A stretch of DNA of 64,000 bases, from positions 1 through 64,000 of the forward strand of contig CAVPZX010000006.1 in assembly GCA_963710375.1 (NCBI GenBank), given 5' to 3'. A program made the position numbers and the translations under genes. Every line of letters starts with the position of its first letter. Positions within the stretch are counted from its first letter, which is position 1. Below the pieces are notes generated by a model. That model was not told the DNA's origin. It did no database searches and saw only the letters and a program-made list of their open reading frames with translations. Of this stretch, positions 1-64,000 are shown in pieces. This DNA comes from Nitrospirota bacterium. GTDB taxonomy: Bacteria; Nitrospirota; Thermodesulfovibrionia; Thermodesulfovibrionales; Dissulfurispiraceae.

Positions 1-1068
1 CCGCAACACCACCGACTGACCCTCCATGCGGCCCACCATGTAAAACGGCAGGCGCGGTTTACCTCTTAGCGCCATCTCAAGGAGGTTGTCCTGGATGCCC
101 TGCTCGATGGTCTTTCTAAGCTCGCTTTGTATCTCAAAATACCGGTCCGCAGGACACAGGCCGCCGATCCCCTGATGGGGCCTTTTGTGGTTATAATATT
201 TCACCCACTGCCGTATCCGCTCTACTGCATCCTCAAAGCTCCCGAACTGGGCCCGGCTTAGGAACTCCACAAAGATCGTTTTCCAGAACCGCTCGATTTT
301 GCCTAACGTCATAGGATGGTGAGGCCGTGATTTGATGTGATGGATTTTGTCTTTCTTCAACTCCAGCTCAAAACGGCTGTTGCCGCGCCAGCTCGTGTAC
401 TGCCTCCCATTGTCCGTGAGCATCTCTTTAGGTGGGTTGTACTCGGAGGCCGCCCGGCGATACACTTCAATTACATTCTGTGCTGTCTGGCTCCTAAAAA
501 GCTCCAACCCCGTTATATAACGGGAATAATCGTCGATAAAGCCGATCAGAAACGCATATCGGCCCCCAAGGCGAAACGTAAAGATGTCCGTCTGCCAAAG
601 CTGGTTCGGGGTTGAGCGCTCGAAAAACCGGGGGCGGGTGATATTGCGCTGCCGCTTCTTGGGTGGGGCAGTCATTAGAGATTCGGAGTGCAGAGTCTTA
701 CGAACCGTCTCAGGGCTGGCGGTAAGAAAAAACGCTCTCTTTAGAAGTTGCGAAATGCGCTTAATACCGAACAGTGGGTTGGCTTCTTTGAGTTCGACAA
801 TCTTCTGCTTCACAGGAGAGGGAAGTCCGCGCCCATTGCCATTGCGTCTTATTGCAAGGCCAGCCTCACCTTCACTACGATATGCGCGCACCCAGCGTCT
901 TACCGAATTAATGCTAATCCCGCATTCCTGCCGGATCACCTCAATAGGGACGCTCTCCTCAAGGAACTTCTTGACTACTTGAAGCTTAAAGTCGGCTCCG
1001 TAACGCCTGCTTCTGGCTGGAACCTTCTTCTTTGCACTGCCTCTTTGTAAACTCTTAACTTGTTCCAT
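1..1068 (-). CDS. IS481-family DDE transposase (3' end outside window)
   Basis: Manual translation MEQVKSLQ...; HTH region (SVRRWVRAYRSEGEAGL) and rve motifs PNQLWQTD, LTDNGRQY, GKIERFWKT, YNHKRPHQGIGG; SD GAAAGGAG upstream. Confidence 0.9.
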   Translation of the reverse strand, partial: MEQVKSLQRGSAKKKVPARSRRYGADFKLQVVKKFLEESVPIEVIRQECGISINSVRRWVRAYRSEGEAGLAIRRNGNGRGLPSPVKQKIVELKEANPLFGIKRISQLLKRAFFLTASPETVRKTLHSESLMTAPPKKRQRNITRPRFFERSTPNQLWQTDIFTFRLGGRYAFLIGFIDDYSRYITGLELFRSQTAQNVIEVYRRAASEYNPPKEMLTDNGRQYTSWRGNSRFELELKKDKIHHIKSRPHHPMTLGKIERFWKTIFVEFLSRAQFGSFEDAVERIRQWVKYYNHKRPHQGIGGLCPADRYFEIQSELRKTIEQGIQDNLLEMALRGKPRLPFYMVGRMEGQSVVLR

Positions 1069-1071
1069 CAA

Positions 1072-1107
1072 TGACACTCCTTTCGTTTTCCTAAACTTGG
1101 AGTGTCA
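1072..1107. promoter_or_regulatory. 9-bp inverted repeat covering the transposase RBS
   Basis: TGACACTCC (1072-1080) / GGAGTGTCA (1099-1107); one arm contains the GGAG SD. Confidence 0.6.
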
Positions 1108-1153
1108 CCCTATTTCCTCAAATCCTTGGTATCATAAACTGGTCGTTAGCACA

Positions 1154-2516
1154 AGATGACGGAACCCTGAAGGTCTGGGATGCTAAGACCGGCAAGGAGC
1201 TTTTTACCCTCGATGGCCGTGCACTCCGTGTTAACCGTGTAACCTCCTGTGCGTATTCACCAAACGGCAGGCGCATTGTCTCAGGAGCAATGGACACCAC
1301 CCTGAAGGTCTGGGATGCTGAGACCGGCAAGGAGCTTTTGACCCTCAAAGGCCATACAAGTGGTGTATTCTCTTGTGCGTATTCACCTGATGGCCGGCGC
1401 ATTGTCTCGGCTTCAAATGACACCACCCTGAAGGTCTGGGATGCTGAGACCGGCAAGGAGCTTTTTACCCTCAAAGGCCATACAGCCCAGGTATACTCCT
1501 GTGCATATTCACCTGATGGCCAGCGTATTGTCTCGGCTTCAGGGGACACCACCCTGAAGGTCTGGGATGCTGAGACCGGCAAGGAACGGATTCCCTTCGA
1601 AGGTCAGACAAACTTGAGATTCTCCTGTGCGTATTCACCAGATGGCCAGCGTATTGTCGCGCTTTCATCGGCCACCACCCTGAAGGTCTGGGATGCTGAG
1701 ACCGGCAAGGAGTTTTTTACCCTCAAAGGCCATACAAACTGGGTAAACTCCTGTGCGTATTCACCAGATGGCCGGCGCATTGTCTCGGCTTCAGATGACA
1801 CCACCCTGAAGGTCTGGGATGCTGAGACCGGCAAGGAGCTTTTTACCCTCAAAGGCCATAGAGGTGTTGTAAAGTCCTGTGAGTATTCACCAGATGGCAG
1901 GCGCATTGTCTCGACTTCAGAGGACAGCACCCTGAAGGCCTGGGATGCTGAGACCGGCAAGGAGCTTTTTCCCCTCAAAGGCCATACAGGCAGTGTAACC
2001 TCCTGTGCGTATTCACCAGATGGCAGGCGCATTGTCTCGGCTTCTAATGACAACACCCTGAAGGTCTGGGATGCTGAGACTGGTCGAGAGCTTTCCTGCT
2101 TTCATGGCGCATACTACATGAGAGCAGTTGTGTGTAGAACAGGCGGGATGACGGCAGGCGACAGTGGAGGCACTATATATATACTGAAGCTGCCGGCGCT
2201 GGAGGAGAAAGAACCGTATATCACTCCGTTGCGGTTATACAGGTTTGACCGTACAGCCTGGGACGACCATCTCGCCGCTAAATGCGAATGGTGCGGCAAG
2301 AGGTTCGAACCAGACAATAAAATCATCGACACGATTAAGGGCTTCAACACCCGCCTTTCCCTAAGTCAGAGTCCCGCGGCATCCCTCCCGCCCGAAGCCT
2401 GGGACGACCCCCGCCTTTTCTCCGAATGCCCCAATTGCCACAAACCGCTGAGGTTCAATCCGTTTGTTGTCGATAATTCGCAAAAAAAGCCGTGGTGGAA
2501 ATTTTGGGGGAGATGA
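1154..2516 (+). pseudogene. 3' part of a WD40-repeat protein interrupted by IS481; C-terminal CxxC...CxxC domain
   Basis: Frame is open from 1155 (DDGTLKVWDAKTGKEL), upstream of the listed ATG at 1290, and abuts the IS end mid-repeat; CEWC...CPNC near the C terminus. Confidence 0.8.
1155..2085 (+). repeat. Tandem 126-bp near-identical WD40-coding repeats (about 7 units)
   Basis: CCTGAAGG(T/C)CTGGGATGCT recurs at 1166, 1301, 1427 and then every 126 bp; the first unit is 135 bp. Confidence 0.95.
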
Positions 2517-2586
2517 GGGATTTGAGGAGGGTCTTCGATAACAGCACTAAGCATGAAGCGACGTGACCTTAAGAACTTGAAGTGTT

Positions 2587-3012
2587 CTAACGGGATTTAC
2601 TTTCCATAAACGCAATACGGCTGGACGCCAGTTTGCGCATGAAACGGCGGTCGAAGGTAATGACGATGCCTCCCTTTGTCGCTTTGGCGCAAGTGGCTAC
2701 AATGGCATCTCCGAAGTCGTCAAAGGTTTCGGGCCATAGAGCGCATATTGCCTCGAAATCAGTTTTATCGACAATCGCGACGCCAGGCATTGCGATAAAG
2801 TCTTTTATGATTGATCTGATGGACGGCTTCGACTGATGATAGACTGTTTCCATCACATAGACGAATTCGGCGATGACATTTTGCGGACACAGTATAGATG
2901 CTTGCGCTGCGGCAACCTGCTCAAAGACGCTGGCCATGACCGCCTGCTGAGAGGGATTGCGGTCTGTCAAGAACGACAGCAGCGCATTCGTATCGATGAC
3001 GTACTGCTTCAC
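2587..3012 (-). CDS. PIN-domain (VapC-like) toxin
   Basis: YVIDTNALL, VIAEF, DFGDAIV and ITFD motifs; overlaps the upstream antitoxin. Confidence 0.85.
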   Translation of the reverse strand: MKQYVIDTNALLSFLTDRNPSQQAVMASVFEQVAAAQASILCPQNVIAEFVYVMETVYHQSKPSIRSIIKDFIAMPGVAIVDKTDFEAICALWPETFDDFGDAIVATCAKATKGGIVITFDRRFMRKLASSRIAFMESKSR

Positions 3013-3242
3013 CTTTTACGCTCCGAACGAACAAGCCGGGCTTTTGCAATGTCGGAGGCAATGTCTCCCTTGCCGATCTTGATAGTGCCCCTCCGCGACA
3101 GGAAGGCCCGTTGTGTGGGAAACACAATAGCGGTGTTTCCGTTTATTCGCCATTCAACCGCGTCGTGGACAGACAGCTTCAGCGTTTCCCGAATCTTTTT
3201 TGGTATCGTGGTCTGATACTTGGATGTTATCATTGATCTCAT
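3009..3242 (-). CDS. AbrB/MazE-type antitoxin
   Basis: ITSKYQTTIPKKIRETLKL AbrB motif; ATG at 3242 with a GGAGGG SD (shorter than the listed ORF). Confidence 0.85.
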   Translation of the reverse strand: MRSMITSKYQTTIPKKIRETLKLSVHDAVEWRINGNTAIVFPTQRAFLSRRGTIKIGKGDIASDIAKARLVRSERKR

Positions 3243-3249
3243 TTTAGCC

Positions 3250-3279
3250 CTCCTTACGATTATATGATAACGTAAGGAG
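3250..3279. promoter_or_regulatory. Palindromic operator of the TA operon
   Basis: CTCCTTACG-N12-CGTAAGGAG overlapping the SD and a candidate TTGATA-N17-TATCAT promoter on the minus strand. Confidence 0.6.
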
Positions 3280-3547
3280 CGATATTTATCAATGGCTGTC
3301 AAGAGCGCGGGCGTATCAGCCAGTCTTGGCGTGTATAGTTGGCTGACTCAACTCTTCAACTCATCTGTCCTGATTTCTAACTCCCTATTCTAAAAGGACT
3401 TTTCAGTGTTGAATCCCTTGGGGTATTATTCCCCGCCACTTGCGGCGTAAAATGTATGGGTGAGCGAATATATACATAAGAGTCACAATGTTACTGTACT
3501 CATTGTTACGTCCCAGCAATGCGATACCGACTTTAAGGGTGCAATTC

Positions 3548-3657
3548 CCACCTGATACGCTTGTAAGCGTCGGAGGGGCCTCGCCGGTTTGCTTCATAAA
3601 AAGGAGACTATGCAGTCTGCCGAACTTCTCTACAAAAGGGCGCTTGAGGGCAACTAG
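3548..3657 (+). pseudogene. Degenerate TPR-repeat remnant
   Basis: With small indels reads PDTLVSVG-LAGLLHKK(GDYAA)AELLYKRALEG, matching kinesin-light-chain-type TPR repeats. Confidence 0.55.
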
Positions 3658-3736
3658 TATGTGAGGTTAAAATATCTGATTGACACAGTGGTATATAATG
3701 GTATTAAATAGTTTTTAGATAAGGGAGTAAACAAGT

Positions 3737-4786
3737 ATGGAAACCTACCGCGTCTTCATCAGCTATTCTCATGAGGATCGGGAATTGGCTGAAATAATCG
3801 TTAATGCCCTGAAAGAGAATGGGCTGAAACCCATGTGGGATAAGAATTTCAATTACGGACAAGGATTTCATGTTCAGATTAAAAACTTTATTGCACATTC
3901 ACATGTCTTTATGCCTTTCATTACGGAAACTTCCAGCCGGCGGGGATGGGTCCATCAGGAAATAGGATTTGCCACGGCATTGAATGTACCTGTGTTGCCG
4001 ATCACACGTGGTCAAGTCCCTGGAGAATTGCTCCAGCAGCTCCTTGCTGTACCTTTCAGCAGTGATGCAGAGGAACTTAGATCCAGACTGAATCTTAGGG
4101 TATTCGAAAAACTGGTCTCTGAAGCTCAGGGGTCTGCAAGACCTCTCTTTTATTGTGCTGAATATCGTGAAGATCGTACACGTATGATGGTGGAATATTC
4201 TAAAAGTGTGTTGCATCTTGAGGAATATGGGAGGGTGCGCCAGAAGGGAGGGTTGAGTTCTTTTCATATACCGGACAAATCGCCCCAGCATTCAGAGTGG
4301 AAGGACAGATTCGGAGCTTTTTACGATGAGTCTCATTGCCTGTTGCAGCGAGAAGAACGCAAAACGTTGGAAAAACACGCCCGTAAAGAAGGCTGCAGTC
4401 TCATAATTGATCCATATATAGACTTTCAAAGATTTGGGAGCAAAGCAGGCCCTTCCCGATTAAAATCACTTATTGAGTTTCTTGAGTCAAAAGTCATAGA
4501 CGACATTGTTGTATCTATTGTAAGTCCAGAACAAAGAGATGAACACTATTTGACGATCGTGGGAGATTGGTTTGCATCCGAAGCTGTATCCGCGTCTCTC
4601 GATAAAGGAATCCGCCAGACCATTTTCACCCGTCACGCCCCAAGTATTCGAAAGAGGATAGAGGCCTTTGACGAAGAGGTTGAACACCACCTTAAAGAAC
4701 AGGGCGTCAAACCCGAATGTTCTAAAAAGGCGGCAATAGCAAAACTACAACAATTGCTGACTGATCTAAACAACGCCCACCAATAA
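3737..4786 (+). CDS. TIR-domain protein with unknown C-terminal domain
   Basis: YRVFISYSHED...WVHQEIGFA...PVLPI; candidate catalytic Glu retained; GGAG SD. Confidence 0.85.
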   Translation: METYRVFISYSHEDRELAEIIVNALKENGLKPMWDKNFNYGQGFHVQIKNFIAHSHVFMPFITETSSRRGWVHQEIGFATALNVPVLPITRGQVPGELLQQLLAVPFSSDAEELRSRLNLRVFEKLVSEAQGSARPLFYCAEYREDRTRMMVEYSKSVLHLEEYGRVRQKGGLSSFHIPDKSPQHSEWKDRFGAFYDESHCLLQREERKTLEKHARKEGCSLIIDPYIDFQRFGSKAGPSRLKSLIEFLESKVIDDIVVSIVSPEQRDEHYLTIVGDWFASEAVSASLDKGIRQTIFTRHAPSIRKRIEAFDEEVEHHLKEQGVKPECSKKAAIAKLQQLLTDLNNAHQ

Positions 4787-5048
4787 ACGGCACAAGTGGC
4801 ATCGCTACCTATACAGCCGGAATATCTTGAACGCCCTGGGCGCATCCTAATAAAACGGAGACCCCCTGAAAAACAGAGGACGGGACGTTGTTTCTAAATA
4901 TCCTTTGGTGTGGCGGCAGGTTTATCGTGAAAGGCGAATGAATCGGCAAGGAGATAGACTGCCCAAAGATCGACCTAGATAACAGATACAAAGGCAGTGA
5001 CTTTTGCTTTTATTCTGTCTCCTGACTCCTGTATTCTGTATTCTAGGC

Positions 5049-6149
5049 TTACGACGCTGTCTCGAGTAGTTCACTGATAATGCCCTTTGCTTCCCCCTCC
5101 AGGCGTCCCATAATTGTTACGATTTGTTCATCTTCTTTGAGTGTTTTGCAGATTTGATCGAGTCTCGAAAAGTTAGAGTAGAGAAGCTTCCAGATCGGCA
5201 TTTTAATCCTGCTGTGGCCCCAGATGGTTTCTTGCTGGAGAAACCCGCTGAAAGCGCGGGAAAGCCTTTTATAGAGATTTGCCGACTTCTGGGGCAGCTC
5301 GGTCAGGACTCCTCCTTCGGTCTGTCCCAGCATTTCCAAAAAGGAGCGGATGGCCGGTTGGGGATAGACATCTTCGAAGAACCGCATCATTGTTTCATCG
5401 ACGGCGCCCCTCAGTTCACACAAATCTCCGCTCAGGCAAAGATAGAGCAGTTCGATTGCCATGTGAAACTCGTGGAGTCCCAAAAAACGTGCTGTCAGAA
5501 TGCCGAGCCGCTGATCTTCATGCCAGGCCGCCTGGAACACATGCCTGCCGAGGTTGTAGAGAAGGTTGTCCACTTTGGCCATGTCATGCTCGCCTGTTTT
5601 TCCCACCATATTAGTTATCCCCTCCCGGAACTGTGCCAACCGGAGATAATACACCTCGTGTCCCGCATCCATCAGTTTGACGAACCTCTCATCGGTCAGG
5701 GGATACCCCGAGCTCATATAGATGTCCTCTACTACGAGACTGTATTCGGCCCAGAAATCTCGTCTTGTCCTGCATATGTAGTAAACCGGCATGTGGGTGT
5801 GCAACCTGCGTATGTCCACGTGCAGGTCCCAATTGATGTTTCTTATCGCTTCCTTCAGGCTTCGCTGATCCGAAAGTAAAACCTTCATGGCTCCGTATTC
5901 GTCGTTTACCGGTATGGTGGCAGAAAAGATGTCCGTTATTTCACTCAGATCAGAGACACGCCCTCCTTTCTGTTCCAGTTTGGTCCTGATCGAGTCATAT
6001 TCCATGAGTTTCATGATTATCGGATCGAGGGCGTCACGGATATTTATCTTTTCCGAATAATACCGTCCCGGGTAGCCGTAGCCGGAATCATTTTCAATAA
6101 AATAATCTTCGATATCCCCATATCTATAGTTCATATTTCGATAGTTCAT
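5049..6149 (-). CDS. Hypothetical protein (366 aa), last gene of the AAA/vWA operon
   Basis: Long ORF; AGGAG SD before ATG 6149; the listed 5' extension lies mostly inside a MITE. Confidence 0.75.
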   Translation of the reverse strand: MNYRNMNYRYGDIEDYFIENDSGYGYPGRYYSEKINIRDALDPIIMKLMEYDSIRTKLEQKGGRVSDLSEITDIFSATIPVNDEYGAMKVLLSDQRSLKEAIRNINWDLHVDIRRLHTHMPVYYICRTRRDFWAEYSLVVEDIYMSSGYPLTDERFVKLMDAGHEVYYLRLAQFREGITNMVGKTGEHDMAKVDNLLYNLGRHVFQAAWHEDQRLGILTARFLGLHEFHMAIELLYLCLSGDLCELRGAVDETMMRFFEDVYPQPAIRSFLEMLGQTEGGVLTELPQKSANLYKRLSRAFSGFLQQETIWGHSRIKMPIWKLLYSNFSRLDQICKTLKEDEQIVTIMGRLEGEAKGIISELLETAS

Positions 6150-6177
6150 GTCATGTCTCCTATTCAACGCCTTTTTA

Positions 6178-6357
6178 GGGCTCGCGAATAAATAACTTGC
6201 ACATTGATGCATCTCAGCTTCAGGTCATCTTTACCCGATCCTCAGTCACAAAATCCTCAACGTAGCTATGCTACGCCTGCGGTTTTGCTCAGTCGGATCA
6301 GCCAAATCTGACCCAAATCTGAGCGCCTGAATATACAAGTTATCTATTAGCGAGCCC
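6178..6357. mobile_element. MITE family A, copy 1 (180 bp), TTA target duplication
   Basis: TIRs GGGCTCGCGAATAAATAACTTG; TTA at 6175-6177 and 6358-6360; near-identical inverted copy at 23627-23806. Confidence 0.85.
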
Positions 6358-8483
6358 TTAACAGACGGCTCCTCTCTTTCATACATGATGCTACGTAAGA
6401 GCCTATTTTTTCCGCGACCACGGCGCAATTGTTCAGTTCCCCGTCCGATACTGCAATGACCCTGTTAACAACGTCTTCGAATCCGGTATCTGCCGAAACG
6501 CCCAATGCCACCAGTGTAGCGTCAAGCTTGCCGTTCATTACTTTGTTGGTTGACTCGAAATACGAGTGGACCTCCTCTGCCCCGCTCATGCCTTTATGGA
6601 AACTGTTGTTCCACTTGGTGTCGGTGATGAGTATCAGATAAATCATGACAGCCTTCGCAAGGAGCCGTGCCTCTTCGATGATAAACGCGATAGAGAGGGC
6701 GTCCGACTGAACGCCCGTTCCTGTATCCGGCAGAGATACAATCGCGCGGACAGCATCTTTCCTGCTTGATGCCTGTGCCTTGCGCGGGTGATAAATCCAC
6801 TGCACAATCGGACCGGACATGCCTTCGCGAATCTCGTCGCTGTGGTAAAGCCCGGCAAGCACCTGGATTTCACTACCGGCTGTTGAACAGAGCCATCCGG
6901 CTGAAAGTATCTTCACCATCTTCATCTGTTTTTCATTCAAAGAGCCGGACCCGTCGCAGGCGATGACGAGCACAGGCCGGCCTCTGAGGTCCGCCTGTTC
7001 GGTAGTGCGGTATCGTTTAAAGACCACAGGTGAAAAGTCCGTAAGGACGATCCTCGACGGGTCTATCGAGCCGCTGCAGCGTAGTCGGATTGTCTCAGAG
7101 ACCATCTGGATGTTCGGATACAGGTTCTGCCGCAAACTCTGTATTATCGAATAGGACTCCTCAAGCAGCTTATCCAGGGCCATCATATCTTCTGAGAGTT
7201 CCACCGGTCTGTCGAATATCTCGCCGACAGCGTTCTTCTCTGTGCCTAGCAGCACGCTCACTTCATTACCGTCAGCTGGATTCCCCTGAATAGGACTGGT
7301 ATTAAAGGCATTGACCCTCATCGAAGTCTCAACCAGGTCGGAACGCATATCTTCCCAATCATTTTCCTGCTTTCCAGCCTTTTCCATTACACAGGAAAAG
7401 TTGTTTAGCACCTCCTGGAGCGGTTCTTCAAATTTGGGATTCTTACCGCGGCTATTTTGGTGTTTGTTCCCGCTGAAGACGGAAGTGAGAAGCCCTTGTG
7501 TTGTACATTTGAGCGTATCATCCGGCTCGGATATCATAGGATGTTGCGGGCCGTTCAGAGGGGCTATTTCATCTGTCACCGACTTTGCAAGCGGTTCGGG
7601 AAATCCCGCCCATTCTCTCTCAGTAGCGTCGCTTCCTGCGGACCCCGGATTTGCAACGGTTGTATTGCCTGGTTCTTGTTCATTGTCATCAGCGGGCGCC
7701 GGCATGTATTTGGACATGGCCGCACAGACCGTCCTCACCCAGAGAGATCCCAGTTTCAGGAGCTCCGTCACCTCGCACTTTCTCAGCCTTTCGAAAAAGA
7801 CGGAGCTCGAAGAGATGAGGTCTTCAAATATGGAACTGGTTAACGGATAGAGTTGCTGCTTTTTGAAATCGGGAAGGACGTCTCCGTAAAGAATCACGAC
7901 CCTGATGATTTCTGTAAGGGAAGCGAGCCTCAGGTCCTGCTGCTGAGGCTGAAAATAGTCTGTAGAGTTCAACCGACGAAAGAGATGGAATTCGCGAAAG
8001 GTTCTCAAGGAGAAGGCGTGTCTGAACACAGTCGGTTACGGAATTGGCCGCCTCCTTGTATATATCCTCATTCACTCTTACCCCATCCGCCCCGGCAGGG
8101 TTGTTCACATAATCTTGAAGGTGTATAAAAAGGATCTTTTCCCCCACAAGGGCCTCGAATTCTAAAAAAGCGGTGAGGCCGATTGCGGCATAGGCAGCAA
8201 GAGTGGAGGGATAGGTAGTATAGCAAGGACTGAGCTGGGGCTTGACTCTGGGTTCAAATGCTGCCTCTGCAAATGCGTCGTCAAGCCGCGCAACACATAT
8301 CTGGGCCTTCCTAACCATTTTATAAAAAGTCCTCTGCGCCGGCATTCTGAGGTAATAGTCGAGATTTGACTTAAAGGCGTCTCCTATGCCGATGCCGGAC
8401 CAGTCGGTCTTGGAGCGTCTCTTCCTGTAGACATATGAGTAGCCTGTTGAGAAGCCGCGCTCTTTCTTTTTCTCTCTTGCCAT
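6347..8483 (-). CDS. vWA (MIDAS) domain protein, CobT/CoxE-like; one apparent frameshift near 7946-7962
   Basis: Joins ORFs 7824..8483 and 6347..8029; GSIDPSR...VFKRY...VIACDGSGSL (DxSxS) and LILITD. Confidence 0.75.
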
Positions 8484-8493
8484 TTCTCACCCG

Positions 8494-8793
8494 CTAAAAG
8501 AGATTTCCGCCCATGGTCGGGTCGTCCTCAGCCGTCTCGTTGATCCCAAACACCTCGTTGAATATCCCGGATATCTGTTTTCGGTCTTCGGTGCTCGCAT
8601 TGCCGAGCATCGTTGCCAGCGCTATCTGCTGAATGCTCATATGAGGCAGGGCCTGTGCCATCCGGAGAAAAGCGAGATAGCCGTAAATTGTGGGGGGAGG
8701 CACTGATTGCAATGCCCCCTCAGACCTGTGCCTTCTGATGACGTTCCCAAGCTGCACCACCTTGACGATAAGGTCATTGTCTACGCGCTTCAT
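8494..8793 (-). CDS. Helical lid-like C-terminal part of the MoxR-like AAA+, as a separate ORF
   Basis: ATGA overlap with the upstream AAA gene; LIVKVVQLGNVIR...PPTIYG resembles a MoxR/CobS lid. Confidence 0.6.
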   Translation of the reverse strand: MKRVDNDLIVKVVQLGNVIRRHRSEGALQSVPPPTIYGYLAFLRMAQALPHMSIQQIALATMLGNASTEDRKQISGIFNEVFGINETAEDDPTMGGNLF

Positions 8794-9509
8794 CTCCTTA
8801 CCTCCTTTAACAGATGCTGCAGCACCTGTACCTCGTTTTCGGCGGACAGGTAATCCAGAGTCAAATTGATTGAAAATCTCCTCTTTATAGCGTCATCGAG
8901 GACAACCAGCGTATGGGTAGAGTCGCGCTCTGCCTGATAGTTGCTGTCCGCGACCCATCCTATTTGCTGGCCGTCGATGCGACTTCCGTCAGGAAGGACG
9001 ATGTCGCCCTTTGTCATCAGGTTCAAAAGTCCACCCTGGACACTGCTTGAATGGACCCGCCCCATCTCCCTGAGCCAGACAAGAGGGTAATACCTGCCGT
9101 TTGATTTTGTGGCGTCTTCGAGGGCCTCGACAAGCCTGCTTTTTTCATCGAAAGTCGTTCCGTTTTTCAGGGACCTTCTCTGGAAAAGCTCTCCAGGCGC
9201 CTCGTAGATCGCCATCTCGACCGGGTAGAGTTTCAGCGGCAGCACCAGGAACCCAAGCCCCGAACAAATACTTTCGAAATTCGCAGGAACAAGATAGAGG
9301 GCCTCAAGAAGAGAACTCTTCGCGCTGCCCGTAGGTCCGGACAGGTGGATGAACTCGTGATTGACTATGCCGTAGACAAGTGTTTCAATGATCCACTTGG
9401 GAAGGAATAATGGGTTGCCGCCAGGCACAGGTAAAAGCTCAAGCAGGTCTGTTGGGCCTGCCTTTCTTAACTCATCGGATTTATGTACCCGAAATACATC
9501 GTTTGCCAT
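8790..9509 (-). CDS. MoxR/CobS-like AAA+ ATPase core
   Basis: Walker A GPTGSAKS, Walker B-position VWLREMGR, sensor I ADSN, arginine finger LDDAIKRRF. Confidence 0.75.
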   Translation of the reverse strand: MANDVFRVHKSDELRKAGPTDLLELLPVPGGNPLFLPKWIIETLVYGIVNHEFIHLSGPTGSAKSSLLEALYLVPANFESICSGLGFLVLPLKLYPVEMAIYEAPGELFQRRSLKNGTTFDEKSRLVEALEDATKSNGRYYPLVWLREMGRVHSSSVQGGLLNLMTKGDIVLPDGSRIDGQQIGWVADSNYQAERDSTHTLVVLDDAIKRRFSINLTLDYLSAENEVQVLQHLLKEVRR

Positions 9510-9519
9510 CTGCTCCTCC

Positions 9520-11781
9520 TTATTTAGTACTCATAACAAGTCTTCCTTCATCAGTTGCTGAGACAAAAAGCGATTTATGATTATTAATTACATTGGTTCT
9601 GTTGAATTCCATGAATGCCTCTGCCGCCAGAGTGCGGCCATGTTCGAGAATGGCCCGGGCGCCAAAGGAAACAATGTTGGATTTCATAGAAGCGATGACC
9701 TTTGATCCGAGATTTTCATCTAATGCCAAGTCCATTAATTCAAGATTGAGGCGCTCTGCTGCCGAGAGGACAGCGCGTTTGATCGCCCGCTCAACGATGG
9801 ATGACAGGGCGTAACCGTCCAGGGGTTCAAATAGAATGGGTGTCCCGATTCTGCTCAGGAAGGCGCCTGAAAGCATGTTCTTGATCTCCGAGATTACACG
9901 CCGGCTGACATCCACGCGCGAAGGAGTGTTGTTGAAACCGATCCCCTTGCGGACAGTCTCGTCAAGGCCATCGGGCAGGTTCATAGTAAAGGCAAAGATA
10001 ATGTTTGAACACGAAAACATCGCGCCAGTTGCGCTCTGGGCTTCTCCTGTTTCAAGAACCTGAAGGAACAAATCCGCAATCATCGAACGCACAGAGGGTA
10101 CTGCATGGTCCATATCGCTTACCTCAACGACAACGCCGCTGTTTTGCTTGCCTGCCTGTTCCAGGCGGCCCGCCTGATAAGACATCACGATACCCCGGCC
10201 CGACCCGAGAAGCTGACTTGCTGCGGTGTGGTAGTCCGGCATGCTGGCTGCGTCTATGATGATATAGGGAATGCCGAGCCTTTGCGCAAGAAGGACAGCG
10301 CTTTCGGATTTCCCGGTTGCGGGCGTCCCCTGCGCGCAGTATCTGAGCGGCTGATGGCCGGGCCGCGTAAGGGCTTCCATCGAAAGGCGCGAGATAAGCT
10401 GTTCGAGGGCGTGGTCCTGGGCCATCAGGCTCTCCTGAAAAAAAGTCAACAAATCGGGGCTTGTTAAAATCCTTGTGAACCGTTCCTGCACTTCCGGCAA
10501 GCGGCTGACGCGTGGTCTGGGACTCAGACCGGCCAGTGTTTCCGAAAGCCCGGCAACCCTTGTTGCAAAGGATATTGCAGAGGAGTCGGGCGCCTTTATG
10601 CCCTTTGTCCTAATGTATACATTCCTCTCGACGATCACTGGAAGAATCCGCTTCTGCTCAGCCGGACTGAGGCATTGGATATCTGAGAGGGTCTTTTCGT
10701 AAAGTTCATTCTCATCCCGTGCTGACAAGCCCCCTGCGAGTCTGCCTGCGGACTTGACGGCAAAGAGGGTGAGTGCGTTGATATGTATTTCGGGAGCATG
10801 ACAAACAACAGGGAAGAGAGGATCATTGAGCGCGCCCTGACCTCCGTGAAAAACCGACTGGAGCTGTTCCAGTGTGCCGGTGAAGACAACCGGCCTGCGT
10901 ATGGTCGAAAGGGCGGCCAGTAGCGCATCCACTTCTTTCCCCATCTCATAGAGGTTAGACCCGAGACTTATACTCATCGCCGCAATGACAACTCTTCCGG
11001 GGGCCTTCTGAGCCAACTCGGGTATGCCCTTAACTGCAACTGCGGGGGGTGTCAAGACACCGAGTGTATCCCCCGCATCCCTGAGTGCTCCTGCCAAGGC
11101 AGCCATTGCATACTCGTTTTCGATGCTGAACGGTGACGATACAGCAACGTTGACAGATCCTGACAGAAAATCCATGATCTCCCCTGTCCATCTGGAGAGG
11201 TTTGTGCAGTCTCCGGTTTCGGCAGCCTCTAAAGCATGGACAGGCCGCAGGAAATCTGCAAAATCTTTGTAGAGTTTAGTAAGCCTGGAGTCATAGCTTT
11301 TCTCGGGCAGTTCAGCCTGGAGGGTTTTTGCCAGCTCATTTATACGTTTTATCTCCCCAATTAAGGCCATCTCTCTTGTCATAGACATTGGAGATGCCTT
11401 TATATCGAGTGCAACCCATAGGGAAATCTCTCCGCTTGTTTCCTCATGCGGCGGACAGAGCCGGACCCGACTGCCAACCTCGGAAAGATGTTTGAAAAAA
11501 GCGCCTGAGGAGACACGGATGTTTTCATGCCCCCTCACCAGTTCCATACTCAGAGTTATGACCGCGTTGTCAGTCAATTTGCCTGAAACAGAGAGTATCC
11601 CGTCTATGTTTCCTCCGCTCTTCCTTCCGGAATCGAATGAAGATACGTCAGGCCCGACGTGGATATCCAATGACAGCCCTTTCCGGCACAGATCCGCAAC
11701 CTGGTGCAGGGCGTCTCTACACCCCGCCGGTCCCCACGGATCCGTCAGGTTATCGCAGTCTGTGCCGGTATCCTTATTCAT
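9520..11781 (-). CDS. ClpA/ClpB-like AAA+ protein (D2-type domain) with unusual N-terminal region, 753 aa
   Basis: GTPATGKS, ASQLLGSGRGIV, FLQVLETGE, NIIFAFTMN, FLSRI and FGARAI align with Clp D2 motifs; start moved to ATG 11781, downstream of the sigma54 site. Confidence 0.75.
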   Translation of the reverse strand: MNKDTGTDCDNLTDPWGPAGCRDALHQVADLCRKGLSLDIHVGPDVSSFDSGRKSGGNIDGILSVSGKLTDNAVITLSMELVRGHENIRVSSGAFFKHLSEVGSRVRLCPPHEETSGEISLWVALDIKASPMSMTREMALIGEIKRINELAKTLQAELPEKSYDSRLTKLYKDFADFLRPVHALEAAETGDCTNLSRWTGEIMDFLSGSVNVAVSSPFSIENEYAMAALAGALRDAGDTLGVLTPPAVAVKGIPELAQKAPGRVVIAAMSISLGSNLYEMGKEVDALLAALSTIRRPVVFTGTLEQLQSVFHGGQGALNDPLFPVVCHAPEIHINALTLFAVKSAGRLAGGLSARDENELYEKTLSDIQCLSPAEQKRILPVIVERNVYIRTKGIKAPDSSAISFATRVAGLSETLAGLSPRPRVSRLPEVQERFTRILTSPDLLTFFQESLMAQDHALEQLISRLSMEALTRPGHQPLRYCAQGTPATGKSESAVLLAQRLGIPYIIIDAASMPDYHTAASQLLGSGRGIVMSYQAGRLEQAGKQNSGVVVEVSDMDHAVPSVRSMIADLFLQVLETGEAQSATGAMFSCSNIIFAFTMNLPDGLDETVRKGIGFNNTPSRVDVSRRVISEIKNMLSGAFLSRIGTPILFEPLDGYALSSIVERAIKRAVLSAAERLNLELMDLALDENLGSKVIASMKSNIVSFGARAILEHGRTLAAEAFMEFNRTNVINNHKSLFVSATDEGRLVMSTK

Positions 11782-11830
11782 CTGTAGTCTTCCTTGAATT
11801 AGACTTCTATTACATTTTCGTTCCATTAGA

Positions 11831-11846
11831 TGCATCTGCTGTGCCA
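11831..11846 (-). promoter_or_regulatory. sigma54 -24/-12 promoter of the AAA/vWA operon
   Basis: Minus strand TGGCACAGCAGATGCA (GG-N10-GC), 50 bp before the ATG. Confidence 0.7.
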
Positions 11847-12123
11847 CATAATTCAACGGCGCTTGAACTCATTGCTATATAAAGATTTGCAATGAGCCAG
11901 GTACTGAGATGCCTTACGGATTGTTGAATTCAGGGAGTTGAGTTATGTGGAACGACGTTGAGTTGCCTGCTTTGATCCTTAGCTCTTTTCGCCTGTCATT
12001 CAGGAATCTTTCTTAAGTACGAAAGGATTCCCGAGGCTTTGACGGTATCGTAGCAATTACAGTTTCCCGTTGCTTTCCCATGAATTTACTGGTAAGATTC
12101 TTTCATCATGTAGCGGAGGGCCT

Positions 12124-13833
12124 ATGAAAATTCAAAGCCTGAAGTTTACTGCAAACCCCGGGGACAGTCATCCCCTCCAGACCGATTTGGGGATCGGCAG
12201 CCCCCAGGAATTTGAGAAACTAAGAGATGGCACTCTTCCAGTCGCCTACCTTGTCATTAAAGAACATCTCACAACAATCTATGGTTTCAACGACCTTGTT
12301 ATTAACCGGGGAACGAAGAACAAGGGCAAGGGCCTTTTTGACTATTTTAGTGAGATGAATAATGACAAGATATTGGTCATTGACGTAAATTATGATCAGG
12401 GAGGGAGACTGGCAAGTGGCATCAAGAAATTGCTCTTTAATGCATCAGAAAACAAAAAACGCAATGTCTTTATTATCGGAGCGGAGAAAAAGCTCTTTAA
12501 GGAGTTGTGGGACAGAGCCGAAAATACTGAAAAGGCAGAGGCCAAAAAAAAGAGCGGTGCCGTGGCTAAAGATACTCCGCGCGGAAGTGAACAGTGTGAC
12601 CCTGCAACGGCCCGGATATTTGATTTGGTACATGACCATAGCGATAAATCTGATAAGCTTGCAAATGTATATATAGGCTGCTCTGATGAGGCAAAGCTCG
12701 TCAGAAATCTGATACTAAAAGCCAGCATGGTTGATGACCCGGTCATGATCCTTGGTGACACCGGGACAGGCAAGGAAATAATCGCCAACCAGATACATGA
12801 ATGTGGCCAAAAAGGTGGAAAGTTTAAGGTGATAAATTGCGGCGGAATAACCGAGACACTCTTTGAGTCTGAACTGTTTGGATATAAAAAAGGTGCATTT
12901 ACTGATGCGCGTGAGCACAGGGCTGGACTTTGGGTAGAAGCCCAAGATGGAACACTTTTCCTTGATGAGATAGGAGACCTTCCCCTCAGCCAGCAGGTCA
13001 AAATATTGCGCGTCCTTTCTACCGGCACGATCAGACGTGTAGGTGATACAGACGACATTGAAGTCACTGCCCGTGTTGTTACTGCAACAAATCGCAATCT
13101 CTCCTCGATGGTCCAGTCAGGGCAATTCCGGGAAGATTTGTATTACCGACTTCGGGGTTTCCTGATTACTACCTCGCCTCTGAGAAAACATCCAGCGGAT
13201 ATCCCATTGCTTGCGCAGCATTTCTGGAAGAATATAATGAAAGACAACTCCTGTTCACTGCCCGAAGAAATATTGGATGAGCTTCAGTCTTACCTCTGGC
13301 CGGGAAATGCGAAGGAACTCGACATGGTATTAAAGAACCTCCATGCGCTCTACCTTGAGGAATCCAAAGAGGGCAGGCTCAAGGTTGCACACCTAAAGGC
13401 TGTGTTTTATCTCCAAGGACAGAGCGCAGTCATAACTGACGGTCCAGTGACTGAACAGGAAGTCCCAATGTACCGGGCAGAATGCCTGCGACACCTGAAG
13501 CGAGTTAATGAGGTAGTCCATGCGACTAGGGTAACCATACTTTCGGGAATTGAGGGAAGTAGACTCGACCGGTCAATCGAGACTGTTAACAGGTTATTGG
13601 GCCTGCGCCTTCTAGAGCTTGAGAACCTCTGCACCAAACCGTCGCTTTTTGACTCCGAGCCTACCTTCTCGACAGTTTATAAGCTTGTCGGAAAACTTAA
13701 GTATTTTCAGGATCTGCTTCTTGAAGACGGCAAGAAGGCAAGGAGGTATTGGAATAAAGATGTGATGGAAGAGATAAAGGTTGTTATTTCGACTGTCTTT
13801 AGGGAGATTGAGAGGGTTTTGGGGAAGGGGTGA
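12124..13833 (+). CDS. sigma54-dependent activator (bEBP) with atypical N- and C-terminal regions
   Basis: GDTGTGKE, ESELFG, GAFTDA, LFLDEIGD, FREDLYYRL, WPGN; GGAGG SD before ATG 12124. Confidence 0.9.
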   Translation: MKIQSLKFTANPGDSHPLQTDLGIGSPQEFEKLRDGTLPVAYLVIKEHLTTIYGFNDLVINRGTKNKGKGLFDYFSEMNNDKILVIDVNYDQGGRLASGIKKLLFNASENKKRNVFIIGAEKKLFKELWDRAENTEKAEAKKKSGAVAKDTPRGSEQCDPATARIFDLVHDHSDKSDKLANVYIGCSDEAKLVRNLILKASMVDDPVMILGDTGTGKEIIANQIHECGQKGGKFKVINCGGITETLFESELFGYKKGAFTDAREHRAGLWVEAQDGTLFLDEIGDLPLSQQVKILRVLSTGTIRRVGDTDDIEVTARVVTATNRNLSSMVQSGQFREDLYYRLRGFLITTSPLRKHPADIPLLAQHFWKNIMKDNSCSLPEEILDELQSYLWPGNAKELDMVLKNLHALYLEESKEGRLKVAHLKAVFYLQGQSAVITDGPVTEQEVPMYRAECLRHLKRVNEVVHATRVTILSGIEGSRLDRSIETVNRLLGLRLLELENLCTKPSLFDSEPTFSTVYKLVGKLKYFQDLLLEDGKKARRYWNKDVMEEIKVVISTVFREIERVLGKG

Positions 13834-14008
13834 AAGATCTATTTCATTGAATGTTGTTAATAGTTTTGAAGCGTTTCAAGAAATTTGCCGTAGTTGTCCC
13901 TTTAAAAAAAGAAGAACAGGAATAGGGCAGGTATCAGTGGAACCGTCAGCAATCCGTCAGTAAATCCCAATGTCTCAAGATTAAGTGGCTTAAATAAAGG
14001 GTTTGCGG

Positions 14009-14036
14009 GGTAGGGGAAGGAGTTCGAACCCCTCGC
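14009..14036 (-). other. Possible degenerate tRNA 3'-end fragment (att-like scar)
   Basis: Minus strand GCGAGGGGTTCGAACTCCTTCCCCTACC: T-loop GTTCGAA, no 5' half. Confidence 0.3.
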
Positions 14037-14118
14037 TCAAAATTAAGTTGCCCGTAGAGTTCCACGGAAAATTACCCAGCTTTGACTTTTCAGCTATGCG
14101 ACGTTAATATAATTAACG

Positions 14119-14946
14119 ATGGAAACTGCCGATATAGAATATCTGATGGAGCATCCCGAAGAGGCCCTGAGGCTTGATGTAAAAACCAATACTGACCAGG
14201 TAATTAAGCAGGCGCAATGGGCGGGGATTGGTCCTGGCATGCGCGTCGCGGACGTCGGCTGCGGGTCGGGTAAAACGACATTTATTCTGCACGGAATGGT
14301 GCAGCCTGGTGGATCGGTTGTAGGCATCGACGGGTCGCAACAGAGAATCCATTATGCGCAAAAGAAATACTCTTCAGAAGGCATCGAATACATAAAAAGA
14401 GACTTACACGAGCCCCTTGATGATCTCGGGAAATTTGACGCCGTTTGGGTACGATTTTTTCTGGAATACTACCGCGCTGAAGCCTTCGATCTAGTAAGAA
14501 ATATTTCACAACTCGTAAAACCGAACGGAACATTATGCCTTATCGATCTTGACCGCAATTGCTTAAATCTTTATGGTATATCCGACAGGCTGATGCGAAC
14601 AATTCTGCAGGCAGTACAGATCCTCGAAGAAGAAAAGAACTTCGATCCCTACATGGGGGCAAAACTCTTCGGATTCCTTGCAGAGTTGGGGTATGAGGAT
14701 CTTGCATATGATGTAAGCGCTCACCACTTTATCTACGGCGAGCTGAAGGACGCCGACGCCTATAACTGGTTTAAGAAAATGGAAGTGGTCGCTCTTAAAA
14801 CGAATTGTTCGTTTGGAGAATACGAAAACGGCTATGAAGGATTCAAAAAAGAGTTCTATGAGTATATGACCAATCCTAAACGCTTTATTTACACGCCTGT
14901 TATTTGTGCAAAAGGACGAAAGCCGGTTGAATACCAAACACCGTGA
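14119..14946 (+). CDS. Class I SAM-dependent methyltransferase
   Basis: VADVGCGSG motif I; VVGIDGS. Confidence 0.85.
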   Translation: METADIEYLMEHPEEALRLDVKTNTDQVIKQAQWAGIGPGMRVADVGCGSGKTTFILHGMVQPGGSVVGIDGSQQRIHYAQKKYSSEGIEYIKRDLHEPLDDLGKFDAVWVRFFLEYYRAEAFDLVRNISQLVKPNGTLCLIDLDRNCLNLYGISDRLMRTILQAVQILEEEKNFDPYMGAKLFGFLAELGYEDLAYDVSAHHFIYGELKDADAYNWFKKMEVVALKTNCSFGEYENGYEGFKKEFYEYMTNPKRFIYTPVICAKGRKPVEYQTP

Positions 14947-14950
14947 TGGT

Positions 14951-16921
14951 TTAAAAAAGCTTCTGGTTTTCCCGATTGACTAAATTAAAGAATGCGTCAA
15001 GGACTCTACCATCGAAGTGTTGGTCTCTTTCGCTTTTAAGCAGCTCGAAAGCGTCATTTAGCTGCATAGGGCCCCTGTAATGTCTTTTTGCTGTAACGGC
15101 TTCAAAAACGTCTGCGACGGCGAGGATGCGGGCGCCGAGAGGTATTTGTTCCCCTTTAAGTCCATCAGGATAGCCTTTGCCGTTATACTTTTCATGATGC
15201 GCACCGGCTATCTGCGGGACCTCCTTGTATATCCCCTCAAAGTTTATTTGTTCCAGGATTTCCCGTGTTTTTGATGCGTGTTTCTTTATTTCTTCATACT
15301 CATCTGCTGTGAGACGCCCCTCTTTTTTCAGTATTTCATCTTTTATGGCGATTTTTCCGTAATCATGCAGAAGCGCTGCCACGCGTATCACCTCGCAGTA
15401 GTCCTTACCCAGTCCCATTTCTCTGGCGATATTGACGGCATACTTGGTCACGTCCTCGGAATGTCCGGCGGTGAGAAAATCGCGCGCGTCAATGCTTGCT
15501 GCGAGCACCTGCAGTATGTTCTGAAATTGGCGTTCTTTAACCTCGATGAGCATGGCGTTTCTGATGCTTATTGCTATCTCGGGCGCTACTCCCATTAAAA
15601 GGCTTATATCGCTTTGCACCAAAGGTCTTTTTGTCCTTATGTTATCCACGGCGAGGACACCGAGACACTCATGCTCGTATATAATGGGGCAGCATATGAA
15701 TGATTTGGTGCCCATGCTGAGGGCGAATGATAGGCTATGGGGTGACAGATCATGCTGTATTTCATTAACGTCATTAATTAGAAAGGAGCGGTGTTCCCGG
15801 TAGCAGAGGGCGAAGACTCCGCGGGATGCACGGTTGGTGAGGTTGAACTTTGCGTGCATCAGCACTTTAAATTGGTCGTTAGTGTATCCATAGCCGGCCC
15901 GGTAGACAAGTTCTGTTTTTTCCGGATTTGCAAGGAAGATGGCTCCACGATCGTATGAGAGCCTTTTTTGCAATATGTCGGTGACATTGGCGAGGATGTC
16001 TTCTACCTCGAGCTGCTTGCTGAGCGCCATGCCGATTTCATTGATCAACAGGGCATGATTGTAGTTAAGGTCTATGTGCTCTAGCAGCTTGTCTGATGAC
16101 ACATTGACGTTGTTGAGAGCCTCTTTGAACTCTTTGACCTCAAGACGCATGGCATAAAACGTAAGGGCCCATAGAATAAGCATTGATGAGGGAAGACCTG
16201 CAACGAGAGTAAAGTAGGGGTTATAGAGAGAATATCCTGCACACAACGCGACAAGAGCTGCGGCTGCGTAATTACGGCGCTTTCTCCATTGGGCTGCAGG
16301 AGACTCTTGCCATGATACCACGTAGCGGCAGCATTTGCCGCCTTTGTGCAGACATTCTTCATGCTCTAAAACAGGCAGACGGTAATTGAAAACAGCGGTG
16401 CACGCTTCTAAGAAACCCATACGGTTTTGGCATTGGTATGGCTTCTCATTGACTCCTTGAATGTTGCTAACAGTGATTTCGCAGGAGGTCACCGACAGCT
16501 TCTTCCATTTGTATTGTGATGCCCTGGTGAAATTCGTAGCGAACTTCCCTACCAGCTCGTAGACCTTTGAGGGACTGAACAGGCTCAGGAGGTATTGCTG
16601 CATTGTCCCTATCGCTTCCGGTGATGCGGAGTATCTTCCTGCCTCCCGTGCGATGTTGTTATTGCCGGTCAGTTTAACGAGTCTTTCGTAAAAACTGTCT
16701 ACCTGATACTGGTTGAACCAGTGAGCCTCATCCTGGACCTGGTACATCTCCATCCCGGCATAGCTCAGCAGCTCTCTGATGTTGATGTAGCTGTAGTTCT
16801 TTTTTATCATATTGATGTATACGACGATAATACGGCTTGAATATAGCGGCTGGAAGTCGATGGGAGCTGCATGTTCCTCTACTTTGAAAAGCGGCATTAC
16901 GTCAAGATTGTGCTTTTTCAT
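14951..16921 (-). CDS. Membrane HD-GYP phosphodiesterase with V4R-like N-terminus and GAF domain
   Basis: LLHDYGK and HHEKYNGKGYP; GAF region (FICCPII...LAVDN); two TM helices; Cys-rich HEECLHKGGKCC. Confidence 0.85.
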   Translation of the reverse strand: MKKHNLDVMPLFKVEEHAAPIDFQPLYSSRIIVVYINMIKKNYSYINIRELLSYAGMEMYQVQDEAHWFNQYQVDSFYERLVKLTGNNNIAREAGRYSASPEAIGTMQQYLLSLFSPSKVYELVGKFATNFTRASQYKWKKLSVTSCEITVSNIQGVNEKPYQCQNRMGFLEACTAVFNYRLPVLEHEECLHKGGKCCRYVVSWQESPAAQWRKRRNYAAAALVALCAGYSLYNPYFTLVAGLPSSMLILWALTFYAMRLEVKEFKEALNNVNVSSDKLLEHIDLNYNHALLINEIGMALSKQLEVEDILANVTDILQKRLSYDRGAIFLANPEKTELVYRAGYGYTNDQFKVLMHAKFNLTNRASRGVFALCYREHRSFLINDVNEIQHDLSPHSLSFALSMGTKSFICCPIIYEHECLGVLAVDNIRTKRPLVQSDISLLMGVAPEIAISIRNAMLIEVKERQFQNILQVLAASIDARDFLTAGHSEDVTKYAVNIAREMGLGKDYCEVIRVAALLHDYGKIAIKDEILKKEGRLTADEYEEIKKHASKTREILEQINFEGIYKEVPQIAGAHHEKYNGKGYPDGLKGEQIPLGARILAVADVFEAVTAKRHYRGPMQLNDAFELLKSERDQHFDGRVLDAFFNLVNRENQKLF

Positions 16922-18989
16922 GGTGCCATTTATTGATCAAGTGTTCCATGTAGTTGAGATAATCGTCCGAATACTGCACGTCCACTACGAAGAGATTGTA
17001 GCGTTTCTTAGAAATGGCTTGATTGTTCTGCCCGTAATGGGCAGGGAAAAGAAGGACGGGAATGGATTCCTGGTCGTAGAACTTTGAGAGTGCGGAGAGC
17101 ACGGAAGAGATGTTTGCCGGCGAGACATTCTTGCTATCGAGCACGAACACGTGGATGCAGTTTGTAACGTCCGACATGTTCAGTCCGGGGTTTGAGATCA
17201 GCACCATGAAGATCGCCTGTACGTTGCCCCCACTTTTCAAGCTGAACAAATGTCGCTCGCGGTGGAATCCTATTTTCTTGTACTCTTCATCCAGTTCGTG
17301 GGCATGGAGCATGTGCGGCTCGAGGTCCAGGGCGCTTAGCATCAACCCAGACGAAACGTGCTCGTAGAATTGTGCAAGCTCGTAGAGATCGTCTTCGACC
17401 GTTTCTTGAAGATGCAGTCCTTCCTGGATTAACTCGCTCGTGACGAAGCCCTTATTGAAGGAGAAGTAGCCGAATGTGTCGAATGAACATTTTTTGGGGT
17501 CTTGGATTACCTTAACGCAACCGCTATAAATTCGGTCGGCAAAACGGTTGTCCGGTCTGTAGTACCCGATAATAAAGGACATGTGTGTTGTGTAGAACGA
17601 ATAAGAGTCATTAATGTACCGGTGTATTTGATTCATAACTTCGAGGCCTGCGCGGTTATTGCGAGAGCGGCTTGCGTGATGCTCAGTGAGCCAGGAATAC
17701 TCATAAACTCTCAGCGCTGTCATATGGGCCTGTATTCTTCCACGTTCCTGGTAGATAAAGTGACGGGCTATATCAGTATTCGCATAGAGTTTTTTGAATG
17801 TCTCCTTGAACTGCTCTTTTTTTGTATGCATCAGGGCGTACTTGTTGGGGTAGATGAAGCCTGTCTCAAAAAAAAATCTCCAGAGCTCGTTGAGGTCAAT
17901 CCTTGTGGAGACGTATGATTTCCGGTCTTTGGCGTGATGGAGCAGCGAAGAAAGCCGCATTTGGTCATCCATTCCCATGTCAATAGCGGCGATGCCGCAC
18001 CTAGCTAACAACTGGTTGTTATCATCCTTTGCAAGGGTCCGATGGATGACCTGAGCTTTGCATGAAATAGTGAGGTCGCCGGCGACTTCTATGCCAATTT
18101 GAGGGAGTATCATGCCAGGGACCAGGACAGACTCTTCGTAAGACTCTTCGACAAGAAATCCGGATGCAGACAAATTACTGGTTTCCAGGTTGATAAGCTT
18201 GCCGGTGAAAGGATGTGTAAAGACTATGTTAGGGGAGGGATGTAATGTCTGCCTCTGACTTCTATAATCTTTTTGTTTGTAACGCTGTATTGTTTGCTCC
18301 AGGGCTTCGAGCACGAAGATTCTTTTTTCCCGGTTGTTTGTCCGTTTTATAATGCGGCAATTGCCGGAATAGAGAATTTCTCCCCCGACGCGGCTGAATA
18401 TAATAATAGTGACGTTAGCCTCGGTATTGAGCAATTTAAAGGTGACATCAGGAGGTCTTTCAAATATCTCAATTCTGAACGAAAGGGCGCTGAAGTCGAT
18501 AAGCGCTCCCTGGAACTTAATGCCGGATTGAAGGACCTCGACCGGAATGTTACTGCAGCGGTGTCTGCGGACCTTCCGCACTTTGCGTTGGAAACAGTTT
18601 TCCGGTAGTGTCAGTGTGATATAGTCCTGGTGGAGGATGTTTACCATCGGCTGTGCGAACAAGAGGTTTTCCCCATCGGTCAGTCGTATATTCACTAATT
18701 CATAGTTTGCGAGCTTCCTAAGGAGTTGTTCGCCGGGGTTTCTCCACTTGCATGTGAGAGACTCTCCGCTGCACGGTTGGGGCAGAGCCTCTATCGACAG
18801 TACTGCATTATAGCGGCTATGCCTGAATCTGAGTACTACGGTTTCGTCCTGGAAGTGAAGGTAATTGAGAGAGTTGACGATGCGCTGCCGCGGTATTGTC
18901 CTGCACGGCTCATCAATGCTTTCAATATCGAGGTGCTCCACCAGGTTGGCAACTTGGTTGCCCTCCCGGCTGGTCTCTTCATTCTTCAT
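16902..18989 (-). CDS. Large PilZ-domain protein
   Basis: RKVRR...DFSALS and second RSQR...NLSASG PilZ-like motifs. Confidence 0.65.
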   Translation of the reverse strand: MKNEETSREGNQVANLVEHLDIESIDEPCRTIPRQRIVNSLNYLHFQDETVVLRFRHSRYNAVLSIEALPQPCSGESLTCKWRNPGEQLLRKLANYELVNIRLTDGENLLFAQPMVNILHQDYITLTLPENCFQRKVRKVRRHRCSNIPVEVLQSGIKFQGALIDFSALSFRIEIFERPPDVTFKLLNTEANVTIIIFSRVGGEILYSGNCRIIKRTNNREKRIFVLEALEQTIQRYKQKDYRSQRQTLHPSPNIVFTHPFTGKLINLETSNLSASGFLVEESYEESVLVPGMILPQIGIEVAGDLTISCKAQVIHRTLAKDDNNQLLARCGIAAIDMGMDDQMRLSSLLHHAKDRKSYVSTRIDLNELWRFFFETGFIYPNKYALMHTKKEQFKETFKKLYANTDIARHFIYQERGRIQAHMTALRVYEYSWLTEHHASRSRNNRAGLEVMNQIHRYINDSYSFYTTHMSFIIGYYRPDNRFADRIYSGCVKVIQDPKKCSFDTFGYFSFNKGFVTSELIQEGLHLQETVEDDLYELAQFYEHVSSGLMLSALDLEPHMLHAHELDEEYKKIGFHRERHLFSLKSGGNVQAIFMVLISNPGLNMSDVTNCIHVFVLDSKNVSPANISSVLSALSKFYDQESIPVLLFPAHYGQNNQAISKKRYNLFVVDVQYSDDYLNYMEHLINKWHHEKAQS

Positions 18990-19246
18990 AATATAAAACT
19001 AAAATAGCACACAAAACAAAAAAATAGCCATTCTATCTCATTACAGTATTGTTTGTAATTAGAGGGATATGAAGATGTCGTGCTGTTTCTGCGATCAGTC
19101 TTTCGTGGAGTCGGTGTATGTCGCAAATCGGAGTTTAATTTAAGGTTATGTACTTTTCCAATGGACATTGGAATTAATCCATTTCCATGCTGCTTAACAA
19201 TTCTCAGAAATCCCAATAAATCAAGAAGATAATACATTGCTTAGTC

Positions 19247-19262
19247 TGGCATAGCCCTTGCT
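19247..19262 (+). promoter_or_regulatory. sigma54 promoter
   Basis: TGGCATAGCCCTTGCT, about 200 bp upstream of the kinase gene. Confidence 0.6.
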
Positions 19263-19458
19263 TGTCCATTATATTAATAGAGGATGAGACATGTAACCGC
19301 GCAAAAAAACGTACAGTTCTATTTCGGTTAATATGTCATATTTCTAAATTGGCTTGAGAACTTCCCAACCCTTTGACAAACAAGGGGAAGTTACCGAGGA
19401 TATTGGTTAAAGATCCTGACCGGACAGAGATTATAAAGACCAAAAAAATAAGGGTAAA

Positions 19459-21759
19459 ATGGGTATCAGGTCAATAAGAATCCGCATCTTGGCGATAGTC
19501 TTTATCTCACTCCTTCCTATATTGTTGCTCTTGCTTTACAAGGCGTCGGAGCAGCGCGAGCAGGAGATGAACGCAATAAAGGCTGAATCACTCAATTCGG
19601 TGAAATTTATCTCCCTTGAGATAGAACATGAAATTGAAGAATCTCGCCAAATGCTCCTGTACGTTTCCAAATTGCCTGAGGTGCGGAATCTTGATTCAAT
19701 GGCCTGCAGTAATTTTTTTCCCAATATGAAGGACAAACTGCATAGCAGCTTATTTGCGGCAAAATCCAACGGCGACATTTTCTGCAGCTCGCTGCCTGAT
19801 AAAAAGAGCTTAAATGTTGCGGACACCTCCTGGTTTCAGCGTGCAGTCAAGACGCAACGCTTTTCTGTTGGAGAATATCAAACAGAGACGATGGCTCCTA
19901 GACACGTTATTTACGTGGGGTTACCGGTATTTGACAAGAAAAGACAAGTTAAGGCGGTCCTTGCTTCGGGCATCGACTTAAACAGGTTGAATGGCGAAAC
20001 TGAAAAACTCCAAAACACGGAAGGAATGTCAGTTTTTGCGATCGACCGCTCCGGGACGGTTATAGCCCGCTATCCCGATTCTGAAAGATGGCTTGGGAAA
20101 AACATTCTGGAGTCCGACATCACAAAGACGATTCTTAAGCAGCGGGAAGGGACTGTTGAGGGCAGGGGTTTGGCGGGCATTAAGCGAATATTTTCTTTCG
20201 CTCCGGTAAGGGGCACTGATATGGGTATTTTTGTATGCTTGGGCATATCTTCGGATATGGCATTTGCGAAAGTTAACCGAAAGCTGCTTCGTGACATCAT
20301 CTTACTGACGCTAACCGGATTTGCCGCAAGTTTGATTGCCTGGTTCGGGAGTGGTTTTTTTATCATGCACAGAATGAGAGAGCTTGCAGCAACAACAGAT
20401 GAACTGGCAAGCGGCAACCTGGGTGTACGGGCCAACATTTCAAGCCTCAATGATGAAATCGATCAATTTGCAATGAGCTTCAACAAGATGGCGGTGGGAC
20501 TTGAAAGGCATATAACTGAACGTGTTAATACCGAGAATGAACTCAAGAAGATGAGTTATCAAAAAGATCTGATCTTGAGATCGTCAGGGGAAGGTATCTT
20601 GGGGTTGGACATAAATGGAAATCATACGTTCGTAAATCCGTCGGCTGCCAAGATGCTCGGTTACGGAGAGGAAGAGCTAATAGGCCGGCACAGCCACTCG
20701 ACATGGCATCATACAAAGACTGATGGGATCGATTACCCTGAAGAAGAGTGCCCGATATATGAAACCTTAAACGACGGCAAATTTCAGCGCAAAAGACATG
20801 AAGTTTTCTGGAGGAAAGACGGATCGAGCTTTCCCGTATCGTATATGAGCTACCCTATTCAGGAAGAAGGAACAACGATCGGCGCAGTTGTCACTTTCCG
20901 TGACATAACGGAGCGCAAAAAAGCCGATGAATCACGCGAGAAACTGGAGCTGCAACTCCGCCATGCACAGAAAATGGAGGTGGTCGGGCAGCTTGCTGGA
21001 GGCCTGGCGCATGATTTTAACAATATTGTTAATGCGATGATGGGATTTGCCTCAATCTGCCAAATTGAAATGAAGGAAGACGACCCTTCATACAAGTATA
21101 TTGCCAACATTATCACTTTAAGTGAAAGGGCTGCAAATTTGACAAAAAGTCTTCTAACCTTCTCCAGAAAACAGGCAGTCAACCTGAAGCCGATAAATCT
21201 GAAGTACAGCGTAAAGACTGTTCTTGAGTTTATCGAAAAGATTGTCGGCAAGAATATAAAACTTGTTACAAACATGGCTGACGAAGATTTGATCGTTGTT
21301 GCGGACAACGACCAATTGGAACAGGTATTGATGAACCTGGCAGCCAATGCGCGTGACGCCATGCCCAAGGGAGGCACAATAAGCATAAATACCGAAGCGG
21401 TGGAAATCAACCGCGCATTCATAGACATCAACGGATTTGGCAGGGAAGGCAAATATGCCCTTATCACGGTGTCAGATACTGGAATCGGGATGGATGAGCA
21501 GACAAGGGAAAAACTGTTCGAGCCATTTTTTACGACAAAGGAAGTGGGCAAAGGGACAGGACTCGGACTTGCAATGGTGTATGGGATAATAAAGCAGCAC
21601 AATGGTTTTTTGAACGTTTACAGCGAACCCGGTCTTGGCGCCACATTCAAGATATATCTGCCGGCAGTTAAAATAATAGCGGAAGAGAGAAAAAAGGTGG
21701 TAACAGCAGGCACAAGAATGCAAAAGAGTGATGAGCAAGATAAGCTCATCACCCTTTAA
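19459..21759 (+). CDS. Cache-HAMP-PAS sensor histidine kinase
   Basis: Two TM segments, PAS ([12 protein letters not shown]), H-box LAHDFNN, N/G1/F/G2 boxes; no receiver domain. Confidence 0.9.
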
Positions 21760-21820
21760 TGGAACAACTAAGGTGAGGTCCCCTGAAGTCCATATTCGAC
21801 TTCAGCGAAGGAAAATATAT

Positions 21821-21997
21821 TTATTTCAGCACTGTCAATTTGTCCATTATTCCCTTTAATACTGCCTCTTCCTCTTTCAGTTCTTCTTTGAAATCGTGTT
21901 TGGCACCTGAAGCAATCTCGCCCCTGAGTTCCGGTACATAGTCCTTAAGTACGCCTAAAAGCATGTCTTTTTCTTTACCTGTCAGTTCTAAGTTCAT
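21821..21997 (-). CDS. Small hypothetical protein (58 aa), not in the ORF track
   Basis: MNLELTGKEKDMLLGVLKDYVPELRGEIA...; AAGGAGG SD. Confidence 0.7.
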   Translation of the reverse strand: MNLELTGKEKDMLLGVLKDYVPELRGEIASGAKHDFKEELKEEEAVLKGIMDKLTVLK

Positions 21998-22292
21998 GTC
22001 AATCCTCCTTTCTTAAGTAATAGTACAACCTTTCTACCAAGGCAAGGGCTAAGATTTGATGATACACCTCCTTCTCCGTTGATGCCCCACTCTTAATTAC
22101 TATATATCATGAAAATTCAACCTAGTCAACGTGGTGATTGATCATTCTTCCGCTTTACAGGATATCTTCATTACTGTTAAGATAAACCATCTAATCAAAC
22201 TGCTGTACCCGGATAAAAGCTACATCAATAGCGGGCCCCGGAATACACCGGGGCTTTTTTTCGATTCCCGAACGCAGAAAAAAAAGGAGTTT

Positions 22293-23570
22293 ATGGAATT
22301 TAACGAATTTAATCTTCACCCGCATGTTGCAGCAGGAGTTACGGCAGCGGGCTACACGGCGACGACCCCAATCCAGACGCAGGCAATTCCGCTGGTAATG
22401 CAGGGGCGCGATGTAATGGGCCTGGCTCAGACCGGCACCGGCAAGACGGCTGCCTTTGTTCTTCCCATCCTGCATCGTCTGATGCAAGGGGAGCGCCGGC
22501 ATGTTCGTGCTCTTGTCATCGCGCCAACCCGCGAACTGGCGGAACAGATCAATGAGGCAATCGGAGTCCTGGGAAAGCGGACAGGACTGCGCAGCGTGAC
22601 CGTCTACGGAGGTGTGAGCTTCAATCCTCAGGCGTCCGGTCTAAGGCGCGGCGCAGAAATTGTTGTTGCATGTCCTGGACGTCTCCTTGACCACATCGGC
22701 CAGGGTACTATCAACCTCTCCCGCCTGGAAGTGCTTGTTCTCGACGAGGCTGACCATATGTTCGACATGGGTTTTCTCCCGGACATAAGGAGAATTTTGA
22801 AGCACCTGCCTAATCGGCGGCAGACCCTTCTTTTTTCAGCAACCATGCCCGAAGATATACGCAATCTTGCCGGTGACATTTTAAATGAGCCGGTGACCAT
22901 ACGGGTAAGCGATAATTCAGCGGCTGAAACCGTCAGTCATGCTCTCTACCCCGTCCCCCAGCACCTGAAGACATCACTTCTCCTCGAACTTTTGCACCGT
23001 ACCGACACCAAATCTGTGCTCATATTCACCCGTACCAAGCACCGTGCAAAACGCCTGGGTGAACAACTGGTAAAAACCGGATACCGTGCTGCATCGCTGC
23101 AGGGAAATCTATCCCAGGCTCGAAGGCAGGAAGCAATGAATGGTTTTCGCAACGGTACGTTCCAGATACTGGTGGCGACCGATATAGCCGCACGTGGGAT
23201 CGATGTGACCCGGGTCTCTCACGTTGTCAATTATGACATCCCAAGTACAACAGATGCATACATCCACCGTATTGGACGGACCGGTCGTGTTTCCTGCAAC
23301 GGCGATGCATACACTCTGGTGGCTGGTGATGACACTGATATGGTTCAAGCAATAGAGCGGGTCCTCGGTGGTCCGGTCGAACGCCGCACTCTTGAGGGAT
23401 TTGATTACGGCGTGGCCGCGCCGCGGAAGGACGGCGAGTTCAGACGCCCGCCACACCAACCCGCACCATCTCGTAAACCTGCCGGGGCAGTAAAGAATGC
23501 CGGATTCAAGAGCTATTCCTTCCGTTCAAAAAACAGCCCGGCGAAAAAGGCTGCAGCAAAACATTGGTAG
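22293..23570 (+). CDS. rhlE: DEAD-box RNA helicase (RhlE-like)
   Basis: AQTGTGKT, PTRELA, DEAD, SAT, HRIGRTGR; AAGGAG SD before ATG 22293. Confidence 0.85.
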   Translation: MEFNEFNLHPHVAAGVTAAGYTATTPIQTQAIPLVMQGRDVMGLAQTGTGKTAAFVLPILHRLMQGERRHVRALVIAPTRELAEQINEAIGVLGKRTGLRSVTVYGGVSFNPQASGLRRGAEIVVACPGRLLDHIGQGTINLSRLEVLVLDEADHMFDMGFLPDIRRILKHLPNRRQTLLFSATMPEDIRNLAGDILNEPVTIRVSDNSAAETVSHALYPVPQHLKTSLLLELLHRTDTKSVLIFTRTKHRAKRLGEQLVKTGYRAASLQGNLSQARRQEAMNGFRNGTFQILVATDIAARGIDVTRVSHVVNYDIPSTTDAYIHRIGRTGRVSCNGDAYTLVAGDDTDMVQAIERVLGGPVERRTLEGFDYGVAAPRKDGEFRRPPHQPAPSRKPAGAVKNAGFKSYSFRSKNSPAKKAAAKHW

Positions 23571-23626
23571 AGTGCGGGTGAAAGCTGTGATATACTTTAT
23601 TTAAGATGCTCTAAAATTCTTTTTAA

Positions 23627-23806
23627 GGGCTTGCGAATAAATAACTTGTGCATTCAGGCGCTCAGCTTTGGGTCAGATTTGGCTGATCCGACTGAGCAAA
23701 ACCGCAGGCGTAGCACAGCTACGTTGAGGATTTTGCGACTGAGGATCGGGCAAAGATGGCCTAAAGCTGAGATGCATCAATGTGCAAGTTATTTATTCGC
23801 GAGCCC
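23627..23806. mobile_element. MITE family A, copy 2 (180 bp)
   Basis: Reverse complement of 6178-6357 with few mismatches; same TIRs. Confidence 0.85.
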
Positions 23807-23819
23807 AAAGGGAGGCGTT

Positions 23820-24275
23820 ATGACTTTGCAAAGAGTAAGCGCGGAAAATCGGGCTGCAATGGACAGAGAATTGCTCAAATCGCTCAGGAAATGGGTAAGC
23901 ATTGAAGACCAGACAATCAAGAGTTGTACTGCAATCCTTAACAAGGCGAAAAATCCTATCATTGGGACTTTAACTGCCGCGATCAGGAACGATTCAGAAA
24001 AACACAAATCAATCCTTCAGATGGTCATCGATGGGATGACCCAAAAAGGTTTTGTGCTTTCTCCGGATGATCTTGCAGGAGTGGCTTCTTTGTTAAACAA
24101 GCATATTACCATTGAGCAGAAATCGATCGAAACCGCCACTCAGGCGCTTGAGTTAAGTCGTGACCCCATAATTACACAGATGCTGAAACTTATACTGGAA
24201 GACGAGAAGAAGCACAAAAAAATGGCTTCTCAAATGAATGACCTCAAATTCATGGTTGCGGCGAAAGTAACATAA
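23820..24275 (+). CDS. Ferritin-like/rubrerythrin-fold protein
   Basis: Two E...ExxH helix pairs (IEDQ...SEKH; IEQK...DEKKH); GGAGG SD; the listed upstream extension is MITE sequence. Confidence 0.7.
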   Translation: MTLQRVSAENRAAMDRELLKSLRKWVSIEDQTIKSCTAILNKAKNPIIGTLTAAIRNDSEKHKSILQMVIDGMTQKGFVLSPDDLAGVASLLNKHITIEQKSIETATQALELSRDPIITQMLKLILEDEKKHKKMASQMNDLKFMVAAKVT

Positions 24276-24286
24276 GCCAAAGGAAT

Positions 24287-24376
24287 AGGTAGAGGTAAAG
24301 GTTGAGGTTGAGCAAAAACAAAAGCAACAATAGGCTTAATGGGGCATTTTCTATCCCTCTACCTTTACCTCTACCT
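24287..24376. repeat. Hexamer-based palindromic repeat between convergent genes
   Basis: (AGGTAG/AGGTAA/AGGTTG)n facing (CTACCT/TTACCT)n. Confidence 0.7.
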
Positions 24377-24385
24377 CTGTATAAC

Positions 24386-25138
24386 TTATAAAATACGTAT
24401 CAGTTCTTCTGCCGCCTGGCAGAGGTTTCGTGAAGCCAGCCATGCATTTTTTCCCATTCTGATGCTGGAAGTGATGAGCGCAGGATTGCCCAAAATTATT
24501 CTTAGGGCCCCCGCAAGACTATAGTTGCCGTATGCGTCGGTCACACCGAAAAGCTCTGGTGGTATCTCCTCGTGAGCCCTGTCAGTCACCGCCCGGATTG
24601 CAAAAAACGGCAGGCCCTCCCGCATCGAGAGTTTAGCCAGAGGAAATGTTTCCATATCACATACCGGGAAGGACAACCCCTGCAGCAAGTCCCTTTCGAT
24701 TTCAGATTTGATTAACCTGTGGCTCAGCGTCAAAATGCTTCCCTCCTTTACAATATCAGCGCACTTCATTTTCTTCATAACATCACTTACACCCGGGACC
24801 TCCAGGTAATTCTGATGTCTGTCAGCGGTTTCTTCAGCTGCGTCCGGGTAAAGCAGAACACGCGAGGCTGCGATGAGGTCTCCGATGCGGGCTCCATCAT
24901 ATAAAGCTCCGCCAAATCCGGAAGAGATGACGTAATCAGGACGGTATTCTTCGTTTATATAGTTCCACGCGGCTTCCGACTTAATGGTACCCATTCCGCT
25001 CTGGACTATAATAATTTCTTTGGAAGCAGCACGGGCTGACCATATGATAAGTGGAGAATTTCTGACTCTTTCTGCCCTGAGTTTCTTTATTATGTACGTC
25101 AGTTCATGGGGAAACGCTGAAAAAAGTGCCAATTTCAT
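24386..25138 (-). CDS. Nucleoside phosphorylase family protein (HpnG/MTA-SAH nucleosidase-like)
   Basis: SGMG, SSGFGGAL, CDMET and IRAVTD motifs. Confidence 0.75.
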   Translation of the reverse strand: MKLALFSAFPHELTYIIKKLRAERVRNSPLIIWSARAASKEIIIVQSGMGTIKSEAAWNYINEEYRPDYVISSGFGGALYDGARIGDLIAASRVLLYPDAAEETADRHQNYLEVPGVSDVMKKMKCADIVKEGSILTLSHRLIKSEIERDLLQGLSFPVCDMETFPLAKLSMREGLPFFAIRAVTDRAHEEIPPELFGVTDAYGNYSLAGALRIILGNPALITSSIRMGKNAWLASRNLCQAAEELIRIL

Positions 25139-25169
25139 GATATGCTTTCAAGTATACCATGACTCAAAG

Positions 25170-25352
25170 TGCAATTCAGACATTACGGGGTAATTTTTCT
25201 TTGCGAGCGATTAGCCCACTGTGCCAGCCCTGCTGTCCGTACGGAAAATCATCCGTGTTCCAGTTGAATATGTGGGCTCGGCGTTACTCGCCCACTGCAG
25301 ATAACCCAGGCGCTCGACTGCAGAAAAACAACCCCGTACTGTCTGAATTGCA
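25170..25352. mobile_element. MITE family B (about 183 bp)
   Basis: About 31-bp TIRs TGCAATTCAGACATTACGGGGTAATTTTTCT with 3 mismatches. Confidence 0.65.
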
Positions 25353-25364
25353 TTAATTCAAAAC

Positions 25365-26495
25365 ATGTCAGTAATACCGCTGTTACTGGTCATCTCATCC
25401 GGCATTTATAGTCTGTTTGCCCTTTTTTGCGTCATGGAGTTCTTCAGGCCTGGAAAGCTGGAATTTAAAGATATGCCCCCGGCGCCAATTTCTATTCTTA
25501 AGCCGCTCAGCGGTCAGGACCCTGAATTGTATGAAAACATTCAAAGCTTCTGCTCACAGAACTATCCGGAATACGAAGTTCTTCTTGGCGTTACCGATCC
25601 GAACGATGCCGCAATCAAAGCAGCTGAGAAATTACAACGGCAGTCCTCAGTCAAAATTGTAGTGAGCGAAAGAAGCCTTGGCACAAACCGCAAAGTGTCA
25701 AATCTCGGCGGTCTCGCAGAAGCTGCGCGCTATCCTCTGCTTGCTGTGAGCGACAGCGATATGAGAGTGGACAGTTCCTACTTAAAGCACATTGCAGAGG
25801 AGTACTTCAGCGGGGAAAATACAGGCCTTGTCACTTCACTTTATAAAATTTCCGATCCGGTATCTGCAGGAGCTGCTTTTGAATCCCTGACGATCGCCCT
25901 CGACGTCATTCCCTCAGTATTGGTGGCCAGGCGGCTTGAAGGCGTTACTTTCGGATTAGGCGCCTCAATGCTGTTCTCGATGGAAGCGCTTAATGCAATA
26001 GGCGGATTTGAGGCTATTGCCGATTACCTGGCTGACGACTACCAGATCGGCAACAGACTATGGCAGAAAGGATATAAGATCGTTCTTTCCAGATATGTGC
26101 TCGAGGATAGGGCCGGTGCAATGAGCATAGCCGGGCACCTGAAGCACCAAATACGATGGGCCCGTACCTATAGGGCCTGCAGGCCGAAAGGCTTCCTTGG
26201 ATACGGTATTACTTACGTCTTCCCCATTTCTTGCCTGTTATTTATAATGCAAGGACCTACCATCCTCTCATTAACTGCTATATGCGCTGCTGTCGGTCTC
26301 AGACTGTGGCTCGCCCTCGAGATATGTAAGAAAGTCATCCGTTCAAAAAAGTGGCTTCGGTGGCTTATACTCATGCCTGTTAAAGATATACTGGGCTTCG
26401 GCATATGGATATGGAGTCTTTTAGGATCGGTGGTGAATTGGAGGGGTAGCCGTTATCTGATTTTAAAAGGTGGCAAAATCAGGAAAATGCCATGA
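25365..26495 (+). CDS. hpnI: GT2 glycosyltransferase, HpnI/ceramide glucosyltransferase-like
   Basis: ISILKPL, NRKVSNL, SDSD, LADDY, HQIRWART. Confidence 0.75.
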   Translation: MSVIPLLLVISSGIYSLFALFCVMEFFRPGKLEFKDMPPAPISILKPLSGQDPELYENIQSFCSQNYPEYEVLLGVTDPNDAAIKAAEKLQRQSSVKIVVSERSLGTNRKVSNLGGLAEAARYPLLAVSDSDMRVDSSYLKHIAEEYFSGENTGLVTSLYKISDPVSAGAAFESLTIALDVIPSVLVARRLEGVTFGLGASMLFSMEALNAIGGFEAIADYLADDYQIGNRLWQKGYKIVLSRYVLEDRAGAMSIAGHLKHQIRWARTYRACRPKGFLGYGITYVFPISCLLFIMQGPTILSLTAICAAVGLRLWLALEICKKVIRSKKWLRWLILMPVKDILGFGIWIWSLLGSVVNWRGSRYLILKGGKIRKMP

Positions 26496-26509
26496 GTATT
26501 GATTTGTTT

Positions 26510-27556
26510 TTAAAAATATGCCTGTATCTTCTGGGCCAATTCCTCAGGCGTATTTATGATCAATTCAGAATGGAGCATTTTCTGGAGAAAATAATCATCA
26601 TTCCTGTAATTCGGATAAAGGTTCTGTCTGGTAATCATTTTTAACAGGCAATGGAAACCCTCCTTTGGAGATTTACGGACAGAAAACAGGGAAAAGTTGA
26701 AGCTCAGATGCCCGAGACTTTCGTAAAACGAGAGCACCCTGGAAATACCGCCGGAAAGGTCACTCAAGTCTGCTTCTGAAAGCAGCCCCAAGTCGCACTC
26801 TTTTTCATGCACGGCAATAACCTCGTTGCTGCCCATCGGAGAGAAGGCTGTAAGCAAGTGCCATCCGCCTCTCTGCACTATATATCGGGAGCCGTTTTTC
26901 TTTTCTTCTTCGATTAGGTCGGAATAATACGATGAATTATTCTTCTGATAATAAGTGAGGCTTGTATCGATGATCCTTTCGTGATATGAATACGCCATGG
27001 GTGTAACGAGCATTTGGAGGTGGGGATGGACTAAGGAGGCCCCTGCGGGAAACAGATAATTTGCGCTGACTACCGAGTATAATGCTGACCGGTCCTTGGC
27101 ATATACCATGTTAAGGAATTTCTGCGCCGCCCTGAGACCATTTCCGATCAGTTCAGGAGCGAATTCGGAAAGCTTCAGAAAATGGGCACTGCTCAGAGAA
27201 ATAACAGGATGGTATTTTCCTGCGCCATAGAGATTTGCAAACAGTATGGCCTCTCCCACTCTTATACGTCCATCCGGGATGACATCAGGCGGGTATTGAG
27301 CCGTGACCTTCCCGACACGTTCACCGCAAAATATGCAGTTCTTTGCGCTCCCCTCAACTAATACTCTTACAAGCTCGGCATCGCACTCGCCAAAATAATA
27401 TTTAGCTTTATCTTTGTAAAAGGGATTATAAACACTAGTATCGCCAAGGAGCGGATCCCTTCGCACCTCGACCAGATGAGATTCTTCGGCAAAATCCTTA
27501 AACGGGTTCAGTATCTTGAAATTAGATTGAATGGACTCAAATTTTATTTTGGACAT
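26510..27556 (-). CDS. Galactose-1-phosphate uridylyltransferase-like protein
   Basis: EVRRDPL, CIFC and GASLVHPHLQ (HxHxQ). Confidence 0.75.
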   Translation of the reverse strand: MSKIKFESIQSNFKILNPFKDFAEESHLVEVRRDPLLGDTSVYNPFYKDKAKYYFGECDAELVRVLVEGSAKNCIFCGERVGKVTAQYPPDVIPDGRIRVGEAILFANLYGAGKYHPVISLSSAHFLKLSEFAPELIGNGLRAAQKFLNMVYAKDRSALYSVVSANYLFPAGASLVHPHLQMLVTPMAYSYHERIIDTSLTYYQKNNSSYYSDLIEEEKKNGSRYIVQRGGWHLLTAFSPMGSNEVIAVHEKECDLGLLSEADLSDLSGGISRVLSFYESLGHLSFNFSLFSVRKSPKEGFHCLLKMITRQNLYPNYRNDDYFLQKMLHSELIINTPEELAQKIQAYF

Positions 27557-27714
27557 GCACCGCCTCCTTTTTGCCGTATATCACCACCCCGTAATTCTAA
27601 TTGAAATCTGCCTGGTTTGACAATCTCTGTCAACACAGAGTCCTTTGCCGCCTCTTGCGCTGAACATGCGGGGTGTTTTATCTTTTAGTTAGCCAACTAT
27701 ACGGGAGGGAAACA

Positions 27715-27882
27715 ATGGAGAGGGAGAATGAAATTACAGTAACAGTGAAATTGGTTTTCAGTGTCAATATTCCTGAAACGATAAAAACATCCAGGAACGT
27801 GCTGGCGGATTATCTGGTCAATAAGCTGTCCGCGGACGTCAACTGGGCGACAATTAAAAATAGGACAATTATTGCTGAGTAA
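27715..27882 (+). CDS. Small hypothetical protein (55 aa)
   Basis: GGAGG SD before ATG 27715. Confidence 0.45.
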   Translation: MERENEITVTVKLVFSVNIPETIKTSRNVLADYLVNKLSADVNWATIKNRTIIAE

Positions 27883-27920
27883 GCCCACATTATCAATCAA
27901 TTTATGCTCCTTGTATAAAT

Positions 27921-30350
27921 TTATTGATACAGCAGGTATTTGGCTCTCAGTTTAAGGAATTGTTCCAGCGGACCCTGCCAAAGCAACTCAGCGTATTGCG
28001 GGTCCTTGCCCTGCTTTATGGCCTGCAGCACATTCCGCTCACCGATAAGTCCCAATGTTTTATCAAGCTGAAAATCCCGCGGATAGAGCCGATATAGTGC
28101 TCCTATGATCTCTACTCCCATGACCCCCGGATCAAGTATCCGGCGGTCCATAATCGTAATCTTGATCCCATGGCATATTTTGTTCTTATATATATCGCTG
28201 CCAGGCATAAAATCGACAGGCGTAAATCTAACACCGGCAATTCTGCGGCTGTTTAAATATTCGACCAACTTGCCGGCATCGATCCACGGGGCCCCGAGAA
28301 GTTCAAAAGGCGTCTCAGTCCCTCTGCCCACGCTCACGTTGGCGCCTTCGGCCATTGCCACGCCGGGATAGAGGATGGCTTCAGTAAGACTGCGTATGTT
28401 CGGCGATGGATTTACCCATTTGAGTCCTGTCTCATCATACCAATCGGTACGCCGATATCCCTGCATCTTTATAACGTGCAGCTTCGCGCCGAGCTTATAT
28501 TCATTGTTAAACATTTCTGCCAGTTCGCCGACAGTCATCCCGTACCGCACCGGCATCGGGAAGTAGCCGGTGAAACATCTCAGGTCGCTGTCCATAACAG
28601 GCCCTTGCACCAGTGAGCTATTGATCGGGTCCGGACGGTCAAGCACGTAAAAATCGATCCCTTTTTGCGCAGCGGCCTCCATCGCATATCCCATCGTACT
28701 AATGTAGGTGTAAAAACGGACTCCGGCATCCTGGATATCAAACACCAGCGCATCCAGTCCCTTGAGCATACGATCGGTTGGCCTCCTTACGTCACCGTAA
28801 AGACTGTAAACCGGCAGTCCTGTTGTCGGCTCTATTGTGGAACTGACTTTCTCATCAATTTTCCCGTAGAGCCCGTGTTCAGGGCTGAACACGGCAGCCA
28901 GCCTTACTCCGGGAGCTCTGTAAAAAAGATCGAGCGTGCGCCGCCCCTCTGCATCCAGGCCGGTGTGATTGGTAATAAGTCCCACCCGTTTTCCCAGTAG
29001 TGATGAATAATTTTCTTCACCAAGCACATCGATTCCTGTCAGCACCCTCCCTTCGCTTAAACCGGCATTATTCTTCGGCAAATTAAAGTAGCGGGTCAGC
29101 AACGGCTGCCTGGCCACAATCTGTTCCGGGGATACAGGCCCTATTGCATCGGCAACAAGGGCCTTAATGTCTGCCCTAAGCGCTTTTACGTCTCCCTTGC
29201 CGTCAGGATGGACTCGGTTGGTAAGGACAATTACATAGACTTTTGAAATAGGATCGATCCAGAGCGCTGTTCCCGTAAAGCCAAGGTGCCCATAAGAACC
29301 TACCGGAGGCAGTTCATCGCGGTTCGATGCGAGGGGAGGCCCGATATCCCACCCAAGGCCCCTTAGCGTTCTCCCGCCTGGAGGCGACTGCGGGGTTGTC
29401 ATCTTGTCAACCGTGGCAGTTTTCAGAATGCGCACACGGCCTATTTTGCCGCCATTCAGGAGCATCCGGGCAAAACGGGAAAGGTCATCAGCAGTGGAAA
29501 AAAGTCCGGCATGGCCTGCCATGCCGCCCATCTTTAAGCACGCAGGGTCATGAACTATCCCACATCGCATATTCCCCTCATAATACTCGGTCGGAGCTAT
29601 GCGGGCACGAATGCGCCGTGACGGGTTAAAGACCGTATCTGCCATGCCTAGAGGTTTGAAAATGTATTTTGAACAATATATATTTAGCGGCTTTCCCGAG
29701 ACCCTCCGTACGATGTCACCCAGGATTTCGAAATTGATGTCACTGTAAATAAAACATGTGCCGGGCCTGCACTCTGGTTTCTCGCTCACAATCCTGCGCA
29801 TAGCGCTTTTGTAACCGGACCATCCCGGTTTCAGGTCGAGGTCAGGCCTGAGTCCGGAATAGTGTGTCAGCAACTGACGCACAGTAATGTCCTTTTTACC
29901 CTTTGCCCTGAATGCCGGCCAATACCTGGCAACAGGAGCGTCGAGCCTCAGTTTGCCTTTTTCCGCTAATTGCATTATTGCAGTGGTAGTGGCGACAACC
30001 TTGGTAAGAGATGCAACATCAAAAATGGTCTCTTCAGTCATAGGTAATTGCCTGGGCTCGAGGGAACGATATCCGAAGGCGCGGCGGTAGACAACTCCTT
30101 CAGGTGTTCCCACAACTATAACCGCGCCCGGGATCTTGCCCTCGCGCAGATCTTTTTCGACAATGTCCCGGACAGGTTCCAGTTTCTCTGCGAACTGCTT
30201 TATCAGGATATCGGGTTGATGTTTTGGTTGCAGCTGTTGCTGCTCAGGAGCATGCTCCGCAGCAGCAGCCGGCATAATGACAGCGCCTGCGAGCGCGAAC
30301 AGCATAAAAAACAACGAGGGCACTAGGGGGAGTCGGTTACCCCGGACCAT
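27921..30350 (-). CDS. Serine hydrolase (beta-lactamase fold) fused to DUF1343/NamZ muramidase domain, exported
   Basis: Signal peptide; SLTK, YSD, GHLG; VGLITNHTG, FSPEHG, FDIQD, PSPN. Confidence 0.85.
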   Translation of the reverse strand: MVRGNRLPLVPSLFFMLFALAGAVIMPAAAAEHAPEQQQLQPKHQPDILIKQFAEKLEPVRDIVEKDLREGKIPGAVIVVGTPEGVVYRRAFGYRSLEPRQLPMTEETIFDVASLTKVVATTTAIMQLAEKGKLRLDAPVARYWPAFRAKGKKDITVRQLLTHYSGLRPDLDLKPGWSGYKSAMRRIVSEKPECRPGTCFIYSDINFEILGDIVRRVSGKPLNIYCSKYIFKPLGMADTVFNPSRRIRARIAPTEYYEGNMRCGIVHDPACLKMGGMAGHAGLFSTADDLSRFARMLLNGGKIGRVRILKTATVDKMTTPQSPPGGRTLRGLGWDIGPPLASNRDELPPVGSYGHLGFTGTALWIDPISKVYVIVLTNRVHPDGKGDVKALRADIKALVADAIGPVSPEQIVARQPLLTRYFNLPKNNAGLSEGRVLTGIDVLGEENYSSLLGKRVGLITNHTGLDAEGRRTLDLFYRAPGVRLAAVFSPEHGLYGKIDEKVSSTIEPTTGLPVYSLYGDVRRPTDRMLKGLDALVFDIQDAGVRFYTYISTMGYAMEAAAQKGIDFYVLDRPDPINSSLVQGPVMDSDLRCFTGYFPMPVRYGMTVGELAEMFNNEYKLGAKLHVIKMQGYRRTDWYDETGLKWVNPSPNIRSLTEAILYPGVAMAEGANVSVGRGTETPFELLGAPWIDAGKLVEYLNSRRIAGVRFTPVDFMPGSDIYKNKICHGIKITIMDRRILDPGVMGVEIIGALYRLYPRDFQLDKTLGLIGERNVLQAIKQGKDPQYAELLWQGPLEQFLKLRAKYLLYQ

Positions 30351-31644
30351 GGAGTTTGGCTCGCCCCTTGGAAAGTACAGATTGCTTTTTCAGTCCATCG
30401 GCTGTGTAGACATTCCGGGGGTTCCAGAGCATCCAGCCGTCGGCGCCGAACTCATCTGCAGCTTTTATCTGGGACCGTATTTCACCGCCATTGAAATGCC
30501 TTTTGTCGAAGGCATAATCCTTGAATGCCTGCAGCCACGGCCTGAACCTGACCGGTGCGATCTGTGTACGCTCCCTTGATTTTTTCAGCGAGAGATAGAC
30601 TATTTCATACGGGTGTGCAACGGGGTTTCTGTAGCCCGGGATTCCGAACTGGAAACCTGAAGGATAAAGCATGAGTGAAATGTAATCAACACAGGGCGCA
30701 ATCGTGTCAAGGCGCTGTCCTATTTGCGTATCATTAAGGTTCCAGGGCACGTAACCGAAAATATCGGCAGCAACAAAAACATTATACGGAGCAAGCCTCC
30801 GACGGGCTTCCATAAGAAAACCGGATATATATTTCACCCGGTTCTCCTCGTCGTTCGGCACGGAGAACTTAAGTCCTTTCTTGTCAGGGAACCTCACATA
30901 GTCAAATTGTATCTCATCAAAACCGTTCCGGGCTGCTTCAACAGCAATATTGATATTGTAATCCCATACTGCACGCTTCGAAGGGTCCAGCCAAATGAGA
31001 TTCTCCCTGTCCCTCCATATTCCACCGTCCTGAGACCTGACGGCAAGGTCCGGCCTGGCTGTACCCAGCACATCATCTTTAAACACAACAATACGCGCTA
31101 TCGTATAAATACCCTTTTCTTTAAGCGATTGAAGCAGGCCTTTTATATCTTTTACGATCACCTGTCTCTGAGCGCCAACTTGAGAGACAAGTGGGATATC
31201 ACTTCTATAGGTGACAATTCCCCTGTCTCCCTTAACGTCAATTACCAAAGCATTAAGCTCGGTCTCTCCAATCAGCTTTAGCGCCGCCCCGCGCAGCGTC
31301 CTGTCCCCTATGCCATAATAAGTGAGATACAGGGCCCTTGGTGTAAAAGGCCTCAACCTGATTTCAACCGGCGCAGTCATAAGTGATGGGACAACAGCCT
31401 GATCGGCTCTCAGGTATCCGCAAGCTCTCACTGCTATTGCAGTTCCGTTCCCTTTAAGAACAAACCTGCCGTTTTCATCGGTCCGGACAACTTCATCATT
31501 CATAGTTACCAGAGCTCCGCTAACAGGCTTTTGCGTGTAGGCATCGGCAACCCATCCCGTAGTATGTCCCATCGCGTAGGAGGGGATAAATACAAACAGT
31601 ACTGCTATTAAGAAGATGGCCTGCCTTCCGTTGCTGTTACCCAT
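30337..31644 (-). CDS. Putative glycoside hydrolase (DUF4015-like) with N-terminal beta-sandwich
   Basis: NALVIDVK, IARIVVFKD, GFDEIQFDYVRFP, MLYPS, RPWLQAF; GAGGTG SD. Confidence 0.75.
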   Translation of the reverse strand: MGNSNGRQAIFLIAVLFVFIPSYAMGHTTGWVADAYTQKPVSGALVTMNDEVVRTDENGRFVLKGNGTAIAVRACGYLRADQAVVPSLMTAPVEIRLRPFTPRALYLTYYGIGDRTLRGAALKLIGETELNALVIDVKGDRGIVTYRSDIPLVSQVGAQRQVIVKDIKGLLQSLKEKGIYTIARIVVFKDDVLGTARPDLAVRSQDGGIWRDRENLIWLDPSKRAVWDYNINIAVEAARNGFDEIQFDYVRFPDKKGLKFSVPNDEENRVKYISGFLMEARRRLAPYNVFVAADIFGYVPWNLNDTQIGQRLDTIAPCVDYISLMLYPSGFQFGIPGYRNPVAHPYEIVYLSLKKSRERTQIAPVRFRPWLQAFKDYAFDKRHFNGGEIRSQIKAADEFGADGWMLWNPRNVYTADGLKKQSVLSKGRAKLHGPG

Positions 31645-31729
31645 GGTATTTATCACCTCGTTATTATTAATCTTATTAAGCAACCAATTATTAACATCGG
31701 CAAAAAAACATAAAACTTTAAATTAATTT

Positions 31730-32527
31730 TCAGGGAGACTTCCCCTCAACAATTGCGGCAAAAGCCTTGCCGCTATCCTTATTTCTCATCAAATAACGGG
31801 GAAGCTCCATTATTTTGTCCGAATTCCTTACTGGGCGACGCTCTATGGTGAAAGCAGCCACATAGCCAGCCGCCTTGGCCTTCCCGACAAGCTGGTCGTC
31901 ATAAATCCCGAAGGGCCAGGCAAGCATGTTTATCGTACCGCCCAGTTCCTTCCCTAGTTTCTCTTTTGACTTCTTGAGCTGCATATCCACAAACTTGTCA
32001 TATTCGGCAGGGGAAAGCCTTTTTTTCTCTATTTTGAAATTGGGGTGCCAGTAGGTGTGTCCCTGTAGATCGAACAGTCCGGTCCTCTTCAAATCCCTTA
32101 TCTGGTCCCATGTCATCGCATACGATGCGTTGGATATTGCCGAGGGGTAGAGAAAGAGAGTCACCGGTACGCGATACTTCTTGATCAGGGGGAGCATGTA
32201 GGTGTAAACCGTTTTATGGCCGTCATCGGCAACAATCACCACCGCTTTTGACGGCAGCGGAGTTGCCCTATTTCCCCGGCAGTAATCGACAAGCCGGCTG
32301 AGGGGGATAACCGTATAACCATTGTCTTTAAGGTACTTCAGATGTGATTCGAATACGGCGGTTGTAACAGTCATGCTGTCGGCAACGGCAGGACCAAAAC
32401 GGTGATAAAGGAGAATAGATACCCCTGCAGCCTGGGAAGTATCCTTCTTGTCTTTAACGGCCCCTTCTGCCGGCGGCAGACCTAACAGAAGGGCACTTAT
32501 CAATAAAAGCAGAAAACTTTTTTTCAC
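31730..32527 (-). CDS. Polysaccharide deacetylase, exported
   Basis: ILLYHRF, ADDG, GHTYWH, AWPFG. Confidence 0.85.
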   Translation of the reverse strand: MKKSFLLLLISALLLGLPPAEGAVKDKKDTSQAAGVSILLYHRFGPAVADSMTVTTAVFESHLKYLKDNGYTVIPLSRLVDYCRGNRATPLPSKAVVIVADDGHKTVYTYMLPLIKKYRVPVTLFLYPSAISNASYAMTWDQIRDLKRTGLFDLQGHTYWHPNFKIEKKRLSPAEYDKFVDMQLKKSKEKLGKELGGTINMLAWPFGIYDDQLVGKAKAAGYVAAFTIERRPVRNSDKIMELPRYLMRNKDSGKAFAAIVEGKSP

Positions 32528-32635
32528 TCTTACCCAGCTAAACCATTATCCCGCCCGCATCTCACTCCAATAATAAACGAACTGCAAACTACAGTAGATA
32601 TTATACTCGCTCCGTCTATAAATAACAAAAAAATT

Positions 32636-32749
32636 GAAGGTGTGAACTTGAGAAGCTGTGAAGATGAGAGTCAAACAGAAGTTGTGAAGATGTGAAGTTG
32701 TGAAGTTGGGATTTTGCTCATCTTCGCATTATCACATCGTCGCACCTTC
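32636..32749. repeat. Octamer-based imperfect palindromic repeat
   Basis: TGTGAAG(A/T) arrays followed by degenerate complements (CATCTTCGCA...CACCTTC). Confidence 0.6.
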
Positions 32750-32835
32750 GGTTTTTTTGCACTGCATTGTCTTGCGGGACAAACAGTGATAATTTTGCTA
32801 TACTGTTAAAAAGAACTTTAGCATAAGGAGGATCT

Positions 32836-33057
32836 ATGGCAGTAAAAAAAGTTAAAAAGACTGCAAAGGCTTCGGTGTCGTCCAGAGCAAAAAAAGCTGT
32901 AAAAAAGAGTTCCCCCAAAAAACAGAAAGAGCTTAAAACCGGTGCGCGTTATTCGTGTGATGTCTGCGGGCTCACGATGAGCGTGGACAATCCATGCCAG
33001 TGCCAGGATTTTTGCGATATTATCTGCTGCGGGGAACAGATGAAACCGGCAAAATAA
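32836..33057 (+). CDS. Small protein: Lys-rich N-terminus plus desulforedoxin-like Cys motif
   Basis: AAGGAGG SD; YSCDVCG...CQC...ICCGEQMK. Confidence 0.7.
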   Translation: MAVKKVKKTAKASVSSRAKKAVKKSSPKKQKELKTGARYSCDVCGLTMSVDNPCQCQDFCDIICCGEQMKPAK

Positions 33058-33085
33058 TAGTAATGCTGCATCAGTTCTATAAAAC

Positions 33086-33111
33086 AAGGCGGACATAGTT
33101 ATGTCCGCCTT
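33086..33111. terminator. Hairpin terminator between convergent genes
   Basis: AAGGCGGACATA-GT-TATGTCCGCCTT. Confidence 0.7.
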
Positions 33112-33141
33112 TCTCTTGAGAAGCAGGTGTATGATCGGATA

Positions 33142-33342
33142 TTACGCTTTCACTACATTGACTGCTTTAGGACCTTTGGGGCCTTTTTCAATATCAAAGC
33201 TGACCGATTCACCTTCAGCCAGCGATTTAAAGCCGTTGCCCTGAATGGATGTGTGGTGGACGAAAACATCGGTACCATCTTCGCTGGTAATAAAGCCGTA
33301 CCCCTTGGCATCATTGAACCATTTAACTGTTCCTTTTGGCAT
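33142..33342 (-). CDS. cspA: Cold-shock protein (CspA family)
   Basis: [16 protein letters not shown] and DVFVH RNP motifs. Confidence 0.95.
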
Positions 33343-33500
33343 CTTTTTAACCTCCTTACATATGAACTAAAATCTCAGCAGACGCATTAAAAAAGCCACA
33401 AAGCTAAAAGTCTTTGTGGCCTCGCGCACTCAAAAACTTCTGAAACTTCATACGAATGATGACATGTTCAACAACAAAAGTCAATAGGTTATAATTAGCT

Positions 33501-33776
33501 ATGGGCGACCTTTCAAAAGAATTTGTTGTTTCTTTTTTCGATAAGCAACTATCTATGCACGGCGATAGACCTGCGGCGCTCAGGTGGTCGCAGGCGGGGC
33601 AGCGGCTGCATTACGAAAGTCTTCTCGATATAGGGGATATCAACGGCAGCAGGATTCTCGATTACGGATGCGGAAAAGGGGATTTTCACCAGTTCCTGCA
33701 AGACAGGGGTATCCACGTAGAATATTCAGGTTTGGATATTAATGAGAAGCTTATTGCTCTGGCAAAGACGGCCTAA
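33501..33776 (+). pseudogene. Truncated class I SAM methyltransferase
   Basis: ILDYGCGKG and GLDINE, then the sequence switches into a MITE fragment that supplies the stop. Confidence 0.7.
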
Positions 33777-33818
33777 ATCTGAGATGCATCAATGTGCAAG
33801 TTATTTATTCGCGAGCCC
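33761..33818. mobile_element. MITE family A, partial copy 3 (58 bp)
   Basis: Matches 23749-23806 with 2 mismatches. Confidence 0.8.
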
Positions 33819-33828
33819 AAAAAAGAAA

Positions 33829-33902
33829 TCGGGGCGAGAGGATTTGAACCTCCGACTCCACGGTCCCGAACCGTGTGCGCTACCAGGCTGCGCTACGCCC
33901 CG
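33829..33902 (-). tRNA. tRNA-Pro(CGG), CCA not encoded
   Basis: CGGGGCG acceptor stem, CACGG-TTCGGGA-CCGTG anticodon arm, GTTCAAAT T-loop. Confidence 0.95.
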
Positions 33903-33905
33903 TGT

Positions 33906-36293
33906 TTATACGTTTTCGACCATCTCCCAAATGCCGCAGGGACAGATGCCTGCGCAGAAGCTGCAACCTATACACTTATCCTCATCGACCACATATTCAT
34001 ATGCCCCGCCTTCATGCTCGATTCTGCTTATAGCCCCCCAGTAACAGGTGGCCTCGCACATATGGCAATCCCGGCACGTAGCGCATGACATGCATTTGTT
34101 CGCCTCTTTTTCAGGCTGGAAATCTCCTGTGCAAACGTCATAGTATTCCTTCTTAATACGCTCGTAAGGAATGACCTGTTTAACCTCCGGCTGGCGAGGA
34201 GCGTGCATCAACTGATAGTGTATGGTTTCCGCGGCAAGTCTCCCCTGCCCGATGGCATGAGTTACAAGCCCGAGACTTGTAGCATCACCTATTGCAAATA
34301 CTTTGACATCAGAGGTCTGGCCGATCTCATTGACCGCGACCCAGCCCTTTTCAGTGTGGACTCCTGGCGGCAGAAAGTCGAGTATGGGTACGTCGCCAAC
34401 GGAAATGACCAAAAGGTCTGCTTCGAGTGATGAGCCGTCCTTGAAATAGAGTTTTTTCTCCTCATTGCTGTACCGGTCGGAGAATTTGGGCCAAAGGATT
34501 TGAGTCCCCTTGGAAATTGCAGTTTCCATTTCCTTACCGAATGCCGCGGGCTTTTGTATGTCTACTGCTATCACAGAATCGGCGCCGTAATTATATGCCT
34601 CGGAAGCTGCATCCATGCCGACATTGCCAGCTCCGATCACCACCACTTTCCGCCCTTTCAGGTCAGGGAATTTCCCGCTGTTAATGTCCCTGAGAAAGTC
34701 ATATGCGGATATTGCGTGCTCAGAGCCTGGAAAGGCAATGACCCGCGGTTTGTTGGCGCCGACTGCAACCACAACCAGTTCGTGGTTTTTATAAATTTCA
34801 TCAAATTCGTTCCTGTCTACCTGCGTGTTCAAGTGGACGTTCACCCCAAGCTCATTGAAACGAGAAAGCTCCTTTTCGAGTATATTATGAGGCAGGCGCT
34901 CTCTCGGAATGCAAAGTTCGATCTTGCCGCCAAGTTTACCGGTCGATTCATAGAGGTCAACAGTATGGCCTTTCAGGGCGAGCTGCCAGGCCGCACTGAG
35001 ACCTGCAGGACCACCGCCGATGACTGCCACTGTGTGGCTTGTCGGTTTCTCTTTTTGGGGAACAGGCAGATCCAGGGCAAGACTGCCCAGCTTATCTATC
35101 TGCAAAGGCTTGTCAATCTGTCCCCTGGTACAGCTCTGCATGCAGAGGTTGGGGCAAATCTGGCCGCACACTGTTGCGGGAAGAGGGCTGTAACGCAGCA
35201 CCAGTTCAAGGGCTTCCTGGAGCAGACCCTGCCGTATCAATGTTGCCCTTTTGTGAGACGGGATACGGGTCGGGCATGCATACACACACGGTGGATTATA
35301 TTTTTCATTTGTCCATACAGGTTTGTTCCGCCTGTTGGCTCCGGTAGTGATATAAGGGAGCAGCGTAAGTTCATGATCGAGATATTCGGCAAAGATACCG
35401 CCCGGTCCTGTCTCCTTTTCCCACATGTTCTTCCTGAAATCGGAGGTCAACATCTTTAGCCATTTCCTGGACCGTTTCTCCTGTGGTGTATAGGCCATGA
35501 GTTTTTTCCAATCTCCGGCTGAGCGCGTCAACTCGTCGTAGTAGGACATCCGGCCAATGGCTTCGAGGTATGGCTTCATATTCGTCTTGAGCCATTCCCA
35601 ATCCTGCGGTGCAAGGTCGAGAAGCTTTACGTCCTTCTCGCTGTATCCCTGTATCGGACCGCGGAAATAGATAGTGCCGCCCACCATCCCCACGCACGGG
35701 CGATAACCGAGGATATTTTCAGGATTTCTGGAATTGACACCGCACACTACTGCAATGCCGCCGGCCTTGAACTCTGCAAAGGAATCCCCCACATTCCTGA
35801 AGTACCACGATTGTGGAGGATCAAGGCGGGGATTGTGCTTTGTCATGGTGTCGCACCGTGCGCCGCCGCTGCCCTGCACATACAATATGCCCTGGGCAGC
35901 AGCATTGAAGGCGCCGTTAGTGACGTCACCCAACACCGTTATCTTTGCTCCGCAGTTAAGCCATCCTACATCATCGGAGGCACTTCCTTTTACGAGAATC
36001 TCTGTACCCGGCATTCCCATGCTGCCGAGTCGTTGCCCGGATGTGCCTTCGACAGTAATTATTACCCTATGGCCTTTAGGCCAGATCCTGCCGCCTATGC
36101 CGTGCTGTCCATCAGCTATGATGCGAAACTCACGTGTATTGTCCAGCACCGCCTGCTGAATCTGTTCCTCAAGTATGCGGGAAGGTACTCTGTTGCCGTT
36201 CACAATACCTTTTATAGTGAAAATCCTATCATTTGCCTTTTGGCTTATGCCCCTAGCCCCTCTGCCATCTGACTTCTGTTTCTTAGCAGACAT
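33906..36293 (-). CDS. Glutamate synthase-related GXGXG domain fused to GltD-like FAD/NAD(P) oxidoreductase and ferredoxin domain
   Basis: GXGXG repeats, GGGPAG, GAGNVG, several Cys clusters. Confidence 0.85.
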   Translation of the reverse strand: MSAKKQKSDGRGARGISQKANDRIFTIKGIVNGNRVPSRILEEQIQQAVLDNTREFRIIADGQHGIGGRIWPKGHRVIITVEGTSGQRLGSMGMPGTEILVKGSASDDVGWLNCGAKITVLGDVTNGAFNAAAQGILYVQGSGGARCDTMTKHNPRLDPPQSWYFRNVGDSFAEFKAGGIAVVCGVNSRNPENILGYRPCVGMVGGTIYFRGPIQGYSEKDVKLLDLAPQDWEWLKTNMKPYLEAIGRMSYYDELTRSAGDWKKLMAYTPQEKRSRKWLKMLTSDFRKNMWEKETGPGGIFAEYLDHELTLLPYITTGANRRNKPVWTNEKYNPPCVYACPTRIPSHKRATLIRQGLLQEALELVLRYSPLPATVCGQICPNLCMQSCTRGQIDKPLQIDKLGSLALDLPVPQKEKPTSHTVAVIGGGPAGLSAAWQLALKGHTVDLYESTGKLGGKIELCIPRERLPHNILEKELSRFNELGVNVHLNTQVDRNEFDEIYKNHELVVVAVGANKPRVIAFPGSEHAISAYDFLRDINSGKFPDLKGRKVVVIGAGNVGMDAASEAYNYGADSVIAVDIQKPAAFGKEMETAISKGTQILWPKFSDRYSNEEKKLYFKDGSSLEADLLVISVGDVPILDFLPPGVHTEKGWVAVNEIGQTSDVKVFAIGDATSLGLVTHAIGQGRLAAETIHYQLMHAPRQPEVKQVIPYERIKKEYYDVCTGDFQPEKEANKCMSCATCRDCHMCEATCYWGAISRIEHEGGAYEYVVDEDKCIGCSFCAGICPCGIWEMVENV

Positions 36294-37950
36294 AACTTAT
36301 CCCCAACCTCTCCGCCATTGCTTTATCGTCGATGCTCAATCCGTCGGACATGCCTATTGGAAGCTCTGTGCTCCTGCCCATAGGAGCAAATATCTTCCGC
36401 AGTTCAACATCGGCAGCCTTAAAGACCTCAACCACGCGCTCCGCAACTTTATCGGAATCAAGCCTGCGGTAAAGCTTCGGGTCCTGTGTGGTTATACCAC
36501 GAGGACATTTTCCTGTATTGCAGAGATTGCAGCGGTTGTATTCGTCGCCGAAGCAGTCGGCAGCAGACTGCATTATGTATTTACCGACAGCAACCGCAGA
36601 TGCGCCGAGCATGATGAGAGCAGCCGTATTTGCCGCCAGGTTGCCTTTTTTGCCCACGCCGCCGGCAGCTATCAGGGGAAGCTCATTCTGCTTGCCCTGT
36701 TTCACAAGGTCCAGATAACACTCGCGTATATTGGAGGCAATGGGATGGCCCATTTTGTCCATTGATACATTGTAGGCTGCACCGGTGCCACCGTCCTCGC
36801 CGTCTATCGAAAGGGCCGCTGCATATGGGTTCCGCGCAAGGTTGTTCAGAACCGCCTTGGCAGTCTTAGTGCCCGATATCTTAGGATACACAGGCACTCT
36901 GAAGCCCCACGCCATTGACATGGACTGGATCATCTTTGCCACTGCCTCTTCAATAGAGTACTTTGTCTGGTGAGTAGGAGGTGAAGCGAGATCGACAAAC
37001 TGCGGAACGCCGCGTATCTTCGAGATAAGTTTCAAAACCTTCTGCGCCATAAGCAGGCCCCCGTCTCCGGGCTTAGCACCCTGGCCGTATTTAATTTCAA
37101 TTGCCGCAGGGTCTTCGACCATGTCGGGGAGGGCATGTATGATTTCATCCCATCCGAAATAGCCCGAAGCGATCTGTATAATGAAATACTTGAGATATCT
37201 TGACCTCAGCAGCCGGGCCGGCATGCCGCCTTCACCAGATGCCATCACTACAGGCAGTCCTTCAACCTCGTTCAAATAGGCAACACCCATGGCCAGGCCT
37301 TCCCACATAGGCGGGGAAAGGGCTCCGATGGACATGCTCCCGATCATGATCGGGAATATCTCGCGTACAGGCGGAATGAACTTGCCGCTCTTTTTGTCTA
37401 TCCCGAGAACGCCGTTATGTTCGGTAAGCGGCATTTCCTCCGGCGGCAGTATTCTTCCCAACAGCGACCTTATTCGGAACTCGTGCCTACCGGCGTCGAG
37501 AGCAGGATCGGTAAGCATTGAAATCCTGGTAAATTTCAGTCTGTCGAGTGTCGATACGGAGGGATCGTTTCTCCTGCCGCCCCGCTTATAGGCATCACCG
37601 CCTTTATTCTTATAGTGGAGGAATTTATTTTGAAAGTTGAATTCCGGCTCTATAGCTTCATTGGGGCAAACCAGTGTGCAGGTTCCGCAGCCGGTGCAGT
37701 ATCGCTCAATGTCGGTCACCTGTTCTACAATGTGAGTGGTCATCCTTGCTGTTGTCGGAGTCGGCACTGGGCCTTCGGACCTGACAGTTCTCTGGACTTT
37801 AACTGCGGGTACGATAGCCTTGACCGGGCATACCGCAGTACAACTGCCGCACCGTTTGCAACGGTCATCCCGCCACCTGATTATATATGGGAACTCTCTC
37901 AGCGAGAGCTGATGATTATGGTCTAATATTGACCCTGCAGCTGGTTCCAT
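36283..37950 (-). CDS. Glutamate synthase FMN-binding subunit with two 4Fe-4S motifs
   Basis: MSIGALS, SGEGG, EIKYGQGAKPGDGG, DGEDGGTGA, CPRGITTQDP. Confidence 0.9.
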   Translation of the reverse strand: MEPAAGSILDHNHQLSLREFPYIIRWRDDRCKRCGSCTAVCPVKAIVPAVKVQRTVRSEGPVPTPTTARMTTHIVEQVTDIERYCTGCGTCTLVCPNEAIEPEFNFQNKFLHYKNKGGDAYKRGGRRNDPSVSTLDRLKFTRISMLTDPALDAGRHEFRIRSLLGRILPPEEMPLTEHNGVLGIDKKSGKFIPPVREIFPIMIGSMSIGALSPPMWEGLAMGVAYLNEVEGLPVVMASGEGGMPARLLRSRYLKYFIIQIASGYFGWDEIIHALPDMVEDPAAIEIKYGQGAKPGDGGLLMAQKVLKLISKIRGVPQFVDLASPPTHQTKYSIEEAVAKMIQSMSMAWGFRVPVYPKISGTKTAKAVLNNLARNPYAAALSIDGEDGGTGAAYNVSMDKMGHPIASNIRECYLDLVKQGKQNELPLIAAGGVGKKGNLAANTAALIMLGASAVAVGKYIMQSAADCFGDEYNRCNLCNTGKCPRGITTQDPKLYRRLDSDKVAERVVEVFKAADVELRKIFAPMGRSTELPIGMSDGLSIDDKAMAERLGISYVC

Positions 37951-39039
37951 ACCTTTACCTCCTCTGCCTGCGGTGAAACGATTACCATATCGTATTTCAT
38001 CGGGAATATGTCTTTGCTCCTGTCCCGTTTGGGCACCGCACTGTCAACTCCGCATTCTTCGGACATTAATGCATATCTTCCTTTTGCGCCGCCCACTGTG
38101 CCTGGCCTCAGCTTTTTTGAGTCGTGTACCATGAAGCAGGCCCCGTCGGGGGTGAAGCCTATGATAACGTTCGGCCCGTCTATGCAGAGTGAGCGCATAG
38201 ATTGCTTCATTAGTCTCAGTGCATCCCTGTCGGGCCGCTGCTCAATCTCGGCTGATTTGAGGGGGGTTATAATATCTTTATAATAAGGCGTCGGCAGATG
38301 CAGGCTGCCTTACCGCATAATGCAGTATATGGGTAAACACCTCGCTGTCGCTATTATACCCCATGTACCCGGGAAAGCCCCTGCTCGAAAGAAATTCCCT
38401 TATGGGTACAAAAGCGGTATTTTCGCCATTTGTCATGGAGCAAAAACCCTGTATGAAGAAAGGATGACAGGCATAAAGATAAATTGCGTAGTTGGTGTTC
38501 TGTCTTCCCTGGGCAAGAATGATTTTGGCTTTAAGCCTGTCATCGTCAAGCCCCCAAAAGGCGGCTACCTGGAGCGGGTCACCCACCTCTTTCAGAGTAA
38601 GAACGTCCGGATAAAACGAAAAGACGAATATCGACTCATCGGGCTCGCCGATTTTCCGGAGCGCCAGGCGCGTATCCATGAGAAGGTCCTCTTTTTCCCG
38701 GAACGGTTTGTTTCTAAGGGCAGCAGGATAGTCATAGGCGCGAGCAAAATAATTATCGCGGGCCGTGATCCCTTTCACCTGTGTTATTTTAGGTTTCCAT
38801 TCATACTTAAGGGTAAAGCCCTTCTTTTTCATGAACTCGTCAAGAGTCTTTTTGCCGGACATGGAGCAGATGCCTGACATTACCGGAAATTTCTTCAGTT
38901 TCTCGAACGCCCCGCCGAGGTCTTTGAGCGTGAGGCCGAGGCCGGAGCCGTCATGCCCTTCTTTCATTGTTTCGAGGGCGAGAATTGGCTCCATAGGCGA
39001 GATGTACTCATTTGATGTGATAGCGGCAAGTCTGCACAT
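37923..39039 (-). CDS. Class II glutamine amidotransferase subunit of glutamate synthase; apparent frameshift at about 38304
   Basis: N-terminal MCR, HPF, NGE, DSE; removing one base gives VRQLHLPTPYYKDIITPL and joins ORF 37923..38210. Confidence 0.85.
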
Positions 39040-39153
39040 ATCTTTAAACCTTCTTTATCTCTAAATGTGCCTTAAATGTCTGATATTTAAAGCCCGTCTT
39101 AACATTTTAAAATTTTGGCTGGTGATAAGTCAAACTGTGGTATTCTATGCATT

Positions 39154-41781
39154 ATGGATGTAATTACCTCACATATCAACACGGACTTCGACTCGCTCGC
39201 ATCGTCGATAGCGGTCAAAAAGCTTTATCCCGATGCTGTTATTGTCTTCCCCGGCTCTATGGAGAAAAAAGTGCGTGATTTCATCGACGCCTTTCAGCCG
39301 GTGGAGATAAAAAAGCTGAAGGATATTTCACTGGATGAAGTCAGCCGGTTGATTATTGTTGATACCAAGCATCCGGACCGGATAGGTGTTTTTAAAGAAC
39401 TTCTTTCCCGGCCAGGAGTCGAGGTGCATGTCTATGATCACCATCCACCTGCAAAAGAGGATATCAGGGGCAAGGTGGAGGTCATAGATACCACAGGTGC
39501 GGTTTCAACCGTTTTTGCCGAAATCATCCAGGCGAGGGAGTTGCCCTTGAGTACCCTTGAAGCTACTATCCTGTGCCTCGGGATATATCAGGAAACAGGT
39601 TCGCTGATGTTTGCCTCGACTACTCCCCGCGATCTTATTGCAGTGGCGTATCTTCTCAGGCAGGGGGCCAATCTCAATATTGTTTCCGATTTTCTTAAAG
39701 AGGAGATAAGCAGGGAAGAGTTCTCGCTTTTGAATGAGCTTGTAAAGTCACTTGACGAAGTCATTATTCAAGGGGTGAGGATCAAGATCGGCAAAGGCAC
39801 AATGGAGGGGTTTGGCGATGTGGCGCATCTGGCAAACCAGATAATGAATATGGAAGAAGCTGATGCGGTCATACTGATGATAGGTATGGCCGATAAGATT
39901 CTGATGGTGGCGCGCAGCAGGGCTCCGGAGCTTGATGCGGCGCATGTAATGGCCGAGTTCGGCGGGGGCGGTCATGCGACTGCTGCATCGGCAACCATAA
40001 AGGATGTGCCTTTTGAGATTGTGGAAGAGAAGCTCTCCGAAGCGCTGCGCAAACATGTACGCCAGGCGAAATTGGTGCGCGACGTGATGACCACGCCTGT
40101 GATTGTTGTGCAATGGAACAGCAGCATAAGCGAGGTCGAGAGCATCATGACGCGCTATGGGGTCAATGCTCTCCCCGTGGTGAAAGACGGCCATTACAAG
40201 GGGGTCATAACAAGAGGAGTGGTCGAGAAGGGGATATTCCACGGGCTTGGGAGTAACAGGTGCGCTGACTTTGCAACAAGCGACGCATTGACCACCGGGC
40301 CTGATACGCCTATTTCAGAAATCGAAAAGGCGATGGTAGAGCATAATCAGCGGTTTGTCACAGTGTTGTTTGAAGACGAGATTGCGGGGGCGGTGACGAG
40401 GACAGATATACTAAGGTCGATGTATGAGGATTTTTTGAGAAAGAGCAGGGTGGCAGCCAGGGAGCCTGGAACCAGTGACGCTTACAGCGGGTTCGGCAGG
40501 ACCATATCAAGGCTTCTCAAAGAAAAGTTATCGGCACGTATTTATGAATTCCTTTTACGGGCAGGAGAAGCCGGGGACGAACTCGGCTTTGGCGTGTATC
40601 TTGTGGGCGGCTGTGTCCGCGACCTGTTGAGGGGTGTGGAAACCCCTGATATAGATATTGTTGTCGAGGGAGACGGTATTTCCTTTGCGAGGACCCTGGC
40701 AAAGGAAATGGGTTTAAAGGTCAGGGTGCACCAGAAGTTCGGCACTGCACAGGTGATACTGTCGCCGCTGAAGATCGATTTCGCCACGGCGCGGACTGAA
40801 TATTACGAGTCTCCCGCCGCGCTGCCGAAAGTGGAGACCTCGTCGATAAAAAAAGACCTGTACCGTCGCGATTTCACTATCAATACTCTTGCAGTAAAGC
40901 TGAACAAAAAGAATTTCGGCCTCCTGCTGGATTTCTTCGGGGGGCAGCGCGATTTGAAAGAGAAGCTTATAAGGGTGCTCCATAATCTCAGTTTTGTCGA
41001 AGACCCCACAAGGGCTTTCAGGGCGATACGTTTCTCAGAGCGTTTCGGTTTTAAGCTGACAAAGCATACTGAGAACCTCATCAAACTGGCCCTAAGGATG
41101 AACATTTTCGAGAAACTATCGGGGTCCAGGCTTTATGACGAGCTTATGCTTACCTTCATGGAGACCTACCCCATAAAGGCGCTGAAGCGGTTGAACGATT
41201 ACGGGCTGCTTAAGGTCATTCATAACAGTCTTGCCTTTTCCTCAGGGCTTGAAGAATTCTTCCAGTCGGTTCATGATTCCATTTCATGGTTTGACCTGCT
41301 TTTTCTGGAGGAGCACTATGAGAAGGGGATGCTTTATCTGGCCGCACTGCTTTATAAACTGAGTAAGGAGGACCGCGAGTCTGCCCTTGACAGGCTTGCC
41401 GTTCCACTAAAGCCGCGGGAGCATATTCTCAAAACGCTGAATATGTCCCAAAACATTATAAAGAAGCTTAAAGCCGATAATCCGGTAGATATATACCATA
41501 CGTTGAAAGACTGTGATATTGAGGCCATTCTTTTCAGTATGGCGCTTTCGCAGGGCAGTGATAACAAAAAGGCAATATCGCGCTTTTTGCTGGAGCTTAG
41601 AGATGTGAAGCCCCTTGTCAAAGGCGGTGATCTGAAAAAAATCGGTATTCCCCCTGGTCCGGTATATTCAGATGTGTTCCGGAGGATTGTCGATGAGAAG
41701 CTGATGGGCCGGCTTGCCACCAGGGAGGAAGAGCTCAACTTTGTTAAAAACATTTACGGGAGGCTGCGCGACGCAGGCTGA
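39154..41781 (+). CDS. cca: tRNA nucleotidyltransferase with DHH/DHHA1 and CBS domains
   Basis: HINTDFD, DHH, GGGH, CBS pair, VGGCVRD, DID, RRDFTIN, EDPTR. Confidence 0.9.
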   Translation: MDVITSHINTDFDSLASSIAVKKLYPDAVIVFPGSMEKKVRDFIDAFQPVEIKKLKDISLDEVSRLIIVDTKHPDRIGVFKELLSRPGVEVHVYDHHPPAKEDIRGKVEVIDTTGAVSTVFAEIIQARELPLSTLEATILCLGIYQETGSLMFASTTPRDLIAVAYLLRQGANLNIVSDFLKEEISREEFSLLNELVKSLDEVIIQGVRIKIGKGTMEGFGDVAHLANQIMNMEEADAVILMIGMADKILMVARSRAPELDAAHVMAEFGGGGHATAASATIKDVPFEIVEEKLSEALRKHVRQAKLVRDVMTTPVIVVQWNSSISEVESIMTRYGVNALPVVKDGHYKGVITRGVVEKGIFHGLGSNRCADFATSDALTTGPDTPISEIEKAMVEHNQRFVTVLFEDEIAGAVTRTDILRSMYEDFLRKSRVAAREPGTSDAYSGFGRTISRLLKEKLSARIYEFLLRAGEAGDELGFGVYLVGGCVRDLLRGVETPDIDIVVEGDGISFARTLAKEMGLKVRVHQKFGTAQVILSPLKIDFATARTEYYESPAALPKVETSSIKKDLYRRDFTINTLAVKLNKKNFGLLLDFFGGQRDLKEKLIRVLHNLSFVEDPTRAFRAIRFSERFGFKLTKHTENLIKLALRMNIFEKLSGSRLYDELMLTFMETYPIKALKRLNDYGLLKVIHNSLAFSSGLEEFFQSVHDSISWFDLLFLEEHYEKGMLYLAALLYKLSKEDRESALDRLAVPLKPREHILKTLNMSQNIIKKLKADNPVDIYHTLKDCDIEAILFSMALSQGSDNKKAISRFLLELRDVKPLVKGGDLKKIGIPPGPVYSDVFRRIVDEKLMGRLATREEELNFVKNIYGRLRDAG

Positions 41782-41792
41782 AGTACCTAATC

Positions 41793-41977
41793 CACAGTAT
41801 TCATAAATTAATACAAGGAGCAATCAGGCCACAGTGCTTCACTCATTCTCGCAAGGCATCCAGCCTTGCTCCGAGGCTGTGACAGCCTGTGTCACCATCC
41901 TTGGTGTCACTTAGGCTGTCAAAGTCCGCTCAGCACCATGTCCCGCCTGCTCCTTGTATTAATTTATAAATACTGTG
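41793..41977. mobile_element. MITE family C (185 bp)
   Basis: 30-bp TIRs CACAGTATTCATAAATTAATACAAGGAGCA with 1 mismatch. Confidence 0.75.
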
Positions 41978-43481
41978 ATTTTATTATGTCTTCTTTTTTT
42001 CCCTTTGCAATTATTCTCCCTTTTTCCAAAACCATAATGTGGGTAATCATGGAAACTATTTCATCAGGATGATGGGTCGCCATGATGAGCGCCACTCCCG
42101 AGCGTGCAGCCTGCGCAATGATTGAAAGGAATCCTGCGCGCGCAGCACCATCCAGACCGCTGCACGGCTCGTCTACGATGAGCATGTCAGGGCTATTGAC
42201 CATAGCACGTGCAATAAGGATTTTTTTTTGTTCCCCATATGACATTTCCGATAAGAGCTTGTCACTGAGATGCTGCAGCTGAAAAAAATCTATCCAATAT
42301 CGGGCTTTCTCCATCTGGTGTGATGTCGCTGTATCATACAATCCGACGCTTGAGAAAAAGCCTGACACCACCGCATCGATTCCTTTGACATTGTAAGCGT
42401 AATCCCGCTGCAATTCAGGAGAAACAATTCCGATCCTTTTTCGAATATCACAGATGGTCGCGCTGTCCTGTTCTCCGAACCGCTGCACTTCTCCTCCAAG
42501 GGCAGGGTATAAATCGCCGGCTATCAGTTTGAGCAGAGTAGATTTGCCGGCCCCGTTTCTGCCGATGATTGCCCAATGCTCTGCCTTGCGCATGACCCAG
42601 GAAATATCGTTCAATATTTTTTTGTGCTTTATAAAAACGTCTGCATGCCTTATTTTTATCAAGAAGTTGCCCCTTCTTTTCCGGCGGCCTGAAGGCGGCT
42701 GGAGTTCGGTCATGTCACTTGCGGAAGCATAGTGCATGTGCTCTCCCGCAAGTACAGAATCTTTTTCGCCTTGTTCAATTATTTTACCGTGCTCCATTAT
42801 TAGGACATGGGTGATGGATGGAATTAGTTCTTCTACACGGTGCGTTGCATAGAGTACAGGAGTGCCGGTTGCAGCTATTTCTTCGACCATATGCAGCAGT
42901 TTTCTCCTGGAAGAGAAATCAAGGCCGTTGCAGGGCTCGTCAAGGGCTAGAACTGCAGGGCGCGCAACCAAGGCCCGCGCGATCAGGATTTTCCTCGCTT
43001 CGCCCTGTGACATTTCGAGAAAATCCTTATTGCCGAGATTGTCCAGTCCCATTGTGAAGAGCAATTTTTCTGCTGCGGTTTTCTGCTCCTCTGTCGGGTC
43101 CTGATGCAGCCAGGCACTGTCAAAAAAACCGGTGTACACCACCTCGCGGCCGCTCATGTTCCACTGGTGGCGGTGGTAGGTGTCTTGCAGTTCGGCAGAA
43201 ACCAGCGCTATGCGGTTTTTTATGCCGATCGGGCTTTCCTGGACAGCGCTATCAAATTTGTATAGCCGCTTACCCGGGCTCCCTGGGTCAAGCCATAATT
43301 CACCCCTGATGAGTCTCAGAAGCGTGGATTTACCGGCGCCGTTGCCGCCGATAACTGCCCAGTGCTCGTCTCGCCTGATCTGCCAGGTTATGCCTGACAA
43401 AAGCGTGCGCCCTTGAATCTTGACGCTGGCGTTGCTTAAGGAAATGATGAAATCGTTGTTTAAGTGTTCGTTTTTTTTCAT
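41964..43481 (-). CDS. Double ABC ATPase (ModF-like)
   Basis: Two GxNGAGKST motifs, MSQGE/MSYGE signatures, DEPC. Confidence 0.8.
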   Translation of the reverse strand: MKKNEHLNNDFIISLSNASVKIQGRTLLSGITWQIRRDEHWAVIGGNGAGKSTLLRLIRGELWLDPGSPGKRLYKFDSAVQESPIGIKNRIALVSAELQDTYHRHQWNMSGREVVYTGFFDSAWLHQDPTEEQKTAAEKLLFTMGLDNLGNKDFLEMSQGEARKILIARALVARPAVLALDEPCNGLDFSSRRKLLHMVEEIAATGTPVLYATHRVEELIPSITHVLIMEHGKIIEQGEKDSVLAGEHMHYASASDMTELQPPSGRRKRRGNFLIKIRHADVFIKHKKILNDISWVMRKAEHWAIIGRNGAGKSTLLKLIAGDLYPALGGEVQRFGEQDSATICDIRKRIGIVSPELQRDYAYNVKGIDAVVSGFFSSVGLYDTATSHQMEKARYWIDFFQLQHLSDKLLSEMSYGEQKKILIARAMVNSPDMLIVDEPCSGLDGAARAGFLSIIAQAARSGVALIMATHHPDEIVSMITHIMVLEKGRIIAKGKKEDIIKSQYL

Positions 43482-43773
43482 TTCATACGCATGCCCCAAT
43501 ATTTTTTAATTATACATGGAAACACATCCTTCAGTTCTAACTACTCACAACTGCGAGATTAAACCTTTTACAAAGTTCCCCGATAACGATATTAATTAGG
43601 ATTGCGCCTTGTGCTGTGAAATCTGAACCTTGAGCCGCTTAGCGGAAGGAGGTAACTATCAGATACAGGCTTTTTTTTCTTTTTTCCCATAGCCGGGAAA
43701 GCGCTTTTGTTTTACGCGAAAAGGGTCAGGGATTCATCTGCTCTTACGGAATCCCTTCGATTGCCGTGATAAG

Positions 43774-46024
43774 ATGAGGCTCTCCTTAAGAACAAAGGTG
43801 ACGGCCTTTGTCACTACTATAGTAGTAATTGTGAGCCTTGTCAGCACATCCTACCTTATATTAGCTCACAAACACAGCATCGAAAGGGAAATCGTTGCCA
43901 GGGGAGTTGCGCTGACTGAGTCGCTTTCGAGGGCTGTATCTAATGGGCTTGCCTCTAAAAACCTGGAATTAATAAAAGAAGTTTCGGCTATCGTTCATAC
44001 CAGTGATGTTGTACTGGCCCAGGTGTACTCATCCCTGTGGTTGCCGGTAGATGCATATCCTTTTAAGCAACTTAACGAACCTCCGGACCCTGCTGCATTA
44101 AGTCACTTTAAAACGAGCGAGGGTTCTTTTTACGAATATCACGGTCAATGGCTCGATTTCTATTCTCCGGTGTTTTATAAGCCGCTCGGTGAAGCCGATA
44201 ACGGAAACGTTGTAATAGGTTATGTGAGACTCAGGCTTTCGACCCAACAGTCAAAACAGTCGATGGGGGAGGCCATCAATAAGAGCTTACTCTTCTCTTT
44301 TGGGATGACGCTAATTGCCTTTGTTTCCCTTAATTTGTTTATTGATAAGTACGTGCTCAGGCCCCTCTTAAAGCTTCATGAGTCGGTGTCAAAACATATA
44401 GAAGGTGAGTTCCCGGAAAGTGTTCCTATTTACTCGGGGGATGAAATAGGGGAGCTTTCCTTGGAATTCAACCGGATGAGTCTTGCCCTTAAAGAAAGAG
44501 AAGAGAGGCTCGCAGACGAGAAGGAACGCCTTGCGGTGACTCTTCGCAGCATCGGCGATGCGGTGATCGTTACCGATGTAGATGGTATGATCACCTTAAT
44601 TAACAAAGTAGCAGAACAGCAGACCGGATGGGCCGCTCATGAAGCACTTGGCAAACATCTCAGCGTGGTGTTCAACATTATCAATGAAAAGACCCGTGAG
44701 CTCTGCGAAAATCCTGTGGATAAGGTCCTGAAAACAGGCCTGATAACAGGTCTCACCAACCATACGGTTTTAATAAGGAAAGACGGCACAGAAATAATAA
44801 TCGAAGACAGCGCTGCTCCCATAAAACATCGGAACAGCGCAACAATAGGTATTGTCATTGTGTTCCGTGATGTCACGGAAAAGCGGCGGATGGAAAATGA
44901 ACTTCTGAAGATGGAGAAGCTGGAATCCGTCGGGCTGCTTGCAGGGGGCATAGCTCATGACTTTAACAATGTCCTTACCTCTGTGGTAGGCAACATCAGT
45001 TTGGCAAAAAAGCATATCGATAACGAAAATATCGCATATGAAAGATTGGTAAAGGCCGAGAAGGCATCCCAGAGGGCAACTGATTTGGCCTATCGTTTGC
45101 TCACTTTTTCGAAGGGCGGGGAACCGGTCAGAGAGTCAGCCTCAATAGTCGAAATCCTTAAGGAGTCGTCGGATTTTGGTCTTTCCGGGAGCCATATAGC
45201 ATCCGAGTTTATGATTTCGGAAGACATCTGCAATGTTGATGTCGATGCGGGCCAGATGAGCCAGGTTTTTAGTAATCTTATCATCAATGCGGTTCAGGCG
45301 ATGCCTCACGGCGGCAAGATAATATATAGAGTGAGCAATGTATTGATGGAGGGGTATAAAATACCTGGTCTAGAAGACGGCACCTACGTACAGACTCTCT
45401 GTTAAGGATACCGGGACAGGCATACCGAAAGAGGATATCCCGAGGATCTTTGACCCATATTTTACTACGAAGCCGGAAGGAAGCGGGCTCGGTCTTGCTT
45501 CGGTCTACTCGATTATCAAAAGACACTCCGGGCACATTACCGTTGAATCGAAACAGGGTATGGGAACAACATTCCATATATTTCTGCCGGTATCGGGAAG
45601 CAAGTCTGTTTGCACTATTTCTGAAGAACAAAGCACAACCCAGGGGCATGGGAAAGTGCTTGTTATGGACGATGAGAAGATTGTGAGGGATGTTTCAGGA
45701 GAAATGTTAAAATCCCTGGGATATGAAGTCGAACTTGCTAGTGATGGCACAGAAGCCATTCAGATGTATCAAAGTGCCTTGGAAGCCAGGACACCCTTTG
45801 ATGTTGTTATAATGGACCTTACAATACCGGGAGGCACAGGAGGGAGAGAGGCAATTCAAAAACTCCGCAGCATTGATCCTGATGTTAAAGCGATTGTGTC
45901 AAGCGGTTATTCTAACGATCCTGTAATGGCAGATTTCAGGGAATACGGTTTCAGGGGTGTAATAATAAAACCGTACAGGATCGAAGGTTTCAGCAGAACT
46001 CTGCAAGAAGTAATGACTGCCTGA
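43774..46024 (+). CDS. Hybrid HAMP-PAS histidine kinase with receiver domain; apparent frameshift at 45394
   Basis: IAHDFNN; removing one A restores QLSVKDTGTGI...FDPYFTTK...GLGL and joins the REC domain (VMDDE, IMDL, KP). Confidence 0.85.
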
Positions 46025-46031
46025 CTTAATA

Positions 46032-46409
46032 TTAATGGCAAATGTTTTTTTCGAGGGCTTCTCCTGCTGTTCCCGGGCGGATATTCCTCCAGAGTGCGCC
46101 CGGGGTCTGGATTGACCGGCCATCCCGGAGGAGTGTCCTGAGTTCAGTGGCGTGATGCATTTTTTTAAAGCAGTCGATTTCCATTAGATTCACCGATTCT
46201 TTTTCAAGAAGATTGTTTCCCGAATAGGCAATCCAGACGCGCACTCTGACTATATTGTTAGACAGATGATAGATGCTTTTGGTGTCATAATAGTACAGTG
46301 CGTTCGAGCTGTCTTTATAGTACTGCACCCATTGCTTCCCTTTTTTGCAGGAAATAAGAGCTGCGGATAAAAGACAGCAAAAGACGATTGCCTTGAAAAG
46401 CTTTTTTAT
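46032..46409 (-). CDS. Putative lipoprotein (start uncertain, ATA after a strong SD)
   Basis: KK + hydrophobic stretch + LISC lipobox; AGGAGG 9 nt upstream. Confidence 0.55.
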   Translation of the reverse strand: MKKLFKAIVFCCLLSAALISCKKGKQWVQYYKDSSNALYYYDTKSIYHLSNNIVRVRVWIAYSGNNLLEKESVNLMEIDCFKKMHHATELRTLLRDGRSIQTPGALWRNIRPGTAGEALEKNICH

Positions 46410-46413
46410 TGTG

Positions 46414-47343
46414 TTATTCCTCCTTAAACAGCCATGTCGAAAGGTATCGCTCACCGCTGTCCGGAAATACTACAACGATCAGCTTTCCACTGTTATGTTC
46501 CCTGGCCGCAATCTCCAGAGCCGCCCATAATGCTGCCCCGCTGGAGATGCCCGCAAGGATCCCTTCTTCTTTCGCAAGCCTTCTTGCACATATACCGGCA
46601 TTTTTATCGGAAACCTTTATGATCTCGTCTATAATACCCGCATTTAGCACGTCAGGGACAAAACCGGCGCCTATCCCCTGTATTTTGTGCGGTCCTGCCT
46701 GACCTCCTGACAGTACAGGAGACGTTTCAGGTTCCACCGCCACCGCCTTAAACTCTTTCTTTCTTTTCTTGATGACTTCGGCAACACCTGTTAATGTCCC
46801 GCCCGTACCGACACCTGATACCAGGAAATCGACGGCGCCATCAGTGTCTCTCCAAATTTCTTCAGCCGTTGTCAGCCTGTGTATTTCAGGATTCGAGGGG
46901 TTTCTAAACTGCTGAGGCATGAATGCACCCGGCGTGCTGTTTAGGAGTTCTTCGGCCTTTCTGATCGCGCCTTTCATACCCTCGGCGCCGGGAGTCAGGT
47001 GTAGTTCAGCGCCAAAGAACTGCAGCAACTGCCTTCTTTCCATGCTCATAGTATCGGGCATTGTGAGTATTAATTTGTATCCCTTTGCGGCAGAGGCAAA
47101 TGCAAGTGCAATACCTGTATTCCCGCTCGTCGGCTCGATAATAACCGAACCTCTCTTCAACACTCCTTTTCGTTCAGCGTTTTCTATCATAGCAACGCCG
47201 ATGCGGTCTTTAACGCTTGAAAGCGGGTTGAACGATTCCAGCTTTGCAGCTATGGTTGCGTGCATGCCCGCTGCAACACAGTTTAGTCTTACCAGGGGGG
47301 TGTTTCCCGTTGTTTTTGTGATGTCATCAAGAATCCTGGACAT
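46414..47343 (-). CDS. cysK: Cysteine synthase A
   Basis: [28 protein letters not shown]. Confidence 0.92.
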
Positions 47344-47460
47344 AAAAACCTCCGTTTTCGGTTTCGCATGAACCTTATTCATTACTATATTACCTTCTAA
47401 GCGGTATCAGCGCAAGCTTGCGGCTTCGTGGTATACTTTGAAACCGATTTTTCAATGGCA

Positions 47461-48399
47461 ATGAAAATGGCACATAACAATATTTTGGGATGCATAGGAC
47501 ATACACCGCTCATAAGAATGATGCGGATGGTTGCAGAGGATAGCGCTGAAATTTGGGCAAAGCTTGAGGGGTTCAATCCCGGAGGTTCAGTGAAGGACAG
47601 GATTGCGCTCTCCATGATCGAGGCTGCTGAAAGGGACGGGACTTTGAAACCCGGCGGGACCATCATTGAGCCCACAAGCGGCAACACCGGCATCGGCCTG
47701 GCACTGGTTGCGGTTGTGAAGGGATACCGTCTTATCCTCACTATGCCGGAAACCATGTCGATGGAAAGGAGGATGATGCTGCAGGCATACGGCGCTGAAC
47801 TTGTTTTAACGCCCGGAGAGGAGGGCATGCTGGGCGCATGGGAAAAGGCAGAAAAGATACTCAAAGGCAACCCGGGCTTTTTTCTGCCCTTACAGTTTGA
47901 AAACAGAGCAAACCCCGAGGCACACAGGAAAACGACTGCAGTTGAGATAGTGCAGGATCTGGGCAGGGTCCCGGATGCCTTTGTTGCCGGAGTCGGAACA
48001 GGTGGTACAATAACAGGCAACGGGGAAGTTTTCAAAGAAAAAAAACCTGACGTCCTGATTATAGCTGTTGAGCCTGCCGGTTCGCCTGTTCTTTCGGGCG
48101 GTGAGCCCGGGCAGCATAGAATTGCAGGTATCGGCGCCGGATTTTTAACAGGTATTCTGAATACAAAAATATTCGATGAGGTCATTCCTGTCACTGACAG
48201 CGATGCAGAGGAAACCACGAGAGAACTGGCCTTGAAGGAAGGTATACTTGCCGGCACGTCATCCGGAGCAGCCATGTGGGCTGCGATGAAGGTCGCTATG
48301 AGACTTGGCCAGGGGAAAAAGGTGGTTGTGATATTCCCTGACAGAGGCGACAGATACCTGAGCACCGGCATTTTCTCCCAAACTGAAAAATTTAGTTGA
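47461..48399 (+). CDS. Cysteine synthase paralog (CysK/CysM family)
   Basis: NPGGSVKDR, PTSGNTG, GTGGT, HRIAGIG; start approximate. Confidence 0.85.
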   Translation: MKMAHNNILGCIGHTPLIRMMRMVAEDSAEIWAKLEGFNPGGSVKDRIALSMIEAAERDGTLKPGGTIIEPTSGNTGIGLALVAVVKGYRLILTMPETMSMERRMMLQAYGAELVLTPGEEGMLGAWEKAEKILKGNPGFFLPLQFENRANPEAHRKTTAVEIVQDLGRVPDAFVAGVGTGGTITGNGEVFKEKKPDVLIIAVEPAGSPVLSGGEPGQHRIAGIGAGFLTGILNTKIFDEVIPVTDSDAEETTRELALKEGILAGTSSGAAMWAAMKVAMRLGQGKKVVVIFPDRGDRYLSTGIFSQTEKFS

Positions 48400-48703
48400 T
48401 GGAGAGAAATAAACCGAAATGCCCGTCCTCATTAAAATCGAAATGCAAAGCCTCCCTGGTAAGTACTGATGCTGAGTACGCAAGTTCAGCCAATATATCC
48501 TGCACTCCCTCAAGAGTCCGGTCTTCGGCATGATAAATTTCAAGAATGTCCACAATTTCGTCCGGGTCGCCTGTGTTATAACTCTCCAATAAAATTTTCA
48601 CGGGCCGGGTTTGCCCGCCGCTGCTCACTGTTCTTTTTTTTGCATTTCTTATCTGGTACTTCAATCGTTCCAGACAAAGACCGCATATACTTGCCGTTTC
48701 CAT
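48392..48703 (-). CDS. Hypothetical protein (true start may be GTG 48713 if the A8 tract is miscalled)
   Basis: ORF preceded by AAGGAG SD and a sigma54 site. Confidence 0.5.
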   Translation of the reverse strand: METASICGLCLERLKYQIRNAKKRTVSSGGQTRPVKILLESYNTGDPDEIVDILEIYHAEDRTLEGVQDILAELAYSASVLTREALHFDFNEDGHFGLFLSIN

Positions 48704-48751
48704 ATGTCTTCACGCTCCTTGAATAATTGGTGTTAACTTTAACCTATGTAA

Positions 48752-48767
48752 AGCAATTGCAATGCCA
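48752..48767 (-). promoter_or_regulatory. sigma54 promoter
   Basis: Minus strand TGGCATTGCAATTGCT, divergent from a bEBP gene. Confidence 0.7.
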
Positions 48768-48855
48768 GACATAACTTACTGAAATTTAAAGAAACATATA
48801 TAGTTCTAAAAGTTGTGATTGAATATAAATTAATCATAGTGTATATTATTTATAC

Positions 48856-50208
48856 ATGAAAAAGGCGTTTGAAGTAGTTTTGTTTACCATGGATGCAGCA
48901 CTGGTGGAAGAACTGTCGGGCATACTCCCGAAAGATTGCGCTGTAGTCAAGCGTGACTCCGGACTCCACAACTCATTTATCTTCTTCGATATCGATACGA
49001 TGAAGGCAGGGCTTATTAAAGAGCTGAGTCAGGATAACATCGTTATTGCGATCACAAAACAAAAGCTTACAGAGCCTGTGATGGAGGCGGTGACTTTCGG
49101 CGTATATGAGATAATCCATCGTCCACTGCAGCAGGACATCATCTTTAAACTGTTGCAAGACCTCCATGAGCTTGGCGAAGAGCTTAAACATCCAATTCCC
49201 ATCAGGAAACTACCCCCTGCGCCGACCTGTGCGATAGTGGGGAGCTCACCTATCATCATGGATGTTTGCAAAAAACTGGCCCGGTTGTCCCAGGCAGAGG
49301 TCCCTGTCCTGATCACCGGCGAAACGGGTACAGGAAAGGAGCTTATTGCAGAATCAATCGCCCAGCTTTCCTCACGCTTCGGGAAACCTTTTGTTGTCGT
49401 TAACTGCGCTGCTGTTCCGGACGCGCTTCTTGAGTCTGAGCTTTTCGGTTTTGAAAGGGGTGCGTTTACCGGTGCCCTTGCTGGAAAGGAGGGAATGCTT
49501 AAGATCGCTGATGAAGGGACGGTATTTTTTGACGAGATAGCAGAGTTGCCTCTTCCCTTGCAGGGGAAATTGCTCCGCTTTCTGCAGACGCAGACATTTT
49601 ATCCTATAGGGAGTACCAGGGAAGTGCAGGTGAATGTGCGCGTAATTTCCGCTACCAACAAGGACCTGTCCGCAATGGTGAGAGAGGGTACTTTTAGAGA
49701 GGAACTGCTTCACCGGCTTCGTGTTGCAAAAATACATATCCCGCCGCTGCGCGAACGCAGAGAAGATATTCCAGCCCTCGTCAACTTTTTTGTTAACCGT
49801 TACAGGTATACAGGGCCAAGACCGATTGAGGGGATCACAAAGGCATTTCTGAAGGAGATGCGCGCCTATGACTGGCCTGGGAATATTCGCGAGCTTGAAA
49901 ATACCATACGTTCCGCCATTGCCCTGAGCAAGAGTTACTTCCTTACTGCTCAGGAGATCAAGGAACTCGGAGACAGTCTGCAGGCATCACAGAAAAAGGG
50001 GTCTCCCGCTGAAACGCTCGGTTCTGCGATCCTCCCGATTTTAAAGCAGGCCATTGAACAAAAGGATAAGGACATCTACGAAAAGATCCACAGTGAGGTG
50101 GACAAACCGATTTTTGATTATGTTTTGTCCCGGACGCGGGAAAATCAATCTGAGGCCGCCCGCATCCTTGGCATAAACCGTTTGACCCTCAGAAAAAAGC
50201 TCAAATAA
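48856..50208 (+). CDS. sigma54-dependent Fis-family activator with degenerate receiver domain
   Basis: GETGTGKE, GAFTGA, WPGNIREL, HTH NQSEAARILGINRLTL. Confidence 0.9.
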   Translation: MKKAFEVVLFTMDAALVEELSGILPKDCAVVKRDSGLHNSFIFFDIDTMKAGLIKELSQDNIVIAITKQKLTEPVMEAVTFGVYEIIHRPLQQDIIFKLLQDLHELGEELKHPIPIRKLPPAPTCAIVGSSPIIMDVCKKLARLSQAEVPVLITGETGTGKELIAESIAQLSSRFGKPFVVVNCAAVPDALLESELFGFERGAFTGALAGKEGMLKIADEGTVFFDEIAELPLPLQGKLLRFLQTQTFYPIGSTREVQVNVRVISATNKDLSAMVREGTFREELLHRLRVAKIHIPPLRERREDIPALVNFFVNRYRYTGPRPIEGITKAFLKEMRAYDWPGNIRELENTIRSAIALSKSYFLTAQEIKELGDSLQASQKKGSPAETLGSAILPILKQAIEQKDKDIYEKIHSEVDKPIFDYVLSRTRENQSEAARILGINRLTLRKKLK

Positions 50209-50219
50209 TCCATATATTG

Positions 50220-50942
50220 CTAATCAATTTTGAGCTGTTCGAAAGCGATGAATATGCTTATCCTGCGGTTACGGCTGTCAAAAGGATTGTCTTTGATAAG
50301 AGGCCGTGTATCGGCATAGCCCACAATCTTATCGATCTTGAATGCCGGGATATTGTTTTTTTCAAGCTCTATCCTTGCTGACGAGGCACGCATAGTAGAA
50401 AGCTCCCAGTTGGTTATCTGACCGTTACCGTAAGGAGCGGAATCAGTGTGTCCTTCTATGGTGATTTTGTTCGGCAGGTCCCTGATGCCGTCTGCAACCT
50501 CTTTGAATAGTTTAATGGCCGTTACAGTTGGCCTAGCGCTGCCTGACTGAAAGAGACTTTTTTCCTTGCTGTCCATCATCTGAATCCGGACGCCATTATC
50601 CAAAACTTCCACTGCCAGGTTGTCAGACAGCGACACGGTTTTTTCTTCAATCTTTTTTTTGATTGCGTCCTTGCGCTGGTTCATTTCGCGCTCGAACAAG
50701 AACTGCATCTTGAACACTGAGGCCCGGCTCCCGTCAATGGGAGATGCCGTCTTGAAATATTCCGAGAATACGGATTTGCCGGAGTTGCTCACCAATGACA
50801 AAAGCCACATACTAAGGAAAAAGATCATCATTGACGTTATGAAGTCTGCATAGGCTATTTTCCATACGCCGCCCTCATGATGGGCGAATATCCTGCGGGA
50901 CCTCTTGATGATCTTAATTAGTTGCTGGTTTTTTGATTGCAT
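50220..50942 (-). CDS. motB: Flagellar stator protein MotB
   Basis: WKIAYADF, IEGHTD, NWELS..RA, NRRI; start at ATG 50942. Confidence 0.9.
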   Translation of the reverse strand: MQSKNQQLIKIIKRSRRIFAHHEGGVWKIAYADFITSMMIFFLSMWLLSLVSNSGKSVFSEYFKTASPIDGSRASVFKMQFLFEREMNQRKDAIKKKIEEKTVSLSDNLAVEVLDNGVRIQMMDSKEKSLFQSGSARPTVTAIKLFKEVADGIRDLPNKITIEGHTDSAPYGNGQITNWELSTMRASSARIELEKNNIPAFKIDKIVGYADTRPLIKDNPFDSRNRRISIFIAFEQLKID

Positions 50943-51783
50943 CGAAAGCGACTTCCAGTTCTTCAAAGGTTGGCCGCAGTTCCTCGGGGATGACCCTCCT
51001 GCCAAATTCGATGGCCACCTGCGGCAGCATACCCGACACGAATGCCGTAATCGCGATTTTGACCACATTCAGGAACTCCCTTTCGTCATCTGCTATATGT
51101 TCAAGATGACGGGACAGAGGCCCGATGAAGCCGTAGCTCAACAGCACGCCCAATAAAGTGCCTATGAGTGCCACGGCAATGCTGCGGCCAATTACATCCG
51201 GAGTCTCATTCATCTTTCCCATGGTCACGATAACGCCGAGGACTGCAGCAACTATGCCCAATCCCGGCAGCGCGTCGGCTATACTTCCGACGCTCCTCGA
51301 AGGCACAACACCGCATTCATGGTGCATTTCCAGTTCGGTATCCAGAAGCTGTTCCAAATCGAACGGCGAAATATTGCTGGACAGCATTATTTTAAAAGTG
51401 TCGATGATAAACAACATGACGTAGTGTTTCTTCAACATGCCCGGGTATTTATTGAATATCTGGCTTTCGCGAGGTTCAATAAGGTCCTGCTCTATGGCCA
51501 GGAGACCATCTTTTTTTGCAGCATTAAAAAAATCCCCGAGAAGGCTTAAACATTCCAGGTAATCGGCTTTTGTGTGACCGTTGCCGACAATGGTTTTTTT
51601 CACTCCCCCTGCCACCGATATGATGACTCGCTTCGGGGCTGCCGCAATGAAACCGCCTAATGCGGCGCCGAATATTACGATAATTTCAGGAAGCTGCAGG
51701 AGAAGACGTACATTGCCGTCCTCGAGTCTGTACCCACTGACCACAGCAAACGAAACAATTAATAATCCCAGAATTGGTATCAT
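50914..51783 (-). CDS. motA: Flagellar stator protein MotA
   Basis: GLLAIE, DALPGLGIVAAVLG, ALIGTLLG, AIEFGR. Confidence 0.9.
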   Translation of the reverse strand: MIPILGLLIVSFAVVSGYRLEDGNVRLLLQLPEIIVIFGAALGGFIAAAPKRVIISVAGGVKKTIVGNGHTKADYLECLSLLGDFFNAAKKDGLLAIEQDLIEPRESQIFNKYPGMLKKHYVMLFIIDTFKIMLSSNISPFDLEQLLDTELEMHHECGVVPSRSVGSIADALPGLGIVAAVLGVIVTMGKMNETPDVIGRSIAVALIGTLLGVLLSYGFIGPLSRHLEHIADDEREFLNVVKIAITAFVSGMLPQVAIEFGRRVIPEELRPTFEELEVAFDAIKKPATN

Positions 51784-51821
51784 AGTTTTTTTACCGCCCA
51801 CAGTTATGGCACAGTTAACAA

Positions 51822-51837
51822 TGCAAAGGATATGCCA
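51822..51837 (-). promoter_or_regulatory. sigma54 promoter of motAB
   Basis: Minus strand TGGCATATCCTTTGCA. Confidence 0.75.
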
Positions 51838-52088
51838 GGCTAGACAAGCTACTATCCATTTGATTTATTGGTATTTCGGCGGCATGTTATACAGTATGAA
51901 AATGGATTAATTCCATTGTCTATGGAGAAATTCCATAATAATTTGTATTTATGATAATCTATCTTGCATATCTTACGGCCCTATTAAACGGATAATAAGC
52001 GTGTTCGCTGAGCGGTCGAGCACGAAGCTCAGCGATAGAATAGAATGAAAGATACTCCTTATATAAAGATTCCCTGCGGTCTTGCCGC

Positions 52089-52763
52089 ATGGAACCTTCC
52101 AGTATATCTACGCGAGGCGGCTTCGATAGTGAAGGGGGCTGCCGCCGGTCAAAGGAAACTGCCACGCTGATAAGAGTCTCTCCTGTTAATATTGAATCAG
52201 CACTGGCCGATGCAGTGTGTATACTCCGGCAGGGGGGGATAATCGCCTATCCTACCGAAACCTTTTACGGACTCGGAGCAAAGTATGATGTCGAGCCGGC
52301 CTTGCAGAGACTATACGATATAAAGCGACGGCCTATGGACATGGCGATGCCGCTGATCATCGGGGACATGAAGCAGTTGTTAATGCTGACGGAAAGAATC
52401 ACCGATAAGGCAGCTGCACTCATCGGAAAATTCTGGCCTGGTCCGCTCACGCTGTTGTTTGAGGCGCGCAGAGGTCTGTCTGATCTTATCGTCGTAGACA
52501 ATAAAGTGGCGGTGAGAATGCCCGGCGAATCGTTTGCACTCAGCCTTGCAATGGCCTCGGGCTTTCCGGTCGCGGCCACCAGCGCCAATATTTCAGGCAT
52601 GCCACCCGGAAAAAACATATCGATGGTGATGAATTACTTTAATGATGCTATTGACTTGATCATAGATGGCGGCGAGTTAGAGAGTATTCTGCCGTCAACC
52701 ATTGTTGATGCCACGGGCCCGGAACTACTGGTACTGCGAAAGGGATTAGTCAACATCGGGTAG
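52089..52763 (+). CDS. tsaC: L-threonylcarbamoyladenylate synthase (YrdC/Sua5); start uncertain
   Basis: PTETFYGL, WPGPLT, ATSANISG, STIVD. Confidence 0.9.
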   Translation: MEPSSISTRGGFDSEGGCRRSKETATLIRVSPVNIESALADAVCILRQGGIIAYPTETFYGLGAKYDVEPALQRLYDIKRRPMDMAMPLIIGDMKQLLMLTERITDKAAALIGKFWPGPLTLLFEARRGLSDLIVVDNKVAVRMPGESFALSLAMASGFPVAATSANISGMPPGKNISMVMNYFNDAIDLIIDGGELESILPSTIVDATGPELLVLRKGLVNIG

Positions 52764-52897
52764 TGGCAGGTCAAGGTATAGGTTAAGGTTAAGAAGAAAA
52801 AAATCACTGTTTATTTTTTCTCCCAGCGTTTACCTGCCGTTATCCTGTTACCCCGCCATTCACTGTTCAGAACAGAACATTTAAATCAATGAACGAT

Positions 52898-52987
52898 TGT
52901 TCTACAAAAGTGAATGTTCTACAAAAAACAACTATCGTTTTAAAATGTAATTTTTTTGTTGACAAAAAATAACTGATCGTTTATATT
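52898..52987 (+). promoter_or_regulatory. sigma70 promoter with upstream 12-bp direct repeat
   Basis: TTGACA (52959)-N17-TATATT; TGTTCTACAAAA at 52898 and 52915. Confidence 0.6.
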
Positions 52988-53009
52988 TATAGCAACGTGG
53001 GGGTTAATA

Positions 53010-53555
53010 ATGCTTAAGAGTTTATTTTCATCATCGATTCGGGCTGACGTGCTGTCTCTATTATTGAATAGCCCTGATGAGAAATTTTACGTGCGTGAAA
53101 TTGCAAAACTGTTGAGGAAGAACCCGTCTGGAGTGAAAAGAGAGTTGGACAAACTGGAAGAAATGGGAATCGTCTTCAGCGAGAAAGTTGCGAACCTGAA
53201 ATATTTCCAGGCCAATGACAACTCCCCCCTTTACTCCGAGCTGAAAAATCTTATCGCAAAATCTCTTGGACTCCCCGGAGCACTGAAAAGCCTTTTGAGG
53301 GCCAACAATGTGACTATCGCTTTTATTTATGGAGCATACGCCGAGGGAGAAGATGCCCCGACAGTGGATTTAATTGTTATTGGTCCTTCCACACCTTCAC
53401 TCTGGTTTGGATTAAAGGACATTGAGAAGAAGTTCGGCAAACAAATTAACTGCTCTGTTATCGAGGAATCTGATTACAAGGTACGGAAGAAGAAAGATAT
53501 CAGCTTAAAGCGTATTCTATCGGAGAAGAGAATTACTCTGTTAGGAAGGGCGTAA
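53010..53555 (+). CDS. Winged-HTH regulator fused to a degenerate MNT-like nucleotidyltransferase domain
   Basis: YVREIAKLL...VKRELDKLEEMGIV; AFIYGAYAEG...VDLIVIG. Confidence 0.7.
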   Translation: MLKSLFSSSIRADVLSLLLNSPDEKFYVREIAKLLRKNPSGVKRELDKLEEMGIVFSEKVANLKYFQANDNSPLYSELKNLIAKSLGLPGALKSLLRANNVTIAFIYGAYAEGEDAPTVDLIVIGPSTPSLWFGLKDIEKKFGKQINCSVIEESDYKVRKKKDISLKRILSEKRITLLGRA

Positions 53556-53620
53556 AAACAAAGGAGACCCGGTAAGATGCTTTGCGACAGGCTTACCGGG
53601 ACTGAAAGGGGGTGAAAAAA

Positions 53621-53698
53621 ATGGCCGCAACAAAAAAGGCTCCTGCAAAAAAAGCAGCTGCAAAGACAACAGCGAAGAAGACTGCAAAAAAGAAATAA
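53621..53698 (+). CDS. 25-aa Lys/Ala-rich histone-H1-like micropeptide, not in the ORF track
   Basis: MAATKKAPAKKAAAKTTAKKTAKKK; GGGGGTG SD. Confidence 0.6.
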   Translation: MAATKKAPAKKAAAKTTAKKTAKKK

Positions 53699-53729
53699 CA
53701 ATAGTTTTGTCGGGATGTAGAAAAAATTG

Positions 53730-53794
53730 GGGAATACCCAGATGATTTTCTTTCTTGGTAGAGTGACGGAAAATCGGGTATTCCCTCTTTTTTT
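53730..53794 (+). terminator. Hairpin with T-tract
   Basis: GGGAATACCC...GGGTATTCCC followed by a T run. Confidence 0.5.
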
Positions 53795-54677
53795 ATCTGT
53801 AGTTTAAAACTTGTTGGCTTGAATGGTCAACTTCAGAAATGAAACGGAAGCAATCCGGCGAGGCCATAAGCTTCTTCAGGAATCTCAGATTGGCGGTATG
53901 TCCAGCCTTTTCCAGCAGCAGATGTCCTTGGATGGGGAACCCTATAAGTGAAATATCTCCAATAGTATCAAGTATTTTATGCCGCACAAACTCATCGGAA
54001 AACCTGAGCCCCGAAGAATTCAGGATTCCTTCATCTCCCACCAGGACGGCATTGTCGAGTGAGCCGCCTTTTGCAAGCCCATTTGCCCTCAGCGCCTCTA
54101 CATCTCTCAAAAAACCGAACGTCCTCGCCGGGGCAATCTCTTTAACGAAGGTTTCTTCAGTAAGGTCGACTGTCAGTTCCTGATGACCCACAACATGGTG
54201 ATTGAAGCTTATGGAGTATGATATGCGGGTGCCGTCAAATGGAAGAGCCATTACATGAGCGTGAGAATCCTCATATACGACCGGCTTGGTGATCTTTATA
54301 TAAGATATTTTCTTACCCTGTTTCGCTATGCCGGCTTCAAGTATAAGCCCGGTAAGCTCTGTTGAACTACCATCGAGAATGGGAATTTCAGGGCCGTCTA
54401 CCTCGATCAGAAGATTATCAATTCCAAGCCCTGTGGCTGCCGCCAGAAGGTGTTCAACTGTTTTTATTCTTGTACCGTCATAGCCTATTGTTGTCGCAAA
54501 AGAGGTGTCGATTACAGAGGCCATATTGGCCCTTATTATTGTCCCCTTGTCCGTCCTGTAAAAGACGATGCCTGTATCCCGTGAAGCAGGCTTTAGCCGT
54601 ACTGTCGTATATCTGCCTGTATGAAGGCCGATACCGTGAAAAGTGGTCTCGTTCTTTATTGTCCTTTGTAATCTCAT
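53793..54677 (-). CDS. lpxC: UDP-3-O-acyl-GlcNAc deacetylase
   Basis: GIGLHTG, TVEHLL, EIPILDGS, ARTFGF, RHKILD. Confidence 0.95.
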   Translation of the reverse strand: MRLQRTIKNETTFHGIGLHTGRYTTVRLKPASRDTGIVFYRTDKGTIIRANMASVIDTSFATTIGYDGTRIKTVEHLLAAATGLGIDNLLIEVDGPEIPILDGSSTELTGLILEAGIAKQGKKISYIKITKPVVYEDSHAHVMALPFDGTRISYSISFNHHVVGHQELTVDLTEETFVKEIAPARTFGFLRDVEALRANGLAKGGSLDNAVLVGDEGILNSSGLRFSDEFVRHKILDTIGDISLIGFPIQGHLLLEKAGHTANLRFLKKLMASPDCFRFISEVDHSSQQVLNYR

Positions 54678-54692
54678 CAGAATTTATAAATT

Positions 54693-54708
54693 AGCAAGGA
54701 ATGTGCCA
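54693..54708 (-). promoter_or_regulatory. sigma54 promoter of lpxC
   Basis: Minus strand TGGCACATTCCTTGCT. Confidence 0.8.
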
Positions 54709-54790
54709 CAAAATAAAGTAGTATAAAACAACGGTACGTTTCAGAAAAGTGTTGATAAATTGCGATTATGTGTGGTATTTGCCACAACTC

Positions 54791-56176
54791 TCAACCGACT
54801 TCTCCTCCCACTACCATTTCAGGTATCCTCAATGTCGGCATTGCATCTGATACCGGGACACCCTGGGAGTCTTTGCCGCAGGTGCCGATAGAAAAACCCA
54901 GGTCCGAGGCAACCATATCTATTGACAGTAGTACCGAGGGTCCATTTCCGGTCAGGGTGGCCCCCTTTACAGGATCAGCCGCACTACCGTTTTCGATTAT
55001 ATAACCCTCCTGAACTTCGAATACAAAATCTCCTGTTACAGTATTAACCTGACCACCGCCCATTTTTTTTACAAACAATCCGCTTGAGACCGACCTGAGC
55101 ACTTCGTCCGGCGAAAGTCTTCCCGGAGCGATCAGGGTATTTGTCATGCGTGGTATCGGCTTATTCTCATAAGATTCTCTCCTTCCGTTACCCGTCGAAT
55201 TGGTTTTGTCGATAAAGGCATTATATTTGTCATACATGTAACTATTAAGAATGCCATTACTTACCAGTACATTCTTTCTCGCAGCTGTGCCCTCATCATC
55301 CACGGAAAATGAGCCTCGCTTATTCGGGATCGTAGCATCGTCGATCACAGTGACCAGCGGAGAGGCGACGCGTGAACCGAGCTTTTTTGAGTAGACGGAT
55401 AACCCCTGCCGTGCAAGATCAGCCTCCAGGCCATGTCCGATTGCCTCATGGATCATGGTTCCTCCTGCAGACGATGATATAATGACAGGCATTCTGCCAC
55501 CTGGCGCCTTGCGTGCGCCGAGCAACATTACCGCCCGTCGGGCAGCTGTTTCAGCGAGTGTGGCCATGGGATAGGTTTCGAATAGTTCGTATCCGGCAAG
55601 CCCCCCTGCAGATTCATGTCCTGTTTGTATGGAAGCGCCATCAGCTGCAATTATATAAGCTGCGCCAGTGGTATATATACGTTCATCCTCCGTCGTTATT
55701 CCACCTGATGTGGCGATCTTCACTTTTTGCAGCGAGTCCCTGTACATGATGCTTGCCTGTCTTATCCTAGCGTCGAGAGACCGCGCGGCCTTGTTACCCT
55801 CCTGGACCAGCGCAATCTTTTTGTCGAGAGTCACTGAAGCTGGAGGTATTCTAATTGGAGAAATTGTTTCGGGCCGTTGTTGTTTCATATCTAAGATGAC
55901 ATCCAGGACCGTATCGGCTGCAGCCTTGCTGACCGTAGCAGCAAGGTCTAACAGGATGTTTTTCGAAAAATCATTGCTGAAGGCGTATGCTGTTTTTCCT
56001 TTGTAAATAAGACGGATGCCTATGCCAGAGATAGAGCCGGTAACTACTTTTTCAATCCTGTTGTCCTCAAGCTGTATCGACGTTGTCTCTTTATGCTCAA
56101 CAAAAATGTCTGCATATTCACCGCCATGTGAAAGGGCCTTTTTTAATAGCTCCTGCAAGAAGCTGTCGTCAATCAT
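54791..56176 (-). CDS. tldD: TldD family metalloprotease
   Basis: HEAIGHGLEAD, PRMTNT, GTCGKDSQGVPV. Confidence 0.9.
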   Translation of the reverse strand: MIDDSFLQELLKKALSHGGEYADIFVEHKETTSIQLEDNRIEKVVTGSISGIGIRLIYKGKTAYAFSNDFSKNILLDLAATVSKAAADTVLDVILDMKQQRPETISPIRIPPASVTLDKKIALVQEGNKAARSLDARIRQASIMYRDSLQKVKIATSGGITTEDERIYTTGAAYIIAADGASIQTGHESAGGLAGYELFETYPMATLAETAARRAVMLLGARKAPGGRMPVIISSSAGGTMIHEAIGHGLEADLARQGLSVYSKKLGSRVASPLVTVIDDATIPNKRGSFSVDDEGTAARKNVLVSNGILNSYMYDKYNAFIDKTNSTGNGRRESYENKPIPRMTNTLIAPGRLSPDEVLRSVSSGLFVKKMGGGQVNTVTGDFVFEVQEGYIIENGSAADPVKGATLTGNGPSVLLSIDMVASDLGFSIGTCGKDSQGVPVSDAMPTLRIPEMVVGGEVG

Positions 56177-56196
56177 GCAATAAACCTCCAAATAAT

Positions 56197-56290
56197 AAAA
56201 CAGGCAATAGGTTATAGGCTATAGGCTATAGGTAAAAAAAATCAACACCCTTATCCTATAGTCTATTGCCTATAGCCCATCGCCTGTTTT
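56197..56290. repeat. Heptamer (CTATAGG) palindromic repeat
   Basis: (G(C/T)TATAG)n facing (CCTATAG/CCCATCG)n, closed by AAAACAGGC/GCCTGTTTT. Confidence 0.8.
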
Positions 56291-56374
56291 GTTATTAAGT
56301 TGCACTTTCCTCGGTTTTTTAGTATCGTATTAAAGTAATATAATATTTTTCTGTTCTCACTGTGCATCATATAT

Positions 56375-56459
56375 GCCGGAGTGGCGGAATTGGCAGACGC
56401 AAGGGACTTAAAATCCCTCGAAACCTAGTTTCGTACGAGTTCAAGTCTCGTCTCCGGCA
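56375..56459 (+). tRNA. tRNA-Leu(TAA), CCA not encoded
   Basis: GCCGGAG acceptor stem, AGGGA-CTTAAAA-TCCCT anticodon arm, long variable arm. Confidence 0.95.
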
Positions 56460-56491
56460 CTAAGTCGCAGCACGAAAGGGAGATAGCTGCA

Positions 56492-57358
56492 ATGAAGCGA
56501 AGTATAACAAAGGCTATATTGCCCGCCGCAGGGCTTGGTACACGTTTTTTGCCGGCTACCAAGGCATCACCCAAAGAAATGATGCCTATTATTGACAAAC
56601 CTCTGATTCAGTATGCAGTTGAAGAGGCCATGTCCTGCGGTATAGAGGAGTTCGTTGTTATAACAGGTAAGTATAAACGTGCCATAGAGGACCATTTCGA
56701 TTCCGCTTATGAGTTGGAAGAGAAACTCAGGAACTCGGGCAAAAAGAAACTGCTCGAAGAGATCAACAAGCTCAGCCATATCAACTTTGCTTATATCCGG
56801 CAGCGCGTTGCGCTTGGCCTGGGACATGCGATTCTATGTGCCAAACCTTTTGTCAAGGATGAGCCTTTTGTTGTTATACTGAGTGATGATGTTGTAGATC
56901 CGGATTATCCTTTGCTTCAGGAAATGATTCGGGTATATGATGAATTAAAATGCCCGGTGGTCGCTCTTCAGGAGGTCCCCCAATCGGAGGTGTCCAGGTA
57001 CGGTATTATTGACGGAACGGTCGATGGAGGGGTTTATAAGATAAGGAACCTTGTAGAGAAGCCTAAACCCCAGGAAGCCCCGTCAAATTTGGCTATAATT
57101 GGAAGGTATATCCTTACCCCGGATATTTTTGATATTCTTGAAAAACAGAAACCAGGCGCCGGTGGAGAGATACAGCTTACCGATGCGCTGAGGGAACTGC
57201 TGAACAGACGCGTTATTTATGGGTATTTGATAAAAGGCGATAGGTATGATGCAGGCGATAAAATGGGATATTTGAAAGCAATCGTTGATTTTGCACTTAA
57301 AAACAAGGAATTATCTGAGGGTTTCAGGCGGTACCTGATCCAGAAGTTGAAGCTGTAG
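56492..57358 (+). CDS. galU: UTP-glucose-1-phosphate uridylyltransferase
   Basis: AAGLGTRFLPATKASPKEM, VEKP, GEIQLTDA. Confidence 0.95.
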   Translation: MKRSITKAILPAAGLGTRFLPATKASPKEMMPIIDKPLIQYAVEEAMSCGIEEFVVITGKYKRAIEDHFDSAYELEEKLRNSGKKKLLEEINKLSHINFAYIRQRVALGLGHAILCAKPFVKDEPFVVILSDDVVDPDYPLLQEMIRVYDELKCPVVALQEVPQSEVSRYGIIDGTVDGGVYKIRNLVEKPKPQEAPSNLAIIGRYILTPDIFDILEKQKPGAGGEIQLTDALRELLNRRVIYGYLIKGDRYDAGDKMGYLKAIVDFALKNKELSEGFRRYLIQKLKL

Positions 57359-57359
57359 T

Positions 57360-57737
57360 ATGAGAAATATACAAAAAGGGCTTTGTCTTTATCACGTTGA
57401 ATCGTCTGTATGGCCGCTGGTGGACATTTATGAAACAGGAGATGAGCTTATTTTTGAGATTGATTTGCCCGGCATGGAACCGGATGATGTATCCATAAGG
57501 GTATACGGAGATATGCTTATAATTGAAGGGATAAGAAGCGATGCCGGCGGTGAGCCCGATTTGCGCTACATATGCATGGAACGCGGCATCAGAGGGTTCA
57601 GACGAGTCATTAAGTTTCCTGTCCCGGTGAATGCTTCTTCTTCAGAGGCATTCTACTCCCGCGGCGTCATAAGCATACGGTTTCCGAAGCGGGAGCGCAA
57701 GGCTGTAAAAATTACAATTAAAAGAACCGCTGATTAA
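57360..57737 (+). CDS. Hsp20/alpha-crystallin family protein
   Basis: PLVDIYET, DLPGM, MER..FRR, GVISIRFPK; directly upstream of lon. Confidence 0.85.
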   Translation: MRNIQKGLCLYHVESSVWPLVDIYETGDELIFEIDLPGMEPDDVSIRVYGDMLIIEGIRSDAGGEPDLRYICMERGIRGFRRVIKFPVPVNASSSEAFYSRGVISIRFPKRERKAVKITIKRTAD

Positions 57738-57819
57738 AAAACATGTAATGCGTGAATGAGTTGTTACTCGTGTGCGCAGATACATATGCACAAAGAACTT
57801 TGGGGGGTGTTTATAAAGC

Positions 57820-60305
57820 ATGGAGGAAGCGAAGATGGCTGAAGCTAACGATAAAGAAGAGACAAAAGAAGTTGAAATCCCCGATACAGTGCCGGTGCTG
57901 CCCGTAAGGGACATAGTAATTTTCCCTTATATGATTCTACCTCTGTTTGTGGGGAGGGACATCTCTATAAAGGCGATTGACCACGCTCTGAACACCAACA
58001 GGATGGTGCTCCTGCTGGCCCAAAAGGATTTAAATGTGGAAACGCCAACGACTGATGATCTGTATTTGATGGGAACGGTCTGTATGATCATGAGGATGCT
58101 CAAACTCCCTGACGGGCGGGTCAAAATCCTTGTCCAGGGACTAAGCAAGGCGAGGGTGAGCCGGTTTACACAGCATGAGCCCTTTTTTATGGCCGATATT
58201 GCAAAGGTCACCGAGGAAAAACCTGCTGAAACATCCATCGAGAACGAGGCATTGATCCGGAACGTCAAGGAGCAGATGGACAAGGTGGTGAACCTGGGGA
58301 AAACGGTTTTGCCGGACGTAATGGTCGTTATAGAGAATATAGAAGACCCTGGAAGGCTTGCGGATCTTATTACTGCAAACCTGGGGCTGAAGACGGACCA
58401 GGCGCAGGAAATTCTGGAAATGGCAGACCCTGTTATGCGTTTGACGAGGGTAAGTGAAATACTCGGCAGGGAAGTGCAGCTTCTTACCATTCAACAAAAA
58501 ATCCAGACTGAAGCCCGGGGTGAAATAGACAAGACTCAGAGAGAGTACTTCCTTAGAGAGCAGTTGAAAGCTATACAGCGGGAACTTGGCGATATCGATG
58601 AGCGCGCGGAAGAGGTAAGAGAATTCAAGAAAAAAATAGATGATTCAAAGATGCCTGAAAAAGTTATGAAGGAGGCGGAGAAACAGACTCAGGCGCATCG
58701 AAAAGATGCATCCCGACAGTGCGGAAGCAGGCACTATAAGGACATACCTTGAATGGCTTACCGAAATCCCATGGTCAAAGAGCACGAAAGACCAATTGGA
58801 TATAGGGAAAGCGGAAAAAGTGCTTAATGATGACCATTATGATCTTGAGAAGGTAAAAGAAAGGATCCTCGAATATCTTAGCGTACGGAAATTGAAAGAG
58901 AAAATGAAAGGGCCGATACTATGCTTTATAGGCCCCCCTGGTGTCGGCAAGACCTCGCTCGGCCGTTCGATAGCCCGTGCGCTGGGAAGGGAGTTTATAA
59001 GGGTTTCTCTTGGCGGGGTGCGTGACGAAGCGGAGATAAGAGGCCACAGGAGAACATATGTCGGCGCACTCCCGGGGCGAATAATTCAGGGTATCAAACA
59101 GGCTGGAACAAATAATCCGGTATTCATGCTTGATGAGATTGATAAAATAGGCACGGATTTCAGGGGCGATCCCTCCTCCGCGCTTCTTGAGGTGCTTGAC
59201 CCGGAGCAGAATAATTCTTTTGCAGACCATTATCTGGCTGTGCCTTTTGATCTGTCCAACGTTATGTTTATTACCACCGGAAACCTCACCGACACGATTC
59301 CGGGGCCGCTCAGAGACAGAATGGAAATATTGTATCTGTCAGGATACACTGAGGAGGAGAAGCTCCAGATAGCGAAAAAGTACCTGGTACCTAAACAGCT
59401 TGACGAACATGGGATAACCACAAAGATACTTCAGATAGGCGACTCCGCTATAAAGCAAATAATATCTCACTACACGCGGGAAGCGGGGGTCAGGAATCTT
59501 GAGCGTGAGATAGCCCATCTCTGCCGTAAGGTGGCCAAGCAGGTTGCCGAGGGCAAAGCGGAGAGCTTCTCTCTGGTTGCTAAGAACGTCCATAAGTACC
59601 TTGGAGTTCAGAAGTTTCTGCCTGAAGAGGAGATGAAGGTGAATGAAGTCGGAGTCGCAACAGGTCTTGCCTGGACAGAGGCCGGCGGAGATGTTATATA
59701 CGTCGAAGCGACGATGATGAAGGGAAAGGGAAACCTTACGCTCACCGGCCAGTTGGGGGATGTCATGAAGGAGTCGGCCCAGGCAGCCCTAAGCTACATC
59801 AAGTCACGGGCCTCCGGCCTCGGACTGAGTGATGATTTATTCTCCAATATAGACATGCATATTCATGTCCCTGCCGGCGCTATCCCCAAGGACGGGCCGT
59901 CAGACTGGAATTACGATGGCCACTTCAATTGCATCTGCATTGACAGGAAGACCCGTAAGAAAGGATGTTGCAATGACCGGCGAAGTTACGTTGAGGGGCA
60001 GGGTGCTTCCAATCGGAGGACTCAAGGAAAAGACCCTTGCAGCCAAAAGGATGGGGATAAAGACCGTGTTAGTTCCTCACAGAAACAAGAAAGACCTCGA
60101 TGACCTTCCTAAATATGTTAAAGACGGGATGACATTTGTGCTCGTTGAAACTATGGACGATGTATTGAAACATGCCCTCAAACCTGCCGGTAAGGCAATA
60201 AAAAAGGTGAAGACGCTTCACAGCACAGAGCGTTCAAAGGTCAAACATGCAACTGCGCCTGATAGGAGAGTTAAGACTTCTCGAAGAAATAAGAAGAAGG
60301 TTTAA
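57820..60305 (+). CDS. lon: Lon protease; two apparent frameshifts (58687, 59904)
   Basis: LON N domain, [24 protein letters not shown] restored by removing one A. Confidence 0.92.
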
Positions 60306-61320
60306 CGTTCCTGGACAGAAAGGGGACAGCGGCATTATTATAGGCATCGGAGATGATGCCGCTGCTATTGCGCCGCCTGTAGAAAACATTGAAAGACTGC
60401 TTGTTACCACCGATCTCATGCATGAAGGGGTCCATTTTGATTTAAGTTATACAGCCCCGTTCCATCTGGGGTTTAAGCTGGTCTCGGTCAATGTGAGCGA
60501 CATAATGGCGATGGGTGGATCTCCCCGCTACCTTCTGCTTACCGCTTCCCTGAAAGAAGATACGGATGAAACCTTTTTCCGGGAGTTTTACGACGGAGTT
60601 TCACGCGCCCTACAGCAATACGGCCTGGCACTTATAGGCGGAGATTTATCTTCTGCCCGGAATGATATGGTTTTTTCTGCGACGGTTATAGGCTACGCAG
60701 GCAAACCTATTACGCGGGGCGGCGCTGTCCCCGGCGACAGAATTTACGTGACTTCGGCAACCGGTGATGCAGCGTGCGGGCTCGCTGTGCTGAGAAGGCT
60801 TGCTCCGGAATCGAAAGAAGCTGTGAAACTATGGAAGAACTTTGCAGACCCTCTGCCGGACTTGATGCTGACACATGGCGGGGGCTTCGTCAAATTCGAC
60901 GGCAATGTAGTAAGGCCGCTTTTAGCAAGGCATTTGATGCCGGTAGCCAGGGAGGTGCGTGAGTTGCTGCCGTATATTAGTTCAATGATCGATGTAAGCG
61001 ACGGCTTGTTCATAGATTTATGCAGAATATGTGATGAAAGCAATGTAGGCGCAAGGGTATATCTCGAAAAAATCCCGATATCGGAAAGCATGAGATTTGC
61101 CGCCGGCCTCATGGAGTCGTCTCCTCTGGAGTTTGCGGCTTCCGGCGGCGAGGATTATGAGCTTATGTTCACGGTTTCTCCTGAAACTGCGGAGAAGCTC
61201 GACTGTATTCATGCGTTCTGTATAGGGGAGATCACAGATAAAGAACGGGTGACCGTAGACAACTCAGGCAGGGAAGCTGCCATGAAAACAGAGGGATACC
61301 AGCACTTTGGCACTGCGTGA
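60247..61320 (+). CDS. thiL: Thiamine-monophosphate kinase
   Basis: [33 protein letters not shown]. Confidence 0.92.
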
Positions 61321-61741
61321 CAAGCTTAGGGAAGTAATCAGCACCAACGATTCCCCGAAGAAGATTGCTGTTTCTTTTGCAGTGGGTGTCTTTATCGGCA
61401 TGTCACCGCTGATAGGGCTGCATACAGCGCTCGGCATCGGAGCTGCATGGTTGTTCAGGACGAACAGATTTGTTACGATTGTTGCTGTTTACATTTCAAA
61501 CCCCTGGACCGTTGTGCCGATTTACACCTTTTCAACCTGGTTAGGCACGAAACTTCTCGGTGTCGATAAAATTATTCCTCCATTGAAATGGCACTACCTG
61601 AGTTGCTCATATCTGTTCCATGAAGTGAGTTTTCTCTTTTGGCCCTTTGTTTTCGGTTCGACGGTCGTGGCGATTGTATCAGCTGCGGTTGGGTATGTTG
61701 TTGTATATCATGCAGTGGTGAAACAGAGAAAGATGATTTGA
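61307..61741 (+). CDS. DUF2062-like membrane protein
   Basis: SPKKIAVSFAVGVFIG.P..G.HT, SNPWT. Confidence 0.75.
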   Translation: MALRDKLREVISTNDSPKKIAVSFAVGVFIGMSPLIGLHTALGIGAAWLFRTNRFVTIVAVYISNPWTVVPIYTFSTWLGTKLLGVDKIIPPLKWHYLSCSYLFHEVSFLFWPFVFGSTVVAIVSAAVGYVVVYHAVVKQRKMI

Positions 61742-62910
61742 TTTGGCGAAATGAAAAAATTATCATCGTTTTAACTGTCCTCATTGATGTTCTCGGCCTG
61801 GGCATTATTATTCCCGTTCTGCCATTTTATGTAGAAAGTTTTGGCGCATCAGCCTTTACCTTAACTATGCTCTTTTCGGTTTTTTCTCTTTTTTCTTTTG
61901 TGAGCGGACCTTTTTTGGGAGCACTGTCCGACAGGATAGGCCGTCAACCGGTTTTGATTGTCAGCATTTTGAGTACCGCCATTGGGTGGTTTGTTTTCGC
62001 ATCGGCCCATGCCATATGGGTTTTATTTCTGGGAAGGGTCATTGACGGTATGGCGGCAGGGAATTTGCCGATCGCGCAAAGTTACCTGGTCGATATTGCC
62101 AGAGACGATAAAGAACGGACCTCGAATCTTGGAATCATTGGAGCTGTTTTCGGCATCGGATTTATTGTCGGTCCGGCCATTGGTGCCGCGCTCAGCTCCG
62201 TATCTCATGCTTTACCTTTTTTCTTTGTCGCGGGGTTGGCGACTCTCAATGTCATAGGCGCTTTTTTCTTTTTGCCGGAAACTCACAAACACATGGACAA
62301 AGAGAAGAAGATGGCGCTCAATCCGCTGCGTCCTCTGGCCAATGCAGTTCATGATAAACTCTTACTTCCGCGGTATGTAGCCTGGTTCTTTTTCGGTATT
62401 TCGATTTCCGGGATGCAATCGATTTTTGCATTGTATATGGGCAGGGTCTTCGGTTTCGGTGTAACCATGGTCGGAGCTATTTACACTGCTATGGGACTTG
62501 CCGTTTTTTTGAACCAGGTGATTTTACTCCGCAACTTTTGGCTCAACTATTTCAAAGAATCATCTCTGGAAGTGTGGGCGTTTCTTTCCAGCGCAATTGG
62601 ACTTTCATTATTGATGGTGCCCTCGACTTATTTTCTTATTTTAGGCATTGTTTTTCATGTGTTCAGCCATTCACTATTGAGAGTGGTAATGACGAGCCGT
62701 GTTGCCGGCATCGCGGGTCCCCGGAGAAGAGGAGAGGTGCTCGGCGTTATGTCGTCAGTGCTGTCGTTGGCAATGATCGGAGGTCCGCTGCTGGCCGGCG
62801 CTCTTTTTGAGATTAAGCCCTTCTTTCCTTTTGCCGCCTGTAGTCTGGCTCTCGCTTCGGGATTCCTGATCATGAAATGTTATTCTGCAAAAATGGTCGC
62901 TAACAACTGA
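61738..62910 (+). CDS. MFS transporter (TetA/DHA1-like); start uncertain
   Basis: DVLGLGIIIPVLP, GALSDRIGR, GFIVGPAIG; ATG 61751 would be in frame with one more A in the A6 tract. Confidence 0.85.
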   Translation: MIWRNEKIIIVLTVLIDVLGLGIIIPVLPFYVESFGASAFTLTMLFSVFSLFSFVSGPFLGALSDRIGRQPVLIVSILSTAIGWFVFASAHAIWVLFLGRVIDGMAAGNLPIAQSYLVDIARDDKERTSNLGIIGAVFGIGFIVGPAIGAALSSVSHALPFFFVAGLATLNVIGAFFFLPETHKHMDKEKKMALNPLRPLANAVHDKLLLPRYVAWFFFGISISGMQSIFALYMGRVFGFGVTMVGAIYTAMGLAVFLNQVILLRNFWLNYFKESSLEVWAFLSSAIGLSLLMVPSTYFLILGIVFHVFSHSLLRVVMTSRVAGIAGPRRRGEVLGVMSSVLSLAMIGGPLLAGALFEIKPFFPFAACSLALASGFLIMKCYSAKMVANN

Positions 62911-62985
62911 ACTTCTGATATAATAATAAAAGTGAGATGACTCACTCCCAAATTTTTTAAACAAAACCGGTAAAGCATATAGTTC

Positions 62986-64000
62986 ATGTCTAAAATTATT
63001 CCTGCACTTGCAAAAATACACATAACCACCCTTGGCTGTCCCAAAAACAGTGTTGATTCAAGGCACCTGTCCGGGGCATTCACTGCGGAAGGCTTCATCA
63101 GTGTAGCCAATGCGGATGATGCGGATATCCTTCTTGTGAACACATGCGGCTTTATTAAGGACGCAAAAGAAGAGTCGATAGAGGAAGTCCTCAGACTTGC
63201 GCAGATGAAAGAAGACGGCAGAAAGCTGGTCGTGTTCGGATGTCTTGCCGCCCGCTATAGAAATGAGCTTTTAAAAGAGATACCCGAAATTGACGGCATA
63301 TGGGGGGTGGGGGAGGAAACTAAGATAATTGAGTACTGCAAAAAAAATATGGCTATAGGCTATAGGCAAGAGGCCATAGGCAAAAGAAAAATACCTATAG
63401 CCCATCGCCCATCGCCTATAGCCTCTTCTTATGCATATCTTAAAATTGCCGAAGGTTGCGACAAAAAATGCACATTCTGCGTGATTCCCTCGATCCGTGG
63501 GGCGTTCAGGAGTATCCGACCTGAGCTGATAATGGCTGAGGCGAGCGAATACATAAAGGCCGGGGCAAGAGAATTGATTCTGGTGGCCCAGGACATTACC
63601 AATTACGGAAAAGATCTTGACCGGTATGACCTTGTCGCGTTATTACGCGATCTTGCCTCTCTACCGGGGGATTTTTATATCCGGCTCTTGTATCTGTATC
63701 CTACCGCTATCAGCGAGGCCTTGATCGAATGCATTGCTGAGGAGGATAAAATACAGAAATACCTCGACATTCCGCTTCAACATTCCGAGGACAAAATATT
63801 GAGGCTCATGGGGCGCCGCGGGACGCGCACCGGATACCGCAAGCTCATCAGAGCGCTGCGCCGGAGGATACCGGGAATTGCTCTCCGAACAACTTTTATT
63901 GTGGGTTTTCCTACTGAGACCGAAGAGGAATTTAATGGACTTATTGATTTTATCGAAGAGACCCGGTTTGACAGGCTCGGCGTCTTTAAGTTCTCAAGGG
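62986..64000 (+). CDS. rimO: Ribosomal protein S12 methylthiotransferase (partial)
   Basis: LGCPKNSVDS, NTCGFI, GCL, AYLKIAEGCDKKCTFCVIPSIRG, YLYP. Confidence 0.9.
   Translation, partial: MSKIIPALAKIHITTLGCPKNSVDSRHLSGAFTAEGFISVANADDADILLVNTCGFIKDAKEESIEEVLRLAQMKEDGRKLVVFGCLAARYRNELLKEIPEIDGIWGVGEETKIIEYCKKNMAIGYRQEAIGKRKIPIAHRPSPIASSYAYLKIAEGCDKKCTFCVIPSIRGAFRSIRPELIMAEASEYIKAGARELILVAQDITNYGKDLDRYDLVALLRDLASLPGDFYIRLLYLYPTAISEALIECIAEEDKIQKYLDIPLQHSEDKILRLMGRRGTRTGYRKLIRALRRRIPGIALRTTFIVGFPTETEEEFNGLIDFIEETRFDRLGVFKFSR
63351..63423. repeat. Heptamer palindromic repeat in frame within rimO
   Basis: GGCTATAGGCTATAGG...CCTATAGCCCATCGCCCATCGCCTATAGCC, same family as 56197-56290. Confidence 0.8.

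What the first reader, a model, noticed from the sequence alone, without database searches (positions are those of the whole stretch)
5049..13833. Candidate new system: sigma54-activated Clp-like AAA+ / MoxR-like AAA+ / vWA / unknown-protein operon
Seen: a tightly packed minus-strand operon (gaps of about 10 bp or overlaps once the MITE is removed). It encodes a 753-aa Clp-D2-like ATPase, a MoxR-like ATPase with lid, a ~711-aa vWA protein and a 366-aa unknown. It has a sigma54 -24/-12 site and a divergent bEBP, and sits beside TIR, PIN-TA, WD40, TPR and IS genes. Known: MoxR-vWA pairs remodel client proteins, and MoxR-vWA ternary conflict systems (VMAP, iSTAND, FtsH, beta-propeller types) have been proposed. 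I know of none with a Clp-like third component and its own sigma54 activator. Inference: an inducible protein-remodelling defence or stress machine, with the 366-aa protein as client or effector.
Basis: partly seen in the sequence, partly recalled or inferred. Interest (0 to 1): 0.88.

Follow-up and report, generated by a model that had tools for sequence, protein, structure and literature searches.

The report
Sigma54-induced triple-ATPase immune remodelling cassette
This is a real, rare but widely scattered bacterial gene cassette of three ring-shaped ATPases, an adaptor and a protein of no named family; it often sits among immune genes and likely works as an inducible switch that activates and then destroys a defence protein.

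Summary
The operon is real and conserved. Where contigs allowed, 39 GTDB loci found with the 366-aa gene carried vWA in 37/37, the MoxR-like gene in 34/34, the Clp-like gene in 29/30 and a sigma54 activator in 21/26. It was not found in 400 other genomes of the host's phylum.

Two corrections. The window's vWA frameshift is an assembly error. The MoxR core and lid are two genes here, a real fission also seen in 10 of 55 other loci.

New anatomy:
- Clp-like protein: YbjN/T3SS-chaperone fold, a dead first ring, and a second ring with an altered Walker B and an IGF loop.
- MoxR/vWA pair: closest to CobS, with an intact MIDAS.
- 366-aa protein: weakly resembles the DUF6421/DPP-III fold.
- Activator: lacks an HTH and carries a RyR domain in two loci.

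A sigma54 site is conserved (18/38 loci against 2% of shuffles). Flanks are rich in TIR and RyR genes. The closest described system is Kaur 2020's simple FtsH ternary type, but its defining FtsH domain is not met. No binding, expression or activity was shown. Verdict: new variant of the MoxR-vWA conflict systems.

The parts
12124..13833 (+). Dedicated sigma54 activator-like AAA+ (569 aa): family-specific N-terminal domain, AAA+ core with GAFTDA, helical C-terminal domain and no HTH. A RyR domain replaces the C-domain in L034 and L076.
11831..11846 (-). Sigma54 -24/-12-like site TGGCAC-N5-ATGCA, 65 nt upstream of the Clp-like ATG
   Evidence: 18/38 loci score 9 or more of 11; 0/38 on the reverse strand; 2.1% of shuffles
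9520..11781 (-). Clp-like AAA+ (753 aa): predicted YbjN/T3SS-chaperone N-domain, degenerate first ring, second ring with intact Walker A, 'EhSD' Walker B, Arg finger, sensor 2 and an IGF loop
8790..9509 (-). CobS-like MoxR-clade AAA+ core (239 aa): GxxG[ST]AK[ST] P-loop, 'LRE' Walker B
8494..8793 (-). Separately encoded lid (small subdomain) of the CobS-like ATPase (99 aa) with its own RBS and ATGA overlap
6347..8483 (-). vWA adaptor (711 aa once the assembly error at 7943 is discounted): helical N-domain, low-complexity linker, vWA with intact MIDAS
   Evidence: weak CobT lead
6175..6360 (.). MITE inserted in the last codons of the vWA gene; multicopy in the genome
5049..6149 (-). 366-aa protein (U366) of an unnamed family: disordered Y/G/S/D-rich N-tail, tentative DUF6421/DPP-III-like fold, conserved W-H-E-D-Q motif and E233
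3737..4786 (+). TIR_2 protein with an unnamed C-domain, convergent on the operon; the only TIR_2 match in the genome. Full-length homologues flank 4 other loci.

Best explanation
The cassette is a conserved five-to-six-gene unit that likely acts as a sigma54-inducible immune switch: a CobS/CobT-like motor would activate the 366-aa protein, and a YbjN-fused Clp-like unfoldase would feed it, or its partner, to ClpP. Step 1 (inferred): an infection or damage signal, in some hosts probably a TIR-made ADP-ribose derivative read by a RyR domain, turns on the dedicated HTH-less activator. Step 2 (site shown, activation inferred): the operon is transcribed from the conserved -24/-12 promoter. Step 3 (homology shown, binding inferred): the CobS-like hexamer threads the vWA protein, whose intact MIDAS grips U366 and remodels it or loads its metal, as CobST does with CobN. 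Step 4 (fold and motif shown, use inferred): the Clp-like ring catches an unstructured tail, most likely U366's Y/G/S/D-rich N-tail, through its YbjN domain and docks on ClpP through its IGF loop, setting a threshold or time limit. The altered Walker B motifs in both operon ATPases suggest slow or partner-gated motors rather than decay (inferred).
For: Fixed order and co-occurrence; vWA always abuts U366, and L048 keeps MoxR-vWA-U366 without the Clp gene. Sigma54 site in 18/38 loci against 0/38 reversed and 2.1% of shuffles; rpoN and clpP are present in the host. The nearest solved relative of the MoxR-like family is CobS (E 2e-9); MIDAS D-x-S-x-S and the last Asp are 51/51. The Clp N-domain matches AmyR/YbjN (Foldseek E 6.6e-4), and 11 of the top 14 VIA rows are named T3SS chaperones or YbjN-like proteins. 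IGF loop: G 37/37, F or Y 37/37, aligned to ClpC's VGF. Patchy distribution: 0/400 others in the host phylum, 3/400 in a second phylum. RyR genes in 26/39 host genomes against 1/14 controls. RyR, TIR or DUF4062 in 13/26 GTDB flanks of 13 kb or more, against 1/261 tiles of the own genome, that tile being this locus. Activator-RyR fusions in 2 loci; a phage RyR domain binds gcADPR and cADPR (10.64898/2026.06.04.730250, passages).
Against: No interaction, expression or activity was measured. The U366 fold match is modest (Z 7.3-7.5, rmsd 6.5-6.9, below the tool's Z 8 caution). There is no profile match to an M49 peptidase, and the second His of HExxH is mostly Arg. The GAFT loop is intact in only 12/23 activators; a strong site accompanies 7/12 intact and 5/11 degenerate ones, and 20/38 loci lack a strong site. 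The host genome has no RyR gene. The cassette has no hypervariable effector, unlike most described ternary conflict systems. Half of the long flanks (13/26) showed none of the three immune markers. The flank HMMs were seeded from these same neighbours, kin loci are not independent, and the tile control is one genome. Both Walker B motifs lack the canonical Asp, so ATP hydrolysis is not assured.
Confidence: 0.42

Rival explanations
1. General sigma54-induced protein quality-control or stress machine. The two motors and the adaptor act on variable host or invader proteins, perhaps the neighbouring TIR, NLR-like and RyR effectors, and U366 is a catalytically dead scaffold rather than the effector.
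For: U366's metal motif is incomplete; the cassette is constant while neighbours vary; YbjN-type domains are proposed as chaperones for modified proteins (PMC9503650, passages).
Against: U366 keeps many near-invariant polar residues (R114, S146, D153, R155, H210, D212, Q213, E233, R247), which fits an active site. Rarity and island location do not suit a general stress system.
Confidence: 0.24
2. Metabolic metallo-enzyme maturation unit. U366 is a PolE-like non-haem iron enzyme, the CobS/CobT-like pair inserts its metal as NorQD and CobST do for their clients, and the immune neighbours reflect shared island carriage.
For: PolE/DUF6421 is the best full-length fold match in three searches. H210-E/D211 and E233 echo the DUF6421 HE/DxxH-x21-23-E motif (PMC12614342, passages). 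CobS is the nearest solved MoxR.
Against: The second His is absent (R in 68/126). No metabolic or transport gene recurs among the 100 neighbours scanned. It does not explain the IGF-bearing Clp ring or the activator-RyR fusions.
Confidence: 0.16
3. It is already described: the simple FtsH-type MoxR-vWA ternary system of Kaur 2020, with U366 as NEFF1 and the double AAA+ labelled FtsH there.
For: Same design: two AAA+ domains with a dead first ring and an extra N-domain, vWA with a large helical N-domain, standalone effector genes, and a GxxxTAKS P-loop.
Against: The second ring matches ClpC/ClpA (E 1.6e-17) while classical AAA chains score only E 0.0018 or worse, and its Walker B is non-canonical, whereas the paper describes a fully active FtsH-type domain. 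bpMoxR matches only weakly, best E 7e-4, P-loop region in member 1. No ternary-system Pfam family appears among the 25 of 29 families listed for 98 U366 members, apart from one chance-level EAD9 hit. The passages read mention no sigma54 activator.
Confidence: 0.1
4. Decaying or selfish cargo with no current function.
For: Odd Walker B motifs, a split MoxR gene, a MITE and an apparent frameshift in this copy.
Against: The motif changes are family-wide, the frameshift is an assembly error, the split recurs with RBS and ATG, and the order is kept across about nine phyla.
Confidence: 0.03

Closest known systems
Simple 'FtsH' MoxR-vWA ternary conflict system (Kaur, Burroughs, Iyer, Aravind 2020; PMC7159879, section 21 read)
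   Same: MoxR with GxxxTAKS-type P-loop; vWA with a large helical N-domain; third component with two AAA+ domains, the first dead, plus an extra N-domain; standalone downstream gene; patchy distribution.
   Different: Second ring is Clp-type with an IGF loop and altered Walker B, not FtsH-type; N-domain has a YbjN fold; MIDAS is intact; a dedicated sigma54 activator and promoter are present; a radical SAM neighbour was seen once among 100 neighbours scanned (L068); hosts are uncultured MAGs with no actinobacterial title among 39.
CobS-CobT(-CobN) cobaltochelatase motor and NorQ-NorD (10.64898/2026.07.21.739949 passages; 10.64898/2026.10.09.757910 abstract; PMC9976466 and PMC13036017 search listing only)
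   Same: CobS is the nearest solved relative, including the lid; the vWA partner has a helical N-domain, linker and MIDAS. In CobST the isolated small subdomain binds the CobT N-domain, which makes a free lid plausible.
   Different: Walker B is R-E instead of D-E and there is no Arg at the CobS sensor-2 position; no CobN-like client was found; the lid is a separate gene in 11 of 56 loci counting the window; two more ATPases are attached.
Class I Clp/Hsp100 ATPases ClpA, ClpC and ClpV
   Same: N-domain plus two AAA+ rings; D2 homology to ClpC/ClpA; IGF/VGF-type loop.
   Different: YbjN fold instead of Clp-N repeats; D1 without Walker A Lys or Arg fingers; D2 Walker B 'EhSD' and an Ile in the pore loop; all NCBIfam Clp models far below cut-off.
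DUF6421/PolE Fe-pterin oxidases and DPP III (M49)
   Same: Best full-length structural match for U366; a His-Glu/Asp pair followed by a downstream Glu.
   Different: Second His replaced, usually by Arg; 8-14% identity; no sequence-profile support.
Sigma54 activators linked to defence or stress operons (RtcR, PspF) and HTH-less activators (FlgR, CtcC; recalled, not tested)
   Same: AAA+ core with Walker A and B intact in 25/25; divergent position; GAFTDA is listed as an active variant (PMC4641369, passages).
   Different: N- and C-domains match nothing searched; RyR fusion in two loci; loop degenerate in 11/23.

Membership tests
FtsH-type MoxR-vWA ternary system (Kaur 2020) | MoxR plus vWA plus a third component with two AAA+ domains, the first inactive | tested here: met
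FtsH-type MoxR-vWA ternary system (Kaur 2020) | Second AAA+ domain is an active FtsH-type ATPase | tested here: not met
   Profile hits ClpC/ClpA at E 1.6e-17; classical AAA chains at E 0.0018 or worse; Walker B 'EhSD'
FtsH-type MoxR-vWA ternary system (Kaur 2020) | GxxxTAKS-type P-loop in MoxR | tested here: met
   G-x-x-G-[ST]-A-K-[ST], Ala in 36/39; definition
FtsH-type MoxR-vWA ternary system (Kaur 2020) | MoxR belongs to the bpMoxR subfamily | tested here: inconclusive
   26/39 members match weakly (best E 7e-4); member 1 scores 13.9 bits against a cut-off of 27, P-loop only. No genuine FtsH-system proteins were recovered for direct comparison.
FtsH-type MoxR-vWA ternary system (Kaur 2020) | NEFF1 or radical-SAM effector gene adjacent | not testable with these tools
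   NEFF1 sequences are in fig1-data1.pdf, too large to read; radical SAM seen once among 100 neighbours
VMAP, iSTAND, iSTAND2, TERNS3 and beta-propeller ternary systems | Named third component and variable effector or propeller fused to vWA | tested here: not met
   vWA is 672-805 aa with no C-terminal extension in 54 loci; no such Pfam hit in 51 vWA members
Cobaltochelatase CobST | CobS-like AAA+ with CobT-like N-domain/linker/vWA partner | tested here: inconclusive
   CobS E 2e-9; CobT only a 0.88 Atlas lead; no PDB or Pfam hit for vWA
Cobaltochelatase CobST | Canonical Walker B D-E and sensor-2 Arg | tested here: not met
   R-E in 33/39, P-E in 4/39; no Arg at the sensor-2 position
ClpA/ClpC class I Clp ATPases | Clp-N domain and two active rings | tested here: not met
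   YbjN fold; D1 degenerate
ClpA/ClpC class I Clp ATPases | IGF/L ClpP-docking loop (role recalled) | tested here: met
   motif present in 37/37; binding not testable here
YbjN/T3SS chaperone fold | Helix, five-to-six-strand sheet, long C-terminal helix over a whole domain | tested here: met
   model pLDDT 86; Z 8.0, rmsd 3.9-4.4 over 126-133 residues; Foldseek E 6.6e-4
DUF6421/PolE | Overall fold | tested here: inconclusive
   Z 7.3-7.5, rmsd 6.5-6.9, 236-255 aligned; Foldseek E 7.6e-3
DUF6421/PolE | HE/DxxH-x21-23-E metal motif | tested here: not met
   H-E-D-Q-R, second His absent; register assigned by motif only, not from a residue-level structural alignment
RelA/SpoT synthetase | Profile or fold match of U366 | tested here: inconclusive
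   weak Atlas leads from a poor model; hhalign probability 0.2%; U366 N-domain was not folded alone
Sigma54 enhancer-binding protein | AAA+ core with GAFTGA-type loop | tested here: met
   window GAFTDA; G[AS][FY][TS] in 12/23 loci with promoter data
Sigma54 enhancer-binding protein | C-terminal HTH | tested here: not met
   no HTH hit; helical or RyR C-domain
PADLOC-named defence systems | Full-length hit to a named system protein | tested here: not met
   only weak partial AAA+ matches for operon proteins; the activator matches RtcR/PspF models in its AAA+ core only

The most novel reading that the evidence does not exclude
An undescribed immune circuit. TIR-made cyclic ADP-ribose signals are read by RyR domains on neighbouring effectors and, in some hosts, on the cassette's own sigma54 activator. 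This induces a two-motor machine: a CobST-like motor with a detachable lid arms a new zincin-fold effector, and a YbjN-targeted Clp/ClpP arm times or ends the response. It would link nucleotide-signal immunity to sigma54 transcription and to regulated proteolysis, and give bacterial RyR domains a host-side role.
Probability: 0.25. Interest if true: 0.9.

Novelty: new variant of a known kind. Interest (0 to 1): 0.72.

Why it matters
MoxR-vWA ternary conflict systems were proposed from comparative genomics. This one is compact and invariant, and it has its own promoter and activator, so it can be synthesised and tested as a unit. It adds several things I did not find in the papers searched: a YbjN-targeted Clp ATPase with a dead first ring, two neighbouring AAA+ proteins with fixed non-canonical Walker B motifs, an AAA+ gene that has split between core and lid apparently more than once, and sigma54 activators fused to RyR, a domain recently shown to bind Thoeris signals. 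If the defence reading holds, it shows transcriptional induction and proteolytic timing layered on bacterial innate immunity.

Tried and rejected
U366 as a RelA/SpoT synthetase: suggested by motif resemblance and weak Atlas leads, but hhalign against six neighbouring RelA_SpoT domains gave 0.2%, so it was dropped. U366 against a neighbouring M49 peptidase: 1.0%. U366 had no significant PDB sequence, viral fold or Pfam match.

DUF6421, YbjN and bpMoxR family searches returned no sequences for direct comparison. vWA had no significant PDB, Pfam or NCBIfam match.

The split MoxR as a sequencing frameshift and the vWA as a pseudogene were both rejected. A link between an intact GAFT loop and promoter presence was not seen. 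One versus several origins of the split is unresolved: the core tree needs 5 changes but starred branches force only 1; the Clp tree needs 6, at least 4 forced, AU p = 0.050.

No RNA holder was listed. Eight literature searches returned results on this system or its neighbours (one search concerned DUF6421), and none listed a paper describing this cassette. Most subscription journals are not in the library, and the supplement fig1-data1 of PMC7159879 could not be read.
Full report
OBSERVATION. The minus strand carries a 753-aa ORF (9520-11781), a 239-aa ORF (8790-9509), a 99-aa ORF (8494-8793), two overlapping ORFs of 219 and 560 aa (8483 to 6347) and a 366-aa ORF (5049-6149). A 569-aa sigma54 activator-like gene runs divergently from 12124. 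Gaps are 10 bp or overlaps, except for a MITE at about 6175-6360 with 43-nt inverted arms, which has about 30 near-full-length copies in the genome and supplies the vWA stop codon. The window is the start of contig C6 of a 3.19-Mb genome. Left of the operon are a TIR_2 gene, a PIN plus MazE/PrlF-type pair, a WD40 gene that begins mid-repeat and a transposase. I saw no TPR gene among the 32 ORFs scanned.

TWO BREAKS WITH OPPOSITE MEANINGS. Contigs of the three runs that cover the vWA gene all lack one base at 7943 and show no other indel in the operon outside the MITE. Two of these runs are flagged as possible sources of this DNA; the three come from two studies. Of 59 homologous vWA genes, 57 are single ORFs. 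The vWA break is thus an assembly error and the protein is 711 aa. The MoxR split is real: 45 of 55 homologous loci are fused and 10 are split at the same junction, each with a purine-rich RBS and an ATG for the lid. On a tree of the Clp-like partner the split state needs 6 changes, at least 4 forced by well-supported branches, but the AU test is borderline (p = 0.050). A tree of the core itself does not exclude one origin. Repeated fission is likely, not proven.

CONSERVATION. The 366-aa protein (U366) has 247 homologues at 90% clustering and 263 at 50% clustering, the listed full-length ones mostly 330-410 aa. An alignment recovered 39 GTDB loci from 199 pattern matches, all MAGs, with titles and tree labels spanning about nine phyla, and 47 metagenome loci from 261 matches. 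Where the contig left room, GTDB loci had vWA in 37/37, MoxR in 34/34, Clp-like in 29/30 and a sigma54 activator in 21/26; metagenome loci had 30/32, 18/20, 17/19 and 9/14. The activator count includes a few loci where only the AAA+ core matches. Searching from the MoxR side gave 0 of 400 other genomes in the host phylum and 3 of 400 in a second phylum. One of these, G188, was new and holds all four operon genes in order. Sixty close relatives gave only partial, 29%-or-less matches to ordinary Clp proteins.

CLP-LIKE PROTEIN. The C-terminal ring matches ClpC/ClpA (E 1.6e-17) but falls far below all NCBIfam Clp cut-offs. In 37 sequences Walker A Lys, sensor 1, the Arg finger and sensor 2 are invariant. 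Walker B reads E-h-S-D instead of h-h-D-E, the pore loop has Ile, and an [IFL]-G-[FY]-type loop lies where ClpC has VGF; that this loop docks ClpP is recalled knowledge. The first ring has no Walker A Lys and no Arg fingers, but keeps a conserved FxGGQG motif. The N-domain model (pLDDT 86) matches YbjN/AmyR and T3SS chaperones. Such folds were proposed as peptide-binding chaperones in other conflict systems (PMC9503650, passages). The host has clpP and rpoN.

MOXR AND VWA. The nearest solved relative is CobS (E 2e-9), and the lid aligns to the CobS small subdomain. In CobST that subdomain co-crystallises on its own with the CobT N-domain, and the client CobN sits between CobT's two domains near the MIDAS (10.64898/2026.07.21.739949, passages; abstract of 10.64898/2026.10.09.757910). 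The catalytic Glu, sensor 1 and both Arg fingers are 39/39. The Walker B Asp is Arg in 33/39, and the sensor-2 Arg is missing. The vWA protein hits no library searched, yet its MIDAS residues are 51/51, and its N-domain gives a weak CobT lead.

U366. The model is confident (pLDDT 92). The best full-length match in three searches is PolE/DUF6421 (Z 7.3-7.5, rmsd about 6.7), with DPP III at Z 5.6, which is below the tool's caution level. W209-H210-E211-D212-Q213 and E233 are conserved in 126 diverse sequences, but the position of the second His of HE/DxxH is mostly Arg (motif from PMC12614342, passages). The first 35 or so residues are low-confidence and rich in Y, G, S and D. A RelA/SpoT reading failed a profile test.

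REGULATION. A -24/-12 site scoring 9 or more of 11 lies within 300 nt above the Clp-like gene in 18 of 38 loci, against 0 of 38 on the reverse strand and 2.1% of block shuffles; four of the 38 are near kin. The activators form their own family, with Walker A and B intact in 25/25, no HTH, and N- and C-domains that match nothing searched. GAFTDA is listed as an active variant (PMC4641369, passages). However, the loop is degenerate in 11 of 23 loci and this does not track the promoter, which hints at a second, non-transcriptional role. In L034 and L076 a RyR domain replaces the C-domain.

NEIGHBOURHOOD. Recurrent neighbours are TIR and DUF4062 proteins with NACHT/WD40/TPR regions, RelA_SpoT-RyR, TrkA_N-RyR, AAA-RyR and small NUDIX-like ORFs (NUDIX label from a recalled motif). 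RyR genes occur in 26 of 39 host genomes and 1 of 14 controls. RyR, TIR or DUF4062 lie in 13 of 26 GTDB loci of 13 kb or more and 8 of 11 such metagenome loci, against 1 of 261 tiles of the own genome. Those HMMs were seeded from the same neighbours and kin are not independent, so the size of the enrichment is overstated. The host's only TIR_2 gene is the one next to the operon, and it has no RyR gene. A phage RyR domain binds gcADPR and cADPR through residues that include H129 and W132 (10.64898/2026.06.04.730250, passages). An HxxW motif is present in 20 of 22 RyR hits here; the correspondence rests on spacing only.

MECHANISM. Shown: gene order, motifs, promoter enrichment, the YbjN fold, the fission and the neighbour bias. 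Inferred: activator-driven sigma54 induction; capture and activation of U366 by the CobS/CobT-like pair; tail recognition and ClpP delivery by the Clp-like ring; a defence role. I put this chain at 0.42, a general quality-control reading at 0.24, metabolic enzyme maturation at 0.16, identity with a described system at 0.10 and decay at 0.03.

COMPARISON. Kaur 2020 (PMC7159879; abstract, sections 8, 18, 20, 21, 22 and passages read) describes a simple FtsH-type ternary system with a very similar layout and a GxxxTAKS MoxR. Its defining active FtsH-type domain is not met here, bpMoxR matches only weakly, and the passages mention no sigma54 activator. The supplement that lists its members could not be read, so overlap is not fully excluded. 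Kaur 2021 (PMC8195603, passages) adds iSTAND2 and TERNS3 types, which need vWA-linked variable effectors that are absent here. Two earlier AI notes from this scan describe the same cassette in other genomes; they agree but are not independent evidence. I found no paper on this cassette in the searches listed under Tried and rejected.

VERDICT. A real, conserved cassette with no description found in those searches; a new variant of the MoxR-vWA multi-component conflict systems. The anatomy is well supported and the function is untested. Interest 0.72.

Noticed in passing
L016, L017, L018, L020, L022, L025, L026, L042, L044, L049 flanks: A recurring unnamed gene set built on RyR domains: RelA_SpoT(-SLOG)-RyR, TrkA_N-RyR with a likely membrane N-terminus, a roughly 900-1000-aa AAA-RyR protein, TIR and a NUDIX-like ORF. 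It may be a TIR-to-RyR nucleotide-signalling defence system in its own right.
   Followed up: partly
window 3737-4786; L016, L017, L022, L066: TIR_2 fused to an unnamed C-terminal domain of about 220 aa; keeps the WVxQE motif with the Glu recalled as catalytic. L016 also has a second, fragmented copy.
   Followed up: partly
window 1-2516: A transposase (1-1077, minus, runs off the contig) lies directly before a WD40 ORF that starts mid-repeat and ends in a CxxC...CxxC tail; probably the remnant of an NLR-like gene cut by the IS. Similar tails occur in L053 and L083.
   Followed up: no
window 6175-6360; also 23624-23793 and about 33758-33805: A host MITE family of about 185 bp with about 30 near-full-length genome copies; here it replaced the last codons of vWA without removing the U366 RBS.
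   Followed up: partly
L043: Two tandem, divergent copies of the cassette.
   Followed up: no
L018 11637-21068 and L025 11373-21026: A conserved gene run directly downstream of U366 that includes an Hsp70 and several unnamed ORFs, possibly another chaperone-based conflict module.
   Followed up: no
L032, L033, L038, L039, L064 (Clp-like gene); L057, L081 (vWA): Frame breaks in single genes at different positions; not checked against reads.
   Followed up: no
L026 1307-2275, L015 6705-8204, L068 11282-12430: A second AAA_5 ATPase, a TCAD9 (ternary-complex-associated) domain protein and a radical SAM/SPASM gene next to the cassette, each in one locus.
   Followed up: no
window 14119-18989: Methyltransferase convergent with an HD_5/GAF gene and a 695-aa gene with a weak PilZ match; apparently unrelated signalling genes beyond the activator.
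   Followed up: no
window 58706-61320: The Lon-like ORF at 58706-60103 is 465 aa and ends about halfway through the protease domain (Lon_C 4-111 of 205); it may be broken or misassembled.
   Followed up: no
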